From Candidatus Tayloriibacteriota bacterium (GTDB lineage: Bacteria > Patescibacteriota > Minisyncoccia > Phycocordibacterales > PALSA-1337), in contig PLXZ01000003.1 in the NCBI GenBank assembly GCA_003151615.1, positions 3,545-67,544 of the forward strand: a stretch of 64,000 bases of DNA. Direction: 5' to 3'. A model generated the notes under the pieces. That model ran no database searches and was not told the origin of the DNA. It saw only the letters and a program-made list of their open reading frames with translations. The translations under genes were made by a program, and so were the position numbers. Shown here one piece after another: positions 1-64,000 of this stretch (positions are counted from its first letter, which is position 1; each line of letters opens with the position of its first letter).

Positions 1-103
1 AATCAAATGATTGAAAGCGAAAACCGCCCATAGAATCAAGATGACAAGTATTGCGATGATTATGATTAACATGTTTTTTTATTATACTTTGATTATACCA
101 CTA

Positions 104-755
104 TTACTGTATGCGGACATACACCTGATCGGTCGTGCCGTTTTGATTGGAAACGCTGACCGTGTATATGCCGGGACTCAGTACCAGATATGACGGACAC
201 TGCAAACCTGTATTCCCTTCATCCTGCGTACATGCCTGAAACGGAACCGCCGCATTGATTGAAGTATCGGAGGAAGACGGTCCTTCCCACAAAACACCCT
301 GAACCGAACCATTTGAAATCCAGACGAGTGTATCGTTTCCGAAAAAGCCCGATCCGGTCAAAACCAAATTTCCTCCGACTGAAATAGGATTTGGCGAAAC
401 AGCCGACAAATTAATGGCAATCGCGGAAGAAGAACTGCCGGCCGATTGGGTCGGATAATTAACTTCGTCTCCAGTCGTGGACGCGGGTGTTGCAGTATTC
501 GACGAACCGTCCGATGGGCCGCTCAGGGAATCAGCCAGCGAAGACGATGAAGTTCCCGCGCCAATGATAATGCTCGAGGTTGTCGAAACGGGTGTTATGT
601 CGGAACTGGACGGCCCACTGAAAATAGTAACTCCCGAACCGGAACGAATGCCTGAAATCACATAATATCCCGCCACGCCTAAAACGATGCCGGCAAGAAC
701 TGCGACAATTACGATGAGCATTATCCTCTTATTCTGTGGGCTCATACGATGATTA
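104..755 (-). CDS. Hypothetical membrane-anchored Ser/Thr-rich secreted protein
   Basis: The track ORF is 104..793. I place the start at the ATG giving MSPQNKRIMLIVIVAVLAG (signal anchor) rather than the upstream GTG. Single N-terminal TM segment, long S/T/G-rich linker and a C-terminal globular region. A TATAAT-like motif lies just upstream. Confidence 0.5.
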
Positions 756-823
756 TACACCTTGACGCCCTGATTAATTTCAACAATTTGCACTATTTTC
801 CGAATATGATAGACTAGTCTGCA

Positions 824-1057
824 ATGAAGGTGATTTCATCTCTGCTACCCTATATACAGATTGTACTCGCAATCGTACTGATTGCGGTTATTCTCCTGCA
901 ACAGACGGGTGCCGCCATGGGCGGTGCGTTCGGCGGAAGCGACAATTTCAGCTCGGCTTTCCACACGCGTCGCGGATTTGAAAGAACCCTCTTTATCACA
1001 ACGATAGTGATCGGCATTCTGTTTGCTGCATCGGCAATCATCAACCTCATTTACTAA
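824..1057 (+). CDS. secG: Preprotein translocase subunit SecG
   Basis: 77 aa with two TM helices and the central LLQQ-G-AAMGGAFGGS glycine-rich motif typical of SecG. Confidence 0.7.
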   Translation: MKVISSLLPYIQIVLAIVLIAVILLQQTGAAMGGAFGGSDNFSSAFHTRRGFERTLFITTIVIGILFAASAIINLIY

Positions 1058-1131
1058 TTTACCAATTTTTGGTTTAAAAAATCTTTACCTGCAATCGGCG
1101 TACCCGCCATTCAGGAACGGACCATATTACC

Positions 1132-2913
1132 GTGAACGAAACCCAGGAAAAAAATCAGGAACAAAACGAAAAAGAGCTGCGCATCAAAGGCAGTAAAAAA
1201 ATCCTCGGCATGCTCCGAAGCTTTTCCGCGACTGAAAAGGTCATTTTTGCCGTGCTTGCAATCATCATGTCCGTAACCGCGACGATTCTCGCAGCCCGGA
1301 CAAATGCCCTTTTTTTGGTGCCTGTGCCGACGCAGGGCGGACAGCTGGATGAAGGCGTCGTGGGTCTTCCCCGTCTCATTAACCCTGTTTTGGCCTTCAC
1401 GGATACGGATCGCGATCTCACGGCCCTTGTCTATGCCGGACTTATGAAATATGAAAACGGAAATCTTGTTCCGGACCTGGCGCAGAGTTACACCGTATCG
1501 GCCGACGGGTTGACCTATGCTTTTACGCTCAAACCAAATCTCCAGTTCCAGGACGGCACGCCGCTGACGGCTGACGATATCCTCTTTACCATTCAGGCGA
1601 TTCAAAACGCCGCGCTGAAAAGCCCTCTTGCCGCGGACTGGGCGAATATTTCCGTGACGAAACTTTCGCCGAACCAAATTCAGTTCGTGCTGAAACAGCC
1701 GTATGCCCCGTTTCTTTCAAACACAACCATCGGCATCCTGCCAAAACATATCTGGAACAATGTCAGCACCAACGAATTCATTTTCAGCGAATATAACGTG
1801 AATCCAGTCGGCGCTGGCCCGTATAAAGTCGGAAGCATTGCGCGAAGTTCGAGCAATGTGCCCACTTCATATACGCTCGTTCCATGGAACAACTACCAGG
1901 GCGGCGAAGCCTACATTTCCAATATAGTCTTTCATTTTTTCTCCGACGAGAAGAGCGCGGTGGACGCGTATGAGAACGGGACGATAGACGCAGTTTCAGG
2001 AATTTCTTCTGATGATGCGGCGCACATCGGTTCAACAACTCCCGACGCGTCGGTATCCTCGCCCGTCCTGCCCCATATTTTCGGAGTTTTCTTCAATCAA
2101 AATCAGCAATCAATTTTGGCGGACGCGGCGGTGCGCCAGGCTTTGAATATCGGTCTCAATAAAAACGTTATCGTCAATGAAGTCTTCGACGGATACGCCA
2201 CGCCGATAAACAGCGCGATTCCCGTCGGCACGCTTTCAAATCCGGCGACATTCGATCCAAACGGAAGCACGACTGAAGCCAAAGCCATTCTTGTAAAAGA
2301 CGGCTGGACGATGGGAACGCAGGGTGTTTTTCAAAAGTACGCCAAAAAAACCGGCACGACGACCCTGGCTTTTTCAATATCGACTTCAAATTCTCCGAGC
2401 CTGACCCAGACCGCGAATATTTTGAAACAGCAGTGGGCAAACATCGGCGTCCGGGTAACCGTCAACATATATGAACAAAGCGACCTTAATCAGAACGTCA
2501 TCGCGCCGCGAAAGTACGACTCGCTTCTGTTCGGCGAGTCGTTCGGAACGGTTCCGGACCTGTACGCATTCTGGGATTCTTCGCAGAGAAATTCGCCGGG
2601 ACTTAATATTGCGATGTACGTCAACGCTTCGGCAGACAAGCTTCTCGAAGGCGCGCGAGCGGCATCAGACCCGACAGTCCGGCTTTCGGATTACGCTTCG
2701 TTCGATAAAATTATGCAAAACGACATGCCTGCGGTATTTCTTTACTCACCCGATTTCATATACGTCATGCCGGACAGCGTGAAAGGCACGGAAAACATCT
2801 CGGCCGCCGGCAACAGCGTGACGGATGCGTCGGACCAGTGGGACGGAGTATCGAAATGGTACATAGACACCGACAGCGTTTGGAAACCATTGGCAAAGTA
2901 CGCTCAAAATTAA
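1132..2913 (+). CDS. ABC transporter substrate-binding protein, family 5 (oligopeptide/dipeptide-binding, OppA/DppA-like), N-terminal TM-anchored
   Basis: 593 aa. GTG start; an alternative ATG lies at 1210. The N-terminal hydrophobic anchor is followed by a typical SBP_bac_5 fold, judged by length and conserved blocks such as DGTPLTADDILFT and YAFWDS. Confidence 0.8.
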   Translation: MNETQEKNQEQNEKELRIKGSKKILGMLRSFSATEKVIFAVLAIIMSVTATILAARTNALFLVPVPTQGGQLDEGVVGLPRLINPVLAFTDTDRDLTALVYAGLMKYENGNLVPDLAQSYTVSADGLTYAFTLKPNLQFQDGTPLTADDILFTIQAIQNAALKSPLAADWANISVTKLSPNQIQFVLKQPYAPFLSNTTIGILPKHIWNNVSTNEFIFSEYNVNPVGAGPYKVGSIARSSSNVPTSYTLVPWNNYQGGEAYISNIVFHFFSDEKSAVDAYENGTIDAVSGISSDDAAHIGSTTPDASVSSPVLPHIFGVFFNQNQQSILADAAVRQALNIGLNKNVIVNEVFDGYATPINSAIPVGTLSNPATFDPNGSTTEAKAILVKDGWTMGTQGVFQKYAKKTGTTTLAFSISTSNSPSLTQTANILKQQWANIGVRVTVNIYEQSDLNQNVIAPRKYDSLLFGESFGTVPDLYAFWDSSQRNSPGLNIAMYVNASADKLLEGARAASDPTVRLSDYASFDKIMQNDMPAVFLYSPDFIYVMPDSVKGTENISAAGNSVTDASDQWDGVSKWYIDTDSVWKPLAKYAQN

Positions 2914-2963
2914 ATCAAAAATTAACAAAATTATAAATCATTAATAATAACTCATAGAAAATC

Positions 2964-4991
2964 ATGAACCCTCCAGCAAATAACACAGACAGCAAGACAG
3001 AAAATAAGACTGCGCAGAAAACTCCGGCGTCAGCAATACCGGCATCCGCACAGACGACTGCACCAGCTGGTTTTTCGCCGCGTCCAGGCGGACCTTCGCG
3101 CGGAGGAAATCGCGGCATGGGCGGCGGAATGCGTGGCGGCTCACGAGGCGGTTCTCGCGGAGGCGGAGGGGGTATGAGAAGCGGAGGTTCACGGGGCGGA
3201 CGGAATGACCGACGCCCGGGCCCGCGTCCCGCAATGACTCAGATTCATAAACCTGTTGAAGACAGCGTTCCGCCGCTCGCGGCCGATTCGATTCGCATCA
3301 TCCCGCTCGGCGGCGTTGAAGAAATCGGAAAAAACATGACCGCCATCGAATTCGGCGAGGATATCATCGTCATCGACATCGGCTTTCAATTCAAAGACGA
3401 GAGCACTCCCGGCATCGACTATATTTTGCCGAACACAAAATATTTGGAAGAAAGAAAAGGTAAAATCCGCGCGGTCATCGTGACCCACGGCCACCTCGAC
3501 CATATCGGCGGAATCCCCTATATCATGCCGCGCATCGGCAATCCGCCTTTGTATACCCGCCTCCTCACTTCGATTTTGATCAAAAAGAAGCAAGAAGAAT
3601 TTCCGCATGAACAGCCGCTCGACATCAAGCTCGTCGAAAAAGACGAATCAATCACCCTCGGCAAATTGAAGGTGAAGTTTTTCGCGGTGACCCACACCAT
3701 TCCTGATGCCATGGGAATCATCGTCGAAACTCCGTACGGCGACATCGTTCACACGGGAGACCTTAAACTCGACCATGTTGACGGCGTACCGACGGACGAG
3801 GAAGAAGCGGAATACGACAAAAAATTCAAAAACCGAAACGTGCTCATGCTCATGGCCGATTCGACGAACGTGGAAAATCCCGGTTTCTCGACTCCGGAAA
3901 AATTGGTGCACAAAAATATCGAAGAAATCATAAAAAATGTGAAGGGACGTTTGATCGTCAGTACTTTCGCATCGCTTTTCGAGCGAACCTTGAAAATCGT
4001 GGAGCTCGCCGAAAAATACGGAAAAAAAGTCTGCGTCGAAGGCCGTTCGATGAAAAACAATATTGAAATCGCGATGAAACTCGGTTTGCTCAAGCCGAAA
4101 AAAGATACTTTGATTACGGCCGAACAAATCGACCAATTCCCTCCTGAAAGGATTATCATTCTGGCGACCGGTGCTCAAGGCGACGAATTCGGCGCAATCA
4201 TGCGCATTTCAAATAAAACGCATAAAAGCATCCGCATCACAAAACGCGACACTATTTTGCTTTCGTCATCGGTCGTTCCGGGCAATGAACGCGCGGTTCA
4301 ACGATTAAAGGACAACCTGTCACGCCAAGGCGCGCACATCATCCACTATCGCATGGCGGAAATTCACTCGTCCGGACATGCCAATAAAGACGAAACGGCC
4401 TGGATCCACAAGAAAATCCATCCGCGGTTCTTCATGCCGGTTCACGGATACCATTATATGTTGCGCGTGCACGGCGATCTCGCCCGCGACGCGAACAATT
4501 TGCCTGAAGACGCAATCATCATCCCGGACAATGGTTCAGTCGTTGAAATCCAGGGACTTTCGCTGGGCGGCGGCATTGACAAAAAAAGTCCCGACGCAAA
4601 AATCGTCAAGCTCGAACAGAAGGCCCCGTCCGGCATCGTTATGGTTGACGGTTTCTCGGTCGGCGACATTCAGGACGTGGTCATCCGCGACCGACAGGCT
4701 TTGGCACAGGACGGAATCTTCATCGTCTTCGCAATGATCAATGCCCAGACCGGCAAGCTCCGCAAATCCCCCGACATCATTTCCCGAGGCTTCGTCTATC
4801 TGCGCGAATCGCAGGAACTTCTCCATCAGGCGCGCCTCGTCATCAAAAATACCATCGAACAATCAACAAAAGGCCAAAACCCAATCAACATGGATTATGT
4901 AAAAGGCGCAATTACCGAAGACATCAGCAAGTTTTTGCTGCAGAAAACAGCGAAGCGACCGATTGTCATTCCGGTGCTGTTGACGATTTAG
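2964..4991 (+). CDS. rnj: Ribonuclease J (metallo-beta-lactamase/beta-CASP RNase) with RGG-rich N-terminal extension
   Basis: HGHLDHIGG zinc-binding motif, a beta-CASP region and an RNase J C-terminal domain. The first ~95 aa are low-complexity Gly/Arg-rich (RGG repeats). Confidence 0.9.
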   Translation: MNPPANNTDSKTENKTAQKTPASAIPASAQTTAPAGFSPRPGGPSRGGNRGMGGGMRGGSRGGSRGGGGGMRSGGSRGGRNDRRPGPRPAMTQIHKPVEDSVPPLAADSIRIIPLGGVEEIGKNMTAIEFGEDIIVIDIGFQFKDESTPGIDYILPNTKYLEERKGKIRAVIVTHGHLDHIGGIPYIMPRIGNPPLYTRLLTSILIKKKQEEFPHEQPLDIKLVEKDESITLGKLKVKFFAVTHTIPDAMGIIVETPYGDIVHTGDLKLDHVDGVPTDEEEAEYDKKFKNRNVLMLMADSTNVENPGFSTPEKLVHKNIEEIIKNVKGRLIVSTFASLFERTLKIVELAEKYGKKVCVEGRSMKNNIEIAMKLGLLKPKKDTLITAEQIDQFPPERIIILATGAQGDEFGAIMRISNKTHKSIRITKRDTILLSSSVVPGNERAVQRLKDNLSRQGAHIIHYRMAEIHSSGHANKDETAWIHKKIHPRFFMPVHGYHYMLRVHGDLARDANNLPEDAIIIPDNGSVVEIQGLSLGGGIDKKSPDAKIVKLEQKAPSGIVMVDGFSVGDIQDVVIRDRQALAQDGIFIVFAMINAQTGKLRKSPDIISRGFVYLRESQELLHQARLVIKNTIEQSTKGQNPINMDYVKGAITEDISKFLLQKTAKRPIVIPVLLTI

Positions 4992-4993
4992 TC

Positions 4994-5146
4994 TCTAGAT
5001 ACATTAAGTACAAGGAACCCGTATATACACTTTTCAAGAGACACGGAAATTTGAGGGCTTCAAATTTCCTCACCTCCGGACCGACGTCCGTCGGCAGGTC
5101 TCTCGTAAAGTATATATACGGGTTCCTAGTGCTTGTATATCTAGAT
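4994..5146. repeat. 153-bp nested imperfect palindrome (MITE-like or bidirectional terminator structure)
   Basis: Outer arms tctagatacattaagtacaaggaacccgtatatacacttt (4994-5033) and aaagtatatatacgggttcctagtgcttgtatatctaga (5107-5145) are near-perfect inverted repeats. Inner hairpins gaaatttgagggcttcaaatttc and ccgacgtccgtcgg lie inside. The element sits between the convergent rnj and the 5218..6144 gene. Confidence 0.7.
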
Positions 5147-5217
5147 TAATAGTCAACAAAAAAAGCAATCAGAAATGACTCCGACTGCTTGTGAAATAAC
5201 GAACGCGCTACGACATT

Positions 5218-6144
5218 TCAAACTGACACAAGTTTTTCGCATTTGTTGTCAATGTAGAAGCTTGCCTGACCGACAAATGAAGCAAGTCCGGCAAGCAACG
5301 TGAGCGACTGGAGCGGACTGTCAACATTGTGACAGGTAAACTCGCGGCCTTCACCCGGACGACGGGAATAAAACCCTGTGTTGATGCCGCATGCGTCACC
5401 GGGAACAGTAAGCCCAATGGAACTGGAATCGCAGTCAACACGGATCGTCCCGCGAGCATGCGTATATCCATTCCCCCACATGTGCGTTTCCGCGGCAATC
5501 ATTGCTTCAAGGACATTTTTTACGATAATATGCTTCAACTCAAACGGATTTGAAGCGACATAATCAATAAAATCGGCACCGAAATAACCGTCGACTCCAC
5601 TGCCGTGCTGGCCATGCCGAGCTATTACGGAGACAGTAACATGTTGATGTTCCTTGGCGGAAGTGTCCTCGTCAACATCAAGAATTGCGAATAACAAACC
5701 AAGGCTGGAGGTAACGGCATACGCCGCCCGCCAGTCGTAAGTGTGTTGTATTTTGCTACCGTCGCAACGCAGGCATTTTTCGCCTTCACGCCATTCGTCA
5801 ATGCTTTCGCCGGTGCCGGCGCAATGTTCACAGGTAAAATGCGTCGGCATTTTGATGTGAGGAAGCAAAACACGAAACTCAAGATAATCCCCTGAGTCAC
5901 GCGTCTTTTGAAGCGCATGGTTGAAACCAAAAGAATCGCCCCCCGCAAGATCACCTGAAAAAGAATCAAAAAATGTATCCAAATCATGCGTTTGGATTAT
6001 GTTTTGAATCCACGGCGCATCCCTGGAAATAACTTTGACGAAACGAAGACAATCGCGATGAACGTCAACGATAATTGCCTCTTGATTGCTATCCCAGCGT
6101 AAATGATACTTCCGCGGGATACGGTCATACTGCATTAATTTCAT
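5218..6144 (-). CDS. Hypothetical protein with DnaJ-type CxxCxGxG zinc-finger hairpin
   Basis: 308 aa. CEHCAGTGE-x13-CLRCDG matches the CR-type zinc-finger repeat. I recognised nothing in the rest of the protein. Confidence 0.5.
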   Translation of the reverse strand: MKLMQYDRIPRKYHLRWDSNQEAIIVDVHRDCLRFVKVISRDAPWIQNIIQTHDLDTFFDSFSGDLAGGDSFGFNHALQKTRDSGDYLEFRVLLPHIKMPTHFTCEHCAGTGESIDEWREGEKCLRCDGSKIQHTYDWRAAYAVTSSLGLLFAILDVDEDTSAKEHQHVTVSVIARHGQHGSGVDGYFGADFIDYVASNPFELKHIIVKNVLEAMIAAETHMWGNGYTHARGTIRVDCDSSSIGLTVPGDACGINTGFYSRRPGEGREFTCHNVDSPLQSLTLLAGLASFVGQASFYIDNKCEKLVSV

Positions 6145-6275
6145 AAGAACCCTTTTGTTAAAGATTGACTGAGATTAGAATACACCTTCACTAGGTTTAG
6201 TCAAATGAACGCAAAAATTTTAGTAAAATTTTATTCTTTTTTTAGAGAAAATTCATTTCGATTTGATATCGTAAA

Positions 6276-6653
6276 TTGATGTCAAAAGAAGAATTAAAAG
6301 AATTCATAAAAAATACTCGTGAAAAATACAAACATATAAGGTACGTAGAATGTCCAGCCTTTGGAGGTGAAAAAATATATTTTACCAAACATGGATTCAA
6401 TCATCTTTTGAGAAAAGGTCGAATACCGCGAAGTATGGACGAACAAATACGGAGACTCAAATTACTAAGATATGTCGTTAAAATAATTGAGAAAAACCAT
6501 GCATTTGAGAGTTATCGAAAAGCTGAAAAACTCAATTCTATTCTGCATTTCTGGTCTTTTAAAAAGGTCATCGCCGGTAAAACCATTTTTGTAGTTATTT
6601 GCCAAAGAAACGACAAACCTAAAACATTCCTAAGCATCATGGATAAAAATTAA
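6276..6653 (+). CDS. Hypothetical protein (AT-rich gene)
   Basis: 125-aa ORF. It is divergent from 5218..6144 and shares an AT-rich promoter region with it. A clear intrinsic terminator follows. Confidence 0.5.
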   Translation: MMSKEELKEFIKNTREKYKHIRYVECPAFGGEKIYFTKHGFNHLLRKGRIPRSMDEQIRRLKLLRYVVKIIEKNHAFESYRKAEKLNSILHFWSFKKVIAGKTIFVVICQRNDKPKTFLSIMDKN

Positions 6654-6669
6654 GCAGTTGACCATACGC

Positions 6670-6697
6670 GCAAAAGACCCCGAAGGGTCTTTTCATA
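6670..6697 (+). terminator. Rho-independent terminator
   Basis: aaaagaccccgaagggtcttttc: GC stem, cgaa loop, then a T-run. Confidence 0.7.
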
Positions 6698-6854
6698 GTG
6701 TCCACCATCAGCGACAATGCCGATAGAATGTATGGTGCGCAAAACCATCAGACGCGAACATTATTGCCATTAATAGTAATCTTTTGAAAAAAATTTGTCA
6801 ACAGATTGATTATTGATAACTCTGCTATAATTATCAGCATAAACTTCCAATAAA

Positions 6855-8033
6855 ATGCGCCACCACCCGTCGATCAATCATCCGACAAAGATTGTCTACA
6901 CGATCCTTCTCATCGGTTTCATTTATACCCTGCACCTGACATTGCCGGTGTACATCGCGTCGAGCTTCCTTTCGACCTTCACAGACGAAAACACGGTCGG
7001 ACTGCTCTATACGATTGCGTCGCTTTTCACTATCCTTGGCCTGTTTTTGATCGGTCCGGTTTTGACGCGCTTCGGCAACTATCGGACTTCTCTGGCGCTG
7101 ATTGCGATCCAGCTTCTGCTCTTTTTGGGCTTCATAACGGCCACTTCGTTCAATGCGATTGCGGTCATATTCATCGTGTCGACGGCGATCGTGGCTCTTA
7201 TGGGATTGAACCTCGACGTTTTTTTGGAGACCTATTCCGAAGTTCGCAACACCGGCGGCATCCGCGGTTTATATATGGCGATAAACAATGTGGCTTGGAT
7301 TTTGGCACCACTTTTGGGCGCGGCGCTCCTTGTCGGCATTCATTACCGCAATGTGTATGTTGCGGCATTCACGCTTCTTTTTGTTCTGCTCTATCTTATA
7401 TATAAAAATCTGCGGCATTTCGAAGATCCGCATTACGGACATCTGTCCTTTCATCAGACGCTCGGACGTGTATTTAAAAACAAGGATCTCTCCAAACTTT
7501 TTGCGGCAAACATTATTTTGAACACCTTCTACAGCTGGATGGTCATTTACATGCCAATCTATTTGTACAAAACGATGGGCTTCAGCTGGGACAGCATCGG
7601 CATCATATTGACGGTCATGCTTTTGCCATTCGTCATATTTCAATATCCGGCCGGCCGATTGGCTGACAGCGGCTGGGGCGAGAAGAAAATCATGAGCCTC
7701 GGCTTTCTCATCATGGGCCTTTCCTGCTGTGCCCTGGCGTTTATAACGACCAACAGCCTCATTGTGTGGGCCGTGGCGCTGTTTGTGACGCGCATAGGAG
7801 CATCGATCGCCGAAGTCATGATTGAAGCCTATTTCTTCAAAAAAGTCAGCCCAGAAAATGCGGATTTACTGACATCATTCCGCGTGACGCGATACGGCGC
7901 ATACATCATCGCTCCGGCAATCACCGCCATCGGCATTTATTACGGCATCAATAATGGAAACATTTTTATTGTCCTCGGCTTGATTATTTTCTGGGCACTG
8001 CGATACACGCTGACGATTACGGATGTGGTTTAG
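6855..8033 (+). CDS. MFS transporter
   Basis: 392 aa with about 12 predicted TM helices and MFS-type loop motifs (for example GRLADSGWGEKK between TM helices). Confidence 0.8.
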   Translation: MRHHPSINHPTKIVYTILLIGFIYTLHLTLPVYIASSFLSTFTDENTVGLLYTIASLFTILGLFLIGPVLTRFGNYRTSLALIAIQLLLFLGFITATSFNAIAVIFIVSTAIVALMGLNLDVFLETYSEVRNTGGIRGLYMAINNVAWILAPLLGAALLVGIHYRNVYVAAFTLLFVLLYLIYKNLRHFEDPHYGHLSFHQTLGRVFKNKDLSKLFAANIILNTFYSWMVIYMPIYLYKTMGFSWDSIGIILTVMLLPFVIFQYPAGRLADSGWGEKKIMSLGFLIMGLSCCALAFITTNSLIVWAVALFVTRIGASIAEVMIEAYFFKKVSPENADLLTSFRVTRYGAYIIAPAITAIGIYYGINNGNIFIVLGLIIFWALRYTLTITDVV

Positions 8034-8278
8034 AAGCCGGCGACGGATTTCGATTTCAAATATACTGCCACAGCCTCCCTGTCCGAATCCGCGAGAATTT
8101 CACCGTCGATATCGAGTGTCGGCGTTTTCGTCTGGCCCGATTTCGCGACAAGCTCGTCGAAATACGCCTTGTTGCCGAGGACTTCGCGCTCTTCATATTT
8201 GACGCCTTTTTCGGCGAAGAGATCGAGAACTCCCTTGCACCACGGACAACCGCGTTTTGTGTAGAGGATTATGGTCAT
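8030..8278 (-). CDS. Glutaredoxin-family protein (NrdH/Grx-like)
   Basis: 82 aa with a CPWC active site near the N-terminus and a thioredoxin fold. An extended -10 (TGcTATAAT) lies about 10 nt upstream of the ATG. Confidence 0.8.
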   Translation of the reverse strand: MTIILYTKRGCPWCKGVLDLFAEKGVKYEEREVLGNKAYFDELVAKSGQTKTPTLDIDGEILADSDREAVAVYLKSKSVAGF

Positions 8279-8321
8279 TAGATTTTTATTATAGCATGAG
8301 TGCCGGGAGTGCTTTTTCCTT

Positions 8322-8440
8322 CATCAGCATGCAAATGCGAATGCGAAAATCAGACCCTATATTTTAAGCCATACTTTGTGCGTAATTTATATTAAATTCG
8401 CATTTGCATGCTGATGATGTTTAAAGAAAGACTCGCTCCC
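8322..8440. repeat. Hairpin-forming repeat element, copy A
   Basis: catcagcatgcaaatgcgaatgcgaaaat ... attaaattcgcatttgcatgctgatgatg forms a long stem, followed by the tail tttaaagaaagactcgc. A second copy lies at 10569-10752. Confidence 0.8.
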
Positions 8441-8485
8441 GTCCGTTCGCGTACCCGTCCGCGCCTCCATTCCAACGACACATTA

Positions 8486-9391
8486 TTATTTTTTCAATTC
8501 CGCTGACGCAACAACTTCCCACTCCTTCAAAACGCGGCGCGCTTCGATAGTCAAAAACATCGGGATTTCCTTGCGGATGCGGTTTTCTTCCTCGGCGCGC
8601 GGGCCGGCGACGCTGTTTTTATGCGAAACCCATTCCTCCAAACGGGCCACGTTGAAGCCGGCCTTGGTCAAAGTCTTGAAATACACCTGCAACGGACGGT
8701 GGAACGAAACCGTGAATTTTTTTGAGGTCGCTCGATCCTCACCCGGAGTCATGTCGATTCGTTCGCGGGATTCGGACATATATGCGTCGATGCGACGATA
8801 TTGATGACCTGCGCCCGGAGCGCCCTTGCCCGGTTCGCTGACATGATCCCACTGCCAGCTCGAGCGTTTCGGTATTCGGAATGCCGGATGGTTCAAGACG
8901 ATGAACAAACGACCGCCTGATTCAGTTGCCGTCGCCGGCCTCAAAACGCGCGCGCATTCCTGCATGGTTCCGGCCAAGTCCTCAATATTTTGTAAAGCCA
9001 AAACGACCGTAATGAGATCGATGCTTTTGTCCGTGATAAATTTCAGCGAATTCGACGGTGCGACATGATATTCGATTTTCCGCGTGACTGCGTCGGGATT
9101 TGCCTTGGCAATTTCAATCAGTTCCTTTGCGATATCCGCGCCGAAGACTTTCGCGGGACCTTCACTCGTTCCGCCGGCCTTTCCGCTTTGCCCAACTTTC
9201 GCCAACTCACGCGCGAAAAATCCCTGACCGCATGCAAGGTCAAGGACATTCGCGCCTTTGAGCGCACTGCTTCCGATCATCCGCATAAGATTCGGCAAAA
9301 TAACGTCTTTCTGATACGTACCCTCCCGCTTCTCGAGAAGCTCGTCATACCAGCCGGACACGCCGCCCCATGAAGTTTTCGTTGTGTTCAT
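8486..9391 (-). CDS. Class I SAM-dependent methyltransferase with ~100-aa C-terminal extension
   Basis: VLDLACGQGFFAREL is motif I and FIVLNHP is the motif IV region. I place the start at MNTTKTSWGG (9391), which overlaps the stop of the upstream nuclease gene by 1 nt (translational coupling). The track ORF extends to 9532 in another frame of the nuclease gene. Confidence 0.75.
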   Translation of the reverse strand: MNTTKTSWGGVSGWYDELLEKREGTYQKDVILPNLMRMIGSSALKGANVLDLACGQGFFARELAKVGQSGKAGGTSEGPAKVFGADIAKELIEIAKANPDAVTRKIEYHVAPSNSLKFITDKSIDLITVVLALQNIEDLAGTMQECARVLRPATATESGGRLFIVLNHPAFRIPKRSSWQWDHVSEPGKGAPGAGHQYRRIDAYMSESRERIDMTPGEDRATSKKFTVSFHRPLQVYFKTLTKAGFNVARLEEWVSHKNSVAGPRAEEENRIRKEIPMFLTIEARRVLKEWEVVASAELKK

Positions 9392-9392
9392 A

Positions 9393-10193
9393 TTATTTTT
9401 TATGATTATTCTTGACGACTTTCGCAACCGCATTTCGGTACAAACAATAATCGCAATCGTCCGCGGCCGGCGGCACCGCTTCGCCATCAAGACACTTTTT
9501 ACAATCAAACAAAGCACCCTCGACCCACGCATCCGAACCGGTATACGGAATTAAATCAATATCAAATTCAAGCTTGCCATCAAATGACTTTCGATCGGTT
9601 TTTCCATTGCAGTACACAAAATATCCCGTGTCGGAAACGGTAAAACCGGTGCGACGGACGAGCCATTGATACATTTCCATTTGGCGCTTGTAACCGCCCT
9701 GCCATTCGGCATCGAGCGTGACTTTTGTCTCTTTGCTTGTGGCCTTGTAATCGACAATGATGATTTCGTTCTTGCCTTTTGGACCGGCCTTTTCGCGAAC
9801 CCATAAATCATCGACGGCTCCGGTCATGATGAAATTCGTCGGCTCATGATGAAATTGGACGCCTTTAAAATTTTCGCGCCACTCGTCAAGCTTGCTGTGG
9901 GCGAACGGAATTGCGTCGAGTCCGTACGCCTTCATGAGCGGATGCGCCGTTTTTTTGGCACGGTGAATGTCAAATTCCTTTTTGAGAAGGGTGTCGACGG
10001 CGGAATTGAGGGCAAAAGGATATCCTGGCGGACGTCCCACGCCAAGCCGCCGGTCCAGATAGAAACAGCGCGGACAATCAAGAAAAAGCTCTATTTTCGA
10101 ACGCGAAAGGCGAAAAGGTTCGCCGTCAGGCGCTGCGTTTTTCTTCGGATCATAGAGGTTACGGCTGCGATTCGGATTATAGTATTCGGACAT
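9393..10193 (-). CDS. PD-(D/E)XK nuclease, RecB/Cas4-like with Fe-S cysteine cluster
   Basis: An N-terminal CPRC cysteine plus CKKC-x13-CDYC near the C-terminus give the 1+3 Cys arrangement of Cas4/AddB nuclease domains. GAVDDL and IVDYK give the D...(D/E)xK motifs. RQMEMYQWL gives the RecB-family QxxxY motif. Confidence 0.75.
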   Translation of the reverse strand: MSEYYNPNRSRNLYDPKKNAAPDGEPFRLSRSKIELFLDCPRCFYLDRRLGVGRPPGYPFALNSAVDTLLKKEFDIHRAKKTAHPLMKAYGLDAIPFAHSKLDEWRENFKGVQFHHEPTNFIMTGAVDDLWVREKAGPKGKNEIIIVDYKATSKETKVTLDAEWQGGYKRQMEMYQWLVRRTGFTVSDTGYFVYCNGKTDRKSFDGKLEFDIDLIPYTGSDAWVEGALFDCKKCLDGEAVPPAADDCDYCLYRNAVAKVVKNNHKK

Positions 10194-10231
10194 GCGGCTA
10201 TTCTAGCACACTCGAGAAAATTCAAGAAAAA

Positions 10232-10507
10232 TTATTTGATCGCGCCCTCTTTTTTTAAAATTTCCCTTTTTTTGGCCGTACCTCCTCGGTTATAATTTCC
10301 AAGAGTACCGTCGGAACGGATGACTCGGTGGCATGGAATTTTCGGATCAAAATTGCCGGCCATGATTGTCCCGACCGCGCGTGCGGCTTTCGCATTTCCC
10401 GCCTTGCGCGCCACTCCCGCATACGTCATCACCTTCCCTTTCGGGATTTTTCTGACGATGTCGCGGACTTTTTCGGCAAAGGTTTTTGGCGTGGCTTTCA
10501 TGCGCAC
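10232..10507 (-). CDS. MGMT-family protein (O6-alkylguanine-DNA alkyltransferase DNA-binding domain only, active-site PCHRV retained)
   Basis: 91 aa. The PCHRV active-site motif and the surrounding helix-turn-helix of the Ogt/Ada C-terminal domain are present. There is no N-terminal domain. Confidence 0.8.
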   Translation of the reverse strand: MRMKATPKTFAEKVRDIVRKIPKGKVMTYAGVARKAGNAKAARAVGTIMAGNFDPKIPCHRVIRSDGTLGNYNRGGTAKKREILKKEGAIK

Positions 10508-10568
10508 ATTATAACAGAAAATATCATATCAAATTATGTCAGCGCGGGATTGATATGTCTTTTTTCTT

Positions 10569-10752
10569 CACCATCATGCAAATGCGAATGCGAAAATCTC
10601 GGGTCATATTTAGAGGCATATTTTATATGAAGAAGATATTAAATTCGCATTTGCGAATCGGGAATTTTGGGTCGAGGTTTTAAGCCATACTTTCGCTGTC
10701 AAAATAGAGTTTTTCGCATTTGCATGATGGTGATGTTTAAAGAGAGACTCCG
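10569..10752. repeat. Hairpin-forming repeat element, copy B (expanded)
   Basis: The arms are the same as copy A (gcaaatgcgaatgcgaaaat / cgcatttgcatg) but read caccatcatg/catgatggtg instead of catcagcatg/catgctgatg, so pairing is preserved. The internal segment is duplicated, and the tail is tttaaagagagactccgc. Confidence 0.8.
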
Positions 10753-10778
10753 CCCGCCATCCATGCTACTATGGCCGA

Positions 10779-12068
10779 ATGAAAAAAGGAGCGGCAAAAG
10801 AAGACCGAATATGGGACGTCATCGTTGTTGGCGGCGGACCGGCGGGCATGATGGCCGCGGGACGTGCGGCTGAACGCGGCGCCAGCGTTCTCCTCCTGGA
10901 GAAAAACGAATCTCTCGGCAAAAAACTGCTCATTACCGGCGGCGGACGATGCAATGTGACAAATGCCGAGCTCGACACGCGCGCATTGCTCGCGAAATTC
11001 AAGGACAGCGACCAATTTCTGTTTTCGGCTTTTACACAGTACGGTGTCGCCGAAACGCTCGACTTTTTTCATACGCGTAACATGCCGACAAAAGAAGAAG
11101 CTCTCAAGCGCGTTTTCCCCGCAAGCAATACCGCCCAATCAGTCTGGGAAACGCTTGTCGCATATTTGAAAGCGAGCGACGCAACAATCATGTCGAATGC
11201 GCAGGTCATCAAATTCAATGCATCGGAAGAAAAAGGCGCGCAAAAAATTACATCCGTATCATTGAAAGGAGGAAAAGAAATCCGCGGTAAATCATTTATT
11301 CTGGCAACCGGCGGCACATCGCGGCCGGAAACCGGTTCGACGGGAGATGGATTTAAATGGCTGCGCGAGCTCGGACACAAAGTTTCCGAACCAAGCACGG
11401 CACTCGTGCCGATTTCAATAAAGGACGTGTGGGCGAAAAAACTGGCCGGACTTACCTTGCCCGAGATAAAAATCACCGTCCTGCAAAATGACGTTAAACA
11501 AAGCATGAAAAAAGGCAAGATTCTTTTTACTCACGTCGGTTTGAGCGGTCCGACCATTTTGAACATGAGCAAAGACATTGGCGAGCTTCTCAAATACGGC
11601 GACGTTTCCGTTTCGCTTGACCTTGCGCCATCGCACGATTTCAGTACGCTTAATACGGCATTACAGGAACTTTTTAAAAAGGAACATCGCAAAAAAATTA
11701 AAAATGCTTTTGGCGAAAGCTTCGGTGACTTGATTCCTAATCGTCTTGTTCCAATCATTCTCGAACGTTCGGGGATTTCTCCAGAAACCGCATGTAACAG
11801 CGTAACCCGCGAACAGCGCATCGCCTTGATGCAGGTCATAAAAGATTTACGCATGCACGTTCGCGGACTTTTGGGCGTCGACAAGGCAGTCGTCACTTCC
11901 GGCGGTGTCGCCCTTTCCGAAATTGATTTCAAAACCATGCAATCGCGCATTGTGCCAAACCTATATGTTGTCGGCGACGTACTCGACATCGACCGTCCTT
12001 CGGGCGGCTACAGCCTTCAATTGTGCTGGACAACGGGATGGGTTGCGGGTGATAACGTAGCGAAATAA
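10779..12068 (+). CDS. NAD(P)/FAD-dependent oxidoreductase, HI0933/BaiN family
   Basis: VIVVGGGPAGMMAA dinucleotide-binding motif, GGGRCNVTN, and the C-terminal block characteristic of HI0933-like flavoproteins. Confidence 0.85.
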   Translation: MKKGAAKEDRIWDVIVVGGGPAGMMAAGRAAERGASVLLLEKNESLGKKLLITGGGRCNVTNAELDTRALLAKFKDSDQFLFSAFTQYGVAETLDFFHTRNMPTKEEALKRVFPASNTAQSVWETLVAYLKASDATIMSNAQVIKFNASEEKGAQKITSVSLKGGKEIRGKSFILATGGTSRPETGSTGDGFKWLRELGHKVSEPSTALVPISIKDVWAKKLAGLTLPEIKITVLQNDVKQSMKKGKILFTHVGLSGPTILNMSKDIGELLKYGDVSVSLDLAPSHDFSTLNTALQELFKKEHRKKIKNAFGESFGDLIPNRLVPIILERSGISPETACNSVTREQRIALMQVIKDLRMHVRGLLGVDKAVVTSGGVALSEIDFKTMQSRIVPNLYVVGDVLDIDRPSGGYSLQLCWTTGWVAGDNVAK

Positions 12069-12070
12069 GT

Positions 12071-13825
12071 TTACTTAACATACCCCAATAAAACCCTCGC
12101 CAAACGGATGTCCTTGAACGAAACGCTCGCACCTACTTTTGATTTGACGGGAGAAAGAAGCGGTGGTTTGCCTTCGGAATCGCCAGTCTGGGCGAGAGAA
12201 ACTTCTTCCATGGCTGTCTCAATTTTTTTAAAATGTTTCGCGGAAATTTCGTGTTTCAAATATGCGATGTCGGATTGCGAAATAGTTTCGTCCGCGATGA
12301 GGCGCTCTATGTGGTCGATGACGGTTTCAACGACAATGCCGCGCGCCGTTGCAATTTCTTTCAAGGATTTTTTCTGAAGAAGCAACTTGGCAGTGATATC
12401 GAATGTCGAAGTTTTTCCAGAACGATAGCCGGTGAATTCTTCATCGCCCTTCTTCCCCATCTTATGCATCGGCGCGGCCTGGGCCAAAAATTCGTTTTGC
12501 GAACGGGCGATTTCAACGGCATCAGTGCCGGACAAAACAGACTGGGCCTTGTCTGACAATGTGCGAAGATTGCGATCATATTTTAAAACTTCAGGATGGA
12601 CCTGCAGAGCCGCTTCGTTTATTCCCAAAATAGTGAGGCCTGCGAGCGTCCGCACGCGCGACAAAGCCACATATCCCATACCAGGCTCAAACGAACGCGA
12701 CAGGTCGACTTCAATGGCGTCGAGGCTCATTCCCTGGCTTTTATGCACGGTAATGGCCCAGGCCAAACGCAGTGGGTACTGATTGATTTCGGCGATGACG
12801 CGGCCTTCGTCTTCGATTCGCCAGCTGGCCTGTTCAATCATGATGCGCTCGCCCTGCGGATGTTCGCGCGACGGTGCAGTAATGATCGTCGGATCAAGAC
12901 CCGGTCCGCAGGAAACGACGACGCCGAGCGTTCCATTTACGTATCCCTTGTCAAAATTATTTTTGACGCACATGACGCGCGCGCCTTTTCGCAGACGCAA
13001 AGTTTCCGGCGCAAGACATGATTTTTTCAAGCCATCAACAAGCGGTTTTCGCCCGGTCGAACGCATTTCATATATAAATTCGGGAGAATTGACTTTCGAC
13101 AGTGCATTCTCGTTTATGACATCAACATCCGCATTGTGCGTATACAACCGCGTCGATTCAACCATCGGCAAACCTTCATCGTCCACAAGTTCCGACCGGA
13201 CGTTATGGCGACTGCGCAAATGTTCGCGGGCTTCGTCGGAAACTTCGCCGCTGCGGATTTCATTCAAAATGGTCAAGGAAATATCATCGACCTGTCGGTA
13301 ATTTTCGGACAAATAGCAGACGGTAAATTTTCCGTCATGCCATGCCTTTGAACGATATATGAAATGAGTCTCTCGGTCGCCGTATCGCGACACCGGCGGA
13401 AGCTGAAAAAAATCTCCGCACAAAACGACCTGCACGCCACCGAACGGCTTGTCGGATTTACGGACATGCTTCATAACCTGATCAATCAAATCAAGTCGGA
13501 AATGGTGCAGCATCGAAACCTCGTCGATGATCAGAACTTTCGTCTCCTGCATTCGCTTGCGCAGCCCCGCTTTATCAAAAATCGATTCCAAATCGTGCTC
13601 GGTCAAATCGTCTTTTACTCCAATTCCCGACCATGAATGTATGGTCATGCCGCCCATATGTGTTGCCGCGATTCCGGTGGACGCGGTAATACCCGTCGGC
13701 ACGCCGTGCTCACGCAAATACGCAATATATTGATTGACGACATGCGTTTTACCGGAACCCGCCGGTCCCGTTATGAAAACATTCACGCCCGTCTTTAAAA
13801 TGTCGAGTGCTTCGCGCTGAATCAT
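12071..13825 (-). CDS. ATP-dependent DNA helicase, Pif1/RecD-like (SF1B) with C-terminal HTH domain
   Basis: Walker A GPAGSGKT, LIIDEVSM (Walker B/DExx), and the Pif1 family C-terminal region with an HTH-like segment. Confidence 0.85.
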   Translation of the reverse strand: MIQREALDILKTGVNVFITGPAGSGKTHVVNQYIAYLREHGVPTGITASTGIAATHMGGMTIHSWSGIGVKDDLTEHDLESIFDKAGLRKRMQETKVLIIDEVSMLHHFRLDLIDQVMKHVRKSDKPFGGVQVVLCGDFFQLPPVSRYGDRETHFIYRSKAWHDGKFTVCYLSENYRQVDDISLTILNEIRSGEVSDEAREHLRSRHNVRSELVDDEGLPMVESTRLYTHNADVDVINENALSKVNSPEFIYEMRSTGRKPLVDGLKKSCLAPETLRLRKGARVMCVKNNFDKGYVNGTLGVVVSCGPGLDPTIITAPSREHPQGERIMIEQASWRIEDEGRVIAEINQYPLRLAWAITVHKSQGMSLDAIEVDLSRSFEPGMGYVALSRVRTLAGLTILGINEAALQVHPEVLKYDRNLRTLSDKAQSVLSGTDAVEIARSQNEFLAQAAPMHKMGKKGDEEFTGYRSGKTSTFDITAKLLLQKKSLKEIATARGIVVETVIDHIERLIADETISQSDIAYLKHEISAKHFKKIETAMEEVSLAQTGDSEGKPPLLSPVKSKVGASVSFKDIRLARVLLGYVK

Positions 13826-13855
13826 GGGAACAGTATAGCAAGTTTTGCCTTCTTT

Positions 13856-14545
13856 CTATATTTTCGGAGTACCCGGAGCGTGTTCCGGCGCCGACTGCGC
13901 CTGCACCGAATTCTTTGGAACAGTAGCCCGCGGAAGAAGAATGCCACTCGGCACGAACAGCAAGACGAGTGCGCTCACAAACGAAAATATTCCGGTTAGA
14001 ATGAAAACCGCGTCGTAGCCGAAATAATTCGCGAGTGTCCCGCCGATCAAAGCCGCGATGCCCGAAGCGATTCCGATTGTCGTGGAATCGAGAGACCAGT
14101 CGAACGTATAGTGATCCTTGTCCAAGTGCCGCGAAAAAATAGCCGACCAGGATGGTGCGTAGAGACCGTACGCTATCGCCTGCAAAAACACGGCCAAAAA
14201 CAATCCAGGAACCGTGGAAATGATCGGGAACGTCATCGCGGCAAAGCCGGCCAAAACCAGGCCGCACACCAATGCCTTAAAATCGCGGTTTTCGCCTTGG
14301 CCTTTGTCCAGATAAACCGCCGAGGGAATCTGGAAAATCGCCTTCACGATCCAATACAATGCCGACGCGAAGCCGACGGTCAAAAGCGTCGCGCCCGCCA
14401 CACGCCCGATAATGAACAAGCCCATGATCGGATTGACGATTCCCCACCCTCCCCACAAAAACAGATCCACCAAAACGAGCGCACGAATGACGCGGTTTAT
14501 CTTGATGTCCTTCGGATTGAAATGAATGTCTACTTTGAAGCGCAT
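13856..14545 (-). CDS. Hypothetical integral membrane protein (6 TM, MFS-half-like)
   Basis: 229 aa with about 6 hydrophobic helices and no recognisable catalytic motifs. Confidence 0.5.
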   Translation of the reverse strand: MRFKVDIHFNPKDIKINRVIRALVLVDLFLWGGWGIVNPIMGLFIIGRVAGATLLTVGFASALYWIVKAIFQIPSAVYLDKGQGENRDFKALVCGLVLAGFAAMTFPIISTVPGLFLAVFLQAIAYGLYAPSWSAIFSRHLDKDHYTFDWSLDSTTIGIASGIAALIGGTLANYFGYDAVFILTGIFSFVSALVLLFVPSGILLPRATVPKNSVQAQSAPEHAPGTPKI

Positions 14546-14579
14546 GCGTAATATTTAATATATTTAATGAAGCGAATCG

Positions 14580-15629
14580 CTAAACCCGGGCTTTTGAACT
14601 CCGGTAAATTTCAAGAAGCGAAAAGAGGAGCGCCAAAACTAACGGACCGAGGACGAAGCCAATCGGACCGAAGAAGACGATGCCGCCAAGAACCGACAGC
14701 AAGATGACGAATTGGTGGATTTTAATTCCGCGGTTGACCACGTAGGAGCCAAGCATGTTGTCGATGAGGATAATCGCCATGATTCCCCAGATCACCAGGC
14801 CGATTGCCGGACCGAAATTGCCCGTCAAAAACAGATAGACGATTCCGGGCACCAGGACAAGCGACGTGCCGATTCCCGGAATGAGGGCCGCGATCGCGGC
14901 GATGGAGCCCCATACGACGGGGCTTGGCACTCCGAAAATAGCGAAGCTCGTGCCGATCGAAATACCCTGCAAAATCGCCACTGAAATCGAGCCGACGAAA
15001 ATCGCCCGCACCGCCTGTTCCAATTTCGCGAAAATATGCTGGTCGTCGATGTCGCCGAGCGGCGAGAGCATGATGATCTGGCGCTTCAACTCATGCCCGT
15101 CGCGCAGAAAATAGAAGAGGGCCAGACACATGACAAAAAATCCGACGGTGATGCGCGCTACTTCGGCGAAGACGACATTAAAATTGCTGAAAACCCATTG
15201 CAAGATATTCTGCACGATGCCGACAATGTTGAACGAATCAAAGGTGAAGCCCGGATAGAGATTTGGGAAATAACCTTGGAGTGTGCCGAATGCCGTATTG
15301 AGAGTATTAATGAAAGCCTGCCTTCCCGCTTCATTTATCAGATACGCATACATCGAATTCGCTTCATCGTAAATTTTCAGCAGAACGAATATAAGCGGAC
15401 CGACAACGACGACGGCAATGACCACTACGGTCAGCAACGCACCGAATGTGCTCTTTTCACGCTTGCCAAAAAAAGTATTGGTAATCCATCGGTGCAAGGG
15501 GTCGAAAATAACGGCCAATGCCATCGCTAAAACGAGCGGTGTCAAAAACGGCAGGAAGATAAAAACGGCCAGCACCATAACCGCGAGAAGCAATCCGAAG
15601 AAAAAATAGCTGGGTGCGGGAGATATCAT
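14580..15629 (-). CDS. AI-2E family transporter (PerM/UPF0118)
   Basis: 349 aa with 8 TM helices. It has the typical AI-2E architecture, with a long N-terminal TM pair, a central soluble loop and a C-terminal TM bundle. Confidence 0.85.
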   Translation of the reverse strand: MISPAPSYFFFGLLLAVMVLAVFIFLPFLTPLVLAMALAVIFDPLHRWITNTFFGKREKSTFGALLTVVVIAVVVVGPLIFVLLKIYDEANSMYAYLINEAGRQAFINTLNTAFGTLQGYFPNLYPGFTFDSFNIVGIVQNILQWVFSNFNVVFAEVARITVGFFVMCLALFYFLRDGHELKRQIIMLSPLGDIDDQHIFAKLEQAVRAIFVGSISVAILQGISIGTSFAIFGVPSPVVWGSIAAIAALIPGIGTSLVLVPGIVYLFLTGNFGPAIGLVIWGIMAIILIDNMLGSYVVNRGIKIHQFVILLSVLGGIVFFGPIGFVLGPLVLALLFSLLEIYRSSKARV

Positions 15630-15636
15630 GGGAATA

Positions 15637-16083
15637 TTATATCATAACTATTTTATCCATCGGCAATCGGCGAATGTGACGGCTCAAAGCTTGCGCATTC
15701 GGGATCGTTTTTTCGACAAGCACCCAAAAATCGCGGCCGTGATTGAGCTCAACAAGATGGCACAATTCATGCACGATGACATAGTCGCGCAATTCCGGGG
15801 AAAGATGCACAAGCCGATAATTGAAGTTCAAATTTTTCTGGGCTGAACAGCTTCCCCATCGCGAACGCTGGTTGCGGATGCTGACGCGGCCGAATTTCAT
15901 TTTTGTAGCAAAAGCCGGATCGAGTCGGACATATTCCCCCGCAAAATATTCAAGCCGCGACAAAATAATTTCACGCGCCGCGTTTTTATGCGCGACATAA
16001 TCGGCGCGATTCGGAGATTTGGGCATTCGACCGGCGCGGCGAACCCTGCGGCGCACTTTTCTTCGGCGATAGATATAAAACAT
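15637..16083 (-). CDS. YgjP-like metal-dependent hydrolase (DUF45/M48-like, HEXXH)
   Basis: A HELCHL zinc-binding motif near the C-terminus and a size typical of YgjP/WLM-like proteins. Confidence 0.75.
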   Translation of the reverse strand: MFYIYRRRKVRRRVRRAGRMPKSPNRADYVAHKNAAREIILSRLEYFAGEYVRLDPAFATKMKFGRVSIRNQRSRWGSCSAQKNLNFNYRLVHLSPELRDYVIVHELCHLVELNHGRDFWVLVEKTIPNAQALSRHIRRLPMDKIVMI

Positions 16084-16095
16084 TTCCCAAGTATA

Positions 16096-16845
16096 CTACT
16101 TTAACAGACTTAACCAGGAAAATATCCCGCCGAGACCCTTCCAAAATCCGGAGAAAAATTGTACTAAAAAATTACCCTTTTTGTCTTTTGTTGTCGAAGG
16201 TTTTGGCGGTTCTTCCGGTTTGCTCGTTGACGTCGAAGACGATCCGTACGATGAGCTTGAATAGTACGAAGTTCCCGTGCGCGTATTGTTTTGATTGTTC
16301 TGATTTTGAGGGTTATTGTTTCGACGTTCGTTCGGATTTGGCGTTCCACCCGTCTCAGCGGAAGAATTTCCTGTTGACGAGCCTCTTTCCGCACCGGGTC
16401 CGGCGCCTGCACCGGGTCCGGCACCCGCGCCAGATCCTCCGTTTGTTTCCGTACGCGTCCGTCGAGCTCTCGCGCGTTCGTACCGCAATCTCTCATCATA
16501 TTCCGCCCGTTGAGTTGAATCTTTCAACGCAGTGTAAGCTTCCGAGAGATATCGATACGCAACATCATCCCCTCCCACACCCGTATCCGGATGATATTTT
16601 TTTGAAAGTTTTCTAAAACTTATTTTAATTTCGTGAATTGTCGCCGTTTCCGAAACATCGAGACGTTCATAATAATTCATTTTGGAAAGTTCTTCGGCGG
16701 TGCGAAGTTTCTCCGGTTCTGGTTCGGGTGCCGCTTCCGGTTCGGGTATAGGGTCGGCTTCAGGTTCAAGACTGGGTTTGTCTGCAACCTCCACTTCCGA
16801 AGGAGGAGTATCGATCATTTGTAACCCAAATTCTTCCATTGACAT
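16096..16845 (-). CDS. J-domain (DnaJ-like) protein with acidic PE-repeat N-terminus and Gly/Asn/Ser-rich C-terminus
   Basis: YYERLDV...KKYHPD...AYTAL gives a J-domain with the HPD tripeptide. The flanking regions are low-complexity. Confidence 0.8.
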   Translation of the reverse strand: MSMEEFGLQMIDTPPSEVEVADKPSLEPEADPIPEPEAAPEPEPEKLRTAEELSKMNYYERLDVSETATIHEIKISFRKLSKKYHPDTGVGGDDVAYRYLSEAYTALKDSTQRAEYDERLRYERARARRTRTETNGGSGAGAGPGAGAGPGAERGSSTGNSSAETGGTPNPNERRNNNPQNQNNQNNTRTGTSYYSSSSYGSSSTSTSKPEEPPKPSTTKDKKGNFLVQFFSGFWKGLGGIFSWLSLLK

Positions 16846-16992
16846 GGTTTATTTATACCATACATTCTAATTATTTCAAGTTACGTAATTATTGCCACAC
16901 ATTGACGACAAGCCCGATAAATTGTAGATTCAAGCTAGGACAGCAGGCAAACCAAAAAACAACGGCAAAATGCCGTCACAAAAGCACATTTT

Positions 16993-18006
16993 ATGAAGAA
17001 ATATAACGTCGGTGTAGTCGGTGTCGGAGCGGTCGGGGCCGAAATGGTCAGACTGCTGGAACAACGCAACTTCCCCATTGATTCATTGCGAGTTTTCGGG
17101 CGAACCGAACGCGAGGAACATATTGCGGACAAAGCCCGCATTGTCGAAATGACGACGGCGGAAGTATTCCACGGCCTCGACTTCGCATTTTTTGCGGGGA
17201 CGGAAGGCGAAAAAGGAGCTTCGAAACAGTTCGGCTGGGAAGCGGCCAAATACGATTGCATCGTCATCGACAACGGTGACGACTTTCGCATGGATTCGCG
17301 CGTGCCCTTGGTCATTCCGGAAATTAATCCGGAAGCGCTCAAAGGCCACCGCCGCTTCATCGCCAATCCCAACTGCAGCACGATTATCATGCTCATGGCT
17401 CTCGCTCCCCTACACCGGTTCAACAAAATCCGGCGCATCACGGCAAGCACCTATCAGGCGGTATCCGGCAGCGGATCCGCGGGGGTGAAGGAGCTGGATC
17501 GGCAGGCTACGGCATGGGCACACGGGCATGAACTTTTTCATGAAGTTTACCCGCATCCGATTCTCCACAATGTCATTCCCGCAGTCGGCTCATTCAAAAG
17601 CGACGACGGTGAAAGCACCGAGGAAATCAAAATGCGCAAGGAAACGCATAAAATTCTGGTTGACGATTCGATTCTTATTTCAACCACGTGCGTTCGTGTG
17701 CCAGTTGTGAACGGACACAGCATGTCGCTGAACGTCGAATTCGAAGAGCCGATGCCACCGGAACAAGCGAGAGAAATTCTCGGCGTAGCTCCCGGCATCG
17801 TGCTCATGGACAACCCGAAAGTGCACTTCTACCCCACGCCGTTACGGGCATCGGGAATATCGGAAGTGCTCGTCGGCCGCATCCGCCGAGACCAAAGCGT
17901 CGCGGGCGGAAAAGGCCTCACTCTGTTCTGCTCCGGCGACAATATCTGGAAAGGCGCTGCGCTGAACGCAATACAGATTGCGGAAGCGCTGATACGGGGC
18001 AAATAA
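16993..18006 (+). CDS. asd: Aspartate-semialdehyde dehydrogenase
   Basis: VGVVGVGAVG Rossmann motif, the NPNCST active-site Cys, and a length and C-terminal domain typical of Asd. Confidence 0.9.
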   Translation: MKKYNVGVVGVGAVGAEMVRLLEQRNFPIDSLRVFGRTEREEHIADKARIVEMTTAEVFHGLDFAFFAGTEGEKGASKQFGWEAAKYDCIVIDNGDDFRMDSRVPLVIPEINPEALKGHRRFIANPNCSTIIMLMALAPLHRFNKIRRITASTYQAVSGSGSAGVKELDRQATAWAHGHELFHEVYPHPILHNVIPAVGSFKSDDGESTEEIKMRKETHKILVDDSILISTTCVRVPVVNGHSMSLNVEFEEPMPPEQAREILGVAPGIVLMDNPKVHFYPTPLRASGISEVLVGRIRRDQSVAGGKGLTLFCSGDNIWKGAALNAIQIAEALIRGK

Positions 18007-18032
18007 AATTGCCGTGGAAACAATCACATAAT

Positions 18033-18064
18033 GCCCGATACGAAAGTATCGGGTGTTTTTTATT
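18033..18064 (+). terminator. Rho-independent terminator (bidirectional position)
   Basis: cccgatacgaaagtatcggg hairpin followed by tgtttttt. Confidence 0.7.
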
Positions 18065-18378
18065 TAACTTTCCAATTTATAGATATCCAAAGCCACCTCT
18101 TCATAGGGATGAACTTTTTTGACCGCCAAAATCACACTCTCCACGATATCCGTATTGCATGTCACTTCAATTCGTTCTTCCTCAACTTCTTCAAGTTTCC
18201 CTACTTCTCCTATATGCGGCTGGGCCCCTTCCTGCGGTTTAAATCTTCCAATCCCTCGAATCGAAAAACTGCAGAAAGAATAATTGCCAATTTTGCCGGC
18301 ACTGGCTTCACCAATCGCTTTTCGCACAATGTCGGCATGGCTTGAGGGAACGTAGATGATGAGTTTGGAATTGGGCAT
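18064..18378 (-). CDS. Stand-alone Nif3-insert-like PII-fold protein (COG3323-like)
   Basis: AGKIGNYSFCSF...G.GRFKP.EGA.PHIGE.G.LEEVEEERIEV...HPYEEVA.DIY.L matches the PII-like insert domain of Nif3/YqfO proteins. Confidence 0.55.
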   Translation of the reverse strand: MPNSKLIIYVPSSHADIVRKAIGEASAGKIGNYSFCSFSIRGIGRFKPQEGAQPHIGEVGKLEEVEEERIEVTCNTDIVESVILAVKKVHPYEEVALDIYKLES

Positions 18379-18402
18379 TAAAAAAAATAATTACTAACCG
18401 AG

Positions 18403-18924
18403 CTAAACTTTCACACTAGGATCAAGAGCTTTTTTTAATTTTTCTTTAAGATTTTCAATCGGTTCTAAATCAGAAATTTTTTTTGTAAGCTTAAAACTTG
18501 AATTTTGGTTTTTTCCCATTGAAACCAAGTTTCCTGCTAAACCGGTCGCAACATCCCCTTTATTCCAAATTCCAAAAACCAAATGATCTGGAGTAACACC
18601 AAGACACAATAAATAATCATATTTTGAATCATACCTAATATGATTAAATTGAAAATTTCCCGATATGTCTTCTGAAGCTAGTTTTACTTCAAATTTTTTA
18701 TCAGCAATCTTTAAATCCCAATCTCCAAGTCGTTCCAATTTTTCAACAGTAAAATTAAGTTCTGTTACATATCTTTTAATAAATTCTTCACCTGCATCAC
18801 CTTTACTACTGTTCGGTAGATTTTTGAAAGCTTGATGCGGTTGACCTGCCCATTTTTCATGTATCAATTTCGCCCCAATTACTTCAAGAAATAGTTTATT
18901 CGGATCAATCATTTTTGAGGCCAT
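18403..18924 (-). CDS. Putative Type II restriction endonuclease (small PD-ExK candidate)
   Basis: 173 aa and AT-rich. It overlaps the upstream DNA methyltransferase gene by 20 nt. GDWD ... FEVKL is compatible with a PD-(D/E)XK core. The assignment rests mainly on context. Confidence 0.45.
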   Translation of the reverse strand: MASKMIDPNKLFLEVIGAKLIHEKWAGQPHQAFKNLPNSSKGDAGEEFIKRYVTELNFTVEKLERLGDWDLKIADKKFEVKLASEDISGNFQFNHIRYDSKYDYLLCLGVTPDHLVFGIWNKGDVATGLAGNLVSMGKNQNSSFKLTKKISDLEPIENLKEKLKKALDPSVKV

Positions 18925-19837
18925 TATTTAATAAAGCTAATTTAATATGATACATAGAAATATGTCTGCAGTTATGAGTGGCTAAATTACTATACTTATT
19001 CCAATCTATATTTTTAAGAATATTTTTTATTTTTCTTATATCTTTTTTAATTATAATACCGTATCCACAACCATATTTTACTTCTGAAAAATTATTTACT
19101 AGTATAGGTGGATTACCAAAATATGTTCTCTGTAAAAAGGTATCGCAACTCTTAATCTTCTTCATTCCGCACAATCTCTCCTTTCTCATATCAACAGTAA
19201 ATAGCTCAACAAAACTATCACAAAAACTTAAATCAGGCAATGCTGGCGCATCACCTTTTTTCCAAATCTGCCATAGGGTATTGACTTGAACGTGTTCTCC
19301 ATTTGGAAGAACAAACAAATCACCAGAAAGTTTTTCAGAATGAACAAGCGTCATTCCTATTACTCTATTTTTTGGACTTCCTTTACCATCACTTTGAAAT
19401 GACATCGGAAGAATAAAACCAACATAGTCACAAAACTCAGCTGCACGATTCAAGAAAGCTAAAGCAAGCCAACCCCTATAACCAAAAGGAGGATTACCGA
19501 TCGCAATACAAGGTCTCTGATCTGTATTATTTGGCATCCATGTCAAAAAATCTTGCTGTATATATTCTTTATTAAATTTTTCAACATCAATACCAATACG
19601 ATTATTCTTAGGAAGAAGATTATAAAAAGAACCCGTACCTGCGCTTGGCTCGACAATTTTATAATTCTTTATTGATGCACCATCATTTTTGAGAAATTTT
19701 TGAAATGAATTCCAACAGTATTCAGCAACTTTTGGTAGAGTATTATACTGATCTAAACCTACTTCCCTACCACGTACCCAATTTGGAATACGATCAGTAT
19801 TTTCCCAAGCTTTATTTCTAAGAATAGTTGCATTCAT
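18905..19837 (-). CDS. N6-adenine DNA methyltransferase, gamma class (Type II R-M modification subunit)
   Basis: EPSAGTGSF (motif I) precedes IGNPPFG (motif IV NPPF), and a C-terminal target-recognition region follows. The gene is very AT-rich relative to its flanks. Confidence 0.8.
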   Translation of the reverse strand: MNATILRNKAWENTDRIPNWVRGREVGLDQYNTLPKVAEYCWNSFQKFLKNDGASIKNYKIVEPSAGTGSFYNLLPKNNRIGIDVEKFNKEYIQQDFLTWMPNNTDQRPCIAIGNPPFGYRGWLALAFLNRAAEFCDYVGFILPMSFQSDGKGSPKNRVIGMTLVHSEKLSGDLFVLPNGEHVQVNTLWQIWKKGDAPALPDLSFCDSFVELFTVDMRKERLCGMKKIKSCDTFLQRTYFGNPPILVNNFSEVKYGCGYGIIIKKDIRKIKNILKNIDWNKYSNLATHNCRHISMYHIKLALLNNGLKND

Positions 19838-20397
19838 ACCATGAATTATAGCCCAAAAATGATCTTCAGGAAAGGCATTTTAAAAACCTATTTTTGTGGA
19901 TAACTAAGCAACAATAAGCCTATTTTTAGTCCTAAAATGATCATCTTTCAAATAAAATTTCAATGTTTTAATTGATTTCAATTATTTTATTTTGAAGATA
20001 TAATATATCAAGTTTAATCCTTTAAAATGCTGGCGATAGGGATACTTGGACCCTGGGTTCTGTATTGGTTAGGATCTACCTTCTTTTAGCCTTCCTGAAT
20101 AGTCGCTTTCTCGCAAGGCGATTGTTCGGGGAAGCGCATAAAAGTCGAGTTCCCTAATTATCAGAACAATTTCAAGATATAACAATGTCAAGAAGAACTA
20201 GTGCTAAAGTTGCCTCTGAAGCATCTAAGGTACTGAGAGATCCCAAGGCTACCAAAGTGGAGAAATCCGCGGCGGCTAGTGCAATCTCTCAGAGATCCAA
20301 GAAGTAGTTAATACTTCTACTTATTGCCAGCATTTTAGTGGATTAAAATCTCGCACCTTTTCATGTATAATATGCTGACAAGTAACAAATAAAGATA

Positions 20398-20799
20398 ATG
20401 ACAAAAACACAAAAAGTTTGCTATTACGTGATGTTGACGCTAATAAGTGTGCTGTTTCTCTTTTCGGGATATTCGAAGGTTTCGGGACAGGTGGCGGTGA
20501 TACAGGGCTTCCAGGCGGCGCATCTGCCGATTTGGTTCATGTATTTCATCGGCGTGTGTGAAATTCTCGGCGCAATCGGGCTGTGGCTGCGAAAGTTCCA
20601 AGCTTGGGCTGCGTACGGGCTTTTCATCATTCTCGCCGGAGCGGTCGTAACGACGGCAATGTTCGTAAGCGTTCCCGAAGCTCTCTTTCCCGTCATCACG
20701 GCAATTATTCTCGGACTTGTGCTATGGCTCGGCAAAAAGCGTTCAAAAATAATGTCGACTGCAAGCGCTCCGACACAAATTTCGACTCCGACGATATAA
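20398..20799 (+). CDS. DoxX-family membrane protein
   Basis: 133 aa with 4 TM helices and a DoxX-like arrangement. Confidence 0.7.
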   Translation: MTKTQKVCYYVMLTLISVLFLFSGYSKVSGQVAVIQGFQAAHLPIWFMYFIGVCEILGAIGLWLRKFQAWAAYGLFIILAGAVVTTAMFVSVPEALFPVITAIILGLVLWLGKKRSKIMSTASAPTQISTPTI

Positions 20800-20816
20800 G
20801 TTATTAGTCTGCTTCT

Positions 20817-21377
20817 TCAAGCATTCCCCAATTCCACCACCCTTTCAAAATGTGCCTGCGAAACGGGCATGACGGAGAGACGCTGGCCGTTCTGAAGAAC
20901 GAGCATGCCGCTGAGCTTTGCGCCTTCTCTTTTTAAATCTGCGAGGAAAACGGGTTGCGCGAATTTGCTGACAAATTCCAAGTCAACGCACATCCACATC
21001 GGTGGTTTCCCTGCTTTTACATATGCGACGGCTTTCGGGTCGAAATGTTCGTCTTTTGGATTGAGGGCGCTTTCGTCAATGTGCGCTTCGCTCGCCACCC
21101 GCGCAGTGCCATAAACACCGGCCGGAGATTTCGGCGTGCCGTTTGAATGATAGAAAAGCACAAGGTCGTTGATTTTCATTCCATCGCGCATAAAATTCCT
21201 GGCCTGAAAATTGCGGATGCCTTCCCATGGGACGGGACCGCCCTTTTTACCATTACCACTCTGACTGTCGCGTTTCAAATCATCAATCGAATAACATTCC
21301 GCTTCTGATTTTACGAGCCAGAATTTTTGCCCTGATTTTGTTTCTTGTTTGATTGAATTGTTTACTTTTTTAGCCAT
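20817..21377 (-). CDS. EVE-domain (PUA-like) protein
   Basis: FWLVKSEAECYSIDDL ... WEGIRNFQARNFMRDGMKINDLVLFYHS ... RLSVMPV matches the EVE domain consensus. I place the start at MAKKVNN; the track ORF extends to 21395. Confidence 0.8.
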   Translation of the reverse strand: MAKKVNNSIKQETKSGQKFWLVKSEAECYSIDDLKRDSQSGNGKKGGPVPWEGIRNFQARNFMRDGMKINDLVLFYHSNGTPKSPAGVYGTARVASEAHIDESALNPKDEHFDPKAVAYVKAGKPPMWMCVDLEFVSKFAQPVFLADLKREGAKLSGMLVLQNGQRLSVMPVSQAHFERVVELGNA

Positions 21378-21474
21378 ACTAATATGATACCGCATAATCT
21401 AAAATTAATTGACAACATTGAAAATAACCATATAGTGATTTCAGAAGCAAAAAACAATAACCTTTTTAAAATGT

Positions 21475-21861
21475 ATGCCTAAGATAATCAATCTGAACAA
21501 GGTAAAGCGCTCTTTTCAAATCACCATTGGCCTGCGCGAAGGATACAAAAACGGGAAACTTCACACGATAAAAGAAGTCGAAAAAATCATCGGAAAATGG
21601 CTGCTGGAGCAAAAATTCGCAAACAAGCCATACTTGGCGGGCACGATAACCCGGAGCACGGTCGTTTACGCCCACAAAACCGTCATCACCGAACCCGTTG
21701 CAATATATGACGGGAATGTAAACCCGCTCTACATGCAAAATTTTAACGACAAAAAAATCGTGGAATCTTTGACCGAGATTGTCGAAATTCTCATGAAAAA
21801 ACTCAACCAGACCCGCATTTATTTTTCTTATCTGGATCAGATTTACATCGCGGAAAAATAA
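21475..21861 (+). CDS. Hypothetical protein
   Basis: 128-aa ORF, followed by the terminator at 21868-21912. I recognised no motifs. Confidence 0.45.
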   Translation: MPKIINLNKVKRSFQITIGLREGYKNGKLHTIKEVEKIIGKWLLEQKFANKPYLAGTITRSTVVYAHKTVITEPVAIYDGNVNPLYMQNFNDKKIVESLTEIVEILMKKLNQTRIYFSYLDQIYIAEK

Positions 21862-21867
21862 ATGCCA

Positions 21868-21912
21868 AGTTTCTTAATCGACAGATTGCATCGGGCAATC
21901 TGTTTTTTTATT
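21868..21912 (+). terminator. Rho-independent terminator (bidirectional, shared by convergent genes)
   Basis: acagattgcatcgggcaatctgt hairpin followed by ttttttt. Confidence 0.7.
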
Positions 21913-21919
21913 TCCCCAT

Positions 21920-23569
21920 TTATTTCTCTTCCACCAAACCCTTCCCCAAATCGAGCGTTTCATCGATTCGAATCTGCGAAATGAATTCGGGCACGTGGGA
22001 GACGATGATCATGGCACCTTCGTAGTCATTCAACGCCTTCGCGATAACGGGCAAATGGCGGAAATTGATATGGTTTGTCGGCTCGTCGAGAATGAGCAAT
22101 CCGGGCTTTTGCAAAACGAGACGCGCGAACGCGACGAGACCCTTCTGCCCTTCTGAAAGAGAAGCAATTTTCGTGTGAATAGAATCTGCGGTAATAAGAA
22201 AGCTCGCGGCGACTGCGCGGAGTTCGGTTTCGATGAGGCGACCGGCGGTGGCTCGGATGATTTTCTCGAGAGATTCGTACACGGTATCGTTAAAATCCAT
22301 CATGGAAAAATCCTGGCGATAATAACCGACGCGGATGCCTTCGGAAATGACAGTTCCACCGCTGGTCTTTTCATCCAAAGGTGATTTGACCGTACCGCTC
22401 GCATCCACTTCGCCTGCGGCGGCGTAAATTTTTTCGAGCAAGGTTGATTTGCCAATGCCGTTCGGACCAGCCAACATTAAATGATTTCGACGACGCAGGG
22501 CAATAGACGAAGTCCGTTTGACCGGCTTGTGCGTTTTAGGATCCAAAACTGAATATGCCTTTATCGTAATGATGTCGCCCGGAATGCTCGACAAATCAGG
22601 CTGAATCGGAATCTCGAATTCGCGGATGGTTTTATCCTCGCGGCGCACGTCCACTTTTTCTTCCTCCAATTCTTCGGCGCGCTCGCGCATGCGTTTGGCG
22701 ACCAGACGCATCTGACCTCCCTTCATGGCGAAGAAGTTGGCCTTTTCCTTGTTCGCCTGGATTTCTTTCGCCAATTGGGCATTTTTCATATTTTCCTTTT
22801 CGATGCGTGCGGTGATTTGGCTGACCACGTCCTTGTAGTTGCCGACATACTGTTCGACTTTGCGGGTATAGACGTCGAGATATAAAACTCCGTGCGTAAA
22901 GGCATTGAGGAAATCCGCATCATGCGAAATAACGAGACATGTTTTTTTATAATTGACCAAAAATTGCGTCAAGTGTTGAATTCCGGCCTTGTCCAAATTG
23001 TTCGTCGGCTCGTCGAGAAGTAAAATGTCGGGGTCCTGAATGAGAGCCGACGCCAAAAGCAAACGCGCCTGCTGTCCGCCCGAAAATGTCTTGACAATGC
23101 GGTCCTTAAGGTCGACATGTGCGGTTTTCGCAGTCGACTTTGGCATATGCAAATTCACCACTTCCAAAACGGCATCAATACGCGGATCCAAATCATATTT
23201 CTTTTCCTTGAAACATTTCGCGAAAAATTCACGAACGGTCAATTCCAGATCGGGACGATGAATGACCTGGCGCGCGGTCGCGACCGACGCACCGTTTGAA
23301 ACAAAAATTTCGCCGCTCTCCGGCTTCAGGCCACCGGCACTTTTATCAGTTCCCGGAGCACCGAGGACCATTCCGAAAATAGTGCTCTTGCCCGCCCCAT
23401 TCTGACCCATGATGGTGATTTTTGTGCCGCGGCGAACGGTAAAGCTTACTTCCTCAAGAAGCATTTTGTTCGGCGTGTATTCAAAAGACACGTCATCGAA
23501 ACGGATGACAGTATCGCCGGAAAAGTTCGGGCGTTCTGATTTAGAGCTGTTTTTATCGTTTTTGGCCAT
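21920..23569 (-). CDS. ABC-F family ATPase (tandem ABC domains, no TM; translation-factor type)
   Basis: Two Walker A motifs (GQNGAGKST; GPNGIGKST), two LSGGQ-like signatures (LSGGQQARL; LSEGQKGLV) and a charged inter-domain linker. The start is set at MAKNDKN. Confidence 0.85.
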   Translation of the reverse strand: MAKNDKNSSKSERPNFSGDTVIRFDDVSFEYTPNKMLLEEVSFTVRRGTKITIMGQNGAGKSTIFGMVLGAPGTDKSAGGLKPESGEIFVSNGASVATARQVIHRPDLELTVREFFAKCFKEKKYDLDPRIDAVLEVVNLHMPKSTAKTAHVDLKDRIVKTFSGGQQARLLLASALIQDPDILLLDEPTNNLDKAGIQHLTQFLVNYKKTCLVISHDADFLNAFTHGVLYLDVYTRKVEQYVGNYKDVVSQITARIEKENMKNAQLAKEIQANKEKANFFAMKGGQMRLVAKRMRERAEELEEEKVDVRREDKTIREFEIPIQPDLSSIPGDIITIKAYSVLDPKTHKPVKRTSSIALRRRNHLMLAGPNGIGKSTLLEKIYAAAGEVDASGTVKSPLDEKTSGGTVISEGIRVGYYRQDFSMMDFNDTVYESLEKIIRATAGRLIETELRAVAASFLITADSIHTKIASLSEGQKGLVAFARLVLQKPGLLILDEPTNHINFRHLPVIAKALNDYEGAMIIVSHVPEFISQIRIDETLDLGKGLVEEK

Positions 23570-23749
23570 GTTTACGTCGTGAATAGTTGAGGAATCAGAA
23601 TAGCATTTTCCGCGCAACTTCGCTATTTTTAGCTCAACTCTCCAACATTATGTGCACAACTTTCATTGCATTCCCGCATAAGAAGCATAGAATTGAAATT
23701 GGCGGTTTCACACAGTTCTCTTCAAACAAACAACAAAAAAGGAGACTCG

Positions 23750-24256
23750 ATTATGCGACACAAAAGAGTGTACCATCTGCCGGCGAAGGTTAAACTTCCG
23801 TTCGACATCGGAACCGCAGAATCCAGAAAAGATTTTTACGGATATAAGGTTCGAGAAGGCTTTTTTCACTTTCCGGAAATAGTTCTGGATATCATTGAAA
23901 ACGAGCCCTCGTATTTTAAACACGCAATCAGGAACACCATGACTGCCTGCCGCGGCGCTCAATTTTCGTGCGGAACAATACTCACGAAAGACAGCGACGC
24001 CGATGTGCCTTTTTTATTCACTCCATCCGAATTGAAACGATACCATGTCATCAATGTATATCGTGAAAAATTCGGAGACGAACCTTCGGTGGCGTCCTTT
24101 ACCGTCATGAAACTTGCCCCGAGAACTTCCCTGCCCGAACGCCGGGAAACACTCGATTTTTTGATCGGTCTGGTTCTCGAGGAAGAAGAGCGCAAGAAAC
24201 ATCTTCTTGAACAATCAGTTTCCGATACTTTTAAAAAACACAAAGGATGGGGGTGA
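23750..24256 (+). CDS. Hypothetical protein
   Basis: Strong RBS (aaggag) 8 nt before the ATG at 23750. 169 aa. A terminator hairpin (cccgcccgcgaccagcgccggcggg plus a T-run) follows at ~24277-24310. Confidence 0.55.
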   Translation: MMRHKRVYHLPAKVKLPFDIGTAESRKDFYGYKVREGFFHFPEIVLDIIENEPSYFKHAIRNTMTACRGAQFSCGTILTKDSDADVPFLFTPSELKRYHVINVYREKFGDEPSVASFTVMKLAPRTSLPERRETLDFLIGLVLEEEERKKHLLEQSVSDTFKKHKGWG

Positions 24257-24341
24257 CCGCTTCCGTTCCTGAATTCAGTTCCCGCCCGCGACCAGCGCCG
24301 GCGGGAATTTTTTGTACCGGGTAGTATGCTACAATTGCCCC

Positions 24342-24770
24342 ATGTCAAAATCATTTTTGAAGGTTAACCCGGCAAATGAAGTCACCATACGGAAGAACGG
24401 CAGCGACGAAAAAAGCCTGCTCGTCCGGGCATTGCTCGGGGGAACTTTCGGGACCGACAGCATCGAAACATTGAAGACATGGGCGCGCCAGCTCGGCGCA
24501 GCCATTCAGACGGCCAGCGAAAGCATCGACAAAAAGCCCATCTGCGTTCTCATCGACATCAGCACCTTTGAACTTTACACTGATCCGCAGGTCGTCACCG
24601 TTTTGGTCAACCTTATGAAGACCGACAATCCTTTCGTGCACAAGACGGCGACATTCGGAGGCCGGACCGATCTGGAAATGATCGAGAACATCATAAAAGG
24701 TTTTGCGGGACGCGACAATCTGCGGAATTTCAAAACAGAAGCCGAGGCCCTGGCTTGGCTCTCGGCTTAA
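24342..24770 (+). CDS. Hypothetical protein, STAS-like fold suspected
   Basis: ICVLIDISTFELYTDPQVVTVLVNLMK ... AEALAWL resembles STAS/DUF4325-type domains. The start may instead be at 24312. Confidence 0.4.
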   Translation: MSKSFLKVNPANEVTIRKNGSDEKSLLVRALLGGTFGTDSIETLKTWARQLGAAIQTASESIDKKPICVLIDISTFELYTDPQVVTVLVNLMKTDNPFVHKTATFGGRTDLEMIENIIKGFAGRDNLRNFKTEAEALAWLSA

Positions 24771-24800
24771 GTTTGCTTAATTTTTAAAGCTTATTTCTTG

Positions 24801-25520
24801 CTAGTTGCCTGTCGGATGAGCGCTCTCGCTCTGTCCCGCAGGACCAGTTACGAATTTGAATGATTTGACCATGGCCGTGAATTCCTGGGTTGCTTCTGAA
24901 ATGATAGTGCCGTTATTGGTCTGCATTGCTCCGTTTGAAGTTTTCGTTGCAACCGCGCCGAATGCGAACACATAGCAGTACTGATCGCGACCAGTGCCCT
25001 GCTGAAGCGTGTACATCATGTCCGTATAGTTAAGGCTGGCCGTCGAATTCTGCACCGAGAGTGTGCCGAATGAATTCGTGCCGACTGTTGTCGTTGATTC
25101 CTTTACAGTAGCCGATGAGCCAAGCGATGGGAACACGCAAGCTCCCGAAGTCGTGTATATGCTCGCTGCGAGAGTTGCGATGCTGTTTGAAGTTGAGGGG
25201 TTCTTGCCGGCGATTGTCAGAGGAATGGTGAAGCTTGGTCCGGAAGGATCAGATTCGATTTTCCATGAAGACGTATAGTCCACCGAGAAGCCGAGTTCAT
25301 TGTTTGTGTAAAGCGAGACGCCGTTTGAAGTGGAAACTACTTCCGTTACTGGGATTGGAGTTGTTGTCGGAGCGGCGGCATTAGGACCAGTCGGAGCGGC
25401 TACGTATCCGCCTGTTGTACCGGAGTATGTCGAGGAACTGCCGTGCTTGCCAATAAAGACTGCGATAATAATGATTACAATGACGACGATTACGCCGATG
25501 ATAATATTTTGTTTTTTCAT
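24801..25520 (-). CDS. Hypothetical N-terminally anchored extracellular protein
   Basis: An N-terminal TM helix (IIIGVIVVIVIIIIAVFI) followed by a Thr/Ser/Gly-rich mature region. Confidence 0.5.
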   Translation of the reverse strand: MKKQNIIIGVIVVIVIIIIAVFIGKHGSSSTYSGTTGGYVAAPTGPNAAAPTTTPIPVTEVVSTSNGVSLYTNNELGFSVDYTSSWKIESDPSGPSFTIPLTIAGKNPSTSNSIATLAASIYTTSGACVFPSLGSSATVKESTTTVGTNSFGTLSVQNSTASLNYTDMMYTLQQGTGRDQYCYVFAFGAVATKTSNGAMQTNNGTIISEATQEFTAMVKSFKFVTGPAGQSESAHPTGN

Positions 25521-25664
25521 GATGCGAGAAGTATACCATTATTGTCTATTGACAGCAATAGCCGGCAGGAGTAGCATTTTACCTGAACAGCACTGCGATG
25601 GGACGCATACTCGGGTCTGCGTTTACAGCCGCAGAAGTCAAAAAACAGCACAACAGACAACGTT

Positions 25665-25868
25665 ATGAGCAAACAGCATCAGCATGTGGCACATCATCCG
25701 CAAGCAAAGGCGGCACACGGAAACAGCGGTGAGCGCGACAACCGGTTCAGGGTCAGGCAACCGACCGGCCACGATCGCGCATACGTCGGCGAATTTCCCG
25801 ATCACAGTCACGACGGGATGACGCCTCACCGGCACGGCGATGGGTGGGAAGACGCAGTTTACGCTTAA
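25665..25868 (+). CDS. Small His-rich hypothetical protein
   Basis: 67 aa with many His/Asp residues, followed directly by a strong terminator. Whether it is coding is uncertain. Confidence 0.3.
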   Translation: MSKQHQHVAHHPQAKAAHGNSGERDNRFRVRQPTGHDRAYVGEFPDHSHDGMTPHRHGDGWEDAVYA

Positions 25869-25895
25869 TTTAAACACCCCCAACCGGCTCAGCCG

Positions 25896-25935
25896 AAAAA
25901 GGACTCGCACGCTTCACGCGCGCGAGTCCTGATTT
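25896..25935 (+). terminator. Rho-independent terminator (bidirectional)
   Basis: aggactcgcacgcttcacgcgcgcgagtcct hairpin followed by gatttttttaag, with an A-run on the other side. Confidence 0.75.
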
Positions 25936-25953
25936 TTTTAAGAGTTCCGAAAA

Positions 25954-26661
25954 CTATTGCGCGACACCGGTCGTAGTCGCGACCGTCACTTTTTCCATGA
26001 CAACCGGCGTCAGAGGCTTGTCAGCTCCATCCACTTGGGTCGCGGCAATAGCATCAACGACATCCATGCCCGAAATCACATGACCGAATATCGTGTAGCT
26101 GTGCGGCAGTGGCGTGTCTTTTTGCATAATGAAAAACTGCGAGCCATTCGTGTTCGGACCTGCATTTGCCATTGCGACCGTTCCGCGGATGTAGCCTGCC
26201 TGATATGACGGAGTCGAGGAATTAAGCTCATCCGCAAACGTGTACCCCGGACCGCCCGTTCCTGTACCCGTCGGATCTCCTCCTTGAATCATGAAGCCTT
26301 CAATGACGCGGTGAAATATCGTGCCATTGTAAAAGCCCTTATTCGCCAAAGTTATGAAATTATTTACTGTATTCGGCGCATCAGCGTCATAAGTGTCGAA
26401 AACGATTGTGCCTTTATTTGTTTGAATGGTAACCATATGTTCGTTGTTAGTTATATTGCTGTTAATTGTCGTTGAAGCGGAAGTCTGGGTTGTTGTCGGC
26501 GCAGTCGAAACTGGCGCTGAAGCCGAATTGCCCGAACCATTCGCCCAGACAATGAGAGCTATGATTACGATAATCAGGATCACAATGAATGACCAGACTA
26601 CCACCGCCGCTCCCCTCTCGTCTTTTTTAAATTTTTCCTGTTGATTCATGTGATTTTGCAA
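25954..26661 (-). CDS. Peptidyl-prolyl cis-trans isomerase, cyclophilin type, N-terminal TM-anchored
   Basis: [29 protein letters not shown] cyclophilin signature, with an N-terminal TM helix. Confidence 0.85.
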
Positions 26662-26681
26662 ATCACGTCGCGCAAGTCCTT

Positions 26682-27719
26682 TTAGCGCGACGCTTTTATT
26701 ATTTTAACATATTCCTCGACCGCCGCCACTATTTTTTTCTTTGCATCATCGAGAGATACGCCTTTGAGCACGACTCCCGCCGCGGCCTTATGTCCGCCGC
26801 CACCGAGCGATTCGGTTATTTTCGCGAGATCGTATTTTTTGGCATCGCGCGTGCGGAAACTTACTTTTATATTTCCCGGCGCCAGTTCGGTTATGCAAAC
26901 GCCGATATCCCAGCCGACCGCCGATTTTATGATGTTTGCTACCATTCCTCCGTTTATGCTCAATTCAGTGACGCCGATTTCCCGCAAACGAACCGCCGAA
27001 ACCGAGGCGACTGCCAGGAAACCGCCGAGAAATGTCTCTATACTGCCCAGCGCCGCGCCCTGAAACAAAAGCTCCTGCTGGCTTCGCGAATTGTCCATGG
27101 TAAACAGAAAATCCGAAAAATCAGGCGCATTCCGGACCAATTCAGCCGCTGCTGAAAACGTTTCGGGTGTTGTCGTCGCAAACCGAAAACCGCCCGTATC
27201 CGTGTACGAACCCATGAAAAGATTGAGGGCGATATCGTGCGTCAATTTAATTCCCCATTCCTTGAACAGATCAAATAAAATGAGCGTCGTTGACGGATAT
27301 TCGGTCACGACCAAATTGATGTCGCGGGCGTAGTTGAGATTGCTGACATGATGGTCGATGTTGACCGTTTTCATGGTTTCCGGAAAAAAGATTTCATCCA
27401 CCCCCTTAACCTGGGATATTCTGTCGAGCGAGCCGCTGTCCAAAATCAAAAACAAGTCGAATTGCGACCGGTCAATTTCAAAAAAGTTTTTCGGAACAAT
27501 TTCGGCCGCACCCGGAAGTCGCGCAAAAACCTCAGGAATAGAGCTGTCGCCGCGAATGAGGGTTGCTTTCTTGCCAAATTGTTCGAGAGCTAATTTCATG
27601 GCCAAAGCCGAACCGATTGAATCGCAATCGGGAAAAATATGGCAATGAAGCAGGATATTTTTAGAAGCCTTGATAAGTTCGAGTATTTTCGGCGCAGTGT
27701 TTTTAACGTTTTCGGTCAT
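26682..27719 (-). CDS. nrnA: DHH-family phosphoesterase (NrnA-like oligoribonuclease/pAp phosphatase)
   Basis: DHH motif (NIDHHVSN), DHHA1 with GGGGH near the C-terminus, and a length of ~345 aa. Confidence 0.8.
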
Positions 27720-27752
27720 GTGTGTATGTTAAAAGCATTCTAGCATAATTTT

Positions 27753-28547
27753 TTAGAACGTATTTACATTCGGAACTTTTTCGATGCCGTACGCGTGGAC
27801 GCCGTCGGGCAAAACGTCTCCGGCAACAAAAATCTGGTCACCGATGCCGACGTCAACGCTGTTCGCGGAGTTCAGGTTCGGAGGCAGGATGACTTTCCAA
27901 ACGAGGCTGGTTGTCGCCGCATCGTCGATGTCGCTGTCCTGGTCGTCGCTTTTCAAAATGAGAAATGCGGGACCGCCCGGCGTGGCAATGCCCATGAACA
28001 CGACGGTTCCCCGGAACAAGCCTTCATCGTGCGGAGGTTGCCGGACATTGTCATAGAGACTGCCGAGAAAAAATCCCGGCGCTCCGCCGCTTCTCTCCGC
28101 ATGCCATACGGCGGCATGAAGGGATGTTTCCTCGTCAATTGCCAGGCCCGCCAGGATGACTACGACGAAAACTCCGCCGAGCAGATATATGAGCGGACTG
28201 CGGTAGCCGAATTTAAACGAGCGCAAGAGGCGTTCGAGAATCACGAGCAGAACAAGATCGATGAGGAAAAGCCCCCATGGAAAAGTCAGGATAAAAGCCT
28301 TCAGTCCCTGCCAGCCAAAACCGAGTAGAATCAGACGGCCGGAGGCCCGCAGCGAAAACGATATGAAGCTGACGAAAAATGCCGAGGTCAGCAGGATCAT
28401 AAGCGCCACGATTATAATGACGACCATTTTGCCCACGAAGAAGGACTTCGAACGCATGCGAATGTCCCCCGCCTTGATTTTTTCCAGGACGGACTGCATG
28501 ATGTCATTTTTATTCTTGTTTTCGTTGTGATTGTTTTCTGTGTTCAT
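27753..28547 (-). CDS. Hypothetical polytopic membrane protein (possible anti-sigma factor partner of the upstream ECF sigma)
   Basis: Lies immediately downstream of the ECF sigma gene on the same strand. It has 4-5 TM helices and an extracytoplasmic C-terminal domain. Confidence 0.45.
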   Translation of the reverse strand: MNTENNHNENKNKNDIMQSVLEKIKAGDIRMRSKSFFVGKMVVIIIVALMILLTSAFFVSFISFSLRASGRLILLGFGWQGLKAFILTFPWGLFLIDLVLLVILERLLRSFKFGYRSPLIYLLGGVFVVVILAGLAIDEETSLHAAVWHAERSGGAPGFFLGSLYDNVRQPPHDEGLFRGTVVFMGIATPGGPAFLILKSDDQDSDIDDAATTSLVWKVILPPNLNSANSVDVGIGDQIFVAGDVLPDGVHAYGIEKVPNVNTF

Positions 28548-28566
28548 ATATTTTTATTGAAAGTTT

Positions 28567-29166
28567 TTACTCAAAATCCTTGGCCCGCTCCGGCAATTGC
28601 TTCTTCAGGAATTCCTTGGCCCGTTTGAGCCTGATGCCGACGGTGCCGATCGGCACGCGGAGGATGTCGGCGATTTCCTTGTAACTCAACTCCTCTAAAT
28701 AATACAAAACAATGATTTCGCGGTAATTCGGCGGCAAGCCCGCGAGACCGCGGTCGATCAAAACACGCATCTCTTTTTGTTCGCGGTCGGCCGGCGCCGT
28801 GTCGTCGTAGGTCGGATGCGCCACAAGCGTGTCAAAATCAATGAACGAAACCGGATTGCGCGAATTTTTCTTTATGGCATTTACGAACATGTTGTGCGCG
28901 ATGCGATAAATCCAAGGCGAAAAACGCTGGTCAGGATCAAAACTTTTGATGCCCTGATACGTTTTGATGAAAACTTCCTGAACCGCGTCGGTGACATTTT
29001 CCTTGTCAGAGAGAAATTTCCGGCCATAGCGAAGAAGCTTTTTCTCATAGCGCTCCATGAGTACGGCAAATTTATCCTTGTCCCCGTGCTGGACGAGCAA
29101 AGCCACTTCTTCGTCGGAAAGCGCAACAGTTTCCGGTTCGGCCGAATTTTCTTCAGTTTCGAGCAT
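28567..29166 (-). CDS. RNA polymerase sigma-70 factor, ECF subfamily
   Basis: Region 2 (FIKTYQGIKSFDPDQRFSPWIYRIAHN) and the region 4 HTH (LSYKEIADILRVPIGTVGIRLKRA). Confidence 0.85.
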   Translation of the reverse strand: MLETEENSAEPETVALSDEEVALLVQHGDKDKFAVLMERYEKKLLRYGRKFLSDKENVTDAVQEVFIKTYQGIKSFDPDQRFSPWIYRIAHNMFVNAIKKNSRNPVSFIDFDTLVAHPTYDDTAPADREQKEMRVLIDRGLAGLPPNYREIIVLYYLEELSYKEIADILRVPIGTVGIRLKRAKEFLKKQLPERAKDFE

Positions 29167-29413
29167 GTGTGCATTATATACCTTTTTATAAGGCCTGCCC
29201 GAGATAGTACAGTTATTACGAGAGTTTTATTCCAAGCGAATAGTTGCAACTATTTTTAGTGTATAATTAGTGTTTCAAGTATATGAACGCACCATTCATT
29301 AAAAATCAAAATAGCGCGGATAACTCTGCGGAAAATAAAGCTATTATCGCGATATTAAAAGCTCAACAGGAACCAACATTGAAAGGTGATTTGCGCGACC
29401 TCTTAAATGAAGT

Positions 29414-30247
29414 TTAACTCAAATCTTTGAGTTTCTTCGCCTTACTTGACTGAAAATTCTCGCTCGACAACGCGCGTTTGCCGGTCTTTTCTTCTATTTT
29501 TTTACGCGCATCCCCCGCAATGCCGCCACCTGCGCGGGCTACGCTTTTGTGTTCATCAATATTTTTCGGCTCATCTTTTTTTGAGATTTCCGTCGTGGCG
29601 GTTTCAGCCAACATGTTCAAAACCAGTTCGAGGTTCATCATATTGTCACGCAAATTTTCCTTTTTCAAGCCTTTAAAATTTTTGTAGTCGCGCGTGCGCA
29701 AACCGGCCCACGCAAAAGTGATTTCGTCCGTCAACACCGCAAAATCAGTCGGCGATTTAACGCCACCCTTTTCCCATTCGTCGGTCAAATCTTTTCGTAT
29801 CTCGATGGACTTGAGACGCTGATTGATCCAGCTCAAACTGTAACCTTTCTTCAAATATGTCCGCAAAGCGCGGTTAATTGCCAGTTCCGGGTCCTCGGTT
29901 TCTTCAACGCGTTCATACCCGACGCGGGCTAACCAGAGTTTAAATGGTTCAGCTTTTGGAGATGGAATTGATTGTATAATACGGAATATTGTCTCGGTGT
30001 CGGCGACGTCGGTTTCTCGTTGTTTCCCGTCTTCAGCAATCATTTTCAACTGTCCGATTTTTGCGGACAGTTCACTTCCCTCGTCGTTAAGGCGTCTTTT
30101 GAGATCATCCCAGTATTTTCGGGGTCGGTCGCTACCAGATAATGCCGCCACAACGTCAACAACCGAGAAAAACCATTTCTCGCTTTTCTCGTCCCATGAT
30201 TTTCTGATTGTCGCGCCTTCGAATAAAGCGACTGCGGTTTTTTCCAT
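29414..30247 (-). CDS. dinD: DNA-damage-inducible protein D homolog (Bro-N/KilA-N-like N-terminal domain)
   Basis: An N-terminal Bro-N-like block (KWFFSVVDVVAALSGS). The C-terminal half aligns with E. coli DinD (TDFAV..KGLKKENLRDNM..ELVLNMLAETATTEISKK). Confidence 0.8.
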   Translation of the reverse strand: MEKTAVALFEGATIRKSWDEKSEKWFFSVVDVVAALSGSDRPRKYWDDLKRRLNDEGSELSAKIGQLKMIAEDGKQRETDVADTETIFRIIQSIPSPKAEPFKLWLARVGYERVEETEDPELAINRALRTYLKKGYSLSWINQRLKSIEIRKDLTDEWEKGGVKSPTDFAVLTDEITFAWAGLRTRDYKNFKGLKKENLRDNMMNLELVLNMLAETATTEISKKDEPKNIDEHKSVARAGGGIAGDARKKIEEKTGKRALSSENFQSSKAKKLKDLS

Positions 30248-30326
30248 GCAGTAATTTTACGCTCATGGTTGAAATACGCAACTGGCGCAGGATATTTTTT
30301 TGTGTCTTATTCAGAATTGAGTTCCA

Positions 30327-30945
30327 TTATTTTTTTGAAATGGAATTCAAAGTTATGTCGGCAAGATTTTTACACCCCGCCATACGCATACATTCCTTGA
30401 GTTCAGTATCAAGAATATTCAGGACATCAACAAGTCCATCTTTGCCGTTCATTGCCAAGCCATACAAAGCAGGCCTTCCAATAAGGACAGCTTTTGCTCC
30501 CAGGGCTAAAGCTTTGAAAATATCGGCTCCATTTCTAACACCACCATCAAGATACACGTCAATCTTTTCTTTTATGTCGGATGAAAGCATTGTCAGACTA
30601 TCGAGCGTTGCAATGGCCTCATCGTTTTGTCGGCCACCATGATTTGAAACCACAATAGCTTTAGCCCCAACTTCGATAGCCTTTTTGGCGTCATCATTGC
30701 TCAAAATTCCCTTGAGGATAACTGGCAGTTTTGTATATGAGATAATCTCTTTAATGACATCCCAATTGAGAACCATCGGCATATATTTCTCATAGTAATC
30801 ATCGAGAGTTGTATACGGTAAGGCTGAATTTTCAGGAAATACCGGCAGTCTTTTGAATATAATCCGTCAGACTTGGACCAAGCTTTTCTATGACAGCTTT
30901 TTGATAGTCAGCTATATTTTGAAGTTTTTTAACCTTCATAGCAAC
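30327..30945 (-). pseudogene. Disrupted FMN-dependent alpha-hydroxy-acid dehydrogenase (LldD/glycolate-oxidase family) remnant
   Basis: The 151-aa ORF carries only the C-terminal half (SNHGGRQ and the TIM-barrel end). Upstream on the same strand a 35-aa ORF (MKVKKLQNIADYQKAVIEKLGPSLTDYIQKTAGIS*) matches the family N-terminus and is then interrupted. About 150 aa of the middle are missing. Confidence 0.6.
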
Positions 30946-30974
30946 ATTATACTATACAAAAAAACCAACCCTAT

Positions 30975-32348
30975 CTATTCAACAAACGTAAGAGCTTTCC
31001 CTTTCTTGCCACCTCTGCCGGTTCGGCCGATGCGATGGACATAGTCGTCGTAGGTTGCGGGAATTTCGAAGTTGATGACGTGGGTAACGCCGGAGATGTC
31101 GAGGCCGCGGGCCGCAACGTCGGTGGCGACGAGAACTTGCACGTGGCTCTGCTTGAACATGGTCAGAGCTTTCTGTCGGCTGCCGTGAGTTTTATCTCCG
31201 TGAATCGAGTCTGTCTTGAATCCGCGATCATTCAAAATTTTCGCCAATTTTTCGGCACCGTGTTTTGTGCGGGTGAAAACGAGAACTTTGCCAAAGCCGG
31301 GTTGCGTGAGCAGATCCGACAAAACATCTACTTTCATTTTCCCTGAAGGCACGCGCACGACGTCCTGATCCACATTTTTTGCGGTGTCCTGAGTTTTTAC
31401 CGAAATTCGCGCGGGATTATACAAAAACTGATTGATCAGAGCTTCGATTTCGCGCGACAATGTCGCGGAGAAAAACAATGTGTGACGCTTTCCCGTCGGC
31501 GGCATAGCCGGCATTTTGCTCATGAAAAATTTCATGTCGGCAATGAATCCCATGTCGAGCATGCGGTCTGCTTCGTCCAAAACAACTGTATTAAAAAGAG
31601 CGAGGTTCAAAACTTTTCGTTCGATGAGGTCCTTGATTCGTCCCGGCGTACCGATGACAAAGTTATTGTGATAGCGGAGTTCGCGGATCTGCGGACCGAT
31701 TGGCGCGCCGCCGACGACACAGACCGAAAAAATCTTCAAACTGTCACGATTTGTCGCAATGCCGGCAAAACCTTTCAATTCCTGGTCAATCTGAATTGCC
31801 AATTCGCGGGTCGGGGCGCAGATGAGAATGTTTTCCTTTTGGCCTTGACCTTTATCCTGTGCAGCCAACACTTTGCTGATAAGGGGAATGAGAAATGCCG
31901 CCGTCTTGCCGGTACCCGTGTTTGCGATGCCGACGACGTCTTCACCTCGGAGAATATGAGGAATGACACGGTCCTGAATCGGAGTCGGAGCCGTGTAGCC
32001 TTTCGTCAGAATATTTTTCTTGAGACGTTCGTCGATGGCGAAGTCCGTGAAGTTGTGTTCGGGTTTGAAAACGTCTACTTCTTCAGTAATGACGGCCTTG
32101 TTGATGAAACGCGCAACGTCAATGCGTTCGCCTTTCGGTCCGCCGCCTCGGCCTCCTCTACCCCCGCCGTATCCGCCGCGACTTCCGCCAGAGCCACCAT
32201 AACCGCCGCGAGAACTGTAACCACCTGAACGCGGTGCGTATCCGCCACGCGAAGGAGCACCGAAACGCGAAGCGCTTCGGGGTGTAAAACCGCCGGACCG
32301 CGGTGATCGCGATGCCGAGCTTGATGATGAGTTTCCTTTAGGATTCAT
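30975..32348 (-). CDS. DEAD-box ATP-dependent RNA helicase with RGG/SR-rich N-terminal extension
   Basis: Q-motif, Walker A (ANTGTGKTAAF), DEAD (VVLDEADRMLDMGF), SAT, and the HRIGRTGR motif VI. The first ~85 aa are Gly/Arg/Ser/Tyr-rich. Confidence 0.9.
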   Translation of the reverse strand: MNPKGNSSSSSASRSPRSGGFTPRSASRFGAPSRGGYAPRSGGYSSRGGYGGSGGSRGGYGGGRGGRGGGPKGERIDVARFINKAVITEEVDVFKPEHNFTDFAIDERLKKNILTKGYTAPTPIQDRVIPHILRGEDVVGIANTGTGKTAAFLIPLISKVLAAQDKGQGQKENILICAPTRELAIQIDQELKGFAGIATNRDSLKIFSVCVVGGAPIGPQIRELRYHNNFVIGTPGRIKDLIERKVLNLALFNTVVLDEADRMLDMGFIADMKFFMSKMPAMPPTGKRHTLFFSATLSREIEALINQFLYNPARISVKTQDTAKNVDQDVVRVPSGKMKVDVLSDLLTQPGFGKVLVFTRTKHGAEKLAKILNDRGFKTDSIHGDKTHGSRQKALTMFKQSHVQVLVATDVAARGLDISGVTHVINFEIPATYDDYVHRIGRTGRGGKKGKALTFVE

Positions 32349-32407
32349 GAGGTGCTAAGAGTATATTAAATTAGGACGATTGTCAAGAAATGCCCGCGTA
32401 CAAACAA

Positions 32408-32437
32408 AAAAGAAACCATAGCGGTTTCTTTTTTGAG
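32408..32437 (-). terminator. Rho-independent terminator for the doxX-like gene
   Basis: agaaaccgctatggtttct hairpin followed by tttttgtttg on the minus strand. Confidence 0.6.
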
Positions 32438-32462
32438 CTTTTATCTTTTATAAAGCAGCAAA

Positions 32463-32852
32463 CTAGATCGACCATGCCCACGGCAATGCGATCCCGAACA
32501 CCATGAAAAGCGCACCGATGATTGCGACATTTTTCATGAACTGAATCTTATCCATTTGTTTTGCATGAGGATCAGTAACCTTCCAATATGCGTGAATTTT
32601 GAATGAAACGCCGACAAGGAAGATGACGAGGAGCAAGATACCAACTCGAGGCCATGCGCCGAGAAGAATCGAAAGTCCGCCGAGAAGAGCGAGAATTCCG
32701 GAACCGATAACTGCCGTTTTTGTCGACTTTACGCCTTTTGACTGGGCATAGCCGGCAAGCATCGCCGAATTTTTGAAGTGTCCGTACGCGACGTCAAGCC
32801 AATAAATGCCGAAAATAATGCGTCCGATAAGTAACAGAATTGCTATTGTCAT
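32463..32852 (-). CDS. DoxX-family membrane protein
   Basis: 129 aa with 4 TM helices. Confidence 0.7.
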   Translation of the reverse strand: MTIAILLLIGRIIFGIYWLDVAYGHFKNSAMLAGYAQSKGVKSTKTAVIGSGILALLGGLSILLGAWPRVGILLLVIFLVGVSFKIHAYWKVTDPHAKQMDKIQFMKNVAIIGALFMVFGIALPWAWSI

Positions 32853-32911
32853 GTAATTTTGTATAAATTAATAAATACCGTTAAGTGTCTTCGGCGCTAT
32901 GATATACTATT

Positions 32912-34576
32912 TTGATGCCGGAATCAACCAACAGCAGCGCTTTTTTCGACAGCCTCAAACCTGGCTTCAAAGGCGATCTTGACGCCTCCGACGCGACCCT
33001 CGCCGCGTATTCGCACGACGCCAGCCTCTTCACCCTCCGTCCGCGAATCGTGGTTTTTCCAAAAGATTCCGTCGACGTGCAGGCGCTCGTGAAATGGGTA
33101 AACTCAAACCGCGTCGCGCATCCCGAACTCTCCATCACCGCGCGTTCAGCAGGCACCGATATGTCGGGAGGCTCGATCAATCACTCTATTATATGTGACT
33201 TCACCCGCTACATGAATGCAATCGGCGAAGTGAATGCGGAATTCGGAACGGTTCAGCCAGGCTGTTTTTATCGCAATTTCGAAAAAGAAACGCTCAAATA
33301 CGGCGCAATCATGCCCACCTACCCTGCTTCGCGCGAAATCTGCGCGGTCGGCGGGATGGTCTCGAATAATTCGGGCGGAGAAAAAAGCTTGAAGTATGGA
33401 AAAACAGCGGATCATGTCGATCAATTGAAAGTGGTCTTCACGGATGGAAATGAATATGTCGTGAAGCCATTGACCGCCGATGAAATCAAGACGAAAATTT
33501 GCGGCAATTCTTTTGAAGCAGAACTCTACAAAAAACTGTGGGATTTGATTCAAAAAAATTATGACGCTATAAAAGCGGCGAAACCTGACGTCTCGAAAAA
33601 CTCCGCCGGCTACTATTTATGGAATGTATACGACAAAAAAACCGGTATTTTTGATCTGTGCCAGCTCATTGTTGGATCGCAAGGCACGCTCGGTTTCGTT
33701 ACCGAAATTACTTTCAAATTAGTGCCAGTTGAACCGTTTTCAAACATGCTTGTCGTCTTTTTACCAAACCTCACCCATCTCGCCGACATTGTCGATGAAA
33801 TCGCGCCTGCAAAACCGGACAGTGAGGAATCATATGACGATTACAGTATGAATCTCGCTGTTAAATTCTTCTTTGACTTCTTCAAGGAGCTCGGTTTCTG
33901 GGGTGCGATAAAACTCGGCTTTCAATTTATTCCCGACGCATGGGACGTTCTCATTTCCGGACACATTCCAAAATTGATTCTCATGGTCGAATTCACCGGA
34001 AAAACGGAAAAAGAAATTCGCGACAGGCTCGTTGCGTTGAAGGCGCAGATAGCCCACTTCGGCTATAAAATCCACATCGCGCGTTCATCCGCGGAAGCCG
34101 ACAAATACTGGCGCATCCGCCGCGAGAGCTTCAATCTTCTGCGTAAACACACGAAAGGTAAAAAAACTGCTCCTTTCATCGACGACATTATTGTAAAGCC
34201 TGAATACTTGCCGGAATTTTTGCCGAAGGTCCAGGCCCTCATCAACGAATATAAATTAATTTACACGATCGCGGGACATCCCGGCAACGGAAATTTTCAT
34301 ATCATTCCTCTCATGGACCTCAATTCCCCTCTTTCGGCCGACATCATTTTGGAACTGTCGAAAAAAGTCTACGACCTCGTCCACGAATATCACGGCTCGA
34401 TTACGGCAGAACATAATGACGGTATTATCCGTACGCCATATCTCCTACAAATGTACGGGACGGAAATGATCGCCCTGTTTCAGCAGACAAAAAATATTTT
34501 TGATTCTGCAAACATTTTCAACCCTGGAAAAAAAGTCGGCGGCACGTTTGACGACATCAGAAAGGCAATAAAATAA
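32912..34576 (+). CDS. FAD-binding oxidoreductase (FAD-linked oxidase, GlcD/D-lactate dehydrogenase family)
   Basis: An FAD_binding_4 N-terminal domain (RSAGTDMSGGS) and a C-terminal FAD-oxidase domain (HPGNGNFH). Confidence 0.85.
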   Translation: MMPESTNSSAFFDSLKPGFKGDLDASDATLAAYSHDASLFTLRPRIVVFPKDSVDVQALVKWVNSNRVAHPELSITARSAGTDMSGGSINHSIICDFTRYMNAIGEVNAEFGTVQPGCFYRNFEKETLKYGAIMPTYPASREICAVGGMVSNNSGGEKSLKYGKTADHVDQLKVVFTDGNEYVVKPLTADEIKTKICGNSFEAELYKKLWDLIQKNYDAIKAAKPDVSKNSAGYYLWNVYDKKTGIFDLCQLIVGSQGTLGFVTEITFKLVPVEPFSNMLVVFLPNLTHLADIVDEIAPAKPDSEESYDDYSMNLAVKFFFDFFKELGFWGAIKLGFQFIPDAWDVLISGHIPKLILMVEFTGKTEKEIRDRLVALKAQIAHFGYKIHIARSSAEADKYWRIRRESFNLLRKHTKGKKTAPFIDDIIVKPEYLPEFLPKVQALINEYKLIYTIAGHPGNGNFHIIPLMDLNSPLSADIILELSKKVYDLVHEYHGSITAEHNDGIIRTPYLLQMYGTEMIALFQQTKNIFDSANIFNPGKKVGGTFDDIRKAIK

Positions 34577-34679
34577 GCTGTACAAACTCGCCCGCGGCCT
34601 TATTGCCAAAATAATAATCGGGAGTATACTCATGCCAGCACGGTAAAAACAACAAAAGCCCTTCAAAAATAAGGACGTT

Positions 34680-35258
34680 ATGAAAAATGACATTGTAAAA
34701 CCGCAGTTGGAAATTCACCGCGCCACTGTCTGTCTTTTCATAAAACAGGCGCGGGCAACGGGCGACCCTTCATGGGTCTATCTCGCCATCAAAGGCGACA
34801 AAATAGGCAAAGGCTTCAGGAACGGCTACGGCGGAAAAATCGAACCGAACGAAACTCCGCGGCAGTGCACTGCGCGCGAAGTTCATACGGAAAGCGGCGG
34901 CGTCATCGTCGATCCAAAGCTCCTGCGATACATGGCGCTCGGCGAATTCGTTACAAACAATGAGAACGGGACAAAAACCGTCTTCAAAGTCAACTTTTTC
35001 CTCGCCGAAGAATGGATCGGTGAATTTCGCGACACCCCGGAAATGTTCGGCGGCGCGTGGTATCCCGTTGACAGACTCCCGACCAATGAACTGATGCTCG
35101 ACAACCGGGAATGGCTCGGCGAGGTCCTGAAAAATAATGCAAATTACGAACGGAGCTGTAAATCCTATCTGATCGAGGCTGTTTACGGGCCGAGACAGGA
35201 ATCTCTCCTGCAACCTGTTATTCTGACTGCCTTGGATCGCAGGATGGAAATTGACTGA
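34680..35258 (+). CDS. NUDIX hydrolase
   Basis: GGKIEPNETPRQCTAREVHTESGG fits the Nudix box Gx5Ex7REUxEExG with one deviation. Confidence 0.6.
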   Translation: MKNDIVKPQLEIHRATVCLFIKQARATGDPSWVYLAIKGDKIGKGFRNGYGGKIEPNETPRQCTAREVHTESGGVIVDPKLLRYMALGEFVTNNENGTKTVFKVNFFLAEEWIGEFRDTPEMFGGAWYPVDRLPTNELMLDNREWLGEVLKNNANYERSCKSYLIEAVYGPRQESLLQPVILTALDRRMEID

Positions 35259-35280
35259 TAGAAAGTCGGAAAATAAAGAG

Positions 35281-35317
35281 GCGCAACCATTTGCTGGTTG
35301 CGCCTTGTTTTTTTGAA
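35281..35317 (+). terminator. Rho-independent terminator (bidirectional)
   Basis: aggcgcaaccatttgctggttgcgcct hairpin followed by tgttttttt. Confidence 0.75.
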
Positions 35318-35330
35318 TACCGTTCGGCGT

Positions 35331-35888
35331 TTACATACCGCTTTTCCGTTTCACGCACGGAAGCCGAAGCAAAGCCCCTAAATTGCGTATCGTGTGATGC
35401 GGTATCTGAAACAAGTTTGCCGGCCGTGCCGCGGCGTATGAACCGTGGAGCATGCGGACAGTCGTAAAACCAAGCATGTTCCCGTAATAGATTTCGGAAT
35501 CAATCCTGTTGCCGATGACGACAACGTGCCGACCCCAAATCCTGTCGTTTTCATGGGAGTTTTCGCGATATTGCTTCGCTATGGCGCGAAAGGCGTCCTC
35601 CTTGTCCTCATTTTTTTCGACAATATGAATCTCGGAAAAAATGTTTTCAAGACCAAGACGCACCCCAAGGAGCAAGCTTTTCTGAGTCTGTGTCACTTTG
35701 TCGCCTGCAGTGACCAGCACTTTCGGACCGTCGAGCACTGAAAGGACTTCCTTCGCGTCCGGCATAAATTGAAGCCGGAGGCGGAAATAATCGGTTTCCT
35801 CCGACCAAGACTTCTTCCACCCGCTGGTGTCGCAGAGCGTATCGTCAAGGTCGAAAAGATAGAGCCGTTTGTTGTTGTTCGCATTCAT
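35331..35888 (-). CDS. HAD-family hydrolase
   Basis: LFDLDDTL motif I (DxDxT) and a downstream Rossmannoid HAD core. Confidence 0.7.
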   Translation of the reverse strand: MNANNNKRLYLFDLDDTLCDTSGWKKSWSEETDYFRLRLQFMPDAKEVLSVLDGPKVLVTAGDKVTQTQKSLLLGVRLGLENIFSEIHIVEKNEDKEDAFRAIAKQYRENSHENDRIWGRHVVVIGNRIDSEIYYGNMLGFTTVRMLHGSYAAARPANLFQIPHHTIRNLGALLRLPCVKRKSGM

Positions 35889-36874
35889 ATGTTTGCGATG
35901 AGTGAAGCGGTTTTTTCGTGATGGCGGATGATGTCTCCGGACTGGTCGGCCACATCGACGGGAATGACGGTGTCAGCCAGCGTTTCCAGTTTTTTCGCGT
36001 CAAACTTGACGGGAAATGCCATTTCCAATTCGTAGCGCCGGAGAATTTCCGGCCGGATTGCGCCGTCATTTGCAATGACAACGTCGAATTTGTCCCTGCC
36101 GATTTTACCAAGAATTTTTTCGGCAAACATGGAAGCGGAATAGTCGTGCGTTTCGGCTTTTTTCGTCATGATATTCACGACGAGAATCAGCCGCGCATTC
36201 GTTTCCGCAATTGCTTCTTTGAAACCCGCAACCAGCGTATTCGGAAGAATTGAAGTGTATAAATCCCCGGGACAAAAAACTATTTTATCCGCAGAAACCA
36301 ATGCTTCGTATGCTCCCGTGTAGATATTGGCGACTGGTTCCAGATATGCGTCGGATACGCTTCGCGCATCCCCGATGGGACGCATGTCAATCTTGCCTTC
36401 GCCTTTCAAAACCGTGCCGTCGCTCAATCGAACGCAGAGTTCCGCGTCAGTGAGGCTCACCGGCAAAACTTTTCCCTTCACGCGAAACCACGTGCAGAGA
36501 ACGTCAATCGCCGCGGGCATGCTTCCCGTTATTTCGGCAAGCGCAGTCAGCATGATGTTGCCGACCGTGGCGCCGTCGAGAGATGCACCATTACTGCGTT
36601 TGAAACGGTAGGCCAAAAGTGCCCGCAATTCATGGGCAATTTTGTCGTCGGATAAGGCAAGAACCGCCTGGCGGACGTCGCCCGGAGGCAGAACGCCGTG
36701 TTCGTCACGAAGTTCGCCGGAGTGTCCACCATGATCAAACATGGTCTGGATGGTGGTGATGTTGTCCCGGATGTTTTTCAGATGTCGGGCAATGCGGAAA
36801 ACTCCGCCTCCCCCGCCGACAAGCACGATCGATTCATGCATGCCGCTTTTTCTGGCATTTTTTTCAGAAGTCAT
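35885..36874 (-). CDS. yvcK: YvcK/UPF0052 family gluconeogenesis factor (CofD-like)
   Basis: VLVGGGGG ... FDHGGHSGELR ... LPPGDVRQ are conserved blocks of the YvcK/CofD family. Confidence 0.85.
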   Translation of the reverse strand: MTSEKNARKSGMHESIVLVGGGGGVFRIARHLKNIRDNITTIQTMFDHGGHSGELRDEHGVLPPGDVRQAVLALSDDKIAHELRALLAYRFKRSNGASLDGATVGNIMLTALAEITGSMPAAIDVLCTWFRVKGKVLPVSLTDAELCVRLSDGTVLKGEGKIDMRPIGDARSVSDAYLEPVANIYTGAYEALVSADKIVFCPGDLYTSILPNTLVAGFKEAIAETNARLILVVNIMTKKAETHDYSASMFAEKILGKIGRDKFDVVIANDGAIRPEILRRYELEMAFPVKFDAKKLETLADTVIPVDVADQSGDIIRHHEKTASLIANI

Positions 36875-36988
36875 AATTCCCTTCGTATTTGATTGTCAAA
36901 AGACAATAGGTTTACTGTGTCAGACTAAATTAGACTGAACTGAGATTACCTTCTCCACGCCAAAAAAGCAATTAGAGGGAGGTGTAAA

Positions 36989-37942
36989 TTATTGAACCGA
37001 AGAAGCGGATGTTGAAGCTGATACGGAAGCAGAAACACCGCCACCCAAAGCCTCGACGCCTTTCACGATAGATTTTGCGTCTTCCGTGGCGGCCTTGATG
37101 TCGCTGTTAGCTGTCTGGATATCAGCGCGGGCGGTTTTGAGAGCTGCGGCGTTGCTTGTGGCAATTGTCGCATCGCCGTTATCCGGAGTAAGACTTGCAG
37201 TGACGTTGACCGCTGCTGTTGTCTGCGTCTGAACATCGGCCATTTTTGCATTCAAATCTGAGAGCGATGCCTGAAGAGAAGCGACATTTTTGCCGGCTGA
37301 TTGAGCCGCCGTGATTCGTGTCTGGAGTTTCGCCGAAAGAGTCGCCATCGACGTTACAATCGTCTGCGCACGATCAGCTGCAGCCAAGATTTCAAGCTGT
37401 GGAATGACCAGAACATACACGCGATAGTCTTTCGTTATCGACTGCATGTCCATACGGAGAGGAGATGAACTCGACAAATCGCCGCGGGCCCCGGTTGGCG
37501 TGGAACTTGCGTCAACCTGGATTTTTTCCTGGAGCGTGGTAAGTTCGGATATCAAATTTTGAACTTCAGTTGAAATCGTTGTCTTTTCCGAAGCGGAAAT
37601 TTTCACCATCGCGTTCACGCGAGTCAACAGATTATTGAGAGAAGCGATTCGGGCCGTTATTTCGGCGTTCGAACGTTTGTCTATTTTACCGATATCCTGA
37701 TCTTGGCGCTGTTCTAGCATTTGTTGACGGGTCGTTGAAGATTCCCTTTTCATTGAAGTGCTTGCCGACGCAGACACCCCTGAAGAAATGTTTGCTTTGA
37801 TGATTCCAGTTTTTACTGTAGCCGAAACTCCCGCACTGGCTGATATTTGCGCAGAAGCGCTCGCAACCGCAATGCTTGCGGCCAATAGAGTGGCGGTAAT
37901 TGTTCCTGCACTATATTTTATGATGTTATTTTTTATATTCAT
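36989..37942 (-). CDS. Hypothetical secreted alpha-helical Ala/Ser/Thr-rich protein
   Basis: Signal peptide/TM at the N-terminus, followed by a long low-complexity coiled-coil-like body. The C-terminus ends ...SSVQ. Confidence 0.5.
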   Translation of the reverse strand: MNIKNNIIKYSAGTITATLLAASIAVASASAQISASAGVSATVKTGIIKANISSGVSASASTSMKRESSTTRQQMLEQRQDQDIGKIDKRSNAEITARIASLNNLLTRVNAMVKISASEKTTISTEVQNLISELTTLQEKIQVDASSTPTGARGDLSSSSPLRMDMQSITKDYRVYVLVIPQLEILAAADRAQTIVTSMATLSAKLQTRITAAQSAGKNVASLQASLSDLNAKMADVQTQTTAAVNVTASLTPDNGDATIATSNAAALKTARADIQTANSDIKAATEDAKSIVKGVEALGGGVSASVSASTSASSVQ

Positions 37943-37976
37943 ATATTTATATTATATTTAAAATAATGCCGAAAAA

Positions 37977-38255
37977 TTATTGCACCGAAGAAGACTGGCT
38001 TGCCGCCGCTGAATCCTGATCCATTGCCGCAGATTGTCCGGAAACAACCGACATGTCGGAATTGAGAGCCGCATCCGAATCATCCGACGATGAGGTCGTC
38101 AGTCCTGAAACGGGAGCATTCGAAGGAGAATTTTCAGTTAGAGGCGCGCTCACCGGAGCGACAACAGGCGAAGTCGTCCCGAAAAAACACCACGCGATGA
38201 GGCCGACCGCAATGATAACTACAATCCATAATATTATTTTTGAGCTTTTTGACAT
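37977..38255 (-). CDS. Small hypothetical membrane-anchored protein
   Basis: 92 aa with an N-terminal TM helix and a Ser/Asp-rich tail that also ends ...SSVQ. The last ~17 nt are nearly identical to the end of the 36989..37942 gene. Confidence 0.45.
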   Translation of the reverse strand: MSKSSKIILWIVVIIAVGLIAWCFFGTTSPVVAPVSAPLTENSPSNAPVSGLTTSSSDDSDAALNSDMSVVSGQSAAMDQDSAAASQSSSVQ

Positions 38256-38323
38256 ATGTTTAAAGTTTTAAAACGCTAATCTGATATGCCTTAAGTATAC
38301 ACCCAAGAGGTTTTTAGGAAAAA

Positions 38324-39526
38324 CTACCCAAACGTAAACGTGTACGCGTCGAGGCCCGAGCCTTGAACGTCAATTTCAACCGTGTGCTGGCCGTAGACTG
38401 TGCTTTGAATCAAATTATAAAGTTTGTTCGCCTGAATTGTCATCGTTCCCTGCGATTTGCCGTCAAGGATGATGTTTATTTTCACGCCGTTTGGTGCAAC
38501 CACGCTGTTTGCCGCCGCAACAAAATACATATTTTTCGCACTATATGTATAGAAAATTTTTGAAGTGGTGCCAACGCTCTCCGCATACTGGTCGGCGAAA
38601 TTCCATGTACCAGAAAGATAGAGCGAATTCGGTTGGATACTCGACAATGTCGGCGCGGTCAAAGTCTGCTCGCCGGCCGCTCCCTGCGTTCCATTTGCCA
38701 AATATTCGTTTCGAGCCGCACCGAAATATGTTTCCGGACTCTGCACATCGTTTGCATCCACGCTGACCGCAGCCGAAGGATTGACGAGACCTGTCGGAAC
38801 ATTATCAGGCAAGCCCAAAACCTGATCGCGCTGTTTAAGTGCGGCCTGAATTTCCTCTTCCGTTTGCGCATAATTTCCTTCACCAATTCCCTGGTCAACC
38901 ACAAAACCGTCGATATTGATCAGATAATGCGCGGGCCAATATCGATTATTGTATGCGTTCCATGTACCCATGTCGCTGTCAAGCACCACAGGATATTGTA
39001 TGCCGTATTGCAAAACCGCCGCAGCCACGTTCGAATAGACTTTTTCAAAATCAAATTCCGGAGTGTGTACGCCGACAATTTCCAATCCGTAATTTTTATA
39101 CTTCTGATACCAGGCATTCAGATATGGAATCGTACGCTCGCAATTGATACAGCTGTAAGTCCAAAAATCGAGAAGGACGACTTTGTTTCCGGCAAATTGT
39201 GAAAGCGCGAACGGAGCGGAGCTTGAAGCATTCGGGCTGTTGATGAAGCCCGTCGGATCGACGATTTCCTTCGCCATTTGATACTGTTGGGATTCTTGCG
39301 CCACACGTGAGCTATTTTGCGCGGCTGTTTCAGGAACAACAGGTGCAGTCGAAGTTGAAGTCGCAACCGAACCAGGCAAAGTGATTCCATCAGTCGACGT
39401 CGCGTACGACACCACCACATTTTGAATCGACCCCGGAGCGACATGCGGCTTGTTCACTTCTAAATACACGATCACGGCGATGATGACAATGACGATGCCG
39501 ATTTGAGTTATTTTTTTTGGGTTCAT
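38324..39526 (-). CDS. Thioredoxin-like (TlpA/ResA-type redoxin) protein with large C-terminal extension, DipZ C-terminal-like
   Basis: An N-terminal anchor, the redoxin motif DFWTYSCINCERTIPYL (CxxC), and a C-terminal domain of ~180 aa. It is adjacent to ccdA. Confidence 0.75.
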   Translation of the reverse strand: MNPKKITQIGIVIVIIAVIVYLEVNKPHVAPGSIQNVVVSYATSTDGITLPGSVATSTSTAPVVPETAAQNSSRVAQESQQYQMAKEIVDPTGFINSPNASSSAPFALSQFAGNKVVLLDFWTYSCINCERTIPYLNAWYQKYKNYGLEIVGVHTPEFDFEKVYSNVAAAVLQYGIQYPVVLDSDMGTWNAYNNRYWPAHYLINIDGFVVDQGIGEGNYAQTEEEIQAALKQRDQVLGLPDNVPTGLVNPSAAVSVDANDVQSPETYFGAARNEYLANGTQGAAGEQTLTAPTLSSIQPNSLYLSGTWNFADQYAESVGTTSKIFYTYSAKNMYFVAAANSVVAPNGVKINIILDGKSQGTMTIQANKLYNLIQSTVYGQHTVEIDVQGSGLDAYTFTFG

Positions 39527-39531
39527 AATTT

Positions 39532-40344
39532 TTATTTATTTAAATTGATGGAGCTGTCAGCAGGCTTCTTGATCGCAGTCGAAGCAAGATACGACAAGAA
39601 TCCGGGAATGATCGGCAAGATACACGGACTCAAAAACGAACCGAGACCGGCGATGAAAGCGATTCCCGCATTGACGAGATTGAGCGAACTAATGTCACCT
39701 CCGGCATTTGTGCCGAAATTGAGACGGTCGAGAGCCATCGCCAAAAACTGAAAATTCGCAATTTTTGAAAGATCGCCCGTGAAAATAAATATACCAATCA
39801 AAACAAGGAGTGCGCCAAAGAAATATTCAAAATATTTGAGCCATTTCCCCGCTTTATTAATAAGCCTCTCCGCCTGCGTCGTAAACAATCCGACGAGCAA
39901 AAACGGGATGCCGATGCCAAGCGTGTATGAAAACAGCAACAAAAATGCGCTGACTGCTTGTGTGGCCGCAAGCGCAATGATAGCCCCAAGGGCGGCCGAA
40001 ACGCACGGCGTCCAGCCCACCGCGAATGCCGCGCCGAAAACAAATGACGTCGCATAATATGAACCAAAGCGTTTTTTGACGCTGACCGCATGCGTGCGCT
40101 CCAGAAATTTAGGTTTGATAACGCCGAGCAGGAAAAGCCCGAATAAAATAATGATTGCCCCGCCGACATAACCAAGTACCGATTCGACCGTTGCATTCGC
40201 ATGCGCGAAAACCGTCTGAAGCAAAACGCCGACCAACGAGAAAACGACCGAGAAACCGAGTACAAAAAAGACGCTGCTCAAAAATATGCGCCAATCGCGT
40301 TTTTGTTTTTGGGGATGGTTTTGCAAAGGGTTTACAGCTTCCAT
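39532..40344 (-). CDS. ccdA: Cytochrome c-type biogenesis protein CcdA (DsbD transmembrane domain family)
   Basis: 6-8 TM helices with paired cysteines in TM helices (LSPCILP; GWTPCVSA). Confidence 0.85.
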   Translation of the reverse strand: MEAVNPLQNHPQKQKRDWRIFLSSVFFVLGFSVVFSLVGVLLQTVFAHANATVESVLGYVGGAIIILFGLFLLGVIKPKFLERTHAVSVKKRFGSYYATSFVFGAAFAVGWTPCVSAALGAIIALAATQAVSAFLLLFSYTLGIGIPFLLVGLFTTQAERLINKAGKWLKYFEYFFGALLVLIGIFIFTGDLSKIANFQFLAMALDRLNFGTNAGGDISSLNLVNAGIAFIAGLGSFLSPCILPIIPGFLSYLASTAIKKPADSSINLNK

Positions 40345-40365
40345 AGTTCCGAAATTATATCACAA

Positions 40366-41580
40366 TCATTTGAACTCGAACACGACAATTTCCGATTTCG
40401 TGCCGACGCGCAATGGCGGTCCCCAGGTGCCGACGCCACTCGATGTATAGACCTGCATTTTTCCGCGCTCATGCAGACCGTAGTTGTAGCCGGGAAAAAC
40501 AAGCCATGCCAACCAGGTCGCCGGCCAGACCTGTCCACGATGGGTATGTCCGGAAATCTGAAGTGACATGCCGGCCTTTACCGCAACATCCAGATCTTTA
40601 GGCTCATGCTTGAGCAGAATTGACGGTCGCGGCGAAGTGCCGGAAAAATGCGGGGCGAGGCGCGACAAGACTTTCGAAAATTTTTCGGCGGTATCGGTGT
40701 GTGCATGGTCAACTCCGGCAATGGCCATCCCATCGACCACGACAACTTCATCTTCCAGGACGCGCAACCCGGGAATATTTTTAACCGCGTTCAGACAGCG
40801 TAGTGCACCGATCTCCGAAAATTCTTCGTGATTTCCCATGACAAAATAAACACCATCGGAAATAACGTGCGGCGTCCGCAATCCGGTCGTTGGCGCGCAC
40901 AAATCCCGCAACGGAGCAATCGCCGCATTTTCATCAATTTTCACTCCATCAAAAAGGTCACCGCCGATGAAGACCAAATCCGGCTTTAACTCCTGAATTT
41001 TCTTGACGGTCTTCTCCAAAAATTTCGGTCCCCGGACGTGGCCGAGATGAAGGTCGCTGACCCATACTGCTTTTTTTCCTTTCCATGATTGGGGCAGATT
41101 TAATAATTTGACCGAAACCTTTGTCACAACGGTTCTTCCCGCATGAATGACGCCGTAAACACCGACTGCCAACGCGACAACAAACAGCATGAAGCCGATT
41201 TTTGAAAATATGAATGCGTGGCTGTGAAGCGGAAGACCGACAATCGAGCCTCGTTCAAGAAACGAATTATTGAAAAAAATGAGCGCGCCGTAGGCAAACG
41301 CCGCGAAAAAGAAATACATCAGAAATCCCGTCCAAACCGCCGAAACTCGGTACGCGATTTTGGTCAAAATATTCCGCGAATAAAACGAAAGGAACGTCAT
41401 GGTTGTAAAACTGAGCGTCAGCACGAGGAAAATAATGCGCAGAGTCACGATGACATGCCAGGACAAAAGGCTCGGCCACAAAAGCGAAGTTATGGTTATG
41501 AGGGCTTCATATACAACAGCATGAGCAAAGCCTAAAATGCCGAGCACAACTATGGTAATGGGAACGAGGATGAAAGGCAT
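40366..41580 (-). CDS. Membrane-anchored calcineurin-like metallophosphoesterase
   Basis: An N-terminal block of ~5 TM helices, then VWVSDLHLGH, GDLFDG, GNHE and GHTH motifs. Confidence 0.8.
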   Translation of the reverse strand: MPFILVPITIVVLGILGFAHAVVYEALITITSLLWPSLLSWHVIVTLRIIFLVLTLSFTTMTFLSFYSRNILTKIAYRVSAVWTGFLMYFFFAAFAYGALIFFNNSFLERGSIVGLPLHSHAFIFSKIGFMLFVVALAVGVYGVIHAGRTVVTKVSVKLLNLPQSWKGKKAVWVSDLHLGHVRGPKFLEKTVKKIQELKPDLVFIGGDLFDGVKIDENAAIAPLRDLCAPTTGLRTPHVISDGVYFVMGNHEEFSEIGALRCLNAVKNIPGLRVLEDEVVVVDGMAIAGVDHAHTDTAEKFSKVLSRLAPHFSGTSPRPSILLKHEPKDLDVAVKAGMSLQISGHTHRGQVWPATWLAWLVFPGYNYGLHERGKMQVYTSSGVGTWGPPLRVGTKSEIVVFEFK

Positions 41581-41597
41581 AAAATGTTACGCGCCGG

Positions 41598-41996
41598 TTA
41601 ACTTTGATTCTTAATCTGATTGTCAGTCCGGCCGCGCAAAAGGTCGCGAATTTCGGTCAGGAGAATTTCTTCACGCGAAGGAATGACCGTCGGCGCAGGG
41701 GCATTTGCTTCCTTTCTCCGAAGAATATTGATAAATTTTATGGCGACAAAAATAGCGAGCGCAACGATGATGAAATCAATAGTCGCCTGCAAAAAATCAC
41801 CAAAACCGAAGGGACCGACTGCGATATTCGCCAAATTAATGTTCCCTGTCAAAAACCCGATACACGGAGTAATGATGTCGGTCACGAGAGACGTCACGAT
41901 TTTCTGGAACGCCGCGCCAATGACGACGCCGACTGCAAGATCAATGACACTCCCCTTCAGGGCAAACTGCTTGAAATCCTTGACGAAGTTTTTCAT
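41598..41996 (-). CDS. mscL: Large-conductance mechanosensitive channel
   Basis: GSVIDLAVGVVIGAAF in TM1 and the overall 132-aa architecture. Confidence 0.9.
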   Translation of the reverse strand: MKNFVKDFKQFALKGSVIDLAVGVVIGAAFQKIVTSLVTDIITPCIGFLTGNINLANIAVGPFGFGDFLQATIDFIIVALAIFVAIKFINILRRKEANAPAPTVIPSREEILLTEIRDLLRGRTDNQIKNQS

Positions 41997-42051
41997 GCGG
42001 GTATTTTAACACAAATTCGGCTGCGCACCATAAATAGTGTAAAATGGAGCC

Positions 42052-42972
42052 ATGATAACGTATTTCCAAGCGGTGATTCTCGGAGGCCTGCAGGGCGTCG
42101 CCGAATTGTTTCCGATATCGAGCCTCGGGCATAGCGTCATTCTTCCCGCATTGCTCGCTCCGATTGCCGGCTGGCACATCGATCAAGGCAATAATTTTTT
42201 TCTGATTTTTTTGGTAGCGACACACTTGGCGACGTCGATTGTTCTGTTCGGCTTTTTCTGGAAAGACTGGAAACGAATCATTTCCGGCATATTTAGCTCG
42301 ATCGCGCGGCGTTACATTGATCCGACAGATACCTATGCCCGCCTGGGTTGGCTTATTATCGTCGCAACCATTCCGGCAGGAATTTTAGGCTTATTGTTTC
42401 AGGAGTCGTTGCAGAAATTATTCGCTTCGCCGCGACTGATCGCAATTGTCTTAATAGCGAACGGATTGTTGCTTTATGGCGCGGAAGTTTTGAAACAGCG
42501 CGGCAAGAAAAGTACACCAAAAATGGAAGAATCGAAATCATTGATATCGGCCGTTGCATCGCCCGATATTGCAATCGCGCGCATCACATGGTCGCAATCG
42601 GTAAAAGTCGGCTGTGCGCAGGCTCTTGCTCTCATTCCCGGGTTCTCGCGCAGTGGTGCATCGCTTGCCGGCAGTTTGCTTGTTGGTTTGGACCACGAAG
42701 CCGCGGCACGATTCGCTTTTCTTCTGGCAACGCCGATTATTTTCGCCGCGGGTATTCTGAAACTGCCGGATCTCCTGTTGCCCGGACAGACATATCCGTT
42801 TACAACCGTTATCGGACCATTGCTCGCCGGTTCAATTGCCGCAGCCATCGGAGCATATTTTTCCGTACGATTCCTGACGCGATATTTCAAGACAAAGACA
42901 TTGAAGCCGTTCGCAATCTATTGCGTCGCCGCCGGAATAGTCGCCAGTGGATTGTTCTTACTGTTGAATTGA
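42052..42972 (+). CDS. uppP: Undecaprenyl-diphosphate phosphatase
   Basis: GVAELFPISSLGH and GFSRSGASL motifs with 8 TM helices. Confidence 0.9.
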   Translation: MITYFQAVILGGLQGVAELFPISSLGHSVILPALLAPIAGWHIDQGNNFFLIFLVATHLATSIVLFGFFWKDWKRIISGIFSSIARRYIDPTDTYARLGWLIIVATIPAGILGLLFQESLQKLFASPRLIAIVLIANGLLLYGAEVLKQRGKKSTPKMEESKSLISAVASPDIAIARITWSQSVKVGCAQALALIPGFSRSGASLAGSLLVGLDHEAAARFAFLLATPIIFAAGILKLPDLLLPGQTYPFTTVIGPLLAGSIAAAIGAYFSVRFLTRYFKTKTLKPFAIYCVAAGIVASGLFLLLN

Positions 42973-43224
42973 TTGTTTCGGACCGCTCTTGAACCAAGCC
43001 AATATAAAAAGAGCTAATGCGAGAATGAGCGAAGCAATGGCATGCTTCAAATGAATATGGGTTGAACCTGCTTCGAAACCTGGTATAAATGAAATTAGCG
43101 AACCTGCAGGCGTAATAAAATAGTAAATTGAAATTATAATAAAGATGATGCCGAGAATGATTGAACCCCAGACGATTGATTTTTTATTCATACGTGAAAT
43201 TATACTATAAAAACCGCCACCCAA
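42958..43224 (-). CDS. Small hypothetical membrane protein
   Basis: 88 aa with two TM helices. Its 3' end overlaps the uppP stop by 15 nt, in a convergent arrangement. Confidence 0.4.
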   Translation of the reverse strand: MGGGFYSIISRMNKKSIVWGSIILGIIFIIISIYYFITPAGSLISFIPGFEAGSTHIHLKHAIASLILALALFILAWFKSGPKQSIQQ

Positions 43225-43228
43225 AAAA

Positions 43229-43798
43229 CTAGTACTTTCTTACCACGCCTTTCACAACCGCGGCAATCCTGAAATCCTCCTTTGGATATATAGGCTTGTA
43301 TTTTTTATTGGCTGGTTCAAGATACGGCGATCCGTTCGGTTTCTTGCGGAAATACTTCATGGTCCAGCCGCCATCTACTTCGGCAATGACAATATCGCCG
43401 ACTTTTGGTTCGCCTTTGCGTTGGGCAATAACCAAGTCACCCTCGTGAATGCCGGCCTCTATCATAGAATCACCTTTCACTTCCAACATATAGGTTGAAT
43501 TTTTGTCCTCGACAAGATAATCATCGATATTCATGGTATCGAGAGTGTCTTCTTCGGCAACCGAAGGAAAGCCCGCTTCAACAAGACCAAGCACGGGAAC
43601 TTCCCCGAGTAGTTTGTTCGGGATGAGACGTCCGCTGGCGTCTTTACGTACAATACCCTCTTCGATCAGTTTATTGACTAATTTATAGACGGCATTTTTC
43701 GATTTGAAGCCGACCAGCTTCATAATCTCCGCATAGCTTGGCATGCGTTTGCTGTTCCGATAGAAACCGAGAATTTTATTCGTATAGTCGGTAATCAT
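43229..43798 (-). CDS. lexA: LexA repressor
   Basis: An N-terminal winged HTH and a C-terminal S24 peptidase domain with GDSM (Ser) and Lys (RKGEPKVGD) residues. A GAAC-N4-GTTC box lies upstream of the operon. Confidence 0.9.
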   Translation of the reverse strand: MITDYTNKILGFYRNSKRMPSYAEIMKLVGFKSKNAVYKLVNKLIEEGIVRKDASGRLIPNKLLGEVPVLGLVEAGFPSVAEEDTLDTMNIDDYLVEDKNSTYMLEVKGDSMIEAGIHEGDLVIAQRKGEPKVGDIVIAEVDGGWTMKYFRKKPNGSPYLEPANKKYKPIYPKEDFRIAAVVKGVVRKY

Positions 43799-43806
43799 AA
43801 AATCGA

Positions 43807-44031
43807 TTACTGGTAAGTATACTCCCTAAACACCCTCGTGAACCAGTGGGCACGTATTGGGGCCGCACGGAACGAAGACTGGCGGTTGATTCCATTCAGT
43901 TGGGAAATTAGGAACTTGTGCCGGCGTGACTCCTTCTTGTACGACTCCCCTCGTATGATTTTCAGATCAATAATCTGATTCAGTTTATTAATCTCCGCTT
44001 GCACTATTTTGCTTAATCGATATTTGCTCAT
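43807..44031 (-). CDS. Hypothetical small basic protein, co-oriented 8 nt upstream of lexA
   Basis: 74-aa ORF between the LexA box and lexA. Whether it is coding is uncertain. Confidence 0.3.
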   Translation of the reverse strand: MSKYRLSKIVQAEINKLNQIIDLKIIRGESYKKESRRHKFLISQLNGINRQSSFRAAPIRAHWFTRVFREYTYQ

Positions 44032-44102
44032 ATTTTTATATTTATTCTTATGCTTATAAAGTGAACGCTAATAATGTAATCTCTGGGCAATTTCTGTATA
44101 GA

Positions 44103-44118
44103 TATAGTATAAGTGAAC
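44103..44118. promoter_or_regulatory. Cheo-type LexA operator (SOS box)
   Basis: gtGAACaatcGTTCac is a perfect GAAC-N4-GTTC palindrome in the divergent intergenic region between the lexA operon and the alkA-like gene. Confidence 0.6.
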
Positions 44119-44172
44119 AATCGTTCACCTGCAAGGGGTCAACTGTGGATAACTAGTTTAATGGCTTAGAAC

Positions 44173-44808
44173 ATGTACAATATGGGCATGTACAGCAAAG
44201 CAAAACTCCATTTTAAGAAAGCGGATCCGAAACTGCACAAGGCTTCGCTCGAATTTGAAATTGACGATTTGACCGCGTCGGAAAACCTGTTCGAAGACAT
44301 TGTCTGGACAATTGTCGGTCAGCAGCTTTCGGGCAAAGCGGCTGACACCATTTTCAATCGTTTGCGCGAACAAGTGGCAAGCTACTCCCCCGCCTTCACG
44401 CCGGAAGCGTTGCTTGAAATGACGGACATCGAAATGCGGACGTGCGGAATTTCAGGTGGAAAATCGAGAGCGATTAAAAATCTCTGTGAAAAAATCGTGG
44501 CGGCTGAACTTGACCTCGCGGCATTGGCGCTTTTGCAGGACGAACAAGTCAAATTGGAATTGACGAAAATAAAAGGCATTGGACCGTGGACAGCCGAAAT
44601 GATACTGATGTTTTCGCTCGGCAGGACCGACGTGTTTTCGACCGGCGATTTGGGTCTGCGAAAAGGCGCGATGGCTTTATATGGACTGCGGGCATTGCCC
44701 GATGAGAAAAAATTGCTCTCGCTTGCGAAGAAGTGGTCTCCCTACCGAACCTATGCCGCGCGCGTTTTATATCGCGTTGCCGACAAAAAGAAGACGGAAA
44801 AGAGATAA
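44173..44808 (+). CDS. DNA-3-methyladenine glycosylase II family (AlkA-like, HhH-GPD)
   Basis: HhH-GPD motif (IKGIGPWTAEMILMFSLGRTDVFSTGDLGLRKG) containing the catalytic Asp. Confidence 0.8.
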   Translation: MYNMGMYSKAKLHFKKADPKLHKASLEFEIDDLTASENLFEDIVWTIVGQQLSGKAADTIFNRLREQVASYSPAFTPEALLEMTDIEMRTCGISGGKSRAIKNLCEKIVAAELDLAALALLQDEQVKLELTKIKGIGPWTAEMILMFSLGRTDVFSTGDLGLRKGAMALYGLRALPDEKKLLSLAKKWSPYRTYAARVLYRVADKKKTEKR

Positions 44809-45942
44809 CTACTGATATTGTATAAAGCTCGGTTCGGGCATGAGATTGAGAGCCGCTGAATCAGTCATGAGACCAGGACTTGGCGGAGCAATATCGTTTT
44901 TATAGAAAAGTTTCAGGCCGGTGAACTGGACCGGGTAGTCTTCGACAACTTGGCGGTAGACTTTTGTCTTTTGCGCGGGCGTGCCGAAGCCGTCCATGTC
45001 CATGACAACCTGCACCTGCGATAAAGGCATGATGTCCTGCGTATTGGTGACCATGTTTTCGGTGAATCGATGCACAACCAAAATTTTCGGCGGGATATGG
45101 TTTTCAGTCACGAGATTCGCCAGGAAATTTGCCGCAAAATTAATGTCGCTCGCATCCATCGAACCGATGACCGTTCCCGGACGTTGGCCGGGCTTCATGG
45201 AAAATTCCGGATCGAGCGCCAATTCCACGTTCGGCAGTTTCAAATACTGCGCAAGTAAAGGCACTTCAGTCTCTACATTGCTCTGGCCGACTTGAATATC
45301 TAAAATAACCAGACCATTGACCTGATTGGCGAGCGTAATTGCTTTTTCAATCTGATCGCCTGGCATGCGCAATCGGTATTTTCCATCGGCACCCGGAGCC
45401 CCTTGCGCAGTCACCGCAATATAGTCGAGAGCTGGAATGACCGGAGTTTTCGGATCTGCGGCTTGCCATTTCGAAACTTCGCCCATGAGCATACCAAGCA
45501 TGACCTGCGGCGGATTCTGCCCGAGCACGCCCAATTCGCCGGTATAAAAGTTTCCGTAATACGCGACGATGCGGTTGAACGGAAGCAAAGCGCCATAATT
45601 CGGATAGACCGTTTTTACCGGCCAAAGCGGCGGCGTGGTGGTTGCGACTGGTTTTGTCGAAGTTCCCATGATTGAAGTAGAAACTTTTTTTGTCGTTGAT
45701 GAAGTTGAAGTGCTCATGGAAACGCTTGTTGAAGCAGTGGTCGTTGCCGTTTCCATTTGAATATTCAACCACAACGGTCGCGCAATATACGCCAATTTTT
45801 CGTCGTACAAAACTTTATTCAAAATGGGCGGAGGAATGACTTTGGCCGGCGTGCTCGTTGCAACGTAATTTATCGCAGTCATATTATACTGGCCGATGCC
45901 GTAAACGATCGCACAACCGCAAACAAAAATAACTAAAATCAA
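44809..45942 (-). CDS. Hypothetical exported protein (possible glycoside-hydrolase-like TIM barrel)
   Basis: An N-terminal TM/signal and a Thr/Ser-rich linker, then a ~250-aa domain. Its family is unknown to me. Confidence 0.45.
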   Translation of the reverse strand: MILVIFVCGCAIVYGIGQYNMTAINYVATSTPAKVIPPPILNKVLYDEKLAYIARPLWLNIQMETATTTASTSVSMSTSTSSTTKKVSTSIMGTSTKPVATTTPPLWPVKTVYPNYGALLPFNRIVAYYGNFYTGELGVLGQNPPQVMLGMLMGEVSKWQAADPKTPVIPALDYIAVTAQGAPGADGKYRLRMPGDQIEKAITLANQVNGLVILDIQVGQSNVETEVPLLAQYLKLPNVELALDPEFSMKPGQRPGTVIGSMDASDINFAANFLANLVTENHIPPKILVVHRFTENMVTNTQDIMPLSQVQVVMDMDGFGTPAQKTKVYRQVVEDYPVQFTGLKLFYKNDIAPPSPGLMTDSAALNLMPEPSFIQYQ

Positions 45943-46023
45943 AAACCCTATAAAAATAGGGTGCGATGTTTTTTTCTTCGCCGCCGATTTGTTTTCCGGT
46001 TTCGTTTTAATGCCGACAGTATA

Positions 46024-46623
46024 TCACAATGGTATCGAATACTTCGCCGGATTTTTGAGGATATCCTCGAGCTCGCCGATTTTTTCGCGTACAATGAGTT
46101 CCTCGACAAAACGCATCGGATACAGAAATTCTTTTTTTCTCGTCATTTCCAAAACTTTTTCGAGGGACAACTTTATGACCTCGTTTTTCTCGCCCGGATC
46201 AAGATGTTTCTCTTTCGTTCCCTGATATCCGGTTGCAATAAAAGTATACGTAAACCATTCCAACCCCGGAGCCGGTACGCCGATATGGACCAGATGATAA
46301 TTTTTAAAAATGAGTCCCGTTTCCTCTTCCAATTCGCGGCGAGCAGCAACGTCCAAATCTTCGCCGGGATTGACCATTCCGGCCGCCAATGCAAAGCCCG
46401 GCTTGTCCCAATGCGGCTGCTGTTCGTTCACGATCACGATTTCATCGTCAATGACCGGCATGATGACGACCGTATCGTCCCTTTTTATGACTTCAAATGT
46501 TTCGGTCGAGCCGTCGAACATTTTCTGCTGCCACTGGTACGCGTCAAAACGAACACCCTTAAAAACCAGTTTGGCTTTTTCCGAATGAAGTTTTGTATGC
46601 GGTGGAAGAGGGCGTTTTTTCAT
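46024..46623 (-). CDS. NUDIX hydrolase (ADP-ribose pyrophosphatase-like)
   Basis: GMVNPGEDLDVAARRELEEETGL is a canonical Nudix box. Confidence 0.8.
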   Translation of the reverse strand: MKKRPLPPHTKLHSEKAKLVFKGVRFDAYQWQQKMFDGSTETFEVIKRDDTVVIMPVIDDEIVIVNEQQPHWDKPGFALAAGMVNPGEDLDVAARRELEEETGLIFKNYHLVHIGVPAPGLEWFTYTFIATGYQGTKEKHLDPGEKNEVIKLSLEKVLEMTRKKEFLYPMRFVEELIVREKIGELEDILKNPAKYSIPL

Positions 46624-46634
46624 GAGATTAAAAT

Positions 46635-47192
46635 TTATTCAAATCTATCAAATGTAAACCATTTCAATTCACGTACCGGAATATTATATTTGTTTTCAAT
46701 AACCCATGCGGCATTGTGGAAAACAGCATCCTTCCAATCATAACCGATGACCCTTGCTGCTTTTTTCAACGCATCCTCTGATTCTCCTTCGAGTTCAACA
46801 TACGTTGGAATCCTCGGCCACGTATCAATATCAAAGGTCACGCCATCGAGTTTAAAACTATGCCGTTTTTTCTGCTGATGCCGATAGGGATTCAAGCCGA
46901 TTTTCTGAAAAAGCAATTCCGCTTTTTTATAGTCATCGATGCCAAGCTCGATTTCGAAACTTCCACCAACCACATGCTCCCGATGTTCCTTATAACTTAA
47001 TTTTATTGTGTCTCCCATCTTTCTCAATCGAACAAAGCGGTTTTCTTTTCGCCATTTCAAATCATTGTCATATATAATGGTTTCTTCAAGCATCATTTCT
47101 CCCTCATCATGGGCGCCAAGTTCAAGAAGCTTTTTAATTAAAGCGTTTTTGTCTATTTCCAAAAAGCGACATTCAATTTCCTGGTTGGTCAT
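46635..47192 (-). CDS. CYTH-domain protein (triphosphate tunnel metalloenzyme / class IV adenylate cyclase-like)
   Basis: The N-terminal EIECRF (ExExK-type) motif and ~185-aa size fit CyaB/CYTH. Confidence 0.75.
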   Translation of the reverse strand: MTNQEIECRFLEIDKNALIKKLLELGAHDEGEMMLEETIIYDNDLKWRKENRFVRLRKMGDTIKLSYKEHREHVVGGSFEIELGIDDYKKAELLFQKIGLNPYRHQQKKRHSFKLDGVTFDIDTWPRIPTYVELEGESEDALKKAARVIGYDWKDAVFHNAAWVIENKYNIPVRELKWFTFDRFE

Positions 47193-47204
47193 ACTTGGCG
47201 ATAA

Positions 47205-47837
47205 TTATATATTTTTTCCCACACCCTTAATTTCATTCCACTTTGCGCGCGGACATTTGTTTGGCCAATTTCGCCAGCCCTGCTCGTCGCGATATTTTGG
47301 GAATTCGTCTTTCTCGACCCAATGAAGTTTTGAATCGTCGGTGATGTGGGTTGTAAACTCCTTTCCGTTCAAATGGTCGATTTCGTGCTGGAAAATTCGG
47401 GCGGTGTAACCTGAATGCTCTTCTTCGATTTCTTTTCCTTCTTTCGTAAGCGCGCGAATTTTAATTTTAACCGGACGGGTGACAAGACCGCAGACGCGGC
47501 TCGTGGAAAAACAGCCTTCATACCATTCGGCCTCTTCAGCAGATGAAGATACAATTTCCGGATTTATATACAAACGCAGGTCACCGACTTTACCCTTGCC
47601 GTCGGCAACGACATCCACCAAAATAATTCGTTTTGAAATGCCGATTTGCGGCGCGGCCAAACCAACCAAAAGAGGCTTACCCGAATCCTTTCGTTCGCCG
47701 AATGCAGCTTCAAACATGTCTTCGATTGATTTTATAGTTTCAGCAGATTGAAGTTCGCCCGCGGAAACTTTTTTCGCAACAAGCAAAAGTACCGGATCGT
47801 TTGGCGCCGCAAATTTTTCGAGGTTGAGCGTGGGCAT
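47205..47837 (-). CDS. def: Peptide deformylase
   Basis: GLAAPQIG, EGCFS and HEIDHLNG motifs. Confidence 0.85.
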   Translation of the reverse strand: MPTLNLEKFAAPNDPVLLLVAKKVSAGELQSAETIKSIEDMFEAAFGERKDSGKPLLVGLAAPQIGISKRIILVDVVADGKGKVGDLRLYINPEIVSSSAEEAEWYEGCFSTSRVCGLVTRPVKIKIRALTKEGKEIEEEHSGYTARIFQHEIDHLNGKEFTTHITDDSKLHWVEKDEFPKYRDEQGWRNWPNKCPRAKWNEIKGVGKNI

Positions 47838-47916
47838 ATGATGGCAGCAATTGTATCACAAAGAAAAACGCGACAGATTTCTCCGTCGCGCTCTCTGATT
47901 CGATTCCCGTCCCCAA

Positions 47917-48759
47917 CTATTTCTTAAAAAGCTTCGAGAACTCTCCGTTGGACATTTGATAATTGAAACCGACCTCTTTTTCCTGAAGGCGGCCCTGCGT
48001 GTCTTTGTCATATTTCGGCAGCTCTTTGTCCTGAAAAAATACAACCATTGACCACCTTCCTTTATTCACCGTCTCGGGAGTGGAAATGACGCGATGATAC
48101 AGTCCGCGCAGTTTGCCTTTCGACCAGAGCTGCAGCTGCATCGCAGGAAAAGCAATCGCTTCGCCTTCGGACACCGGCATGTCAATCCATTGTTTATCCG
48201 CATATGTCAGACATTGCACACCTTTGCCTTTCTCCCACAAATGAAACGTGAACGCACTCTGATCAACATGTGCCGAAGCAGTTTCAACACCAATTTGACC
48301 GGGCTTAAGCGAAGGATAGTGGATGCAGCGGACGAACGGAACGATTTTTCCGTTCTTAACTTTATCCACGAAACCTTTTAATCCATATTTTTCTTCAGCC
48401 TGTCCCGCAAAATCCAAAAGTGCCGGCTCGAAAAGCTTCGTTAAATTTGTCGCATCCCGGACAAAGTCAAGAACCGCCGGATCTTTGATATTTTGAACAT
48501 GGGCATCCAGCCAATTTTTGTCGGTAGTTGAAACATCAAAATTTTCCTTGAGATCGCCCTTGTTACCTTCACCTTCCTTCAGTTCATAGCCCACACCGTC
48601 TTTATTATTGCTGTAAGGAAATGCCTTCTTCACTTCCACAGGCAAAGCGCAAAATTTTTGCCAGGAAAGCGCCGTTTTGTTCACGGCCAAGCGTAAATCC
48701 GCTGGATATGGCAAGGTCATAAAACCTTTTGTTTCAAGATCGTTAATTGATGTATTCAT
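47917..48759 (-). CDS. 2-oxoglutarate/Fe(II)-dependent oxygenase family protein
   Basis: HVDQSAF (HxD) ... LYHRV (distal His) and a double-stranded beta-helix-type length. Confidence 0.65.
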   Translation of the reverse strand: MNTSINDLETKGFMTLPYPADLRLAVNKTALSWQKFCALPVEVKKAFPYSNNKDGVGYELKEGEGNKGDLKENFDVSTTDKNWLDAHVQNIKDPAVLDFVRDATNLTKLFEPALLDFAGQAEEKYGLKGFVDKVKNGKIVPFVRCIHYPSLKPGQIGVETASAHVDQSAFTFHLWEKGKGVQCLTYADKQWIDMPVSEGEAIAFPAMQLQLWSKGKLRGLYHRVISTPETVNKGRWSMVVFFQDKELPKYDKDTQGRLQEKEVGFNYQMSNGEFSKLFKK

Positions 48760-48850
48760 ACGTTTATAATTTAACTGGCTGTTAATGGTTGATTGATACC
48801 GAAAAACTGTCCGTCAAGAAGTCTAGCTTTTCGCGCAAAAACAAAAAAGC

Positions 48851-48880
48851 GAGGATGTCCTCGGTAGAAAAAGTCGCCTA
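48851..48880 (-). terminator. Rho-independent terminator
   Basis: cgaggacatcctcg hairpin followed by cttttttgttttt on the minus strand. Confidence 0.6.
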
Positions 48881-48892
48881 TTTATTGCATAT

Positions 48893-49630
48893 TTACAAGC
48901 CGTCCACCGTATCACTCTGAATATTTTCCTCGAAGAAAAAAGGTATTTTATTTACCGTTCCGTTTTTTATCGCTTTCAGGGCAATTCGAATTCCGTTGAG
49001 ACTGTCGAATTCGGCTGACTCATTTTTTATGGCCTCATCAATTGGAACCCAAACGTTGTGTCCAAAATTTGTGTCTGGCAAAAGTTCGCCCGAACACGAA
49101 TCCGCATACGCAATCGGAAACATGAGATCCGAAAAAAGTTCGCCCGATTTGTACATTATTCTGCGTTCACAGCCGATAATTTTAAAAACTGCATCGAGCC
49201 CCGTTTCCTGTTTTAGTTTTCTGGTTGCCGCGGGCTCGATCAATTCGCCTTTTAACACCACCCCGCCCGGTACGCCGACTTTTCCATATGAAGGATTTGA
49301 TTTTCGGACCTGATTAAGAATTTCAATTTTTCCCTTCACAATGCGCGACACGATCGTAATGACATTTATCTTGAAGAGGCTCGTTATCGCATCATTTGTC
49401 GGATACGGGTCAGCGACATATTTGATGCCCGTTTTGGAAAGCGAATATCCGTCGTCATTTTTGACAACCATACCCTTTTTAACGAGATGCTGGAGATGAT
49501 AATTAAAAAGGTCGTTCGGCACTTTTTCAGGTTGCAGCTCGCTATATCGCAAAGAAGCAGCGTTTTTCAATTTCGACAAAATATGGTTCTGAATTGGAGA
49601 TAGATTTTGAAGCATGAGGGCGGTGAACAC
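48893..49630 (-). CDS. NUDIX hydrolase with N-terminal winged-helix domain
   Basis: GGVVLKGELIEPAATRKLKQETGL Nudix box. The N-terminal ~70 aa look like a wHTH. Confidence 0.7.
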   Translation of the reverse strand: MFTALMLQNLSPIQNHILSKLKNAASLRYSELQPEKVPNDLFNYHLQHLVKKGMVVKNDDGYSLSKTGIKYVADPYPTNDAITSLFKINVITIVSRIVKGKIEILNQVRKSNPSYGKVGVPGGVVLKGELIEPAATRKLKQETGLDAVFKIIGCERRIMYKSGELFSDLMFPIAYADSCSGELLPDTNFGHNVWVPIDEAIKNESAEFDSLNGIRIALKAIKNGTVNKIPFFFEENIQSDTVDGL

Positions 49631-49717
49631 ATACTAGACCCAATTTGACAACCCTGCAAATTCGAGTAACCTTACCGCAGAAACCAGGGTTAGCCACCTT
49701 GTTGTTCCCCACATAAA

Positions 49718-51034
49718 ATGGCTACACGAAACAAGAAAAACAATACTATGAGCACCGATATCATGAAGTTCAGACGGTCGCTTCTGCCCAAAGCGGGCGG
49801 AAACAAGTTCCAAAAAATTAAGGAACAAACTGCCGAAGCCCAGCAAAAAAATCCAAACCTCAAAATCATCAAGCTGTCCATCGGCCAGCCCGAAGGTCCG
49901 GCGATCATCGAAGCCTGCGCCGCGGCGGCAATTGCCATTTTGACCCGCAAGGAAAACATCCACGAATACCAGGACAACGGTATGCCCGGCTGTCCGGACT
50001 TCGCTCCGCGCTTCGTTCAATGTCACGTCAAAACCAAACTGGCTAACATTCCAAAGGATGTCATTGATTACGGTTACCTCGCCATCCCTGGCATCAAGCC
50101 GACGATTGACGTCGTCTTGAAAGCCCTCGGCAGTTGGACGTGCGTGCGCAACACCCCGTATCAAACTTCAATCGTCGGCACCATGACCGAACCGGGATAT
50201 CCGACCCCGAAGGACCAAGGTGTCATGATCAAAGGCATCGAACTCTTCGACCTGCCCGCAATCGCAGAAAAAGGGTTTTTGTTTGATCCTTCGGACATTG
50301 ATGCCGTTGTCGAACAACAATTCCCGGGTCGTAAACTCGGCGAAGGCGACATGCTCATGCTCAACCTTCCACTCAATCCCGCAGGCATCGTCGCCAGGCG
50401 GGAATGGCTGGAAAAATTATGCGCGTATTGCGAAGAGCGCGGCATCCGCCTCGTCAACGACGCGGCCTACTCCATGCTCGTCAACAGCGAACAAGCGGTT
50501 ACCCTGACTGATGTGGCAGTGAACTTCCCCGGTCTCAACTGGGGGGAAATGTTCTCGGCCTCAAAGGCGGGTAACAACACCGGCTGGCGCATTGGCGCCG
50601 TCGTCGGTTCGCCAGAATTCATGGGCGACATCAAGCGCATCAACGGCAACATGAACAGCGGTCCGGTCGCCGCAATGGCAATCGGCGCCTTGGAGCTGTT
50701 TGAAAAGTATCCGCACAAAATCGCCGAATATCGCGATCTGTATCACAAACGCCTCATTGTTTTGCGGGACATCCTGCACAACGCAGGCATGCGAATCGCC
50801 GTCAACCCGGAAGCAGGATTTTTCCTGCTCTACGACGTGCCGAAATTTGCGTTCGGACGCGAAATCAAGGACGCCGAAGAATTCAATGCACTCCTGATTG
50901 AAGAAACCGGCGTCGTCGGCGTGCCGTTCGGCGCCTCGAACCAATGGATCCGTTTCGCAATCTGCGCGGCGGACGTCATCGCCTTGAAGAGCGAAATCCA
51001 GAGGGCGTTCGAAAAAGCCCAGGTTTCGTATTGA
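49718..51034 (+). CDS. Class I/II PLP-dependent aminotransferase, probable LL-diaminopimelate aminotransferase (DapL-type)
   Basis: Aminotransferase class I fold of 438 aa, including a SASKAGN-type PLP-lysine region (FSASKAGNNTGWRIG). The DapL assignment is inferred from length and the neighbouring lysine-pathway genes. Confidence 0.7.
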   Translation: MATRNKKNNTMSTDIMKFRRSLLPKAGGNKFQKIKEQTAEAQQKNPNLKIIKLSIGQPEGPAIIEACAAAAIAILTRKENIHEYQDNGMPGCPDFAPRFVQCHVKTKLANIPKDVIDYGYLAIPGIKPTIDVVLKALGSWTCVRNTPYQTSIVGTMTEPGYPTPKDQGVMIKGIELFDLPAIAEKGFLFDPSDIDAVVEQQFPGRKLGEGDMLMLNLPLNPAGIVARREWLEKLCAYCEERGIRLVNDAAYSMLVNSEQAVTLTDVAVNFPGLNWGEMFSASKAGNNTGWRIGAVVGSPEFMGDIKRINGNMNSGPVAAMAIGALELFEKYPHKIAEYRDLYHKRLIVLRDILHNAGMRIAVNPEAGFFLLYDVPKFAFGREIKDAEEFNALLIEETGVVGVPFGASNQWIRFAICAADVIALKSEIQRAFEKAQVSY

Positions 51035-51065
51035 TTCAGATTGAATCGTTTTGTTCCAATTCAAG

Positions 51066-51096
51066 CCCGTGTGCATTTCGCGCACGGGTTTTTTTC
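51066..51096 (+). terminator. Rho-independent terminator
   Basis: cccgtgtgcatttcgcgcacggg hairpin followed by tttttttc. A second, opposite-facing hairpin at ~51121-51150 serves the minus-strand gene. Confidence 0.75.
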
Positions 51097-51183
51097 TTTT
51101 CATTTTTTATTTTCACCATTCAGTACAAAGAAAAAAGCCGCTCCCCTCTGAAAGGAACGGCTTTGCACAAAACCGATTCGTAA

Positions 51184-51705
51184 TTATTTCGCAGGCTCGG
51201 CTACCGGCGTCGCATCTCGCAGGAACAGAATTTTTTCGGCAAGTTTTGCGTTCGCCGCTTCAACGACCCGGGCATCAATCATGCCGGCAAACATATTTGA
51301 GACGAACAAATCGTGTTCCCACTTTGCGAGACCGCTTGTCCCCACGCAAATACCATTGAGATACACGCCGCCCGCAAACTTGAAATCTTCACCCGTCAAA
51401 AGATGCGGCACGGCGGCCATGGCAATGTGGTTTGACATCTTCGTCCTCCACGCCAATTCCGCCTTTGCCTTGGCGAACACATTATAGGGATATTTCCATT
51501 TTGTGATGTCGCTTTCACCAAGAGTGCCTGACCACAAAACAGGCGGATGACTTGAGGGCTCTTCCAGAAAAGGCGACGGGTCAAGAACAACGATACAGGC
51601 CCCAACCCGGCCGGGCACCGAAGTAATGAAACGCTCGGTAAGCATTGGTGCGATCATTGCAAAACATTCGTTAATCAAACCAGTTGTAAGAAACTTCGAG
51701 TTCAT
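51184..51705 (-). CDS. Hypothetical protein (possible GlcG/DUF336-like)
   Basis: The track ORF runs to 51828 and would overlap lysA, so I place the start at MNSKF. The segment FAGGVYLNGICVGTSG resembles GlcG-type proteins only weakly. Confidence 0.35.
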   Translation of the reverse strand: MNSKFLTTGLINECFAMIAPMLTERFITSVPGRVGACIVVLDPSPFLEEPSSHPPVLWSGTLGESDITKWKYPYNVFAKAKAELAWRTKMSNHIAMAAVPHLLTGEDFKFAGGVYLNGICVGTSGLAKWEHDLFVSNMFAGMIDARVVEAANAKLAEKILFLRDATPVAEPAK

Positions 51706-51903
51706 AATAATATTCAATTTTGTTTGTCTTTCCGCCGCAACACGCGGCGAATCTGGGCTATTTCTAGCTTTTGAATCGACTTCTGTCAAGTGTTCTTGAC
51801 ACGACCATTCAATATCAGTAATGTTCATGGCAGATTGGAGAGACAGCAGCTCTCAGCCCTTTGTAATACTGCTCAACAACAACTCGGACAACACCTGAAG
51901 ATT

Positions 51904-53268
51904 ATGCCTGTATCAAAATCATTTGAAGAACGCCTGCACAAGTCACTCCCGCAAATCATTGAAAAATTCGGCACGCCCTTCCACATTTATGACGGGCCTG
52001 GTATCCATGACACATTGCGCGACATGAAAGAGACCTTCCGCCTGCGAAATCTGTCCTTCAAGGAATTCTACGCCGTGAAAGCGCTTCCGAAACCCGCAAT
52101 CATGGAAATCATCAAGGACGAACAATGCGGTTTCGACTGCAGTTCGATTCCCGAACTTCGTCTCGCGCGCAATGCCGGGGCGAAACCGGAAGACATCATG
52201 TTCACGGCCAACAACGTCAAGAAAGGCGAATTCCGCGAAGCCCTCGACCACGGCGGTTGCATCATGAATCTCGACGGCATCGAATACATCCCGAAACTGG
52301 AAGCACTCTGCCGTGAAATCACCCGCCCGTTCCCGGAACTCATTTGCTTCCGTCTCAACCCTGGAACGCGCAAGACCGGAGATTCGGTCAATTCAATCAT
52401 CGGCAACCCGGTTGACGCAAAATACGGGGTTCCGATTGAAGACATCGTCGAAGCCTACCGTGCAATACAAAAAATTGCCGAACAACAAACAAACCAGGAT
52501 CGTAAAAAACAACGTTACGGACTACATACGATGGTATGTTCGAACGACCGCGATTACACGCACATGGTCGCGACCTACCGCTTACTTCTGGAAGTTGCCG
52601 CGCAATTGAAAAAGGAACTCGGCATCGAGCTGGAGTTCGTCAATGTCGGGGGCGGCCTGGGCATTCCGTATCGTCCCGGCGACACCGCGTTTGATTTGAA
52701 GGCGTTCGCCGACGAATGCTACAAGCTTACGATGGCGTTTGCCCAGGAACACGGCTATGCTCCGGCAATCTTCATGGAAAGCGGACGCTATGTTACCGGT
52801 CCGCACGGTGTGCTCATCAATCGCGTGATTAATGTGTTCAAAAAATACAAAAATTATGTCGGCATTGAAGTTGCCATGCCTGCGCTCATGCGGGTCGGCA
52901 TGTATCCGACGTCGGCGTATCACCACTGCATCTTGCTGAATCCAGACGGATCGCCGATTGAAGAAGGCAGCCGTCCGATCATCAAGGTCACCATCGTCGG
53001 CTCAATCTGCGAAAACTGCGACGTGCTGGCCCGTGATGTTGAAATGCCGGAACCGCGCGAAGGCGACCTCATCATGACGTGCGACACGGGTGCCCACGGT
53101 TCGGCAATGTGCTTCAACTACAACGGACGCGAACGCATCCAGGAACTTCTCGAGGGTTTCTACGGAAACGTCCGCCGCATCTGCCGCGCTGAAACGTATG
53201 ACGATTTGGATATCCGTCATCAAGGGTTGGAAGGACAGGAACATCGGCTCAAGGTTTCGAACAATTGA
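51904..53268 (+). CDS. lysA: Diaminopimelate decarboxylase (Orn/DAP/Arg decarboxylase family 2)
   Basis: PLP-lysine motif FYAVKALP and the C-terminal beta-sandwich with a Cys (CENCD). The start is set at MPVSKSF. It is somewhat longer than canonical LysA. Confidence 0.8.
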   Translation: MPVSKSFEERLHKSLPQIIEKFGTPFHIYDGPGIHDTLRDMKETFRLRNLSFKEFYAVKALPKPAIMEIIKDEQCGFDCSSIPELRLARNAGAKPEDIMFTANNVKKGEFREALDHGGCIMNLDGIEYIPKLEALCREITRPFPELICFRLNPGTRKTGDSVNSIIGNPVDAKYGVPIEDIVEAYRAIQKIAEQQTNQDRKKQRYGLHTMVCSNDRDYTHMVATYRLLLEVAAQLKKELGIELEFVNVGGGLGIPYRPGDTAFDLKAFADECYKLTMAFAQEHGYAPAIFMESGRYVTGPHGVLINRVINVFKKYKNYVGIEVAMPALMRVGMYPTSAYHHCILLNPDGSPIEEGSRPIIKVTIVGSICENCDVLARDVEMPEPREGDLIMTCDTGAHGSAMCFNYNGRERIQELLEGFYGNVRRICRAETYDDLDIRHQGLEGQEHRLKVSNN

Positions 53269-53296
53269 ACAAATTGTGGATAACCACAACACAAAG

Positions 53297-53332
53297 CCGT
53301 CCCGCGACATGCAGGACGGCTTTTTTATTTAA
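53297..53332 (+). terminator. Rho-independent terminator (bidirectional)
   Basis: aaagccgtcccgcgacatgcaggacggcttttttattt. Confidence 0.75.
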
Positions 53333-53606
53333 TGGAACGCTTGAGAATGCCCTCGACGTTTTTGCCCGCACGAATCAACGCCAATTTCTTCTCGCGCGAC
53401 AATCTTTTTATTTCCGCTTCGCGCTGTCGGCCATGCGCCAAATCCCGGCATTTTTCCGAATACACCATCCGCACCGGCCGGCGAATTTTCGTATAGTGCG
53501 CGCCGTTTTTGGAATTGTTGTGCTCGTGCAAACGCTTCTCCAAATCGTTGGTACAGCCGACATACAGGGTTTTGTCTTTGCACTTCAGAATATAGACAAA
53601 GTGAAT
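53325..53606 (-). CDS. GIY-YIG nuclease family protein (stand-alone ~95 aa)
   Basis: FVYILKCKDKTLYVGCTNDLEKRLHEHN matches GIY-YIG. The start is set at MIHFVYIL. Confidence 0.75.
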   Translation of the reverse strand: MHFVYILKCKDKTLYVGCTNDLEKRLHEHNNSKNGAHYTKIRRPVRMVYSEKCRDLAHGRQREAEIKRLSREKKLALIRAGKNVEGILKRSIK

Positions 53607-53975
53607 CATGAAAATGTATGCGGTAACTGTATCATTTTCAGCCGACGCGTACAAAAGCGAAAATAAAAAAACGCCAGAGAATCAGATTCTCCGGCGTTCG
53701 GGGCGCATCGGTATGCAGGTGTTGATGTCTGCAAGTGCGACGCTAAAAGTGAAAAATTTAAACTGAAAAGTTGAAACCGTGGGGGTGTTCCGTAGGCCGG
53801 GATGGCTGGCGGGATCCGGTCCGTTCTTCAGCGGCATGACGCACAGGCCGCGCAGTACGACGGAACACCCCACCCGCGTTCCAACTTCTCATTCAGTCTT
53901 TCGGAAACATCGTATCATGACGCTGGCGCAAGATGCAAGTCTGGCAAACCTTTGGCCGGAACCTTCCGCATCACA

Positions 53976-54503
53976 CTACGCAACTTTCCGCGTTTTTGCG
54001 GCATGGTCAAGAAGGTCATGCAGAATATGCAGACCGCGGTGAATGCGCACGACAACTGTGTTTTCCCCCGCAGCGCTGATGCCGGCAATTTCTCGAATTG
54101 AAAGCTGCTGGAGATAGCGCATCTTGATTGTCGCGCGATAAGGCTCGCGGATTTCTCCCAAATATTTAACCGCCTGGACGCCGTCGATCGAATCGATCAA
54201 ACGTTCCGTCTCATCCGTTCCCGGATCAAAGCCGTCCTCGCACATCGTGTCAAGCGATTCATCCGGACTCCTCTTGCGATACTGGTCGATAATGAGGTTG
54301 CCGAGAATCTTGTACAGAAATGCCTTCATGTTCATGACATCCTTGCCTTCGCTGATGTGCCGCCATGCCCGGAAAAATGTTTCCTGAAGAAGGTCCTTGG
54401 CGAGTTCGCAGTCGCTTATTTTACGGAGACAGAATCGGTACAATGGCTCGGAGTATTCCGCATACGCATTGTTAAAATTCAATTGTATTTGAGTGTTTTT
54501 CAT
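53976..54503 (-). CDS. RNA polymerase sigma-70 family factor (ECF-like)
   Basis: Region 2 (LQETFFRAWRHI) and the region 4 HTH (LSIREIAGISAAGENTVVVRIHRG). Confidence 0.8.
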   Translation of the reverse strand: MKNTQIQLNFNNAYAEYSEPLYRFCLRKISDCELAKDLLQETFFRAWRHISEGKDVMNMKAFLYKILGNLIIDQYRKRSPDESLDTMCEDGFDPGTDETERLIDSIDGVQAVKYLGEIREPYRATIKMRYLQQLSIREIAGISAAGENTVVVRIHRGLHILHDLLDHAAKTRKVA

Positions 54504-54667
54504 ATGTTTTATATATTTAAGGATAATATTAATATTTAATATTATTTTAATATAATAGTCCTATAAAAAAGAAAGTCAAACAAAAAAAAGCCCCATTTTT
54601 AGGCTTTTCTGTGCATTAACTGTGTATAACTTTAATATTTATTTAATATAAAGGTCGGATTATTGTA

Positions 54668-55339
54668 TTACTTTTCCCGTAGCGTGTAGCCCACGCGCCG
54701 TATTGTATGTATAAGAGGCTTCGTCCCTGCTGGATCCATCTTTCTGCGAAGATAGCGCATATGAACGTTCAATTCATGATTTATTTCGACAAATTCAGAA
54801 CCCCACGCCTCGTCAAGCAATTGCCTGCGGCTCAAGGCCTGTCCCGCATTGCGGACGAGAGTTTCCAAAAGACGGTATTCCTTTGGCGTCAAGGCAAGCT
54901 TCTTCCCTGCCCGGGTGACCTCGTGGCGATTTCCGTCCATGACAAGATCCCCTACTTTCAATATCGGCTGTTCAACGGTTTTTCTGCGGCGGAGCACGGC
55001 GCGTATGCGGGCCAGCAATTCCGTTATGCCAAAAGGCTTCACCAAATAATCATCGGCACCAAGATCAAGCCCCTGGACGCGATCGCCCACAAGTCCGCGC
55101 GCGGTGAGCATGATAATCGGCGTCGGTATATGATGGGCGCGCAATTCCCTGCAGACTTCCATGCCGTCTTTTTTCGGCATCATGATGTCGAGAAGTATGA
55201 GCGTATATTTGTTTTTCATGGCTTTCGCCAAGCCTTCCTCGCCGTCATACGCCGCATCAACGGCATATTTTTCGGCTTTGAGGGCTTTCTTGAGTATTTC
55301 GACGAGCTTCTTTTCGTCTTCAATGATGAGAATAGTCAT
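54668..55339 (-). CDS. OmpR-family response regulator
   Basis: A receiver domain (D in LILLDIMMP) and a C-terminal winged-helix trans_reg_C domain. Confidence 0.9.
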   Translation of the reverse strand: MTILIIEDEKKLVEILKKALKAEKYAVDAAYDGEEGLAKAMKNKYTLILLDIMMPKKDGMEVCRELRAHHIPTPIIMLTARGLVGDRVQGLDLGADDYLVKPFGITELLARIRAVLRRRKTVEQPILKVGDLVMDGNRHEVTRAGKKLALTPKEYRLLETLVRNAGQALSRRQLLDEAWGSEFVEINHELNVHMRYLRRKMDPAGTKPLIHTIRRVGYTLREK

Positions 55340-55451
55340 AGGCTACCTATAATAGTACGAAAAAATTTAAAGTCAAGATTAATATTATATTAAAAGTTAT
55401 AAACAGATTATTAACATACTAGTCCCCAAATTTAAGCAAAAAGAGCTTGAC

Positions 55452-55480
55452 TTCCAATTTTTAAGGGACTATATTGTTAG
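55452..55480 (+). promoter_or_regulatory. Sigma-70-like promoter (TTGACT-17-TATATT)
   Basis: ttgacttccaatttttaagggactatatt lies upstream of the small ORF at 55513. Confidence 0.45.
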
Positions 55481-55512
55481 TATTATTAAATTAGTATTAA
55501 ATTATAAATACC

Positions 55513-55776
55513 ATGTCTATAGCACTCAAATACACAACCCTGAAGGACGCCAGCATTCCCCTCGCGCATTTTCGTGCGGAAAAAAAACGGCATTCCTTGT
55601 ATGGACATGGTAAAGCCCTTGCGATCACCTCTGTGGTAGTCCTCGCGATGGTGCTTCCGTTCATATTCCTGTACGCACTCGTCACCCCTCATGGAAATCA
55701 AACGGCCTTTCTCGAACAATACGCCTCATCTCCAATACCAGCGCCTGCCGTAAATGATTATCTCGCCGCGCACTAA
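55513..55776 (+). CDS. Small hypothetical membrane protein
   Basis: 87 aa with one TM helix, preceded by a consensus-like promoter. Confidence 0.4.
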   Translation: MSIALKYTTLKDASIPLAHFRAEKKRHSLYGHGKALAITSVVVLAMVLPFIFLYALVTPHGNQTAFLEQYASSPIPAPAVNDYLAAH

Positions 55777-56993
55777 GCGACCGAAAAAACCGGCAATGTC
55801 AGTCTGAACGTACTTCCCTTTTTTTCCTGAGATTTGAGCAGTGAAACGTTACCTTCGTGGGCTTCGACAATAAATTTAACGATAGCCAGTCCCAACCCGG
55901 TTCCTTCGTGGTTTTTTTCACGGGCGTTTGGAGCGCGATAAAACCGATCAAATACATGGGGAATGTCGCCTTTTGGTATGCCAATGCCGTCATCGGCGAC
56001 GTCGACATGCACTACCGATTTGCGATTGAGTTCATTCGAAGCCGACACGCTCGCATGACCCAGACTGCAGGTTATCGCCACTGATCCTTTTTCCCTTCCA
56101 TACACAAGGGCATTTTTGACGACATTGCCGAACATCTTGTCGAAATACAGCCTGTCGCCCGTTATAACGACATCCGGCACGTCGCCCATGTCGAGCGAAA
56201 GTGAAATATATTTTTTGGCGGCCTGAATCGAGAATCTTTTAATGGTCTGCTCGAGAATTTCCCCGAGCCTTATGTGACGGGCCTCTCTTTTTCGGTTAAA
56301 GGAAGCGTTATCAGTGACCAGGACCGACAAGTCGGAAACGAGCCCTGACATATGGTTGACCTCATAGTCAATGTCGCGAAGGGTTCTTTTGATTTCCTGC
56401 GGATTTTTCGAATTTCCCCGAAGGGCAAGATCCACGTTGCCTTTTATGATTGCCAGCGGGGTGCGCAGTTCATGTGTCGCTTCGGCCAAAAATTCAGTCT
56501 TTGCCTTCTCCTGCTCGCTCGACATCAGGCGTCGAATGGTGATGGCCTGCGCCACGACAGTTCCAATAAATTCGCAAAGAATCTTTTTCTCCCTCGCAAA
56601 TGATTCCTGTTTTTTGAAGCAAATGACGATGTTTCCGTACGTTTTCGCGCGGAATGAGATGGGAATGATGACAAAGCTTTTCATATATCTGCTGACGTCA
56701 GATTTGTCCGCGCGTTTTTTCACGATTTTTACATAGTCGGGTTCGCGGTTTTTTATGACGCTGTAATTTCTACCGTCTTTCTGCGGAGGTAGAGGAGTGT
56801 AGGGCGTGCGCGTGCTTTTGTACACCAAAGTCAACTCGCTGGAGGCATAGGAGTTAAGCCATACAAAACCGAAATCGGCATCGAGTATTTTGATTCCAAT
56901 GTCGGTAAAAGCCTTGATGACCTTGACCTCATCGATTTCGTTCAGACATTCCACGACCGTCTGGTTAAGCTGTGTTATTTTTTCGTACAACAT
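55773..56993 (-). CDS. Sensor histidine kinase (cytoplasmic, GAF-HisKA-HATPase_c)
   Basis: H-box AEATHELRTPLAII, plus N, G1 and G2 boxes in the C-terminal domain. An N-terminal GAF-like region is present and no TM helices. Confidence 0.85.
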   Translation of the reverse strand: MLYEKITQLNQTVVECLNEIDEVKVIKAFTDIGIKILDADFGFVWLNSYASSELTLVYKSTRTPYTPLPPQKDGRNYSVIKNREPDYVKIVKKRADKSDVSRYMKSFVIIPISFRAKTYGNIVICFKKQESFAREKKILCEFIGTVVAQAITIRRLMSSEQEKAKTEFLAEATHELRTPLAIIKGNVDLALRGNSKNPQEIKRTLRDIDYEVNHMSGLVSDLSVLVTDNASFNRKREARHIRLGEILEQTIKRFSIQAAKKYISLSLDMGDVPDVVITGDRLYFDKMFGNVVKNALVYGREKGSVAITCSLGHASVSASNELNRKSVVHVDVADDGIGIPKGDIPHVFDRFYRAPNAREKNHEGTGLGLAIVKFIVEAHEGNVSLLKSQEKKGSTFRLTLPVFSVA

Positions 56994-57060
56994 TTTTGCC
57001 GGTATTTAAATTGTAACCCATTTTTGCCCATAAAAAAACGGATGAAAGCGGAGTGCGTTT

Positions 57061-57969
57061 TCATCCGTTGAAGTTTTCCGGTGCGGCCATGATGGTCATG
57101 GCGGTGATTTTTTTCGAGAAGTATTGGTAATATTCCTCGTTGAATGCCTGGACGGGGCGACCCGCGCCGGCGGACAATTTTTCAAGTATCTCCTGTTTCG
57201 TCCGGACCGTCGTCGTCTTTTCAACGGCATCGGGATTGTGGTCCTTCAGGGCATTGATGACGACTACGGCCTTTTTTCTGTGCGGGTCGGCAAGGCTCGA
57301 AAGCGAAACTTCCCCGACTCGTTCCAAGACCATTTCCATCGAACTGTTCGAGAGACAACCCAGGAGCCTGCAGAAATACCAGATGTCGACTGAATCGAGA
57401 TCCAGTCGGACCAATTCAGGGTCTGCCAGAATCGAACGTATTTCCCCGCAAACAACCTTAGGAGGATAGGGCAATTTTTCCCTCGACTCAATCGTGTCTT
57501 TCTCCTCGCTCGGACGAATGTCTTTCAGCACATTCTTCCATTGCGCTTTCAGGTCCTTTTTTGCGAGCCTGCAGGCAAAGTCGCTGATGTCGATCCACCA
57601 TGTTTCCATGCCGACCTCGGAAACTTCCTTCAGCCATTGCGAGTCGTATTTTTTTCCGAAACCGACCCCCACGATTTTCCGGCGCTCCGCCCATCGCTCC
57701 AACCGTGAAGCTTCATCGCCCGGAGCAACCCGTCCGATGGCCCTCCACATGTAGTCCGCGGCGAACGAACCGAAACGGACATTTTCCTCAACGGCCTGTT
57801 CAACCGTGACCCGACCTCTTTCGGAGTAAGGCGTAAAAGCATAAGGATTCCTGAGACGTTTATTCCACATCTTCCGAAGCCGTCTCTGCCGTTGGAGGTT
57901 CACATAAAGTATTTGCGTTTGTTCGAGAGACTGCGTTGTTGTTAAGCCAATTGCTGGCATGTCAATCAC
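57061..57969 (-). CDS. Hypothetical protein, possibly SAM-methyltransferase-like
   Basis: IVGVGFGKK and WWIDISD resemble MTase motifs I and II only loosely. A terminator hairpin overlaps the stop codon. Confidence 0.35.
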   Translation of the reverse strand: MIDMPAIGLTTTQSLEQTQILYVNLQRQRRLRKMWNKRLRNPYAFTPYSERGRVTVEQAVEENVRFGSFAADYMWRAIGRVAPGDEASRLERWAERRKIVGVGFGKKYDSQWLKEVSEVGMETWWIDISDFACRLAKKDLKAQWKNVLKDIRPSEEKDTIESREKLPYPPKVVCGEIRSILADPELVRLDLDSVDIWYFCRLLGCLSNSSMEMVLERVGEVSLSSLADPHRKKAVVVINALKDHNPDAVEKTTTVRTKQEILEKLSAGAGRPVQAFNEEYYQYFSKKITAMTIMAAPENFNG

Positions 57970-58026
57970 CCCCCTTTCTACCGAATTTATAACACGAAGT
58001 TAGGGGTTTTGCAATGGGAGGCGGCT

Positions 58027-58362
58027 TTATTTTTTGTCCAAAACTCTGATGGACCGGGCAATAATCATAAATGCGTAGGCCCACAAAAACGGTAGCCATA
58101 CCGGCATGATGCCAAACAAAGTATGCCGGACAAATATTTCCACTCCCGTTGAAATGAAAAACCATTCCGACAAAAAGAGACCGATAAACCCGAACACCAA
58201 AAATATCCAGTCATTTTTCTCGCGCTTGATTGTGAGCGTTACGGCGATAAACAGGACGTAAATTCCTGACAAAAGAAAATCGTTTTGAACGAACGGTATC
58301 AGTCCGATCATTATAATGATTGTCAGAATATATAAAAGTATTTTTTGTATGCCGATTTTCAT
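58027..58362 (-). CDS. Small hypothetical membrane protein
   Basis: 111 aa with 3-4 TM helices. Confidence 0.45.
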   Translation of the reverse strand: MKIGIQKILLYILTIIIMIGLIPFVQNDFLLSGIYVLFIAVTLTIKREKNDWIFLVFGFIGLFLSEWFFISTGVEIFVRHTLFGIMPVWLPFLWAYAFMIIARSIRVLDKK

Positions 58363-58374
58363 AATTATTTTTTA

Positions 58375-58929
58375 TTATTTCTTCTCAAATGCCATTGCGA
58401 ACATTCCGGGCGCTTCAACTATTTCCGATTTTCCGAGCAACTCTTTCAAAAATTCGCGGATATTTTCTTTTATTTTCTTGACCTTGGTTTTATCATCGGT
58501 ATCTACTTCGGCTTCAATAAAATATCTCGGTGCTGGCGAATGATCGAATTTGATCGTATCAATTGTTATGCTAACATCCGAATCTTGCATCTTCCCCGCA
58601 AACCATTCACGCTGTTTTCGAATTACGACTGTATTTGGAAAAGCCTTCACCTGCGAATCAAATTCGTTGCGCGCGACCTCATGCTCGTTTTCCTTTCGCG
58701 CCGGCTGACCATCCACCATTTCCCAGATTTTTTCGGTATATATAAATTTTCCGTCTTCGTTACGATATCTTTTCAAGTCATAACCGCCGTATGGAGATTT
58801 GTCCGCCTGAATATAATAATCGTCCTGCGGAGTAATACCTTCCGACGAAAAATCCCGAGTTTTGAATTTGGAAATCAAATCCTGCCGCTCTCCGTCCGTG
58901 ATTTCTACTTTGAGTTCAACTTCGTACAT
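58375..58929 (-). CDS. CYTH-domain protein (second copy in window)
   Basis: N-terminal EVELKVE (ExExK), ~184 aa. Confidence 0.7.
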   Translation of the reverse strand: MYEVELKVEITDGERQDLISKFKTRDFSSEGITPQDDYYIQADKSPYGGYDLKRYRNEDGKFIYTEKIWEMVDGQPARKENEHEVARNEFDSQVKAFPNTVVIRKQREWFAGKMQDSDVSITIDTIKFDHSPAPRYFIEAEVDTDDKTKVKKIKENIREFLKELLGKSEIVEAPGMFAMAFEKK

Positions 58930-59040
58930 GGGTTTATTTTATCATGGATTTTCATTGCTTTCGCGGCGTTTATATTGTAGTGTATTCCCCAGCAAACCGG
59001 ACTATTCGTAATAGTCCATTTCCCAAGAAACTTTAAAAAT

Positions 59041-59778
59041 ATGCTCCTTAAACGTCTTATTATCGTCGGATATCCTGAAGGAAATCTTGCCGGCGCAATC
59101 TACAAGCACGCTTACGCTGAAGCCTTGGTCAACTCTGGTAAATTCAAAGTCATGTTTTACAAACCTGAAATGAAACTCTCGGGATTGAATCTCTCCGGCA
59201 TCGTTGTCATTTATGCGGGCAAAGGCGGCAGATTGCAGGAAACTTATGAACTCTGCGAGACCTATGACCTGCCGCTCATTCAGGCGGCTACCGGTCTGGC
59301 AAAACCGGAAAATCCCGGATTCCCCTTCATCAATGCCCCAAATCTCAGTCCGTTGATCGTCACTTTTTTCAAAGCCCTGAAAAATTTCAAGGCTCCTTAC
59401 GAACCTCTGATGGACCAGCTCACAATCAAGATTCAGGAGTCGCATCAGAAAAGCAAGAAAACCGTTCCAGGGACTGCAAAGAAAATGTCCGAAATCCTGG
59501 GATACGAATTCAAACCGGAGCAGGATTCAATCCGCGACCATACCCGTCAGCTGAAAGAAATCGGCATTCCGGGAGAACATCTCGGGCGACATGCCTACCA
59601 CAATATCACCATTGAGGGATTCATGGCCGAAATAGGCCTGACGACCCGGGTTCTGGGTCTCGATACCTATGGTGTCGGCGCTCTCTGGTTTGCCGAAAGA
59701 ATTCTCGCGCGCGATAATAAAGGCATGCTCGACGACGGCTACCAGGAAATCGAGGAGTTTTTGGAAGAAATCAAATAA
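59041..59778 (+). CDS. dapB: 4-hydroxy-tetrahydrodipicolinate reductase-like (divergent DapB)
   Basis: ESHQKSKKTVPGTA matches DapB E(A)HHxxKxDAPSGTA. INAPNLS matches FAPNFS. The C-terminal block TRVLGLDTYGVGALWFAE resembles the DapB tail. The N-terminal GxGxxG is degenerate. Confidence 0.65.
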   Translation: MLLKRLIIVGYPEGNLAGAIYKHAYAEALVNSGKFKVMFYKPEMKLSGLNLSGIVVIYAGKGGRLQETYELCETYDLPLIQAATGLAKPENPGFPFINAPNLSPLIVTFFKALKNFKAPYEPLMDQLTIKIQESHQKSKKTVPGTAKKMSEILGYEFKPEQDSIRDHTRQLKEIGIPGEHLGRHAYHNITIEGFMAEIGLTTRVLGLDTYGVGALWFAERILARDNKGMLDDGYQEIEEFLEEIK

Positions 59779-59834
59779 AACCGTGTTCTGAAAACCATCA
59801 AGCCCTCCGGCATCTACCGGTCGGCTTTTTTATT

Positions 59835-60491
59835 TTATTTTTTAATCAATTTATCGGTATAGCCCTCTTTAACCAAAAATTCGTAGGCATCCCAAACTTC
59901 CGCCGGAATATCCTGTTCTATTTGAAAGCCGAACTTCGGATATTCCCTGATGCGCTGGAGGTCGCCGACCATGCTATTGATCATGCGGGTCTTGCTCATG
60001 AATTCATTCGGATATTCTTCAAAGGAAATTGTCGGAGAAGTCACAATAATTTCAACGTTCGGAATATGAGCAACAGCAGCCGCGTACGCCCGACGTTCCA
60101 TGTAAGGCTTCTGCACAATAATGATTCGCTGCGGATTAATTCCGCGTTCCTTCATGTGCCTGATTCCAAATTTAAAATTATCTCCCGTGCTTTGCGATTC
60201 ATTTTCAATAATGATTGCTTCTTTTGGAACACCCATTTTGATGGCCAAATCCGCGAAAACTTCAGCCTCGGTCGTTCCGATGAATCGTTCGCGTTCAGGC
60301 TTATGGTTATGGATCGAACCGGAACCAGTAAAGACTATCGCAGGAGCCCAACCGTCGAGATACAGTTGCGCCGCATGTTCCCCGACGCGCGTATCACTGT
60401 TGCCCAATACAAAAATAACATCGGACTTTTGAAGTGGCTGATGCATGAGCATGTAATTCCAGATTTTGAGAGCGGCGTAGTCGATGGTCAT
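59835..60491 (-). CDS. YdcF/DUF218 family protein
   Basis: The DUF218 (ElyC/SanA/YdcF) fold is suggested by VIFVLGNS, FTGSGS and IIIVQKPYMERR blocks. Confidence 0.7.
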   Translation of the reverse strand: MTIDYAALKIWNYMLMHQPLQKSDVIFVLGNSDTRVGEHAAQLYLDGWAPAIVFTGSGSIHNHKPERERFIGTTEAEVFADLAIKMGVPKEAIIIENESQSTGDNFKFGIRHMKERGINPQRIIIVQKPYMERRAYAAAVAHIPNVEIIVTSPTISFEEYPNEFMSKTRMINSMVGDLQRIREYPKFGFQIEQDIPAEVWDAYEFLVKEGYTDKLIKK

Positions 60492-60512
60492 GATGAAGGA
60501 ATTATAGCAAAC

Positions 60513-61514
60513 CTAAACCTTCTCGATAAATTTTTTTAAACTATTCAAGTCAAGCTCAACCATTTTTGACTTCCCTTCTTTTTGAATGACCGGAAATTGT
60601 ATGGTTTTGCCTGTGATTTTCTTGTCGTGAATTACGGAGGACCATCCGGCTTTCATTTTCTTGCCCATTGTGATGCCCAGATGATTCAAAAGCCGGACAA
60701 GATTAATCCGAACGGACGACGCGGATAAACCCAGCGATTCGGTAAACTGAAGTTCCTGAATGAGGCCGAGAATGACAGCCCTTCCGTGGTTGATTTTATA
60801 TTTCAATTCAATCGCATGACCGACAGTGTGTCCCGCATTGAGAATTTGGCGCACCGTAGCATCCCGAAAATCTTTTTCAGTATACGATAATTTGACCGCA
60901 ATTGATTTTTTGACAAGGCTGTCCAATCGCTGACTTTTGGGAAGCGAATTAAGAGTTTCCTTGTTCAAAATCGATAAAATACTTTTATCCTTAATTAATC
61001 CTGCCTTTATGATTTCACCGAGACCGTCGGCAATTTGTTCCCGGGACAAGGATCTGATAAATCGGGTATCCACGACAGTAACGAGAGGTACGGCAAAAAC
61101 TCCTATCTGATTTTTATATTTCAGAAAATTAATGCCGGTCTTTCCGCCATGGGCGCTGTCGACTTGGCCAAGCAACGTAGTGGGGATCTGCACATAGCGA
61201 ACGCCTCGCAGATATATTGACGCGGCAAAACCAACCAGATCGCCCACTGTTCCCCCGCCCAACGCAATCACAATGCTGTTTCGGTCGAGATTCAGTTTGC
61301 TGAATTGTGCGAGCAGTTTTTGAAGCTCTTCCCATTCTTTGGCTTTTTCACCATCGGGAATGAGAACAGTTTTAATATTTGAGAACTTAATTTCATTGAT
61401 CGCCCACTTTAATTTTTTAGCCAAAATGCCCGAAGTTACGATGCAAACCTGCGACGGTCTTGCCTTCTTTAAGATTGAATTGAGCGAACTGATTGAGTAA
61501 GTGATTTTCGACAT
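60513..61514 (-). CDS. 3-dehydroquinate synthase family (AroB-like sugar-phosphate cyclase)
   Basis: VIALGGGTVGDLVGFAAS ... QIPTTLLGQVDSAHGGKTGINF and His residues in the C-terminal metal site. Confidence 0.8.
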   Translation of the reverse strand: MSKITYSISSLNSILKKARPSQVCIVTSGILAKKLKWAINEIKFSNIKTVLIPDGEKAKEWEELQKLLAQFSKLNLDRNSIVIALGGGTVGDLVGFAASIYLRGVRYVQIPTTLLGQVDSAHGGKTGINFLKYKNQIGVFAVPLVTVVDTRFIRSLSREQIADGLGEIIKAGLIKDKSILSILNKETLNSLPKSQRLDSLVKKSIAVKLSYTEKDFRDATVRQILNAGHTVGHAIELKYKINHGRAVILGLIQELQFTESLGLSASSVRINLVRLLNHLGITMGKKMKAGWSSVIHDKKITGKTIQFPVIQKEGKSKMVELDLNSLKKFIEKV

Positions 61515-61521
61515 ACATAAA

Positions 61522-62184
61522 TTACTTTAACACAATCTTCGCCAGAGCCGGATCCGCCAAACTTTTGACGACATGGTCGGCCTCAGAAAAGTCCTGGTGT
61601 TTTGTAAAATGATTTGGAATGGCAACTGCGATGCATCCCGCGGATTTTCCAGCGCGGATTCCATTCACGGCGTCCTCAAGAACGAGACATTCGCCGGGCG
61701 AAAGCTTCAAATCTTTGACGGCCTTTAAATATATGTCGGGACTTGGCTTTGCCACCGCAACATCCTGACCACTGACGATTACTTCGAAACGATCCTTTAT
61801 ATTGAACCTCCCGAGAAGCGCGTCGATCCATTCATGATGGGAACCGCTGGCAATGGCCTTGCGGATGCCGTGTTTGTCGAGAAAATCAAGAAATTCAAAA
61901 AGTCCCGGCATCGGCTGCGACTGGATTTTGAGAAGCTCCAGATATTTGCCGTCGCGTTCCTGGGCAACAATCACCGGATCCGCGTCAATGCCCAATTCCT
62001 CGAGCATGACTTTTATGGCATCGAGCGGTTTCCTTCCCATCATTTTATTCTGAATCTCGAGGGTGAAAACTTTTCCGTGTTTGAGGGCAATATCGGTCTG
62101 CACAATCGAAAAGAGCGATTCCGTATCGAACATCAGGCCGTCCATGTCGAAGATGACTGCCGCAATTTTGTTTTCTTTTATCAT
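61522..62184 (-). CDS. HAD-family hydrolase (beta-phosphoglucomutase-like subfamily IA)
   Basis: AAVIFDMDGLMFDTE motif I, the KP motif and a C-terminal DD (LEDAVNG). Confidence 0.8.
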   Translation of the reverse strand: MIKENKIAAVIFDMDGLMFDTESLFSIVQTDIALKHGKVFTLEIQNKMMGRKPLDAIKVMLEELGIDADPVIVAQERDGKYLELLKIQSQPMPGLFEFLDFLDKHGIRKAIASGSHHEWIDALLGRFNIKDRFEVIVSGQDVAVAKPSPDIYLKAVKDLKLSPGECLVLEDAVNGIRAGKSAGCIAVAIPNHFTKHQDFSEADHVVKSLADPALAKIVLK

Positions 62185-62187
62185 ATA

Positions 62188-62724
62188 TTATTCCTTAAAC
62201 AAATGTGCATTCTCCAAATGAATGAGCGCTGTTGTCACTGCCTGTTTCGTATATGAAAGTCTGGTTAGTCGTCCATGTGTCAAAATCCCAATCAGTCCTT
62301 CCGCTGCACCCACGTTTTTATTTGTCGTCAAGCCGGCCGCTGCGGTTGCATCAGACATATTCATGCCTTTTTCCATCAGTTTGAATACAGATTTCGGCGG
62401 CTCGAATGCGGAAGAAAGTCCAAGATGAATTTCCTTTCCGTCATAGATAGCGCAGACACACAGATCCATCATGCCAGTTTTGGTATACGGAACCTGGACC
62501 ATTCCGCTCTCGATACCAAAACTATAATCGGCATCTCCAATGGCAGACTTCGCCCGATTAATGGCACCTTGAATCGTTTCATCCAATGACTTTGGCTGAT
62601 CACCCACCCCGCTCGGTACAGAGACACCTTCAATAACTGCATCCAAAAGCATCGGGTATTCCTTCGCCAATTCTTTGACTGCTGATATCTTCTGGGGGTT
62701 GAGGGATGCAATGATAAGTTTCAT
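62188..62724 (-). CDS. Inosine/xanthosine triphosphatase-like (YjjX/DUF84, Maf/Ham1 fold)
   Basis: MKLIIASLNPQKI and FGIESG motifs. The start is set at MKLIIAS; the track ORF is longer. Confidence 0.65.
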   Translation of the reverse strand: MKLIIASLNPQKISAVKELAKEYPMLLDAVIEGVSVPSGVGDQPKSLDETIQGAINRAKSAIGDADYSFGIESGMVQVPYTKTGMMDLCVCAIYDGKEIHLGLSSAFEPPKSVFKLMEKGMNMSDATAAAGLTTNKNVGAAEGLIGILTHGRLTRLSYTKQAVTTALIHLENAHLFKE

Positions 62725-62737
62725 AATATAAATTATG

Positions 62738-63400
62738 TTACCAACCTCTTTCCTTGCCTTCCAGCCAAAACTTTCCCGTCTCGACTTTTGAAATTGCCAA
62801 CTTGTAAATGTCATCCGCGGCTTCTTCGGGAATGCGTTCTCCTTCCGGTCCGCCCATATCGGTTTTCACCCAACCCGGGTCGAGGGAAGAAACAATTATA
62901 TTTTTTGGCTGCAATTGGCGGGCCATCGTCCTGGTAAACATATTCAAGGCCGTCTTGGAAATCTTGTATGCGGGAGTATGCCACGTATTTTCGATCGGAT
63001 CACCGAGAGAAGCAGCCATCGAAGATATGTTGATGATATGGCTTGGTACATTAAGAAATGGCAATAATTTAATGGTAAAGTCCGCCGTACTGATTACGTT
63101 GACTTCAAGAGTTTCCCTGAGCTTGTCCGTATCGAGATCGTTTCCGATGTCATCAAGAGCAATCGCCGCATTATTTACAAGTACATCAATTTTCCTGCCA
63201 ATTTTTGCAATATTTTTGATTGCCGCATCAATGCTTTTTTCGTCCGGGTATGCCAATGCAAGCGAAACAAAATTCTTGTCATTGATGTCTACTTTCCCTT
63301 TGGTCGAAGTGCCAATTGTAAACCACCCTTCCGCAAGAAATTTCTTGACAGTTGCCAATCCTATTCCCCTGCTTGCGCCCGTGACGATTACGGTTTTCAT
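62738..63400 (-). CDS. Short-chain dehydrogenase/reductase (SDR)
   Basis: TGASRGIG cofactor motif, NNAA, and the YxxxK catalytic motif (YKISK). Confidence 0.85.
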   Translation of the reverse strand: MKTVIVTGASRGIGLATVKKFLAEGWFTIGTSTKGKVDINDKNFVSLALAYPDEKSIDAAIKNIAKIGRKIDVLVNNAAIALDDIGNDLDTDKLRETLEVNVISTADFTIKLLPFLNVPSHIINISSMAASLGDPIENTWHTPAYKISKTALNMFTRTMARQLQPKNIIVSSLDPGWVKTDMGGPEGERIPEEAADDIYKLAISKVETGKFWLEGKERGW

Positions 63401-63430
63401 GAAGCTATTATAGCAAATTTATGCCTTTTA

Positions 63431-63997
63431 TCATTTTTCAAATACCAAATAATTCCCTTCACTCACGACTTCAATTTTTCCGTCCACGACCTTCAGGGCC
63501 GAGTCATCATCGAGGGCATAGAGCGGATATTTCAATTGCGACCTGAACGGCTCGATCATTTCCTTCCGCACATTTTCAAAATTCTCGGAATCAAGATGCG
63601 GGATTAAAAGACAGTCGACATATCCGAACGGGATTGTTTGGACTCCGGCTTCAGCAGGATCATCATCGTACAATTTCTCCATCAATGCACTTGGCAACTG
63701 CCGCACGACCGCCATGCTTCCGGCGCTGATTCCCATATAGACGCGGGTCTTCAAAAATTCGGGCAGCATCGCATCAAGGCCGCAACCGCGCATTTCCTTC
63801 ACCAGATACTGCACGTCACCGCCGCCGAAATAGATGAGGTCGGCCGCTTCGAAACGCGGACGCCAGATGTTTTGCGAAACGCCGGCGATGTCCAAAACGT
63901 CGACGGACTTATATCCCTTCTTTTGAAGCTGCTGGATATTTTTAATGAGCCAGCTTTTGTCACCCGGAATCGTATTCGCCGCAGTCGGCACGAACAA
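63431..63997 (-). CDS. Peptidase S51 / type-1 glutamine-amidotransferase-like protein (N-terminus beyond window)
   Basis: IYFGGGDVQYL and GISAGSM (nucleophile Ser). The ORF runs to the window edge. Confidence 0.6.
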   Translation of the reverse strand: MFVPTAANTIPGDKSWLIKNIQQLQKKGYKSVDVLDIAGVSQNIWRPRFEAADLIYFGGGDVQYLVKEMRGCGLDAMLPEFLKTRVYMGISAGSMAVVRQLPSALMEKLYDDDPAEAGVQTIPFGYVDCLLIPHLDSENFENVRKEMIEPFRSQLKYPLYALDDDSALKVVDGKIEVVSEGNYLVFEK

Positions 63998-64000
63998 AAT

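Follow-up and report, generated by a model that had tools for sequence, protein, structure and literature searches.

Predicted disordered, basic N-terminal tails on RNase J and a DEAD-box helicase in Patescibacteria

Disordered arginine-rich extensions that organise bacterial RNA metabolism are already known from the C-terminal domain of RNase E, from RhlE, from Type II RhlB and from Helicobacter pylori RNase J. The N-terminal extension of H. pylori RNase J has no counterpart in any other solved RNase J (PMC10700544, PMC3592473), and its deletion sharply lowers activity and leaves binding to the DEAD-box helicase RhpA unaffected (PMC3592473). Among helicases, the basic R/G-rich disordered extensions of RhlE/RhlE2/CshA-type enzymes govern RNA binding, LLPS and interaction with nucleases (PMC11260450), and the N-terminal disordered region (IDR) of Pseudomonas aeruginosa Type II RhlB increases RNA binding, ATPase activity and unwinding (bioRxiv 10.64898/2026.03.23.713837). 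RGG/RG domains are described as binding RNA with degenerate specificity (PMC5570134). A literature search on CPR/Patescibacteria combined with DEAD-box, disorder or RGG found nothing. Here we analysed a 64-kb stretch of DNA (the window, to which all positions refer) that encodes an RNase J and a DEAD-box RNA helicase. Both proteins open with an RG-rich tail.

Two RNA enzymes with RG-rich N-terminal tails

The RNase J gene (2964..4991, plus strand) is a single ORF of 675 aa that includes the tail and has the Lactamase_B, RNase_J_b_CASP and RNase_J_C domains. Family membership is supported by Pfam PF00753/PF12706, PF22505 (E 3e-40) and PF17770 (E 4e-25), by TIGR00649 (477 bits, cutoff 400), by the zinc motif (HxHxDH class) HGHLDH at aa 175-180 and by matches to the Bacillus subtilis and Staphylococcus epidermidis RNase J1 structures (E 1e-130). 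The protein scored 567 bits against the RNase J1 (RnjA) equivalog model NCBIfam NF047419, below its cutoff of 820. Judged by these model scores, it can be called a single RNase J of generic type, assignable to neither J1 nor J2.

For both RNase J and the helicase, all matches to curated models and solved structures begin only at residue ~95-110. The preliminary description had RNase J opening with ~95 aa of low-complexity RGG sequence, and the ORF start is indeed identical to the sequence it quoted; measured against solved RNase J proteins, the extension is corrected to ~105 aa and has three parts. A polar T/P/A/N/K-rich head (MNPPANNTDSKTENKTAQKTPASAIPASAQTTAPAGFSP; aa 1-39, 2964..3080, plus strand, pLDDT ~30) is followed by an RG/RGG block (aa 40-84, 3081..3215, plus strand; GC at the second codon position, GC2, 0.78), which contains RGGSRGGSRGG (aa 57-67, 3132-3164, plus strand). 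The third part is a junction motif, RPGPRPAMTQIHKPVEDSVPPL (aa 84-105, 3213..3278, plus strand), that links the tail to the catalytic core and is conserved in relatives.

The helicase gene (30975..32348, minus strand) encodes 457 aa with a CshA/RhlE-like core. Pfam DEAD (PF00270, E 2e-41) and Helicase_C (PF00271, E 2e-30) were identified, motifs Q, I (ANTGTGKT), II (DEAD), III (SAT) and VI (HRIGRTGR) of SF2 DEAD-box proteins were all located, and the core is confidently modelled by AF2, with DDX3X and Vasa among its top solved-structure matches. The protein scored below every NCBIfam equivalog cutoff (CshA, RhlE, RhlE2, RhlB, DeaD, SrmB and DbpA), the best being CshA (377 bits, cutoff 646). 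As previously proposed, it has a tail comparable to that of RNase J, and the ORF starts with the SRGGY-rich sequence quoted earlier. This tail (aa 1-75, 32124..32348, minus strand; pLDDT ~40, 8% aromatic residues, GC2 0.84) includes an RG/SG/Y block (aa 14-70, 32139-32309, minus strand), with RGGYGGGRGGRGG at aa 57-69 (32142-32180, minus strand).

A promoter-like pair precedes the helicase, with TTGACA (32381-32386) and TATACT (32360-32365) separated by 15 nt (32360..32386, minus strand), and it is kept in relative L052. The TATACT -10-like box ends 11 nt before the ATG, so the 5′ leader would be very short or absent. The assignment is tentative and rests on a positional enrichment test, in which 16 of 48 genes have a -10-like box at such a position (2.3±1.5 expected at random positions). 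A consensus promoter scanner requiring a 16-18 nt spacer found nothing upstream of RNase J or the helicase, and the 15-nt spacer explains why this pair was missed. A terminator-like palindrome (32405..32435, no strand assigned) lies between the helicase and the DoxX gene upstream of it and sets the helicase apart as a transcription unit.

In the formal classification, tri-RGG is RGG-X0-4-RGG-X0-4-RGG and the other classes are di-RGG, tri-RG and di-RG. Each tail contains a formal tri-RGG, and no RG motif class occurs in the RNase J core or the helicase core. A six-frame scan of the 64 kb for at least 50% G+R per 40 aa returned the RNase J and helicase ORFs only, the one further match being the RNase J tail read in another frame. 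When 562 kb of relatives' DNA (891 ORFs of at least 80 aa) was scanned, the RG-rich ORFs were RNase J orthologs only. The RG-richness of the tails therefore exceeds chance.

Disorder, as anticipated in the preliminary description, is predicted for RNase J 1-99 and helicase 1-72 (AF2 pLDDT 27-40 and no secondary structure by DSSP), and the cores fold. Both tails lie below the Uversky charge-hydropathy boundary and are strongly cationic (NCPR +0.13 for RNase J and +0.16 for the helicase), with almost no acidic or hydrophobic residues. The RNase J tail is Met-rich and has 1% aromatics, unlike well-studied RGG domains, and given this composition it may behave differently from them.

Conservation and origin of the tails

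An ortholog survey, which the preliminary description had named as a check, found that close relatives retain both tails. Across Patescibacteria both tails hold throughout the lineage: at least 30 aa are present on 112 of 120 RNase J homologs and 114 of 120 helicase homologs, all of them net positive and none net negative. RNase J N-extensions of 24-200 aa were found at 47 genome loci that span Paceibacteria and Azam-, Magasanik-, Falkow-, Moran- and Gracilibacteria. Tail sequence turns over fast, with frame and composition kept, as is characteristic of disordered regions. On RNase J, homologs repeatedly begin with MNP/MEN/MNE and have a T/P/A/N-rich head, the junction motif (...RPSRPPEATQxHKKVEDxxPPL) is conserved across Paceibacteria, and some lineages have a conserved island within the tail. 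RGG was present on RNase J in 14 of 19 close relatives compared with 6 of 93 distant ones; beyond the close relatives, the tail keeps its positive charge but not RGG. By sequence comparison, then, the basic disordered N-extension of RNase J is a clade-wide Patescibacteria trait, and the RGG-rich version belongs to a Taylorbacteria-like sub-lineage of Paceibacteria.

Neither the window helicase nor any of its close homologs (120/120) has a C-terminal extension. The earlier remark that such tails are usually C-terminal in bacteria holds for more distant helicase relatives, which have basic C-terminal extensions (50 of 138 representatives). The helicase family thus looks like a flipped RhlE/CshA-type enzyme, with the basic tail at the N-terminus rather than the C-terminus.

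A shared module or recent duplication of the tails was rejected (longest common DNA string 10 nt, no significant blastn match), and at the sequence level the two tails are shown to have arisen independently. Replication-slippage arrays were likewise rejected as a current driver: the RNase J tail has a weak 12-nt periodicity (score 37) and the helicase tail none. Gly and Arg codons are mixed in both tails, and the RNase J tail has no notable tandem DNA repeat. A class-I methyltransferase syntenic with RNase J (8486-9532) was considered as a PRMT candidate and rejected, as it matches the small-molecule methyltransferases ToxA and UbiE/MenG.

Possible roles of the tails

Taken as a whole, the data are probably best explained by genuine disordered polycationic tails that act as non-specific RNA-binding tethers, a reading drawn from composition and from analogy. 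The selected property would be composition (Arg/Gly/Ser, net positive) and not sequence. Arg guanidinium groups, flexibly spaced by Gly/Ser, would hold RNA near the catalytic core. With RNA tethered in this way, the helicase would gain in affinity, unwinding or annealing, and RNase J would capture its substrate better. The N-terminal tail of the helicase lineage would take the place of the basic IDR that classical bacterial RhlE/CshA-type helicases have at the C-terminus. From the described systems we infer that the tails bind RNA and stimulate activity, and RNA-dependent clustering of RNase J and helicase on shared RNA molecules would be a likely side effect. Simple electrostatic RNA binding does not explain the polar head (aa 1-39) or the junction motif of RNase J, and the conserved island in some RNase J tails is a hint that these tails bind a specific partner and not RNA in general.

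The preliminary description proposed that the RGG tails are assembly modules that join RNase J and the helicase in a degradosome-like complex or condensate, in an organism that apparently uses RNase J instead of RNase E. Such an assembly would be a BR-body analogue without the RNase E scaffold. By analogy this is plausible, as the N-terminal IDR of P. aeruginosa Type II RhlB drives RNA-dependent LLPS (bioRxiv 10.64898/2026.03.23.713837) and in H. pylori the degradosome made up of RNase J and RhpA forms foci (bioRxiv 10.1101/2020.05.11.085670). In agreement, tailed RNase J and tailed helicase co-occur in every genome where both are visible (the window, Ga0480561_0001239 and GCA_964952985), among only 3-4 recoverable same-genome pairs. 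We nevertheless consider an assembly role unlikely. The genes are 26 kb apart in the window (17-26 kb when relatives are included), non-operonic and not co-transcribed. Both tails are like-charged polycations with nearly no acidic residues, so direct attraction between them without RNA is unlikely. In addition, RGG is poorly kept on distant RNase J (6/93) and the RNase J tail is without aromatic 'stickers' (1%). The N-extension of H. pylori RNase J is dispensable for RhpA binding (PMC3592473), and the two proteins form no stable complex in vitro (PMC10700544).

A broader version is that in CPR, with their ultra-small cells and reduced genomes, RNA decay and remodelling are organised by RNA-dependent condensates, and that polycationic N-terminal IDRs of RNase J and of the main DEAD-box helicase nucleate these. 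Such a system would be convergent in architecture and composition with the LAF-1/Vasa germ-granule RGG helicases and would substitute functionally for the RNase E scaffold. We regard this as a longer shot still; if it were true, N-terminal IDRs would be a phylum-level hallmark of CPR RNA metabolism.

Somewhat less probable again is that the tails direct RNase J and the helicase to ribosomes or pre-rRNA (biogenesis, quality control) and not to mRNA decay, much as basic extensions do on ribosomal proteins and on DEAD-box helicases of ribosome assembly. Many basic-tailed bacterial DEAD-box helicases (SrmB, DeaD, DbpA and RhlE) act in ribosome assembly, and the helicase core matches the models of these four. 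[quoted passage not shown] However, there is no sequence feature specific to ribosome binding and there are no ribosomal genes nearby, and a ribosomal role overlaps the generic RNA-binding explanation.

It is very improbable that the tails are annotation artefacts, with each protein really starting further downstream (at Met91 in RNase J, for example) and the GC-rich stretch before that start being an untranslated open leader. GC-rich DNA can stay open by chance here, as the RNase J tail is overlapped by two other ORFs, one antisense of 90 aa (2962-3234) and one off-frame of 66 aa, and some database RNase J entries begin at MTQIH (P0006, P0029). Neither ATG is preceded by a Shine-Dalgarno sequence, which is uninformative because these motifs are absent genome-wide (8/48). 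The sequence itself, however, behaves as coding. Nucleotide-level indels between close relatives are all multiples of 3, and the synonymous:nonsynonymous ratio is 26:29 in the tail and 234:47 in the core. GC rises in the tails at the first two codon positions, with no rise at the third, and GC2 is 0.78-0.84 in tails compared with 0.33-0.37 in cores (0.78 in the RNase J RG block, 0.33 in the RNase J core). Starts of the MNP/MNS type are conserved. In most relatives the junction-motif Met is replaced (EATQ), so translation of RNase J must begin upstream of the junction. The helicase has no alternative start, M1 being the sole Met within its first 130 aa, and two 'short-tail' database helicases proved to be start miscalls whose open upstream frames begin MNSxRNF. 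That the GC-rich mRNA coding for the tail contains a structured RNA element was also rejected, as the predicted structure is unremarkable (z = -0.41); Rfam families and tRNAs are found nowhere in the 64-kb window. These signatures largely refute the artefact reading, and by them both tails are genuine and translated; that such tails are sometimes cut off in public gene calls is a new observation.

Finally, the N-terminal location and Arg pairs might suggest a membrane anchor or a peptide that is cleaved off (signal, Tat or transit), but composition refutes this: neither tail has a hydrophobic stretch (maximum 12-residue Kyte-Doolittle hydropathy 0.45 for RNase J and -0.38 for the helicase, leaving no h-region or amphipathic helix). 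AF2 also predicts no helix in them, and both proteins are cytoplasmic RNA enzymes.

Comparison with known systems

If the tails are RNA tethers or condensate drivers, they offer a handle on RNA turnover in uncultivated bacteria with minimal genomes. They also provide short natural RGG modules (45-60 aa) for working out how sequence governs RNA binding and phase separation.

A close parallel is H. pylori, another small-genome bacterium whose RNase J has a long, predicted-disordered N-extension (132 aa) and works with a DEAD-box helicase, RhpA, in a minimal degradosome; the window likewise encodes a DEAD-box helicase. The H. pylori extension has been described as Helicobacter-specific, but a separate extension occurs across Patescibacteria; that a feature described as a Helicobacter peculiarity is clade-wide in this group is a new observation. 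No homology was detected between the two extensions, as the phmmer alignment to 8cgl begins at the core, and the one in the window is RGG/Met-rich, unlike that of H. pylori. The helicases also differ, since the predicted IDR of RhpA is C-terminal (bioRxiv 10.1101/2020.05.11.085670) and that of the window helicase N-terminal.

P. aeruginosa Type II RhlB resembles the window helicase as a bacterial DEAD-box helicase with a disordered N-terminal extension (here predicted). However, the window helicase scores best with CshA/RhlE models and not RhlB, the partner nuclease of Type II RhlB is RNase E, and the RGG motif is mentioned 0 times in the Type II RhlB study (bioRxiv 10.64898/2026.03.23.713837). 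RhlE/RhlE2/CshA-type helicases have the closest catalytic cores, yet their extension is at the opposite terminus, and acidic residues (DE) make up 1.6% of the N-terminal tails here compared with ~8-20% of the C-terminal extensions.

Also new is that the main CshA/RhlE-like helicase has its basic IDR systematically shifted to the N-terminus instead of the C-terminus, which gives the layout of eukaryotic LAF-1, DDX3X/Ded1 and Vasa/DDX4, in which an N-terminal RGG IDR is followed by a DEAD-box core. The composition is LAF-1-like, with R ~14-15%, Tyr/Phe ~7-8% and K ~0 (bioRxiv 10.1101/2020.01.06.894576). The window tail is nevertheless shorter than that of LAF-1 (75 compared with 168 aa), and the protein lacks LAF-1's acidic residues, eIF4E-binding motif and C-terminal prion-like tail. 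On sequence grounds, this likeness to eukaryotic RGG helicases is convergent and compositional, and is not evidence of common descent.

Lastly, as in the RNase E C-terminal scaffold and BR-bodies, an Arg-rich disordered region is attached to a decay nuclease, and that of RNase E is proposed to concentrate RNA and partners. RNase E, however, is unrelated in nuclease fold, and its Arg-rich region lies at the C-terminus, is much longer and has mapped partner-binding microdomains.

RG-rich tails of RNase J and a DEAD-box helicase

The window encodes RNase J (675 aa; 2964-4991, + strand), which has Pfam metallo-beta-lactamase, beta-CASP and RNase J C-terminal domains and scores 477 bits (cutoff 400) against the NCBIfam RNase J family TIGR00649, and a DEAD-box helicase identified by Pfam (457 aa; 30975-32348, - strand), which is nearest to the NCBIfam CshA, RhlE and RhlE2 models and scores below the cutoff of every equivalog. 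The RGG-rich N-termini quoted for both proteins in the preliminary description match the translated ORFs exactly, and the observation of such tails on the two enzymes is solid. Alignments with all curated profiles and solved structures start at residue ~95-110 in both proteins. Each tail contains a tri-RGG by the formal definition (RGGSRGGSRGG, aa 57-67, in RNase J; RGGYGGGRGGRGG, aa 57-69, in the helicase), and RG motif classes were absent from both catalytic cores.

When all six frames of the 64 kb were scanned for stretches of at least 50% Gly+Arg per 40 aa, only the RNase J and helicase ORFs and an off-frame shadow of the RNase J tail came up. Among 891 ORFs of at least 80 aa (562 kb, 50 related genomes), RNase J orthologues were the sole RG-rich ORFs. 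The window's other RNA- or nucleotide-related proteins (NrnA-like DHH/DHHA1, two NUDIX, Pif1-like helicase) have no RG tail. The RG-rich tails on RNase J and the helicase are more than chance. Two shadow ORFs over the RNase J tail, 2962-3234 (-; 90 aa, antisense) and 3008-3205 (+, +2 frame; 66 aa, Arg-rich), were rejected as genes, being by-products of GC-rich, stop-poor (GGN/CGN)n coding sequence.

The NrnA-like oligoribonuclease/pAp phosphatase and the NUDIX hydrolases, further candidates for RNA or nucleotide turnover, lie at 26682-27719 (-), 34680-35258 (+) and 48893-49630 (-), and all three lack a basic tail. One NUDIX protein, 2.3 kb from the helicase, has a weak YtkD/MutT-like match and is a possible RNA pyrophosphohydrolase. 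The Pif1-like protein (12071-13825, -), an SF1 helicase in a reduced CPR genome, combines a 2B domain with an HTH_40 domain at its C-terminus.

The tails had been described as intrinsically disordered, and prediction agrees. In AlphaFold2 models built from 46- and 48-sequence alignments (RNase J and helicase, respectively), both cores are folded, and RNase J 1-99 (pLDDT 27-40) and helicase 1-72 (pLDDT ~40) are without secondary structure; both tails also fall under the Uversky charge-hydropathy boundary. Net charge per residue is +0.13 in the RNase J tail (12 Arg vs 3 acidic residues) and +0.16 in the helicase tail (11 vs 1). Tyr/Phe make up 8% of the helicase tail vs 1% of the RNase J tail, and the RNase J RG block includes four Met. 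Signal, Tat or membrane-anchor sequences were ruled out by the peak 12-residue hydrophobicity (0.45 and -0.38 for RNase J and helicase, respectively).

No DNA similarity links the two tails (10 nt is the longest string found in both), neither is built of tandem DNA repeats, and Gly/Arg codons are mixed in both; therefore, the tails evolved independently and converged in composition. The genes lie 26 kb from each other in the window; in two relatives the distance is 17-26 kb, and nowhere are they neighbours. Tailed forms of both enzymes co-occur in all three genomes in which both genes could be examined.

Translation of the tails and gene starts

Both tails are translated, on several independent grounds. 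In DNA alignments of the window with its two closest sequenced relatives, made without protein guidance, all indels were multiples of three (6, 12, 18, 24 and 57 nt in RNase J; 3, 6, 12, 18 and 66 nt in the helicase). GC is enriched at codon positions 1 and 2 of the tails (GC2 0.78-0.84 vs 0.33-0.37 in cores) and GC3 is not raised, so the bias is set by amino-acid composition rather than DNA. Between the closest pair, the tail has 26 synonymous to 29 nonsynonymous changes (core, 234 to 47), and synonymous changes exceed the neutral expectation; this pattern fits a disordered region constrained in composition, not position. Tail-coding mRNA showed no unusual structure (z = -0.41), and no Rfam family matched the window.

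Start codons were also informative. The segment joining RNase J tail and core, RPGPRPAMTQIHKPVEDSVPPL (Paceibacteria-wide consensus ...RPSRPPEATQxHKKVEDxxPPL), lacks its Met in most relatives, so translation must start upstream. In the helicase, residue 1 is the only Met among the first 130. Two apparently short-tailed database helicases, P0124 (L052:2863-4203, true ORF extending 46 codons further upstream) and P0127 (L053:2890-4200, extending 37 codons further upstream), are start-codon miscalls: their upstream frames are open to a conserved MNSxRNF start, giving RG-rich tails of 63 and 52 aa. Public gene calls thus shortened these low-complexity tails by taking an internal Met as the start, and the RNase J entries P0006 and P0029 (starting MTQIH/MTQMH) are probably the same artefact.

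A TATACT box ends 11 nt upstream of the helicase ATG (32348, -), with TTGACA 15 nt further up, an arrangement that relative L052 shares; between the helicase and the gene upstream lies a terminator-like palindrome (32405-32435). With its spacer of 15 nt, the promoter was not called by a consensus scanner, so it is a supportive point only. Across the window, a TATAAT-like box ends 4-14 nt ahead of the start codon in 16 of 48 genes, compared with 2.3 +/- 1.5 for randomly placed positions, and only 8 of 48 genes show a Shine-Dalgarno-like motif, which suggests that leaderless or near-leaderless mRNAs are widespread in this Paceibacteria genome. Examples on the - strand are 12071-13825, 14580-15629, 18905-19837, 28567-29166, 30975-32348, 39532-40344, 59835-60491 and 62738-63400.

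Tails across relatives and a switch of terminus

The preliminary description proposed a survey of orthologues for the tails, and tails of at least 30 aa proved present on both enzymes: in 112/120 RNase J homologues (median 61, maximum 114) and 114/120 helicase homologues (median 65, maximum 200). Metagenome contigs of 333-498 kb in ENA and NCBI carry an identical RNase J. At 47 genome loci, with core identity down to 39% and lineages including Yonath-, Vogel-, Azam-, Magasanik-, Falkow-, Moran- and Gracilibacteria, a basic low-complexity frame is open for 24-208 codons upstream of the RNase J core. None of the tails among the 120 RNase J homologues was net-negative. Tri- or di-RGG occurred in 14/19 RNase J homologues at 82% core identity or more vs 6/93 below, where tails are T/N/P/S/H-rich. 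RGG on RNase J is thus lineage-restricted, a local flavour of what is conserved: disorder and positive charge.

One sub-lineage of Paceibacteria (L008, L009, L014-L019) has a ~30-aa conserved island in its otherwise variable RNase J tail (HRxVLGKGxRKHPExLRHxAGARMNVxRKE), missing from the window protein; this island resembles a short linear motif or fold-on-binding element for a partner. Around RNase J, the order SecG, SBP_bac_5 solute-binding protein, RNase J, MFS transporter and class-I methyltransferase (window 824-9532) recurs in L051 and L054; the methyltransferase was tested as an arginine methyltransferase and rejected. The window has an extra 308-aa ORF after RNase J (5218-6144, -) with CxxC pairs (CEHCAGTGE...CLRCDGSK) and no Pfam match.

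RG/RGG motif classes occurred in 89/120 helicase homologues, with mean tails of 24% G, 17% R, 18% S, 8% aromatic and 1.6% acidic residues; none of the 120 had a C-terminal extension. The helicase core alone was then searched exhaustively against 1.8 billion cluster representatives. Of the 138 complete top representatives classed, 76 had an N-terminal extension only, 50 a basic C-terminal extension only, nine both and three neither. N-only extensions (40-320 aa) dominate among representatives more than ~47% identical to the core of the window protein, and C-only extensions (40-370 aa) belong to more distant relatives with the classical RhlE-like layout (core from residue ~3). On this sequence comparison, the extension terminus has switched within one DEAD-box family. 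Because one representative with an N-terminal extension sits on a contig of 8.1 Mb, this layout is not entirely restricted to CPR.

Between the helicase and an ECF-type sigma factor (28567-29166), the segment 29414-30782 (-) holds a Bro-N protein (29414-30247, -), whose domain is associated with phage and mobile elements, and a remnant of an FMN-dependent dehydrogenase gene (151 aa, C-terminal 40% only; profile 205-348 of 350). Relatives L052 and L053 have neither, pointing to a scar left by a small insertion or by decay.

Function of the tails and comparison with known systems

A functional interpretation of the tails is plausible, with indirect support for its weaker form only: non-specific RNA-binding tethers, which would concentrate RNA locally around the catalytic cores. 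This best-supported reading draws on precedents. Removing the N-extension of H. pylori RNase J dramatically lowers nuclease activity and leaves RhpA binding and stimulation unaffected (PMC3592473). In P. aeruginosa Type II RhlB, the N-terminal disordered region enhances RNA binding as well as ATPase and unwinding activity, and it drives RNA-dependent phase separation (bioRxiv 10.64898/2026.03.23.713837). C-terminal disordered regions define RhlE function in the same species (PMC11260450), and RNA recognition by RGG/RG domains shows degenerate specificity (PMC5570134).

The preliminary description went further, proposing an RGG-mediated, degradosome-like assembly or condensates of RNase J and the helicase. 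We consider this plausible but less likely: in the absence of RNA, two like-charged polycations would hardly attract each other, aromatic stickers are missing from the RNase J tail, conservation on RNase J does not extend to RGG, and the example of H. pylori speaks against the extension as a helicase-docking site.

The tails belong to a known kind of feature, Arg-rich disordered extensions on bacterial RNA-decay enzymes. What appears unreported in the literature searched is the systematic N-terminal RGG-type region replacing the usual C-terminal one on the main CshA/RhlE-like helicase of Patescibacteria, and the clade-wide N-terminal disordered region of their RNase J. An N-terminal extension of RNase J has been called Helicobacter-specific (PMC10700544; bioRxiv 10.1101/2020.05.11.085670), and among solved RNase J structures a similar N-terminal offset is seen only in the full-length H. 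pylori enzyme (8cgl), whose core begins at residue 143.

Follow-up and report, generated by a model that had tools for sequence, protein, structure and literature searches.

Repeats of the ERIC, Correia, and RUP type can alter mRNA stability, and REP-type stabilizers block 3'-to-5' exonucleases at the 3' ends of mRNAs. The ERIC/IRU, Correia/NEMIS, and RUP elements are 100-160 bp in length, intergenic, and often located just 3' of genes (PMC3184786, PMC2267715). Template switching, which has been experimentally documented in the quasi-palindromes of E. coli (PMC7202029) and proposed as both the creator and the maintainer of RNA stems (PMC8794818), has been described for rRNA and miRNA stems and for short (<20 bp) E. 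coli reporter quasi-palindromes (PMC8794818, PMC7202029).

Here, we analyzed a 64-kb stretch of DNA (hereafter, the window, to which all positions refer unless another locus is named) from a Patescibacteria (CPR) genome of at least 498 kb obtained from a metagenome. The branched hairpin of 150-190 bases that follows its RNase J gene (rnj) is present at a single site and is not a multi-copy jumping element. Taken as a whole, it is best explained, with a probability that we place at about one half, as a single-locus, vertically inherited quasi-palindrome that undergoes copying between its arms and likely acts as an RNA hairpin at the 3' end of rnj. The structure, its orthology in a sister lineage, its absence from outgroups, the concerted near-neutral change, and the lack of further copies in the data searched are observations; the template-switch mechanism and the RNA-level role are inferences.

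Results

A branched quasi-palindrome extends into the end of rnj

The quasi-palindrome spans ~181 nt (4978-5158), exceeding the ends first reported (4994-5146) and including the last four codons of rnj. An earlier note on this DNA had described a nested palindrome at the convergent junction, and its arms and inner hairpins were indeed found; the end of the core lies at 5145 instead of 5146, and pairing reaches from 4978 to 5158. The outer arms pair 4994-5042 with 5098-5145, and our inverted-repeat search revealed 37-nt arms with 86% complementarity along with perfect 8-nt tips (TCTAGATA/TATCTAGA). The overall architecture is a rod of four stacked stems carrying two small hairpins at its tip, with all features given here on the plus strand. 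The outermost stem, S0, lies outside these arms, and its left arm is formed by the last four sense codons of rnj: TGTTGACGATT (4978-4988), which is rnj coding sequence, pairs at 10 of 11 positions with the right arm AATAGTCAACA (5148-5158). Both the predicted folds and our hand alignment place the rnj stop codon TAG, plus TC (4989-4993), in an internal bulge between S0 and S1. The left tip of S1, TCTAGATA (4994-5001), is complementary at 8/8 positions to 5138-5145, and S2 pairs AAGTAC (5006-5011) with GTGCTT (5129-5134), including a U.G wobble that is also kept in the sister lineage described below; on the right side (5129-5145), the S2 strand is followed by a 3-nt internal loop and then by the S1 tip. 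The S3/S4 stem joins a 30-nt left arm (5013-5042) to its right arm (5098-5127), with 27/30 positions paired. At the tip, the inner hairpin H1 (GGAAATTTGA-GGGCT-TCAAATTTCC; 5045-5069) has a perfect 10-bp stem (10/10 paired), as originally proposed. The second hairpin, H2 (CC..CGGAC-CGAC-GTCCG..GG; 5073-5094), is supported by predicted folds with CGGAC/GTCCG (5077-5090) as its stem; the CCGACG/CGTCGG pairing suggested earlier is sterically impossible.

The structure is far larger than an ordinary terminator, as had been noted, and its predicted stability is not matched by shuffled controls. For the 171-nt region, fold energy is -76.4 kcal/mol as the plus strand (z = -10.1) and -84.2 kcal/mol as the minus strand (z = -13.2), with 0/200 shuffles as good in either case, and the full span reaches z = -12.1 in the window. 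Two independent assemblies carry an identical 226-nt spacer (the window and L060), which, together with the imperfection of the arms, rules out an assembly fold-back artifact. A hidden small open reading frame was also rejected, as only ORFs of 32-35 aa with non-ATG starts were found and the alignment with the sister lineage contains 16 gapped columns.

The tetranucleotide CTAG is ~11-fold depleted in the window (22 observed versus ~248 expected), and three of the 22 occurrences lie inside the element; the window has two TCTAGA sites, and these form the element's tips. A fourth CTAG lies at 6191, in the AT-rich spacer of the gene islet described below. Among other 6-bp palindromes in the window, CCTAGG, GCTAGC, and TAGCTA each occur 0 times, and AGATCT, CTATAG, and GGTACC each occur once. 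CTAG/TCTAGA as a functional tip motif was rejected because it is specific to the window lineage, with TGTAGGTA found at that place in the sister lineage.

Gene context and distribution among relatives

The gene upstream of the element, rnj (2964-4991, plus strand), encodes an RNase J of 675 aa with the Pfam domains RNase_J_b_CASP, RNase_J_C, and Lactamase_B, and its Patescibacteria homologs are named ribonuclease J. The protein has an N-terminal extension of ~85 residues (2964-3230) that is common to few homologs (P0007, P0009, P0015, and P0020; 76-78% identity), and most RNase J matches, including those that are 92-93% identical, cover only 87-88% of the query. Convergent with rnj is ORF308 (5218-6144, minus strand; 308 aa), an unannotated gene whose product has a Zn knuckle and an unmatched fold, and whose family comprises 30 proteins, all from CPR. 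The second gene of this islet, ORF125 (6279-6653, plus strand), yielded only 11 homologs and matches LPD3, a polyvalent-protein domain, weakly (E = 0.004), and it is evolving fast, with 53% protein identity to its counterpart in the sister lineage versus 91-97% for its neighbors; these features hint at a mobile-element origin of ORF125. Att-like direct repeats bounding the ORF308-ORF125 islet were considered and rejected (P ≥ 0.12; not conserved in the sister lineage).

Beyond the islet lies an MFS transporter gene (6855-8033, plus strand), the ancestral immediate neighbor of rnj. The rnj-MFS interval in the window measures 1.86 kb and holds the palindrome as well as ORF308 and ORF125, an AT-rich region of divergent promoters, and a new promoter for MFS. 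This stretch is derived, because rnj and MFS form a tight pair in L013, L006, and L018, where MFS begins ~10 nt past the rnj stop, and are separated by only a short gap in L002 (100 nt) and L004 (46 nt). The junction constitutes a small gene-content hotspot, for which close relatives show at least five states: the tight pair (~10 nt), spacers of 46-100 nt in which MFS has a new promoter, a gene of 266 aa (L003), ORF308 alone (L007), and ORF308 with ORF125 and the palindrome, the last being the state of the window and its sister lineage.

The same convergent rnj/ORF308 pair is found in L007, where an 83-nt spacer contains a classic bidirectional terminator and no palindrome. Likewise, the palindrome was not found at the junction in L003 or L004, so that its presence at the same site in the sister lineage is set against its absence from L013, L006, L018, L007, L003, and L004. 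A tie between the palindrome and ORF308 was rejected: since ORF308 homologs occur elsewhere without such a palindrome (L007, L008-10, L012, and L065-66), the palindrome is not baggage of ORF308.

In the window, ORF308 has its own intrinsic terminator (5153-5190, minus strand), identified by a terminator scan as a stem (5190-5163) followed by a U-tract (A7 at 5158-5164). This unidirectional terminator separates the palindrome from ORF308, and its stretch is identical at 45/51 positions in the sister lineage. The claim that there is no T-run on either side of the element thus holds for the plus strand, and the A7 at 5158-5164 is the minus-strand U-tract of this terminator. A canonical intrinsic terminator for rnj was rejected, as the structure on the plus strand is followed by A7 and not by U; with no U-tract past the hairpin on that strand, rnj is without a canonical terminator here. 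Apart from the ORF308 terminator, the scan returned a weak match at an inner hairpin and no others.

A sister lineage conserves the element and shows concerted change of its arms

Four contigs from four samples (L061-L064), reached through the 90% cluster of ORF308 itself and identical to one another across the region (4/4), represent a second lineage (B) that has the same gene order as the window lineage (W) and carries the palindrome at the same two junctions, with homologous flanks. Identity at 4-fold sites of rnj is 66% between W and B versus 48-60% to all other lineages, and W and B are therefore sister lineages. The B element is ~71-73% identical to that of W and adopts the same rod-plus-two-hairpins fold with greater stability than in W, at a full-span z of -16.9 and -105 kcal/mol. 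It had been suggested that a single copy with no conservation would point to an incidental terminator; the situation is different, as the sister lineage conserves the element with 18 double substitutions.

We counted pairs in a structure-guided hand alignment of W and B that was checked against the actual sequences (74 pairs). In W, 67 pairs are Watson-Crick, one is G.U, and four are mismatches; in B, 72 are Watson-Crick, two are G.U, and none is mismatched. Both members have changed in 18 of the 72-74 aligned pairs, none of which is broken in B, and the one-sided changes (n = 3) each turn a W mismatch into a B pair. Under a null in which the arms change independently, 44.4 ± 2.7 of 72 pairs would be kept (maximum 55 in 20,000 trials), compared with 72/72 observed. 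The subset of 46 pairs consistent with a MAFFT alignment gave the same picture, with 95.7% paired versus 35-45% with slid partners and nine double changes versus 0-2 in the slid controls, and RNAalifold reported 13 compensated pairs with 0 broken. Because these comparisons involve two distinct ortholog sequences, the changes are unpolarized, and individual switch events are invisible at this depth.

The double changes are spread over the whole structure. S0 contains three, whose left members are synonymous rnj sites; the S1 tips read TGTAGGTA/TACCTACA in B, amounting to two double substitutions relative to W; S3/S4 contains five changes between different Watson-Crick pairs, together with three W mismatches that are pairs in B, where all 30/30 positions pair; the H1 stem reads GGATATTTTT/AAAAATATCC in B, with three double changes; and 3/5 pairs of the H2 core have changed on both sides. 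At the end of rnj, the third positions of the last six codons differ between W and B in 6/6 cases, a pattern equaled by only 2/389 windows. Of eight lineages compared at this rnj 3' end, B is the one that stands apart, and its changes lengthen the stem to 16 bp, into the A-run.

The pace of change was near neutral. The 4-fold sites, taken as neutral, have diverged by 35.9% between W and B (transition fraction, 0.50), and divergence is 27.1% in stem columns and 33% in unpaired columns. The 17 Watson-Crick double changes comprise eight of the transition type and nine of the transversion type, as compared with 80:81 at 4-fold sites (Fisher p = 1.0). Compensated pairs make up 25% of all pairs, where neutrality predicts ~13% changed on both sides, only a fraction of them complementary, so that their frequency exceeds the free neutral expectation several-fold.

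Pairing and energy do not assign the structure to one strand. The two non-Watson-Crick pairs in B are G.U on the plus strand, while two of the W mismatches would be G.U on the minus strand; similarly, fold energy favors the plus strand in B and the minus strand in W. Strand assignment from G.U versus A.C pairs and from fold energy was consequently abandoned, as W and B contradict each other. The lack of a consistent strand preference would suit a role at the DNA level, in which the element would serve as a double-stranded or extruded site for a recombinase, for a replication or partition factor, or as an integron-like attC site, and conserved structure with free sequence is a hallmark of attC. 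We nevertheless consider such a role highly improbable. The attC core sites are absent, as RYYYAAC/GTTRRRY was unmatched and the boxes occur in inverted order (GTTGAC...GTCAAC in W and GTTAAT-type in B), which led us to reject an attC site as such. No integron integrase was found among the neighboring genes, nor is there a cassette array or a recombinase next to the site; ORF308 lacks the fold of a nuclease or a recombinase, and the islet is not flanked by direct repeats. A large serine recombinase gene ~8 kb upstream is a further point in favor of a DNA-level role, but syntenic core genes lie between it and the site. This gene (589 aa; Resolvase/Recombinase/Zn_ribbon_recom) lies outside the window at L001 1806-3575, upstream of the conserved M48-LemA-SecG-SBP-rnj block, and no link between it and the palindrome was found.

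Copy number and the transposable-element reading

No second copy of the element was found in the 64-kb window by mismatch-tolerant pattern search, blastn-short, or nhmmer, which matched only the element itself, nor in the additional 7 kb of L001; the ~71 kb of host DNA searched belong to a genome that measures at least 498 kb. In 402 kb of compared loci, a covariance model derived from both orthologs recovered those two copies alone. Genome contigs (185,579 species genomes) and viral contigs contained no match to exact patterns for the arm core and the outer terminal inverted repeat; JGI metagenome contigs contained none to the arm-core pattern, and viral contigs none to the inner-hairpin pattern. 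When phages and plasmids were searched by tolerant BLAST, nothing credible emerged, the one match being a chance-level hit to a Sulfolobus virus (E = 0.1). Rfam 15 yielded no match at gathering thresholds across the whole window, and at E <= 10 on 4900-5260, it yielded two chance-level matches, both outside the element.

The palindrome had been likened to a MITE (miniature inverted-repeat transposable element), which multiple copies with target-site duplications would have confirmed. The search for copies returned only the element itself in the window and none in the public collections examined, and we rejected a MITE family on two grounds. The first is this lack of copies in ~71 kb of host DNA, 402 kb of compared loci, and public collections. 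The second concerns the ends of the element: terminal inverted repeats are present (4994-5042/5098-5145), although complementarity covers nearly the whole element and passes beyond the supposed tips into rnj coding sequence, where it covaries, with the flanks 4978-4988 and 5148-5158 pairing mutually and showing three double substitutions between W and B. Candidate target-site duplications flanking the W element are marginal, being an exact TAGTC (P = 0.19) and a gapped GATT(AA)TAGTC (P = 0.03); no direct repeat was seen in the B flanks, which were judged by eye and not scored.

A solitary MITE, inserted once past the rnj stop in the ancestor of W and B and now immobile or domesticated, could account for the ~150 bp of extra DNA relative to the L007 junction, the arms that resemble terminal inverted repeats, and the marginal flanking repeat GATT(AA)TAGTC; the three of 22 CTAGs within the element, despite the 11-fold depletion, hint at foreign origin, and another two-copy palindromic repeat exists in the genome. 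We still regard this reading as unlikely. No second copy turned up in the window, in the 402 kb of loci scanned with the covariance model, or in the genome, metagenome, viral, phage, and plasmid collections, and B has neither a direct repeat in its flanks (again by eye and unscored) nor CTAG tips. Moreover, a transposon end cannot explain complementarity that enters rnj coding sequence and covaries there, and the arms of a dead MITE should decay independently, which those observed here do not. A single MITE insertion followed by homogenization of the arms is a possible origin of the element.

The other palindromic repeat family in this genome is unrelated to the element. Its arms, of ~20-31 nt, are built on TGCAAATGCGAA/TTCGCATTTGCA, and its two intergenic members in the window (8312-8426, 115 bp; 10558-10743, 186 bp) are ~78% identical. 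The B ortholog lies at L061 925-1104, in the same MTase-Grx spacer, and by eye, its arms have changed together (CATCAGCATGCAAATGCGAAT in W versus CATCGTGCAAATGCGAAA in B, with matching right arms). This family was not found in L002, L004, or L006. Separately, the window contains a 26-nt inverted repeat (20013-20347; 88% complementarity) around ~283 nt, with interior CTAGs at 20198 and 20276.

A hairpin at the rnj end of a more distant relative

In L002, a locus without the ORF308 islet, a 58-nt hairpin lies directly 3' of the rnj stop (L002 5495-5560; AAGTAC..AGAAACCCGCA/TGCGGGTTCT..TACTT). Compared with the outer stem of the element, it scored 14.3 bits in a covariance model (E ~0.001 for that junction alone), and in Smith-Waterman comparisons, 59-105 of 1,000 shuffles were as good, such that the resemblance is not significant. 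We therefore rejected the notion that the element is an expanded ancestral rnj hairpin on the basis of the Smith-Waterman shuffles. By sequence, the L002 hairpin may be a truncated relative of the element, and if it is, the hairpin is older than the islet.

Discussion

Copying between arms as the probable source of concerted change

Classical compensation should be slow, because single mismatches are deleterious, and should favor transitions that pass through G.U; the pattern observed here differs and is most simply explained by a mutational process that acts on both arms at once. The near-neutral rate and the neutral mixture of transitions and transversions fit copying from arm to arm and do not fit a MITE family. 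Judging from the aligned sequences, one arm seems to have been copied onto the other. Between W and B, we found two signs of template switching, namely concerted change of the two arms and a raw mutational spectrum and rate without G.U bias. The perfect 30-bp inner stem of B and the four mismatches carried by W also fit copying, because the last correction would be older in W, and the third-position changes in rnj and the stem extension in B are likewise consistent with template switching.

We propose that the palindrome arose in the common ancestor of W and B, after the islet (ORF308 and ORF125) had split the ancestral rnj-MFS pair, when a template switch would have copied the region just past rnj in reverse complement. 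An origin of this kind would explain the rnj codons in the outer stem, the lack of a convincing duplication, the lack of any other copy, and the unique sequence. Subsequently, template switches within the hairpin during replication would copy a change in one arm onto the other, a process equivalent to quasi-palindrome correction, so that the sequence could drift near the neutral rate with almost no loss of pairing. Fixation of the corrected variants is probably aided by selection for the fold.

Whether selection contributes at all bears on a further alternative, in which the palindrome is made and re-perfected by template switching, is simply tolerated, and affects rnj only incidentally. The near-neutral rate and neutral spectrum of the stem changes require no selection, close relatives manage without the element, and the second, unrelated palindrome family of the same genome also shows matched arm changes. 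We find the absence of any function conceivable yet doubtful, given that the rod, H1, and H2 are all intact in both lineages across ~36% neutral divergence and that B has lengthened the outer stem by means of synonymous rnj changes. In addition, long palindromes in bacteria are prone to deletion.

A putative role at the 3' end of the rnj transcript

The reading that we prefer, a quasi-palindrome maintained by arm copying and active as RNA, draws its functional part from the position of the hairpin. Because nothing lies between the rnj stop codon and the hairpin, the rnj transcript must contain it. The ORF308 terminator serves ORF308 alone, and the one in L007 is bidirectional; hence, the hairpin is the only candidate for an rnj 3'-end structure in W and B. 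As an RNA structure closing the rnj transcript at its 3' side, it would give this mRNA a stable, exonuclease-resistant end and would insulate both convergent genes from each other's transcription. A 3' cap against 3'-to-5' exonucleases combined with an insulator for the convergent pair is thus what our analysis suggests as the most likely function, and the hairpin is possibly also a substrate of RNase III. Among the alternatives raised in the earlier note, a structured RNA or long terminator-like 3' hairpin appears the most plausible. The element is young and narrowly distributed, and any function that it has is dispensable in close relatives.

A more elaborate proposal, which we consider very unlikely, is that the hairpin is a cis-regulatory RNA of the RNase J message, with the stop codon placed in the base of a ~75-bp duplex and with feedback on the main RNA-decay enzyme. 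Under this proposal, whether the 3' cap stays closed would depend on ribosomes terminating there, on RNase III, or on RNase J itself, and the hairpin would have been built in one step by template switching. If it were true, a CPR lineage would have feedback control of its main RNA-decay enzyme.

Implications

The locus offers a clear-cut case, found in nature, of near-neutral drift in the primary sequence of a long branched hairpin that keeps its pairing perfect, and copying appears even to impose synonymous changes on the adjacent essential gene rnj. How long stems originate and withstand random mutation is an old question on which this bears. There is a practical warning, too, in that "compensatory" covariation, the usual proof of a selected RNA structure, can come from copying at the DNA level. 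For CPR biology, the locus illustrates how the tight operon junction of rnj and MFS turned into a small hotspot for accessory genes, and how an essential gene may have acquired an improvised new 3' end. The narrow distribution of the element limits its importance.

Comparison with known systems

The element resembles ERIC/IRU, Correia/NEMIS, and RUP sequences in its size and position and in forming one long hairpin when transcribed (PMC3184786, PMC2267715). However, ERIC, Correia, and RUP sequences are multi-copy families with defined ends and, in the case of Correia, a TA duplication (PMC3184786, PMC2267715), whereas the element occupies one locus in the data searched, has no convincing duplication, and extends its pairing into the host gene. 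With bidirectional intrinsic terminators, one of which is found in L007, it shares a position between convergent genes and presumably the same job of separating transcripts; it differs in having no U-tract on the rnj side, in being ~10-fold larger, and in its branched tip, and ORF308 keeps its own terminator. Like REP/BIME stabilizers, it would place a stable stem-loop at the 3' end of an mRNA as an obstacle to 3'-to-5' exonucleases, but REPs are ~35 nt long, highly repeated, and conserved in sequence, all of which is unlike the element. It shares with attC sites an imperfectly palindromic form, a place at an accessory gene's 3' end, structural conservation alongside free sequence, and a branched tip that varies; in contrast to them, it has no R''/R' core sites, integrase, or cassette array, and the ORF308 ortholog of L007 occupies the same place without the element.

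The closest match is with template-switch hairpins, which likewise show reverse-complement arms and multi-base compensatory changes, including transversion flips without a wobble intermediate, and in which imperfect stems become perfect and the stem may enter neighboring functional sequence (PMC8794818, PMC7202029). The present case differs from these hairpins in that switching is deduced from two orthologs and concerns a branched element of ~75 bp at the 3' end of a bacterial gene. The type of mechanism is thus already known, and what is new is a single-locus branched quasi-palindrome with concerted evolution from arm to arm.

Follow-up and report, generated by a model that had tools for sequence, protein, structure and literature searches.

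Two unlinked neighbors in a Patescibacteria genome: a solitary zinc-finger gene and a mobile small gene with a convergent structured RNA

The locus and its two neighboring genes

The window analyzed here is a stretch of 64,000 nucleotides from contig PLXZ01000003.1 of a Candidatus Tayloriibacteriota bacterium (GCA_003151615.1). Patescibacteria (candidate phyla radiation) are uncultivated bacteria with tiny genomes and many genes to which no function is attached. The locus contains two divergent open reading frames, both of which are confirmed: one of 308 amino acids (5218-6144, minus strand) and one of 125 amino acids (6276-6653, plus strand). For the latter, the ATG at 6279 is the likely start, and the resulting protein of 124 amino acids is identical to database protein P0031. 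The small gene is AT-rich, as previously described, with a GC content of 0.315 compared with 0.475 for the remaining window. The spacer that separates the two genes (6145-6275, 131 bp, GC about 0.29) is also AT-rich, but it is not the shared divergent promoter region proposed in the initial annotation, being composite: 6145-6200 is part of an indel that covers the 308-aa gene, and 6201-6278 is part of the small-gene unit. The features of the locus are listed in Table 1.

Table 1. Positions of genes, signals and structural elements at the locus (window coordinates)
Feature	Position	Strand	Description
308-aa ORF	5218-6144	-	Solitary member of a large Patescibacteria-specific family; outside the RNA-protein module
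Coding region of DnaJ-type zinc center	5752-5832	-	Residues 105-131, CEHCAGTG...CLRCDGSK
Promoter-like site of 308-aa gene	6177-6204	-	TTGACT-16-TATTCT, 9/12 match; within the segment absent from L014
Terminator-like hairpin and T-run, 3' of 308-aa gene	5163-5190	-	
Segment missing from L014	5223-6200		978 bp, 308-aa gene plus promoter; clean single-gene indel
Small gene (solo LPD3-like / BECR-like protein, as modeled)	6279-6653	+	124 aa; GC 0.315; alternative TTG start at 6276
Promoter region of small gene	6214-6272	+	Three AAAATTYWK boxes, then TG-n-TATCGT
Small RNA transcript (predicted)	~6766 to ~6668	-	~100 nt; start near 6766
Small RNA core	6697-6762	-	Three-way junction: P1, long P3 hairpin, near-invariant P2
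Small RNA promoter	6773-6801	-	Sigma-70-type TTGACA-17-TACTAT, 10/12 match
Bidirectional intrinsic terminator hairpin	6672-6693		A-run, 9-bp GC stem, T-run; common to small gene and RNA

The DNA of a relative, L014, is about 85% identical to that of the window and is colinear with it save for the missing segment 5223-6200, retaining RNase J, a palindrome, the small gene and an MFS gene. Both junctions of this indel carry short imperfect direct repeats (TCAAAyTGA..CAA). The terminator-like hairpin at 5163-5190 persists in L014 in a decayed version with three mismatches, and because it remains there, loss of the segment in L014 is mildly favored over its gain in the lineage of the window. The palindromic element at 4994-5146 is real, with 37-nt arms that are 86% complementary and an RNA fold of -73.9 kcal/mol (z -10.7). 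It had been taken as a module boundary, yet it bounds neither unit and is conserved beside RNase J in L014, which has no 308-aa gene. The hairpin 3' of the small gene, named as the opposite boundary, is likewise real and is the terminator of a small RNA. The idea of an inserted module therefore holds in spirit, not as one module but as two independent units, 5223-6200 and about 6201-6801.

That the 308-aa and 125-aa proteins form a two-protein toxin-antitoxin, defense or regulatory pair, as had been suggested, is almost certainly incorrect. The genes are adjacent and divergent in the window, and their arrangement at L007 is identical, which is what such a pair would lead one to expect. L014, however, lacks the 308-aa gene and keeps the small gene alone. 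Independent loci were compared, 38 for the 308-aa family and 41 for the small-protein family, and the families co-occur solely in the genome of the window: the small-protein profile has no match within ±8 kb of the 308-aa family at 38 independent loci outside this genome, and the 308-aa profile matches near none of 40 independent small-protein loci outside it. Many homologs of either protein stand beside other neighbors, the outcome that the initial annotation had itself named as refuting the pair, and neighbor clustering finds no conserved protein partner for either family (maximum recurrence 5 of 38 and 3 of 41 loci). The 308-aa genes follow the GC of their hosts whereas the small genes always lie 9-18 points lower, so that their compositional histories differ. 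In size the 308-aa family far exceeds the small-protein family, and its genes are frequently found among housekeeping genes. The zinc-finger gene and the small gene are thus unlinked neighbors. From the earlier toxin-antitoxin idea the small gene survives, with an RNA as its partner in place of the zinc-finger protein.

The zinc-finger protein family

Inherited vertically, the 308-aa gene is solitary and lineage-specific, and its family comprises 1475 clusters at 50% identity in Patescibacteria. Its zinc motif consists of C105xxC108xG110xG112 and C124xxC127xG129, which together make one center. The DnaJ-type unit had been recognized correctly as a motif, with the difference that 11 residues rather than 13 separate the first CxxCxGxG from the second motif. 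All four cysteines are conserved in 60 family members. The protein itself matches the DnaJ zinc finger PF00684 weakly (E 1.4e-3, 19 bits, cut-off 32.7); matches of this type are present in 22 of 35 distant family members (best E 5.4e-6), and the family profile matches DnaJ chain 1exk at 2.3e-4 in a profile search of PDB sequences. The reported lack of a J-domain is borne out, as no match (HPD motif) was obtained in the protein or in 35 distant relatives. No Pfam domain other than the zinc finger was identified in the protein or its family, and no PDB fold match was found for the protein. The zinc center sits within a beta-hairpin as an insertion, and the C-terminus displays a conserved CHNVDxPxQ / PGDACG / HGSS surface. 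Residues Q167, D250, C252, C271, H272, N273, D275 and Q279 would line a pocket.

The DnaJ central zinc-finger domain and anti-TRAP resemble the 308-aa protein in that two CxxCxGxG motifs form one zinc center. In contrast to DnaJ, the 308-aa protein contains one center instead of two and lacks both the J-domain and the DnaJ C-terminal domains, and the remainder of the protein beyond the zinc center has no detectable Pfam or PDB relative. The family may possess a new fold and a function peculiar to Patescibacteria. As a guess, its product may act in the cytoplasm as a zinc-ribbon enzyme or binding protein of a housekeeping type.

The small protein gene and its convergent RNA

The promoter region of the small gene contains AAAATTYWK boxes at 6214-6223, 6226-6235 and 6248-6257 and a -10 box at 6267-6272, a layout that recurs across long-class loci. 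Since the TG-extended -10 box ends 6 nt before the ATG at 6279, the mRNA is probably leaderless. The small protein, for which no recognizable domain had been noted, matches LPD3 (PF18798) weakly (17.7 bits, E 4e-3; the gathering cut-off of 27 bits is not reached). LPD3 matches are found in 31 of 48 members of its family (best E 7.9e-7), several of which carry precomputed PF18798 hits, and PBECR2 matches in 3 of 48 (best E 1.1e-4). The AF2 model (pLDDT 93.8) describes a soluble alpha+beta protein with helices at 4-19, 38-45 and 54-73 followed by strands at 79-85, 88-99, 102-111 and 117-124. In Foldseek searches of BFVD with the small protein, LPD3-annotated phage polyvalent proteins lead and account for 4 of the top ten matches, with probabilities of 0.90-1.0, TM scores of 0.49-0.67 and E-values of only 5e-3 to 0.13. 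CdiA-CT Kp342 (PDB 6CP9), other BECR tRNase toxins, BrnT and RelE/ParE-type toxins are known toxins with which it may be compared.

A BECR core is defined by an antiparallel sheet of four or five strands that comes after one or more N-terminal helices, with an active site laid out as a His in a helix and a Ser/Thr in strand 4 (PMC5512222); 6CP9 displays this layout (PMC9086364). The model of the small protein, with its helices and then four strands, agrees with this core, and all 48 family sequences keep His42, in helix 38-45, and Ser119, in the final strand, as the active-site layout would have it. As modeled, then, a solo LPD3-like domain with a putative BECR ribonuclease-like fold makes up the small protein. 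Searches of both proteins against Pfam, NCBIfam, PHROGs and PADLOC return only the weak DnaJ zinc-finger and LPD3 matches; within these databases the small protein has no match to the ToxN/AbiQ, CptN or TenpN families, and neither protein matches a PADLOC-DB 2.0 defense model at E<=1. PDB sequences searched with profiles A1, A2 and A4 give nothing for the small-protein family and DnaJ zinc fingers only for the 308-aa family. No match to the small protein was obtained by tblastn against 50,697 phage genomes, and scans of IMG/VR with both protein profiles yielded no relatives. An HNH or PD-(D/E)xK nuclease was rejected, as the conserved residues do not fit and there is no profile support.

The conserved partner of the small gene, found with it in every case, is a convergent structured small RNA gene that had gone unnoticed. 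The three-way junction fold is common to all 36 RNA copies examined, and its P2 element reads UAUCGGC-loop-GCUGAUG. Across these 36 copies, 99% of the cells are paired and 10 of 21 pairs are changed on both sides; none of 500 shuffles equaled this, and slid controls reached 34-48%. With 38 distinct copies, 95.4% of cells are paired and 14 of 21 pairs are changed, again with 0 of 500 shuffles. One G.U pair is invariant in 38/38 copies and the folding energy is lower on the minus strand at 29/29 loci, and these two observations fix the strand of the RNA. In 30 of 36 copies the RNA is preceded, at a constant distance, by a promoter matching at least 9 of 12 positions, and every RNA array ends in a terminator. 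These data establish that the structure of the RNA covaries, and they define its strand, promoter and terminator. In the window, the RNA core scores 22.4 bits (E 0.004) against covariance model R1; the full transcript taken alone reaches a z of just -2.1, and P1 is missing from its minimum-energy fold. The terminator hairpin has the sequence AAAAGACCC-CGAA-GGGTCTTTT and is 100% conserved in L014. Rfam gave no match at gathering score or at E<=1 for the window, six other loci and a phage locus. Motif inspection together with the lack of Rfam and tRNA matches ruled out the hammerhead and other small ribozymes, an SRP- or tRNA-like RNA, an IS200/IS605 end and an integron attC site.

Small gene and RNA form a linked unit, about 640 bp in length and AT-rich, which is horizontally mobile. 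Its left edge lies about 73 nt 5' of the ATG of the small gene. In a covariance-model search of 720 kb, every RNA encountered was next to a small-protein gene and in convergent orientation to it, with one copy per locus and two copies in 5 loci. The 3' flanks of the small genes are better conserved than the ORFs themselves, across loci whose proteins are about 40% identical. The flanks of the unit are unrelated between loci L013 and L008. RNA class matches protein class, a pattern that physical linkage would also yield.

In the case of type III toxin-antitoxin systems, phages can bear antitoxin-like RNA. A loose P2 pattern has at least 120 matches in viral contigs, all but one of which are chance matches according to the covariance model. 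An orphan copy of the RNA is present in a genuine phage contig and represents a single lineage; if the toxin-antitoxin-like reading is right, it is a hint of an arms race.

Possible roles of the gene-RNA unit and comparison with known systems

We give an even chance to the reading that the locus holds two unrelated neighbors, the solitary 308-aa gene and a mobile unit resembling a ribonuclease toxin with an RNA antitoxin. For this unit we infer ribonuclease activity, toxicity, RNA-protein binding and any role in defense. The small protein would be a toxin, an endoribonuclease independent of metal that has its His in a helix and its Lys/Ser in the final strand. The abundant, probably labile small RNA would bind it through the invariant P2 hairpin, as this hairpin and the strict genomic linkage suggest, and hold it inactive. 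Should the supply of RNA fail, because transcription is shut off, a phage infects or the element is lost, the ribonuclease would be set free. Somewhat doubtfully, we further suggest that such units may constitute a new class of RNA-antitoxin toxin-antitoxin or defense systems, widespread and mobile in Patescibacteria, in which a non-repeat small RNA would neutralize an LPD3 BECR-like ribonuclease and phages would respond with RNA decoys.

It seems unlikely that the unit is instead a non-toxic ribonucleoprotein or RNA-processing pair, in which the LPD3-like protein binds, matures or stabilizes a regulatory or catalytic RNA. Conservation of the RNA exceeds that of the protein, the invariant P2 sequence would suit a protein- or ligand-binding site, and both the absence of a PADLOC match and the lack of an assigned LPD3 function agree with such a role. 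However, the unit is AT-rich compared with every host, occurs in unrelated contexts and is sometimes duplicated, which is the behavior of a selfish or conflict element and unlike that of housekeeping ribonucleoproteins; the fold and the His/Ser layout resemble those of ribonuclease toxins, and the 3' half of the ORF diverges quickly while the RNA stays constant. A cis-antisense role is distinctly improbable. Under it the RNA would set the level of the small-gene mRNA through a 3' overlap of the type I kind, without any need for protein binding, and the convergent genes with their common terminator would accord with this, as would the short class, where the RNA terminator lies within the 3' end of the ORF and the gap from stop codon to RNA core is 0-19 nt. 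Type I systems with a 3'-overlapping convergent antisense RNA, such as txpA/RatA and bsrG/SR4 of Bacillus subtilis, encode small membrane peptides as toxins, and their RNAs work solely by base pairing. The unit described here shares with them a convergent RNA gene and transcripts whose 3' ends overlap at a common terminator, but it encodes a soluble 124-aa protein, not a small hydrophobic peptide, and its RNA has a conserved, covarying three-way junction outside the overlap that pure antisense leaves unexplained. Moreover, predicted pairing of the RNA with the mRNA 5' end is no stronger for cognate than for non-cognate combinations (-22.7 versus -23.0 kcal/mol, p 0.68), and the orphan phage copy has no antisense target.

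Action of the element as DNA, whether as a single-stranded hairpin or recombination site or as the terminus of a mobile cassette, is very improbable. The unit is mobile, and covariation of the stems taken alone would fit folded DNA equally well; against this, the invariant G.U pair, like many further G.U pairs, would turn into an A.C mismatch on the opposite strand, the same strand is the more stable at every locus compared, the element lies between a consensus promoter at constant distance and an intrinsic terminator, and neither terminal repeats nor target duplications are seen at the unit edges.

The toxin-antitoxin-like reading finds close parallels in type III systems. ToxIN, CptIN and TenpIN are described as consisting of an endoribonuclease held by a cis-encoded RNA, as is proposed here, and as forming small, mobile loci with an intrinsic terminator between RNA and protein gene, likewise as here; their RNA is an upstream, co-transcribed tandem-repeat array that adopts pseudoknots, and their toxins are ToxN/AbiQ-like (PMC3401426, PMC5086642). 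In the unit, by contrast, a convergent RNA lies downstream, is driven by a promoter of its own, is present in 1-2 copies and folds into a three-way junction, and the protein is LPD3/BECR-like without a match to the ToxN family. No type III system so far described has this architecture, which counts against the toxin-antitoxin-like reading. In AvcID, a single non-repeat small RNA, AvcI, binds and inhibits the deaminase toxin AvcD, and since AvcI is labile, transcription shut-off activates AvcD (PMC10511110). The same labile-RNA logic would apply to the unit; the AvcID toxin is, however, a dCTP/dCMP deaminase and not a ribonuclease, and neither its RNA nor its protein is related to the families of the unit.

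PBECR and LPD3 are domains of the polyvalent proteins of phages and conjugative elements, of which solo versions are known, and LPD3 has been assigned neither function nor fold (Iyer et al. 2017, PMC5512222). The small protein resembles these polyvalent proteins in sequence, in fold and in its layout of a His helix and a Ser/Thr strand 4. It differs in context, the small proteins being chromosomal solo proteins of Patescibacteria while the LPD3/PBECR polyvalents are parts of virion-delivered giants. No RNA partner for LPD3 or PBECR was found in the descriptions of these domains that were consulted.

The negative result on the two-protein pair carries the lesson that adjacency combined with divergent orientation should not be read as a sign of a module. 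Having about 1500 clusters but neither a Pfam domain nor a fold match, the 308-aa family is a target for study in its own right. To our knowledge, almost nothing is known of small RNAs and conflict systems in Patescibacteria. If the toxin-antitoxin-like reading is true, a new, strongly covarying RNA family tied to one protein family would provide a directly testable RNA-protein module, and LPD3 would acquire its first functional context, as a BECR-like ribonuclease with an RNA partner. RNA-antitoxin architectures would then extend to a convergent, single-copy RNA with a three-way junction.

Separate histories of the two protein genes

The 308-aa ORF on the minus strand and the 125-aa ORF on the plus strand were both found as described in the initial annotation. 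The low GC content of the small gene is borne out (0.315 against 0.475 for the window), and two further elements are real, the palindrome (4994-5146) and a hairpin taken to be a terminator (6672-6693). Contig L007, a 333-kb ENA metagenome contig, carries an identical 14.6-kb stretch. Organism names attached to homologs of the proteins are only Paceibacterota, Parcubacteria and Patescibacteria. When the whole 64-kb window was searched with Rfam at gathering threshold, none of its families was matched, tRNA and rRNA included. Secondary BLAST matches of L007 against the window also revealed an unexplained dispersed repeat, intergenic at 8312-8434 and 10559-10750, with copies of about 100-120 nt that are mutually 77-80% identical.

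Features of the locus (window coordinates)
Feature	Position	Strand
RNase J gene, flank of the two ORFs	2964-4991	
308-aa ORF	5218-6144	-
Small-protein ORF, 125 aa	6276-6653	+
Terminator, bidirectional	6693-6672	
Small RNA core	6762-6697	-
Small RNA transcription start, predicted	near 6766	-
Small RNA promoter	6801-6773	-
MFS transporter gene, other flank of the two ORFs	6855-8033	

The proposal that the two ORFs form an inserted divergent pair (toxin-antitoxin, defence or regulatory) is refuted by the related loci, on the grounds that the initial annotation itself had named. L014, a 2.9-kb contig of a relative whose small-protein copy is 80% identical, aligns to window 3404-5222 at 85% and then runs straight on at 6201-7237; it therefore retains RNase J and the palindrome as well as the small gene and the MFS gene. 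Only 978 bp containing the 308-aa ORF and its promoter are absent. The left breakpoint of this indel is the stop codon of the 308-aa ORF, its right junction coincides in the window with the left edge (about 6201) of the unit formed by the small gene and an adjacent RNA gene, and both junctions carry short imperfect direct repeats (TCAAAyTGA..CAA). The palindrome bounds neither the indel nor this unit, contrary to its reading as a module boundary. The 308-aa family was sampled in five metagenome contexts and 34 GTDB species genomes, and the small family in five contexts and 43 metagenome loci. When all ORFs of these loci were searched with the profiles, the two families occurred together only in the window's own genome, with no co-occurrence in the other independent loci (0/38 and 0/40). 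No other protein family recurs next to 308-aa genes (maximum 5/38, within one Staskawiczbacteria sub-clade) or next to small genes (maximum 3/41). The two proteins are almost certainly unlinked.

The 308-aa protein possesses the DnaJ-type motif noted initially, as CEHCAGTG-x11-CLRCDGSK with a spacer of 11 residues. Among known families it matches only the DnaJ zinc finger, and those matches are below threshold; the profile of its own family matches DnaJ chain 1exk (E 2.3e-4). An exhaustive profile search at E<=1e-3 gave 1475 clusters (50% identity), including 446 with E<=1e-30; the best 150 of the 1475 are all 245-339 aa long and none (0/150) is long enough for an added domain. Conserved positions in 60 family sequences are the four Cys, F62, G73-F74, P95, Q167, G181, G186, P248-G249 and a C-terminal C271-H272-N273-x-D275-x-P277-x-Q279. 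The GC content of these genes tracks each host (0.32 to 0.57), and they sit among common housekeeping genes (RNase J, RNase R, GatB, MiaA, Tmk and ribosomal protein L5). The 308-aa protein is concluded to be lineage-specific, vertically inherited and probably cytoplasmic, and not to act in defence; a new fold is possible. In contig L005 (6001-6897 and 10883-11671), the 308-aa homolog is convergent to L5, where the ribosomal-protein operon breaks off, and a histidine-kinase gene lies between S19 and L2 on the opposite strand.

The palindrome is long and imperfect and lies directly 3' of the RNase J stop codon. Its predicted RNA fold is a long stem with a three-way junction cap (-73.9 kcal/mol, z -10.7). 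It occurs once in the window, has no Rfam match and is kept in L014 with apparent compensatory changes, GGAAATTTGA/TCAAATTTCC versus GGAAATTTAG/CTAAATTTCC and GTATATACAC/GTATATATAC versus GTACATACAC/GTGTATGTAC. It may belong to the rnj mRNA as a structured 3' element, or serve as a bidirectional terminator.

A structured small RNA convergent with the small gene

Over the 100 nt 3' of the small gene, the window and L014 share about 97% identity, compared with 80-85% for coding DNA. When the flanks of 41 independent loci were compared with one another by BLASTN, dozens of matches of 75-92% identity and 40-140 nt emerged; they begin 1-40 nt past the stop codon, also at loci whose proteins share only about 40% identity. 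Every locus shows the same order on the strand opposite the small gene: promoter, three-way junction, GC hairpin and U-run. The hairpin first taken as a module edge is thus a bidirectional terminator inside the module. The promoter (TTGACA-N16-18-TATAAT) ends 5-12 nt before the RNA. Of the 36 copies, 30 have one that matches at 9 or more of the 12 positions; the remainder are mostly promoter-distal members of tandem pairs (L060, L065b, L090). Five loci contain two tandem RNA copies. A short RNA class (52 nt) accompanies proteins of 134-171 aa, and a long class (64-69 nt) proteins of 118-137 aa.

All 36 copies fold individually into the helices P1, P3 and P2 of the junction, and covariation supports this structure. 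In 15 short-class copies, 99.0% of cells are paired and 10 of 21 pairs have both-side changes; no shuffle (0/500) reaches any covariation measure, and slid controls are paired at 34-48%. The 38 distinct copies aligned to the model are 95.4% paired, with both-side changes in 14/21 pairs (95 cells; 0/500 shuffles), and RNAalifold recovers the same helices from 21 long-class copies. P2 (UAUCGGC-loop-GCUGRUG) is nearly invariant and contains in 38/38 copies a G.U pair that would be an A.C mismatch on the opposite strand. The minus strand folds better in 29/29 loci (-25.6 versus -16.4 kcal/mol).

The covariance model identified 48 RNA copies over 720 kb, every one (48/48) beside and convergent with a small-protein gene, none in roughly 400 kb containing the 308-aa family only, and exactly one in the window (6697-6746). 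No Rfam family matched the RNA, even at E<=1, and a search of the accessible literature library found no description of such a gene-RNA system. The true partner of the small gene is the RNA gene, and the module is very probably real.

Family, contexts and mobility of the unit

In a profile search the small family numbers at least 197 members, all of them stand-alone proteins 104-172 aa long and named from Patescibacteria only. Their genes lie 9-18 GC points under the host in all five independent contexts examined and are found in mutually unrelated settings: between the L5 and S14 genes of a ribosomal-protein operon, beside a 23S rRNA gene, and between S16 and HisG. Two loci have two small-gene copies.

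LPD3 and PBECR2, domains of phage polyvalent proteins, are matched in Pfam by 31/48 (best E 7.9e-7) and 3/48 (best E 1.1e-4) members, respectively. The predicted structure (pLDDT 93.8) consists of three helices, short strands at 23-26 and 32-35, and a four-stranded sheet; the viral structures that it matches best are polyvalent proteins annotated as LPD3. His42 (helix 38-45) and Ser119 (last strand) are invariant, and E31, K46, R51, Q56, R59 and K115 are among the near-invariant residues. The His/Ser layout is the same as that of the BECR and PBECR active sites (Iyer et al., PMC5512222; BECR being the barnase/EndoU/colicin/RelE-like RNase fold), and 6CP9 shows it too, where K, Y and H are helical and R..T belongs to the last strand (PMC9086364). 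Individually weak as the scores are, profile and model agree jointly on a putative LPD3/BECR affinity.

A copy in the S16/HisG context (L013) and three in the 23S rRNA context (L008, L055, L066) have about 640 bp in common, beginning about 73 nt before the ATG and ending at the RNA promoter's -35 box, with unrelated flanks; the unit is mobile. Alignment of these four copies (A10) shows about 97% identity in the ORF 5' half and 93% in the RNA, and only about 65% in the ORF 3' half (columns 315-560), which suggests mosaicism or recombination, or else that the protein's sheet half is under diversifying selection. In long-class loci the region 5' of the small gene contains an AAYTTTAWC-like box repeated three or four times, and a TG-extended -10 box that lies only 6-7 nt from the ATG. 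The mRNA is accordingly predicted to be leaderless, and ATG 6279 is favoured as the start.

In L017 (4958-6353) and L018 the unit, along with a 111-aa membrane-like ORF (5348-5683, GC 0.51), is inserted at the L5/S14 gap of the conserved ribosomal-protein operon, on the opposite strand. In L008 (2245-5520) the 23S rRNA gene beside the module is split by a group I intron (RF00028, 56.9 bits). The small ORF of L082 (27-275 and about 300-440) is apparently frameshifted, with the C-terminal motif IIRQFKDGHKHFFSIM downstream in a different frame, and its RNA copy (439-506) is intact; either decay of the putative toxin gene or an error in sequencing would account for this.

Strict pattern and covariance-model searches of IMG/VR gave one genuine RNA copy (62 bits, E 6.6e-15), from a single phage lineage and present in two contigs of the same phage (L101, 5078-5129, minus strand, and L216). 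Its site is about 290 nt upstream of a gene for a portal-MuF fusion of 1442 aa that contains two inteins, and no small-protein homolog was found near it. A decoy antitoxin against the host module would take the form of such an RNA-only phage copy; the copy may be a decoy of this kind, or else a clue to where the module came from.

Proposed mode of action of the module

The toxin-antitoxin idea, lost for the two proteins, is redirected to the gene-RNA module. The small protein would be an RNase toxin restrained by its dedicated small RNA, with control logic of the AvcID-type type III kind (PMC10511110). This reading is put forward tentatively. It is favoured because the fold and motif resemble RNase toxins, no protein partner recurs at the sampled loci, the unit behaves as a selfish element, and the promoter of the RNA looks strong and constitutive, while its invariant hairpin would suit recognition by a protein. 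Control by the RNA through antisense pairing alone is less likely, as its structured part falls outside the overlap and pairing with the mRNA 5' end is no better for cognate than for non-cognate RNAs. A non-toxic RNP is possible, and a DNA-level site is unlikely, since the strand asymmetry, promoter and terminator speak against it. The gene-RNA module appears undescribed; taken as a system of the RNA-antitoxin type, its RNA, its toxin family and its architecture would all be new.
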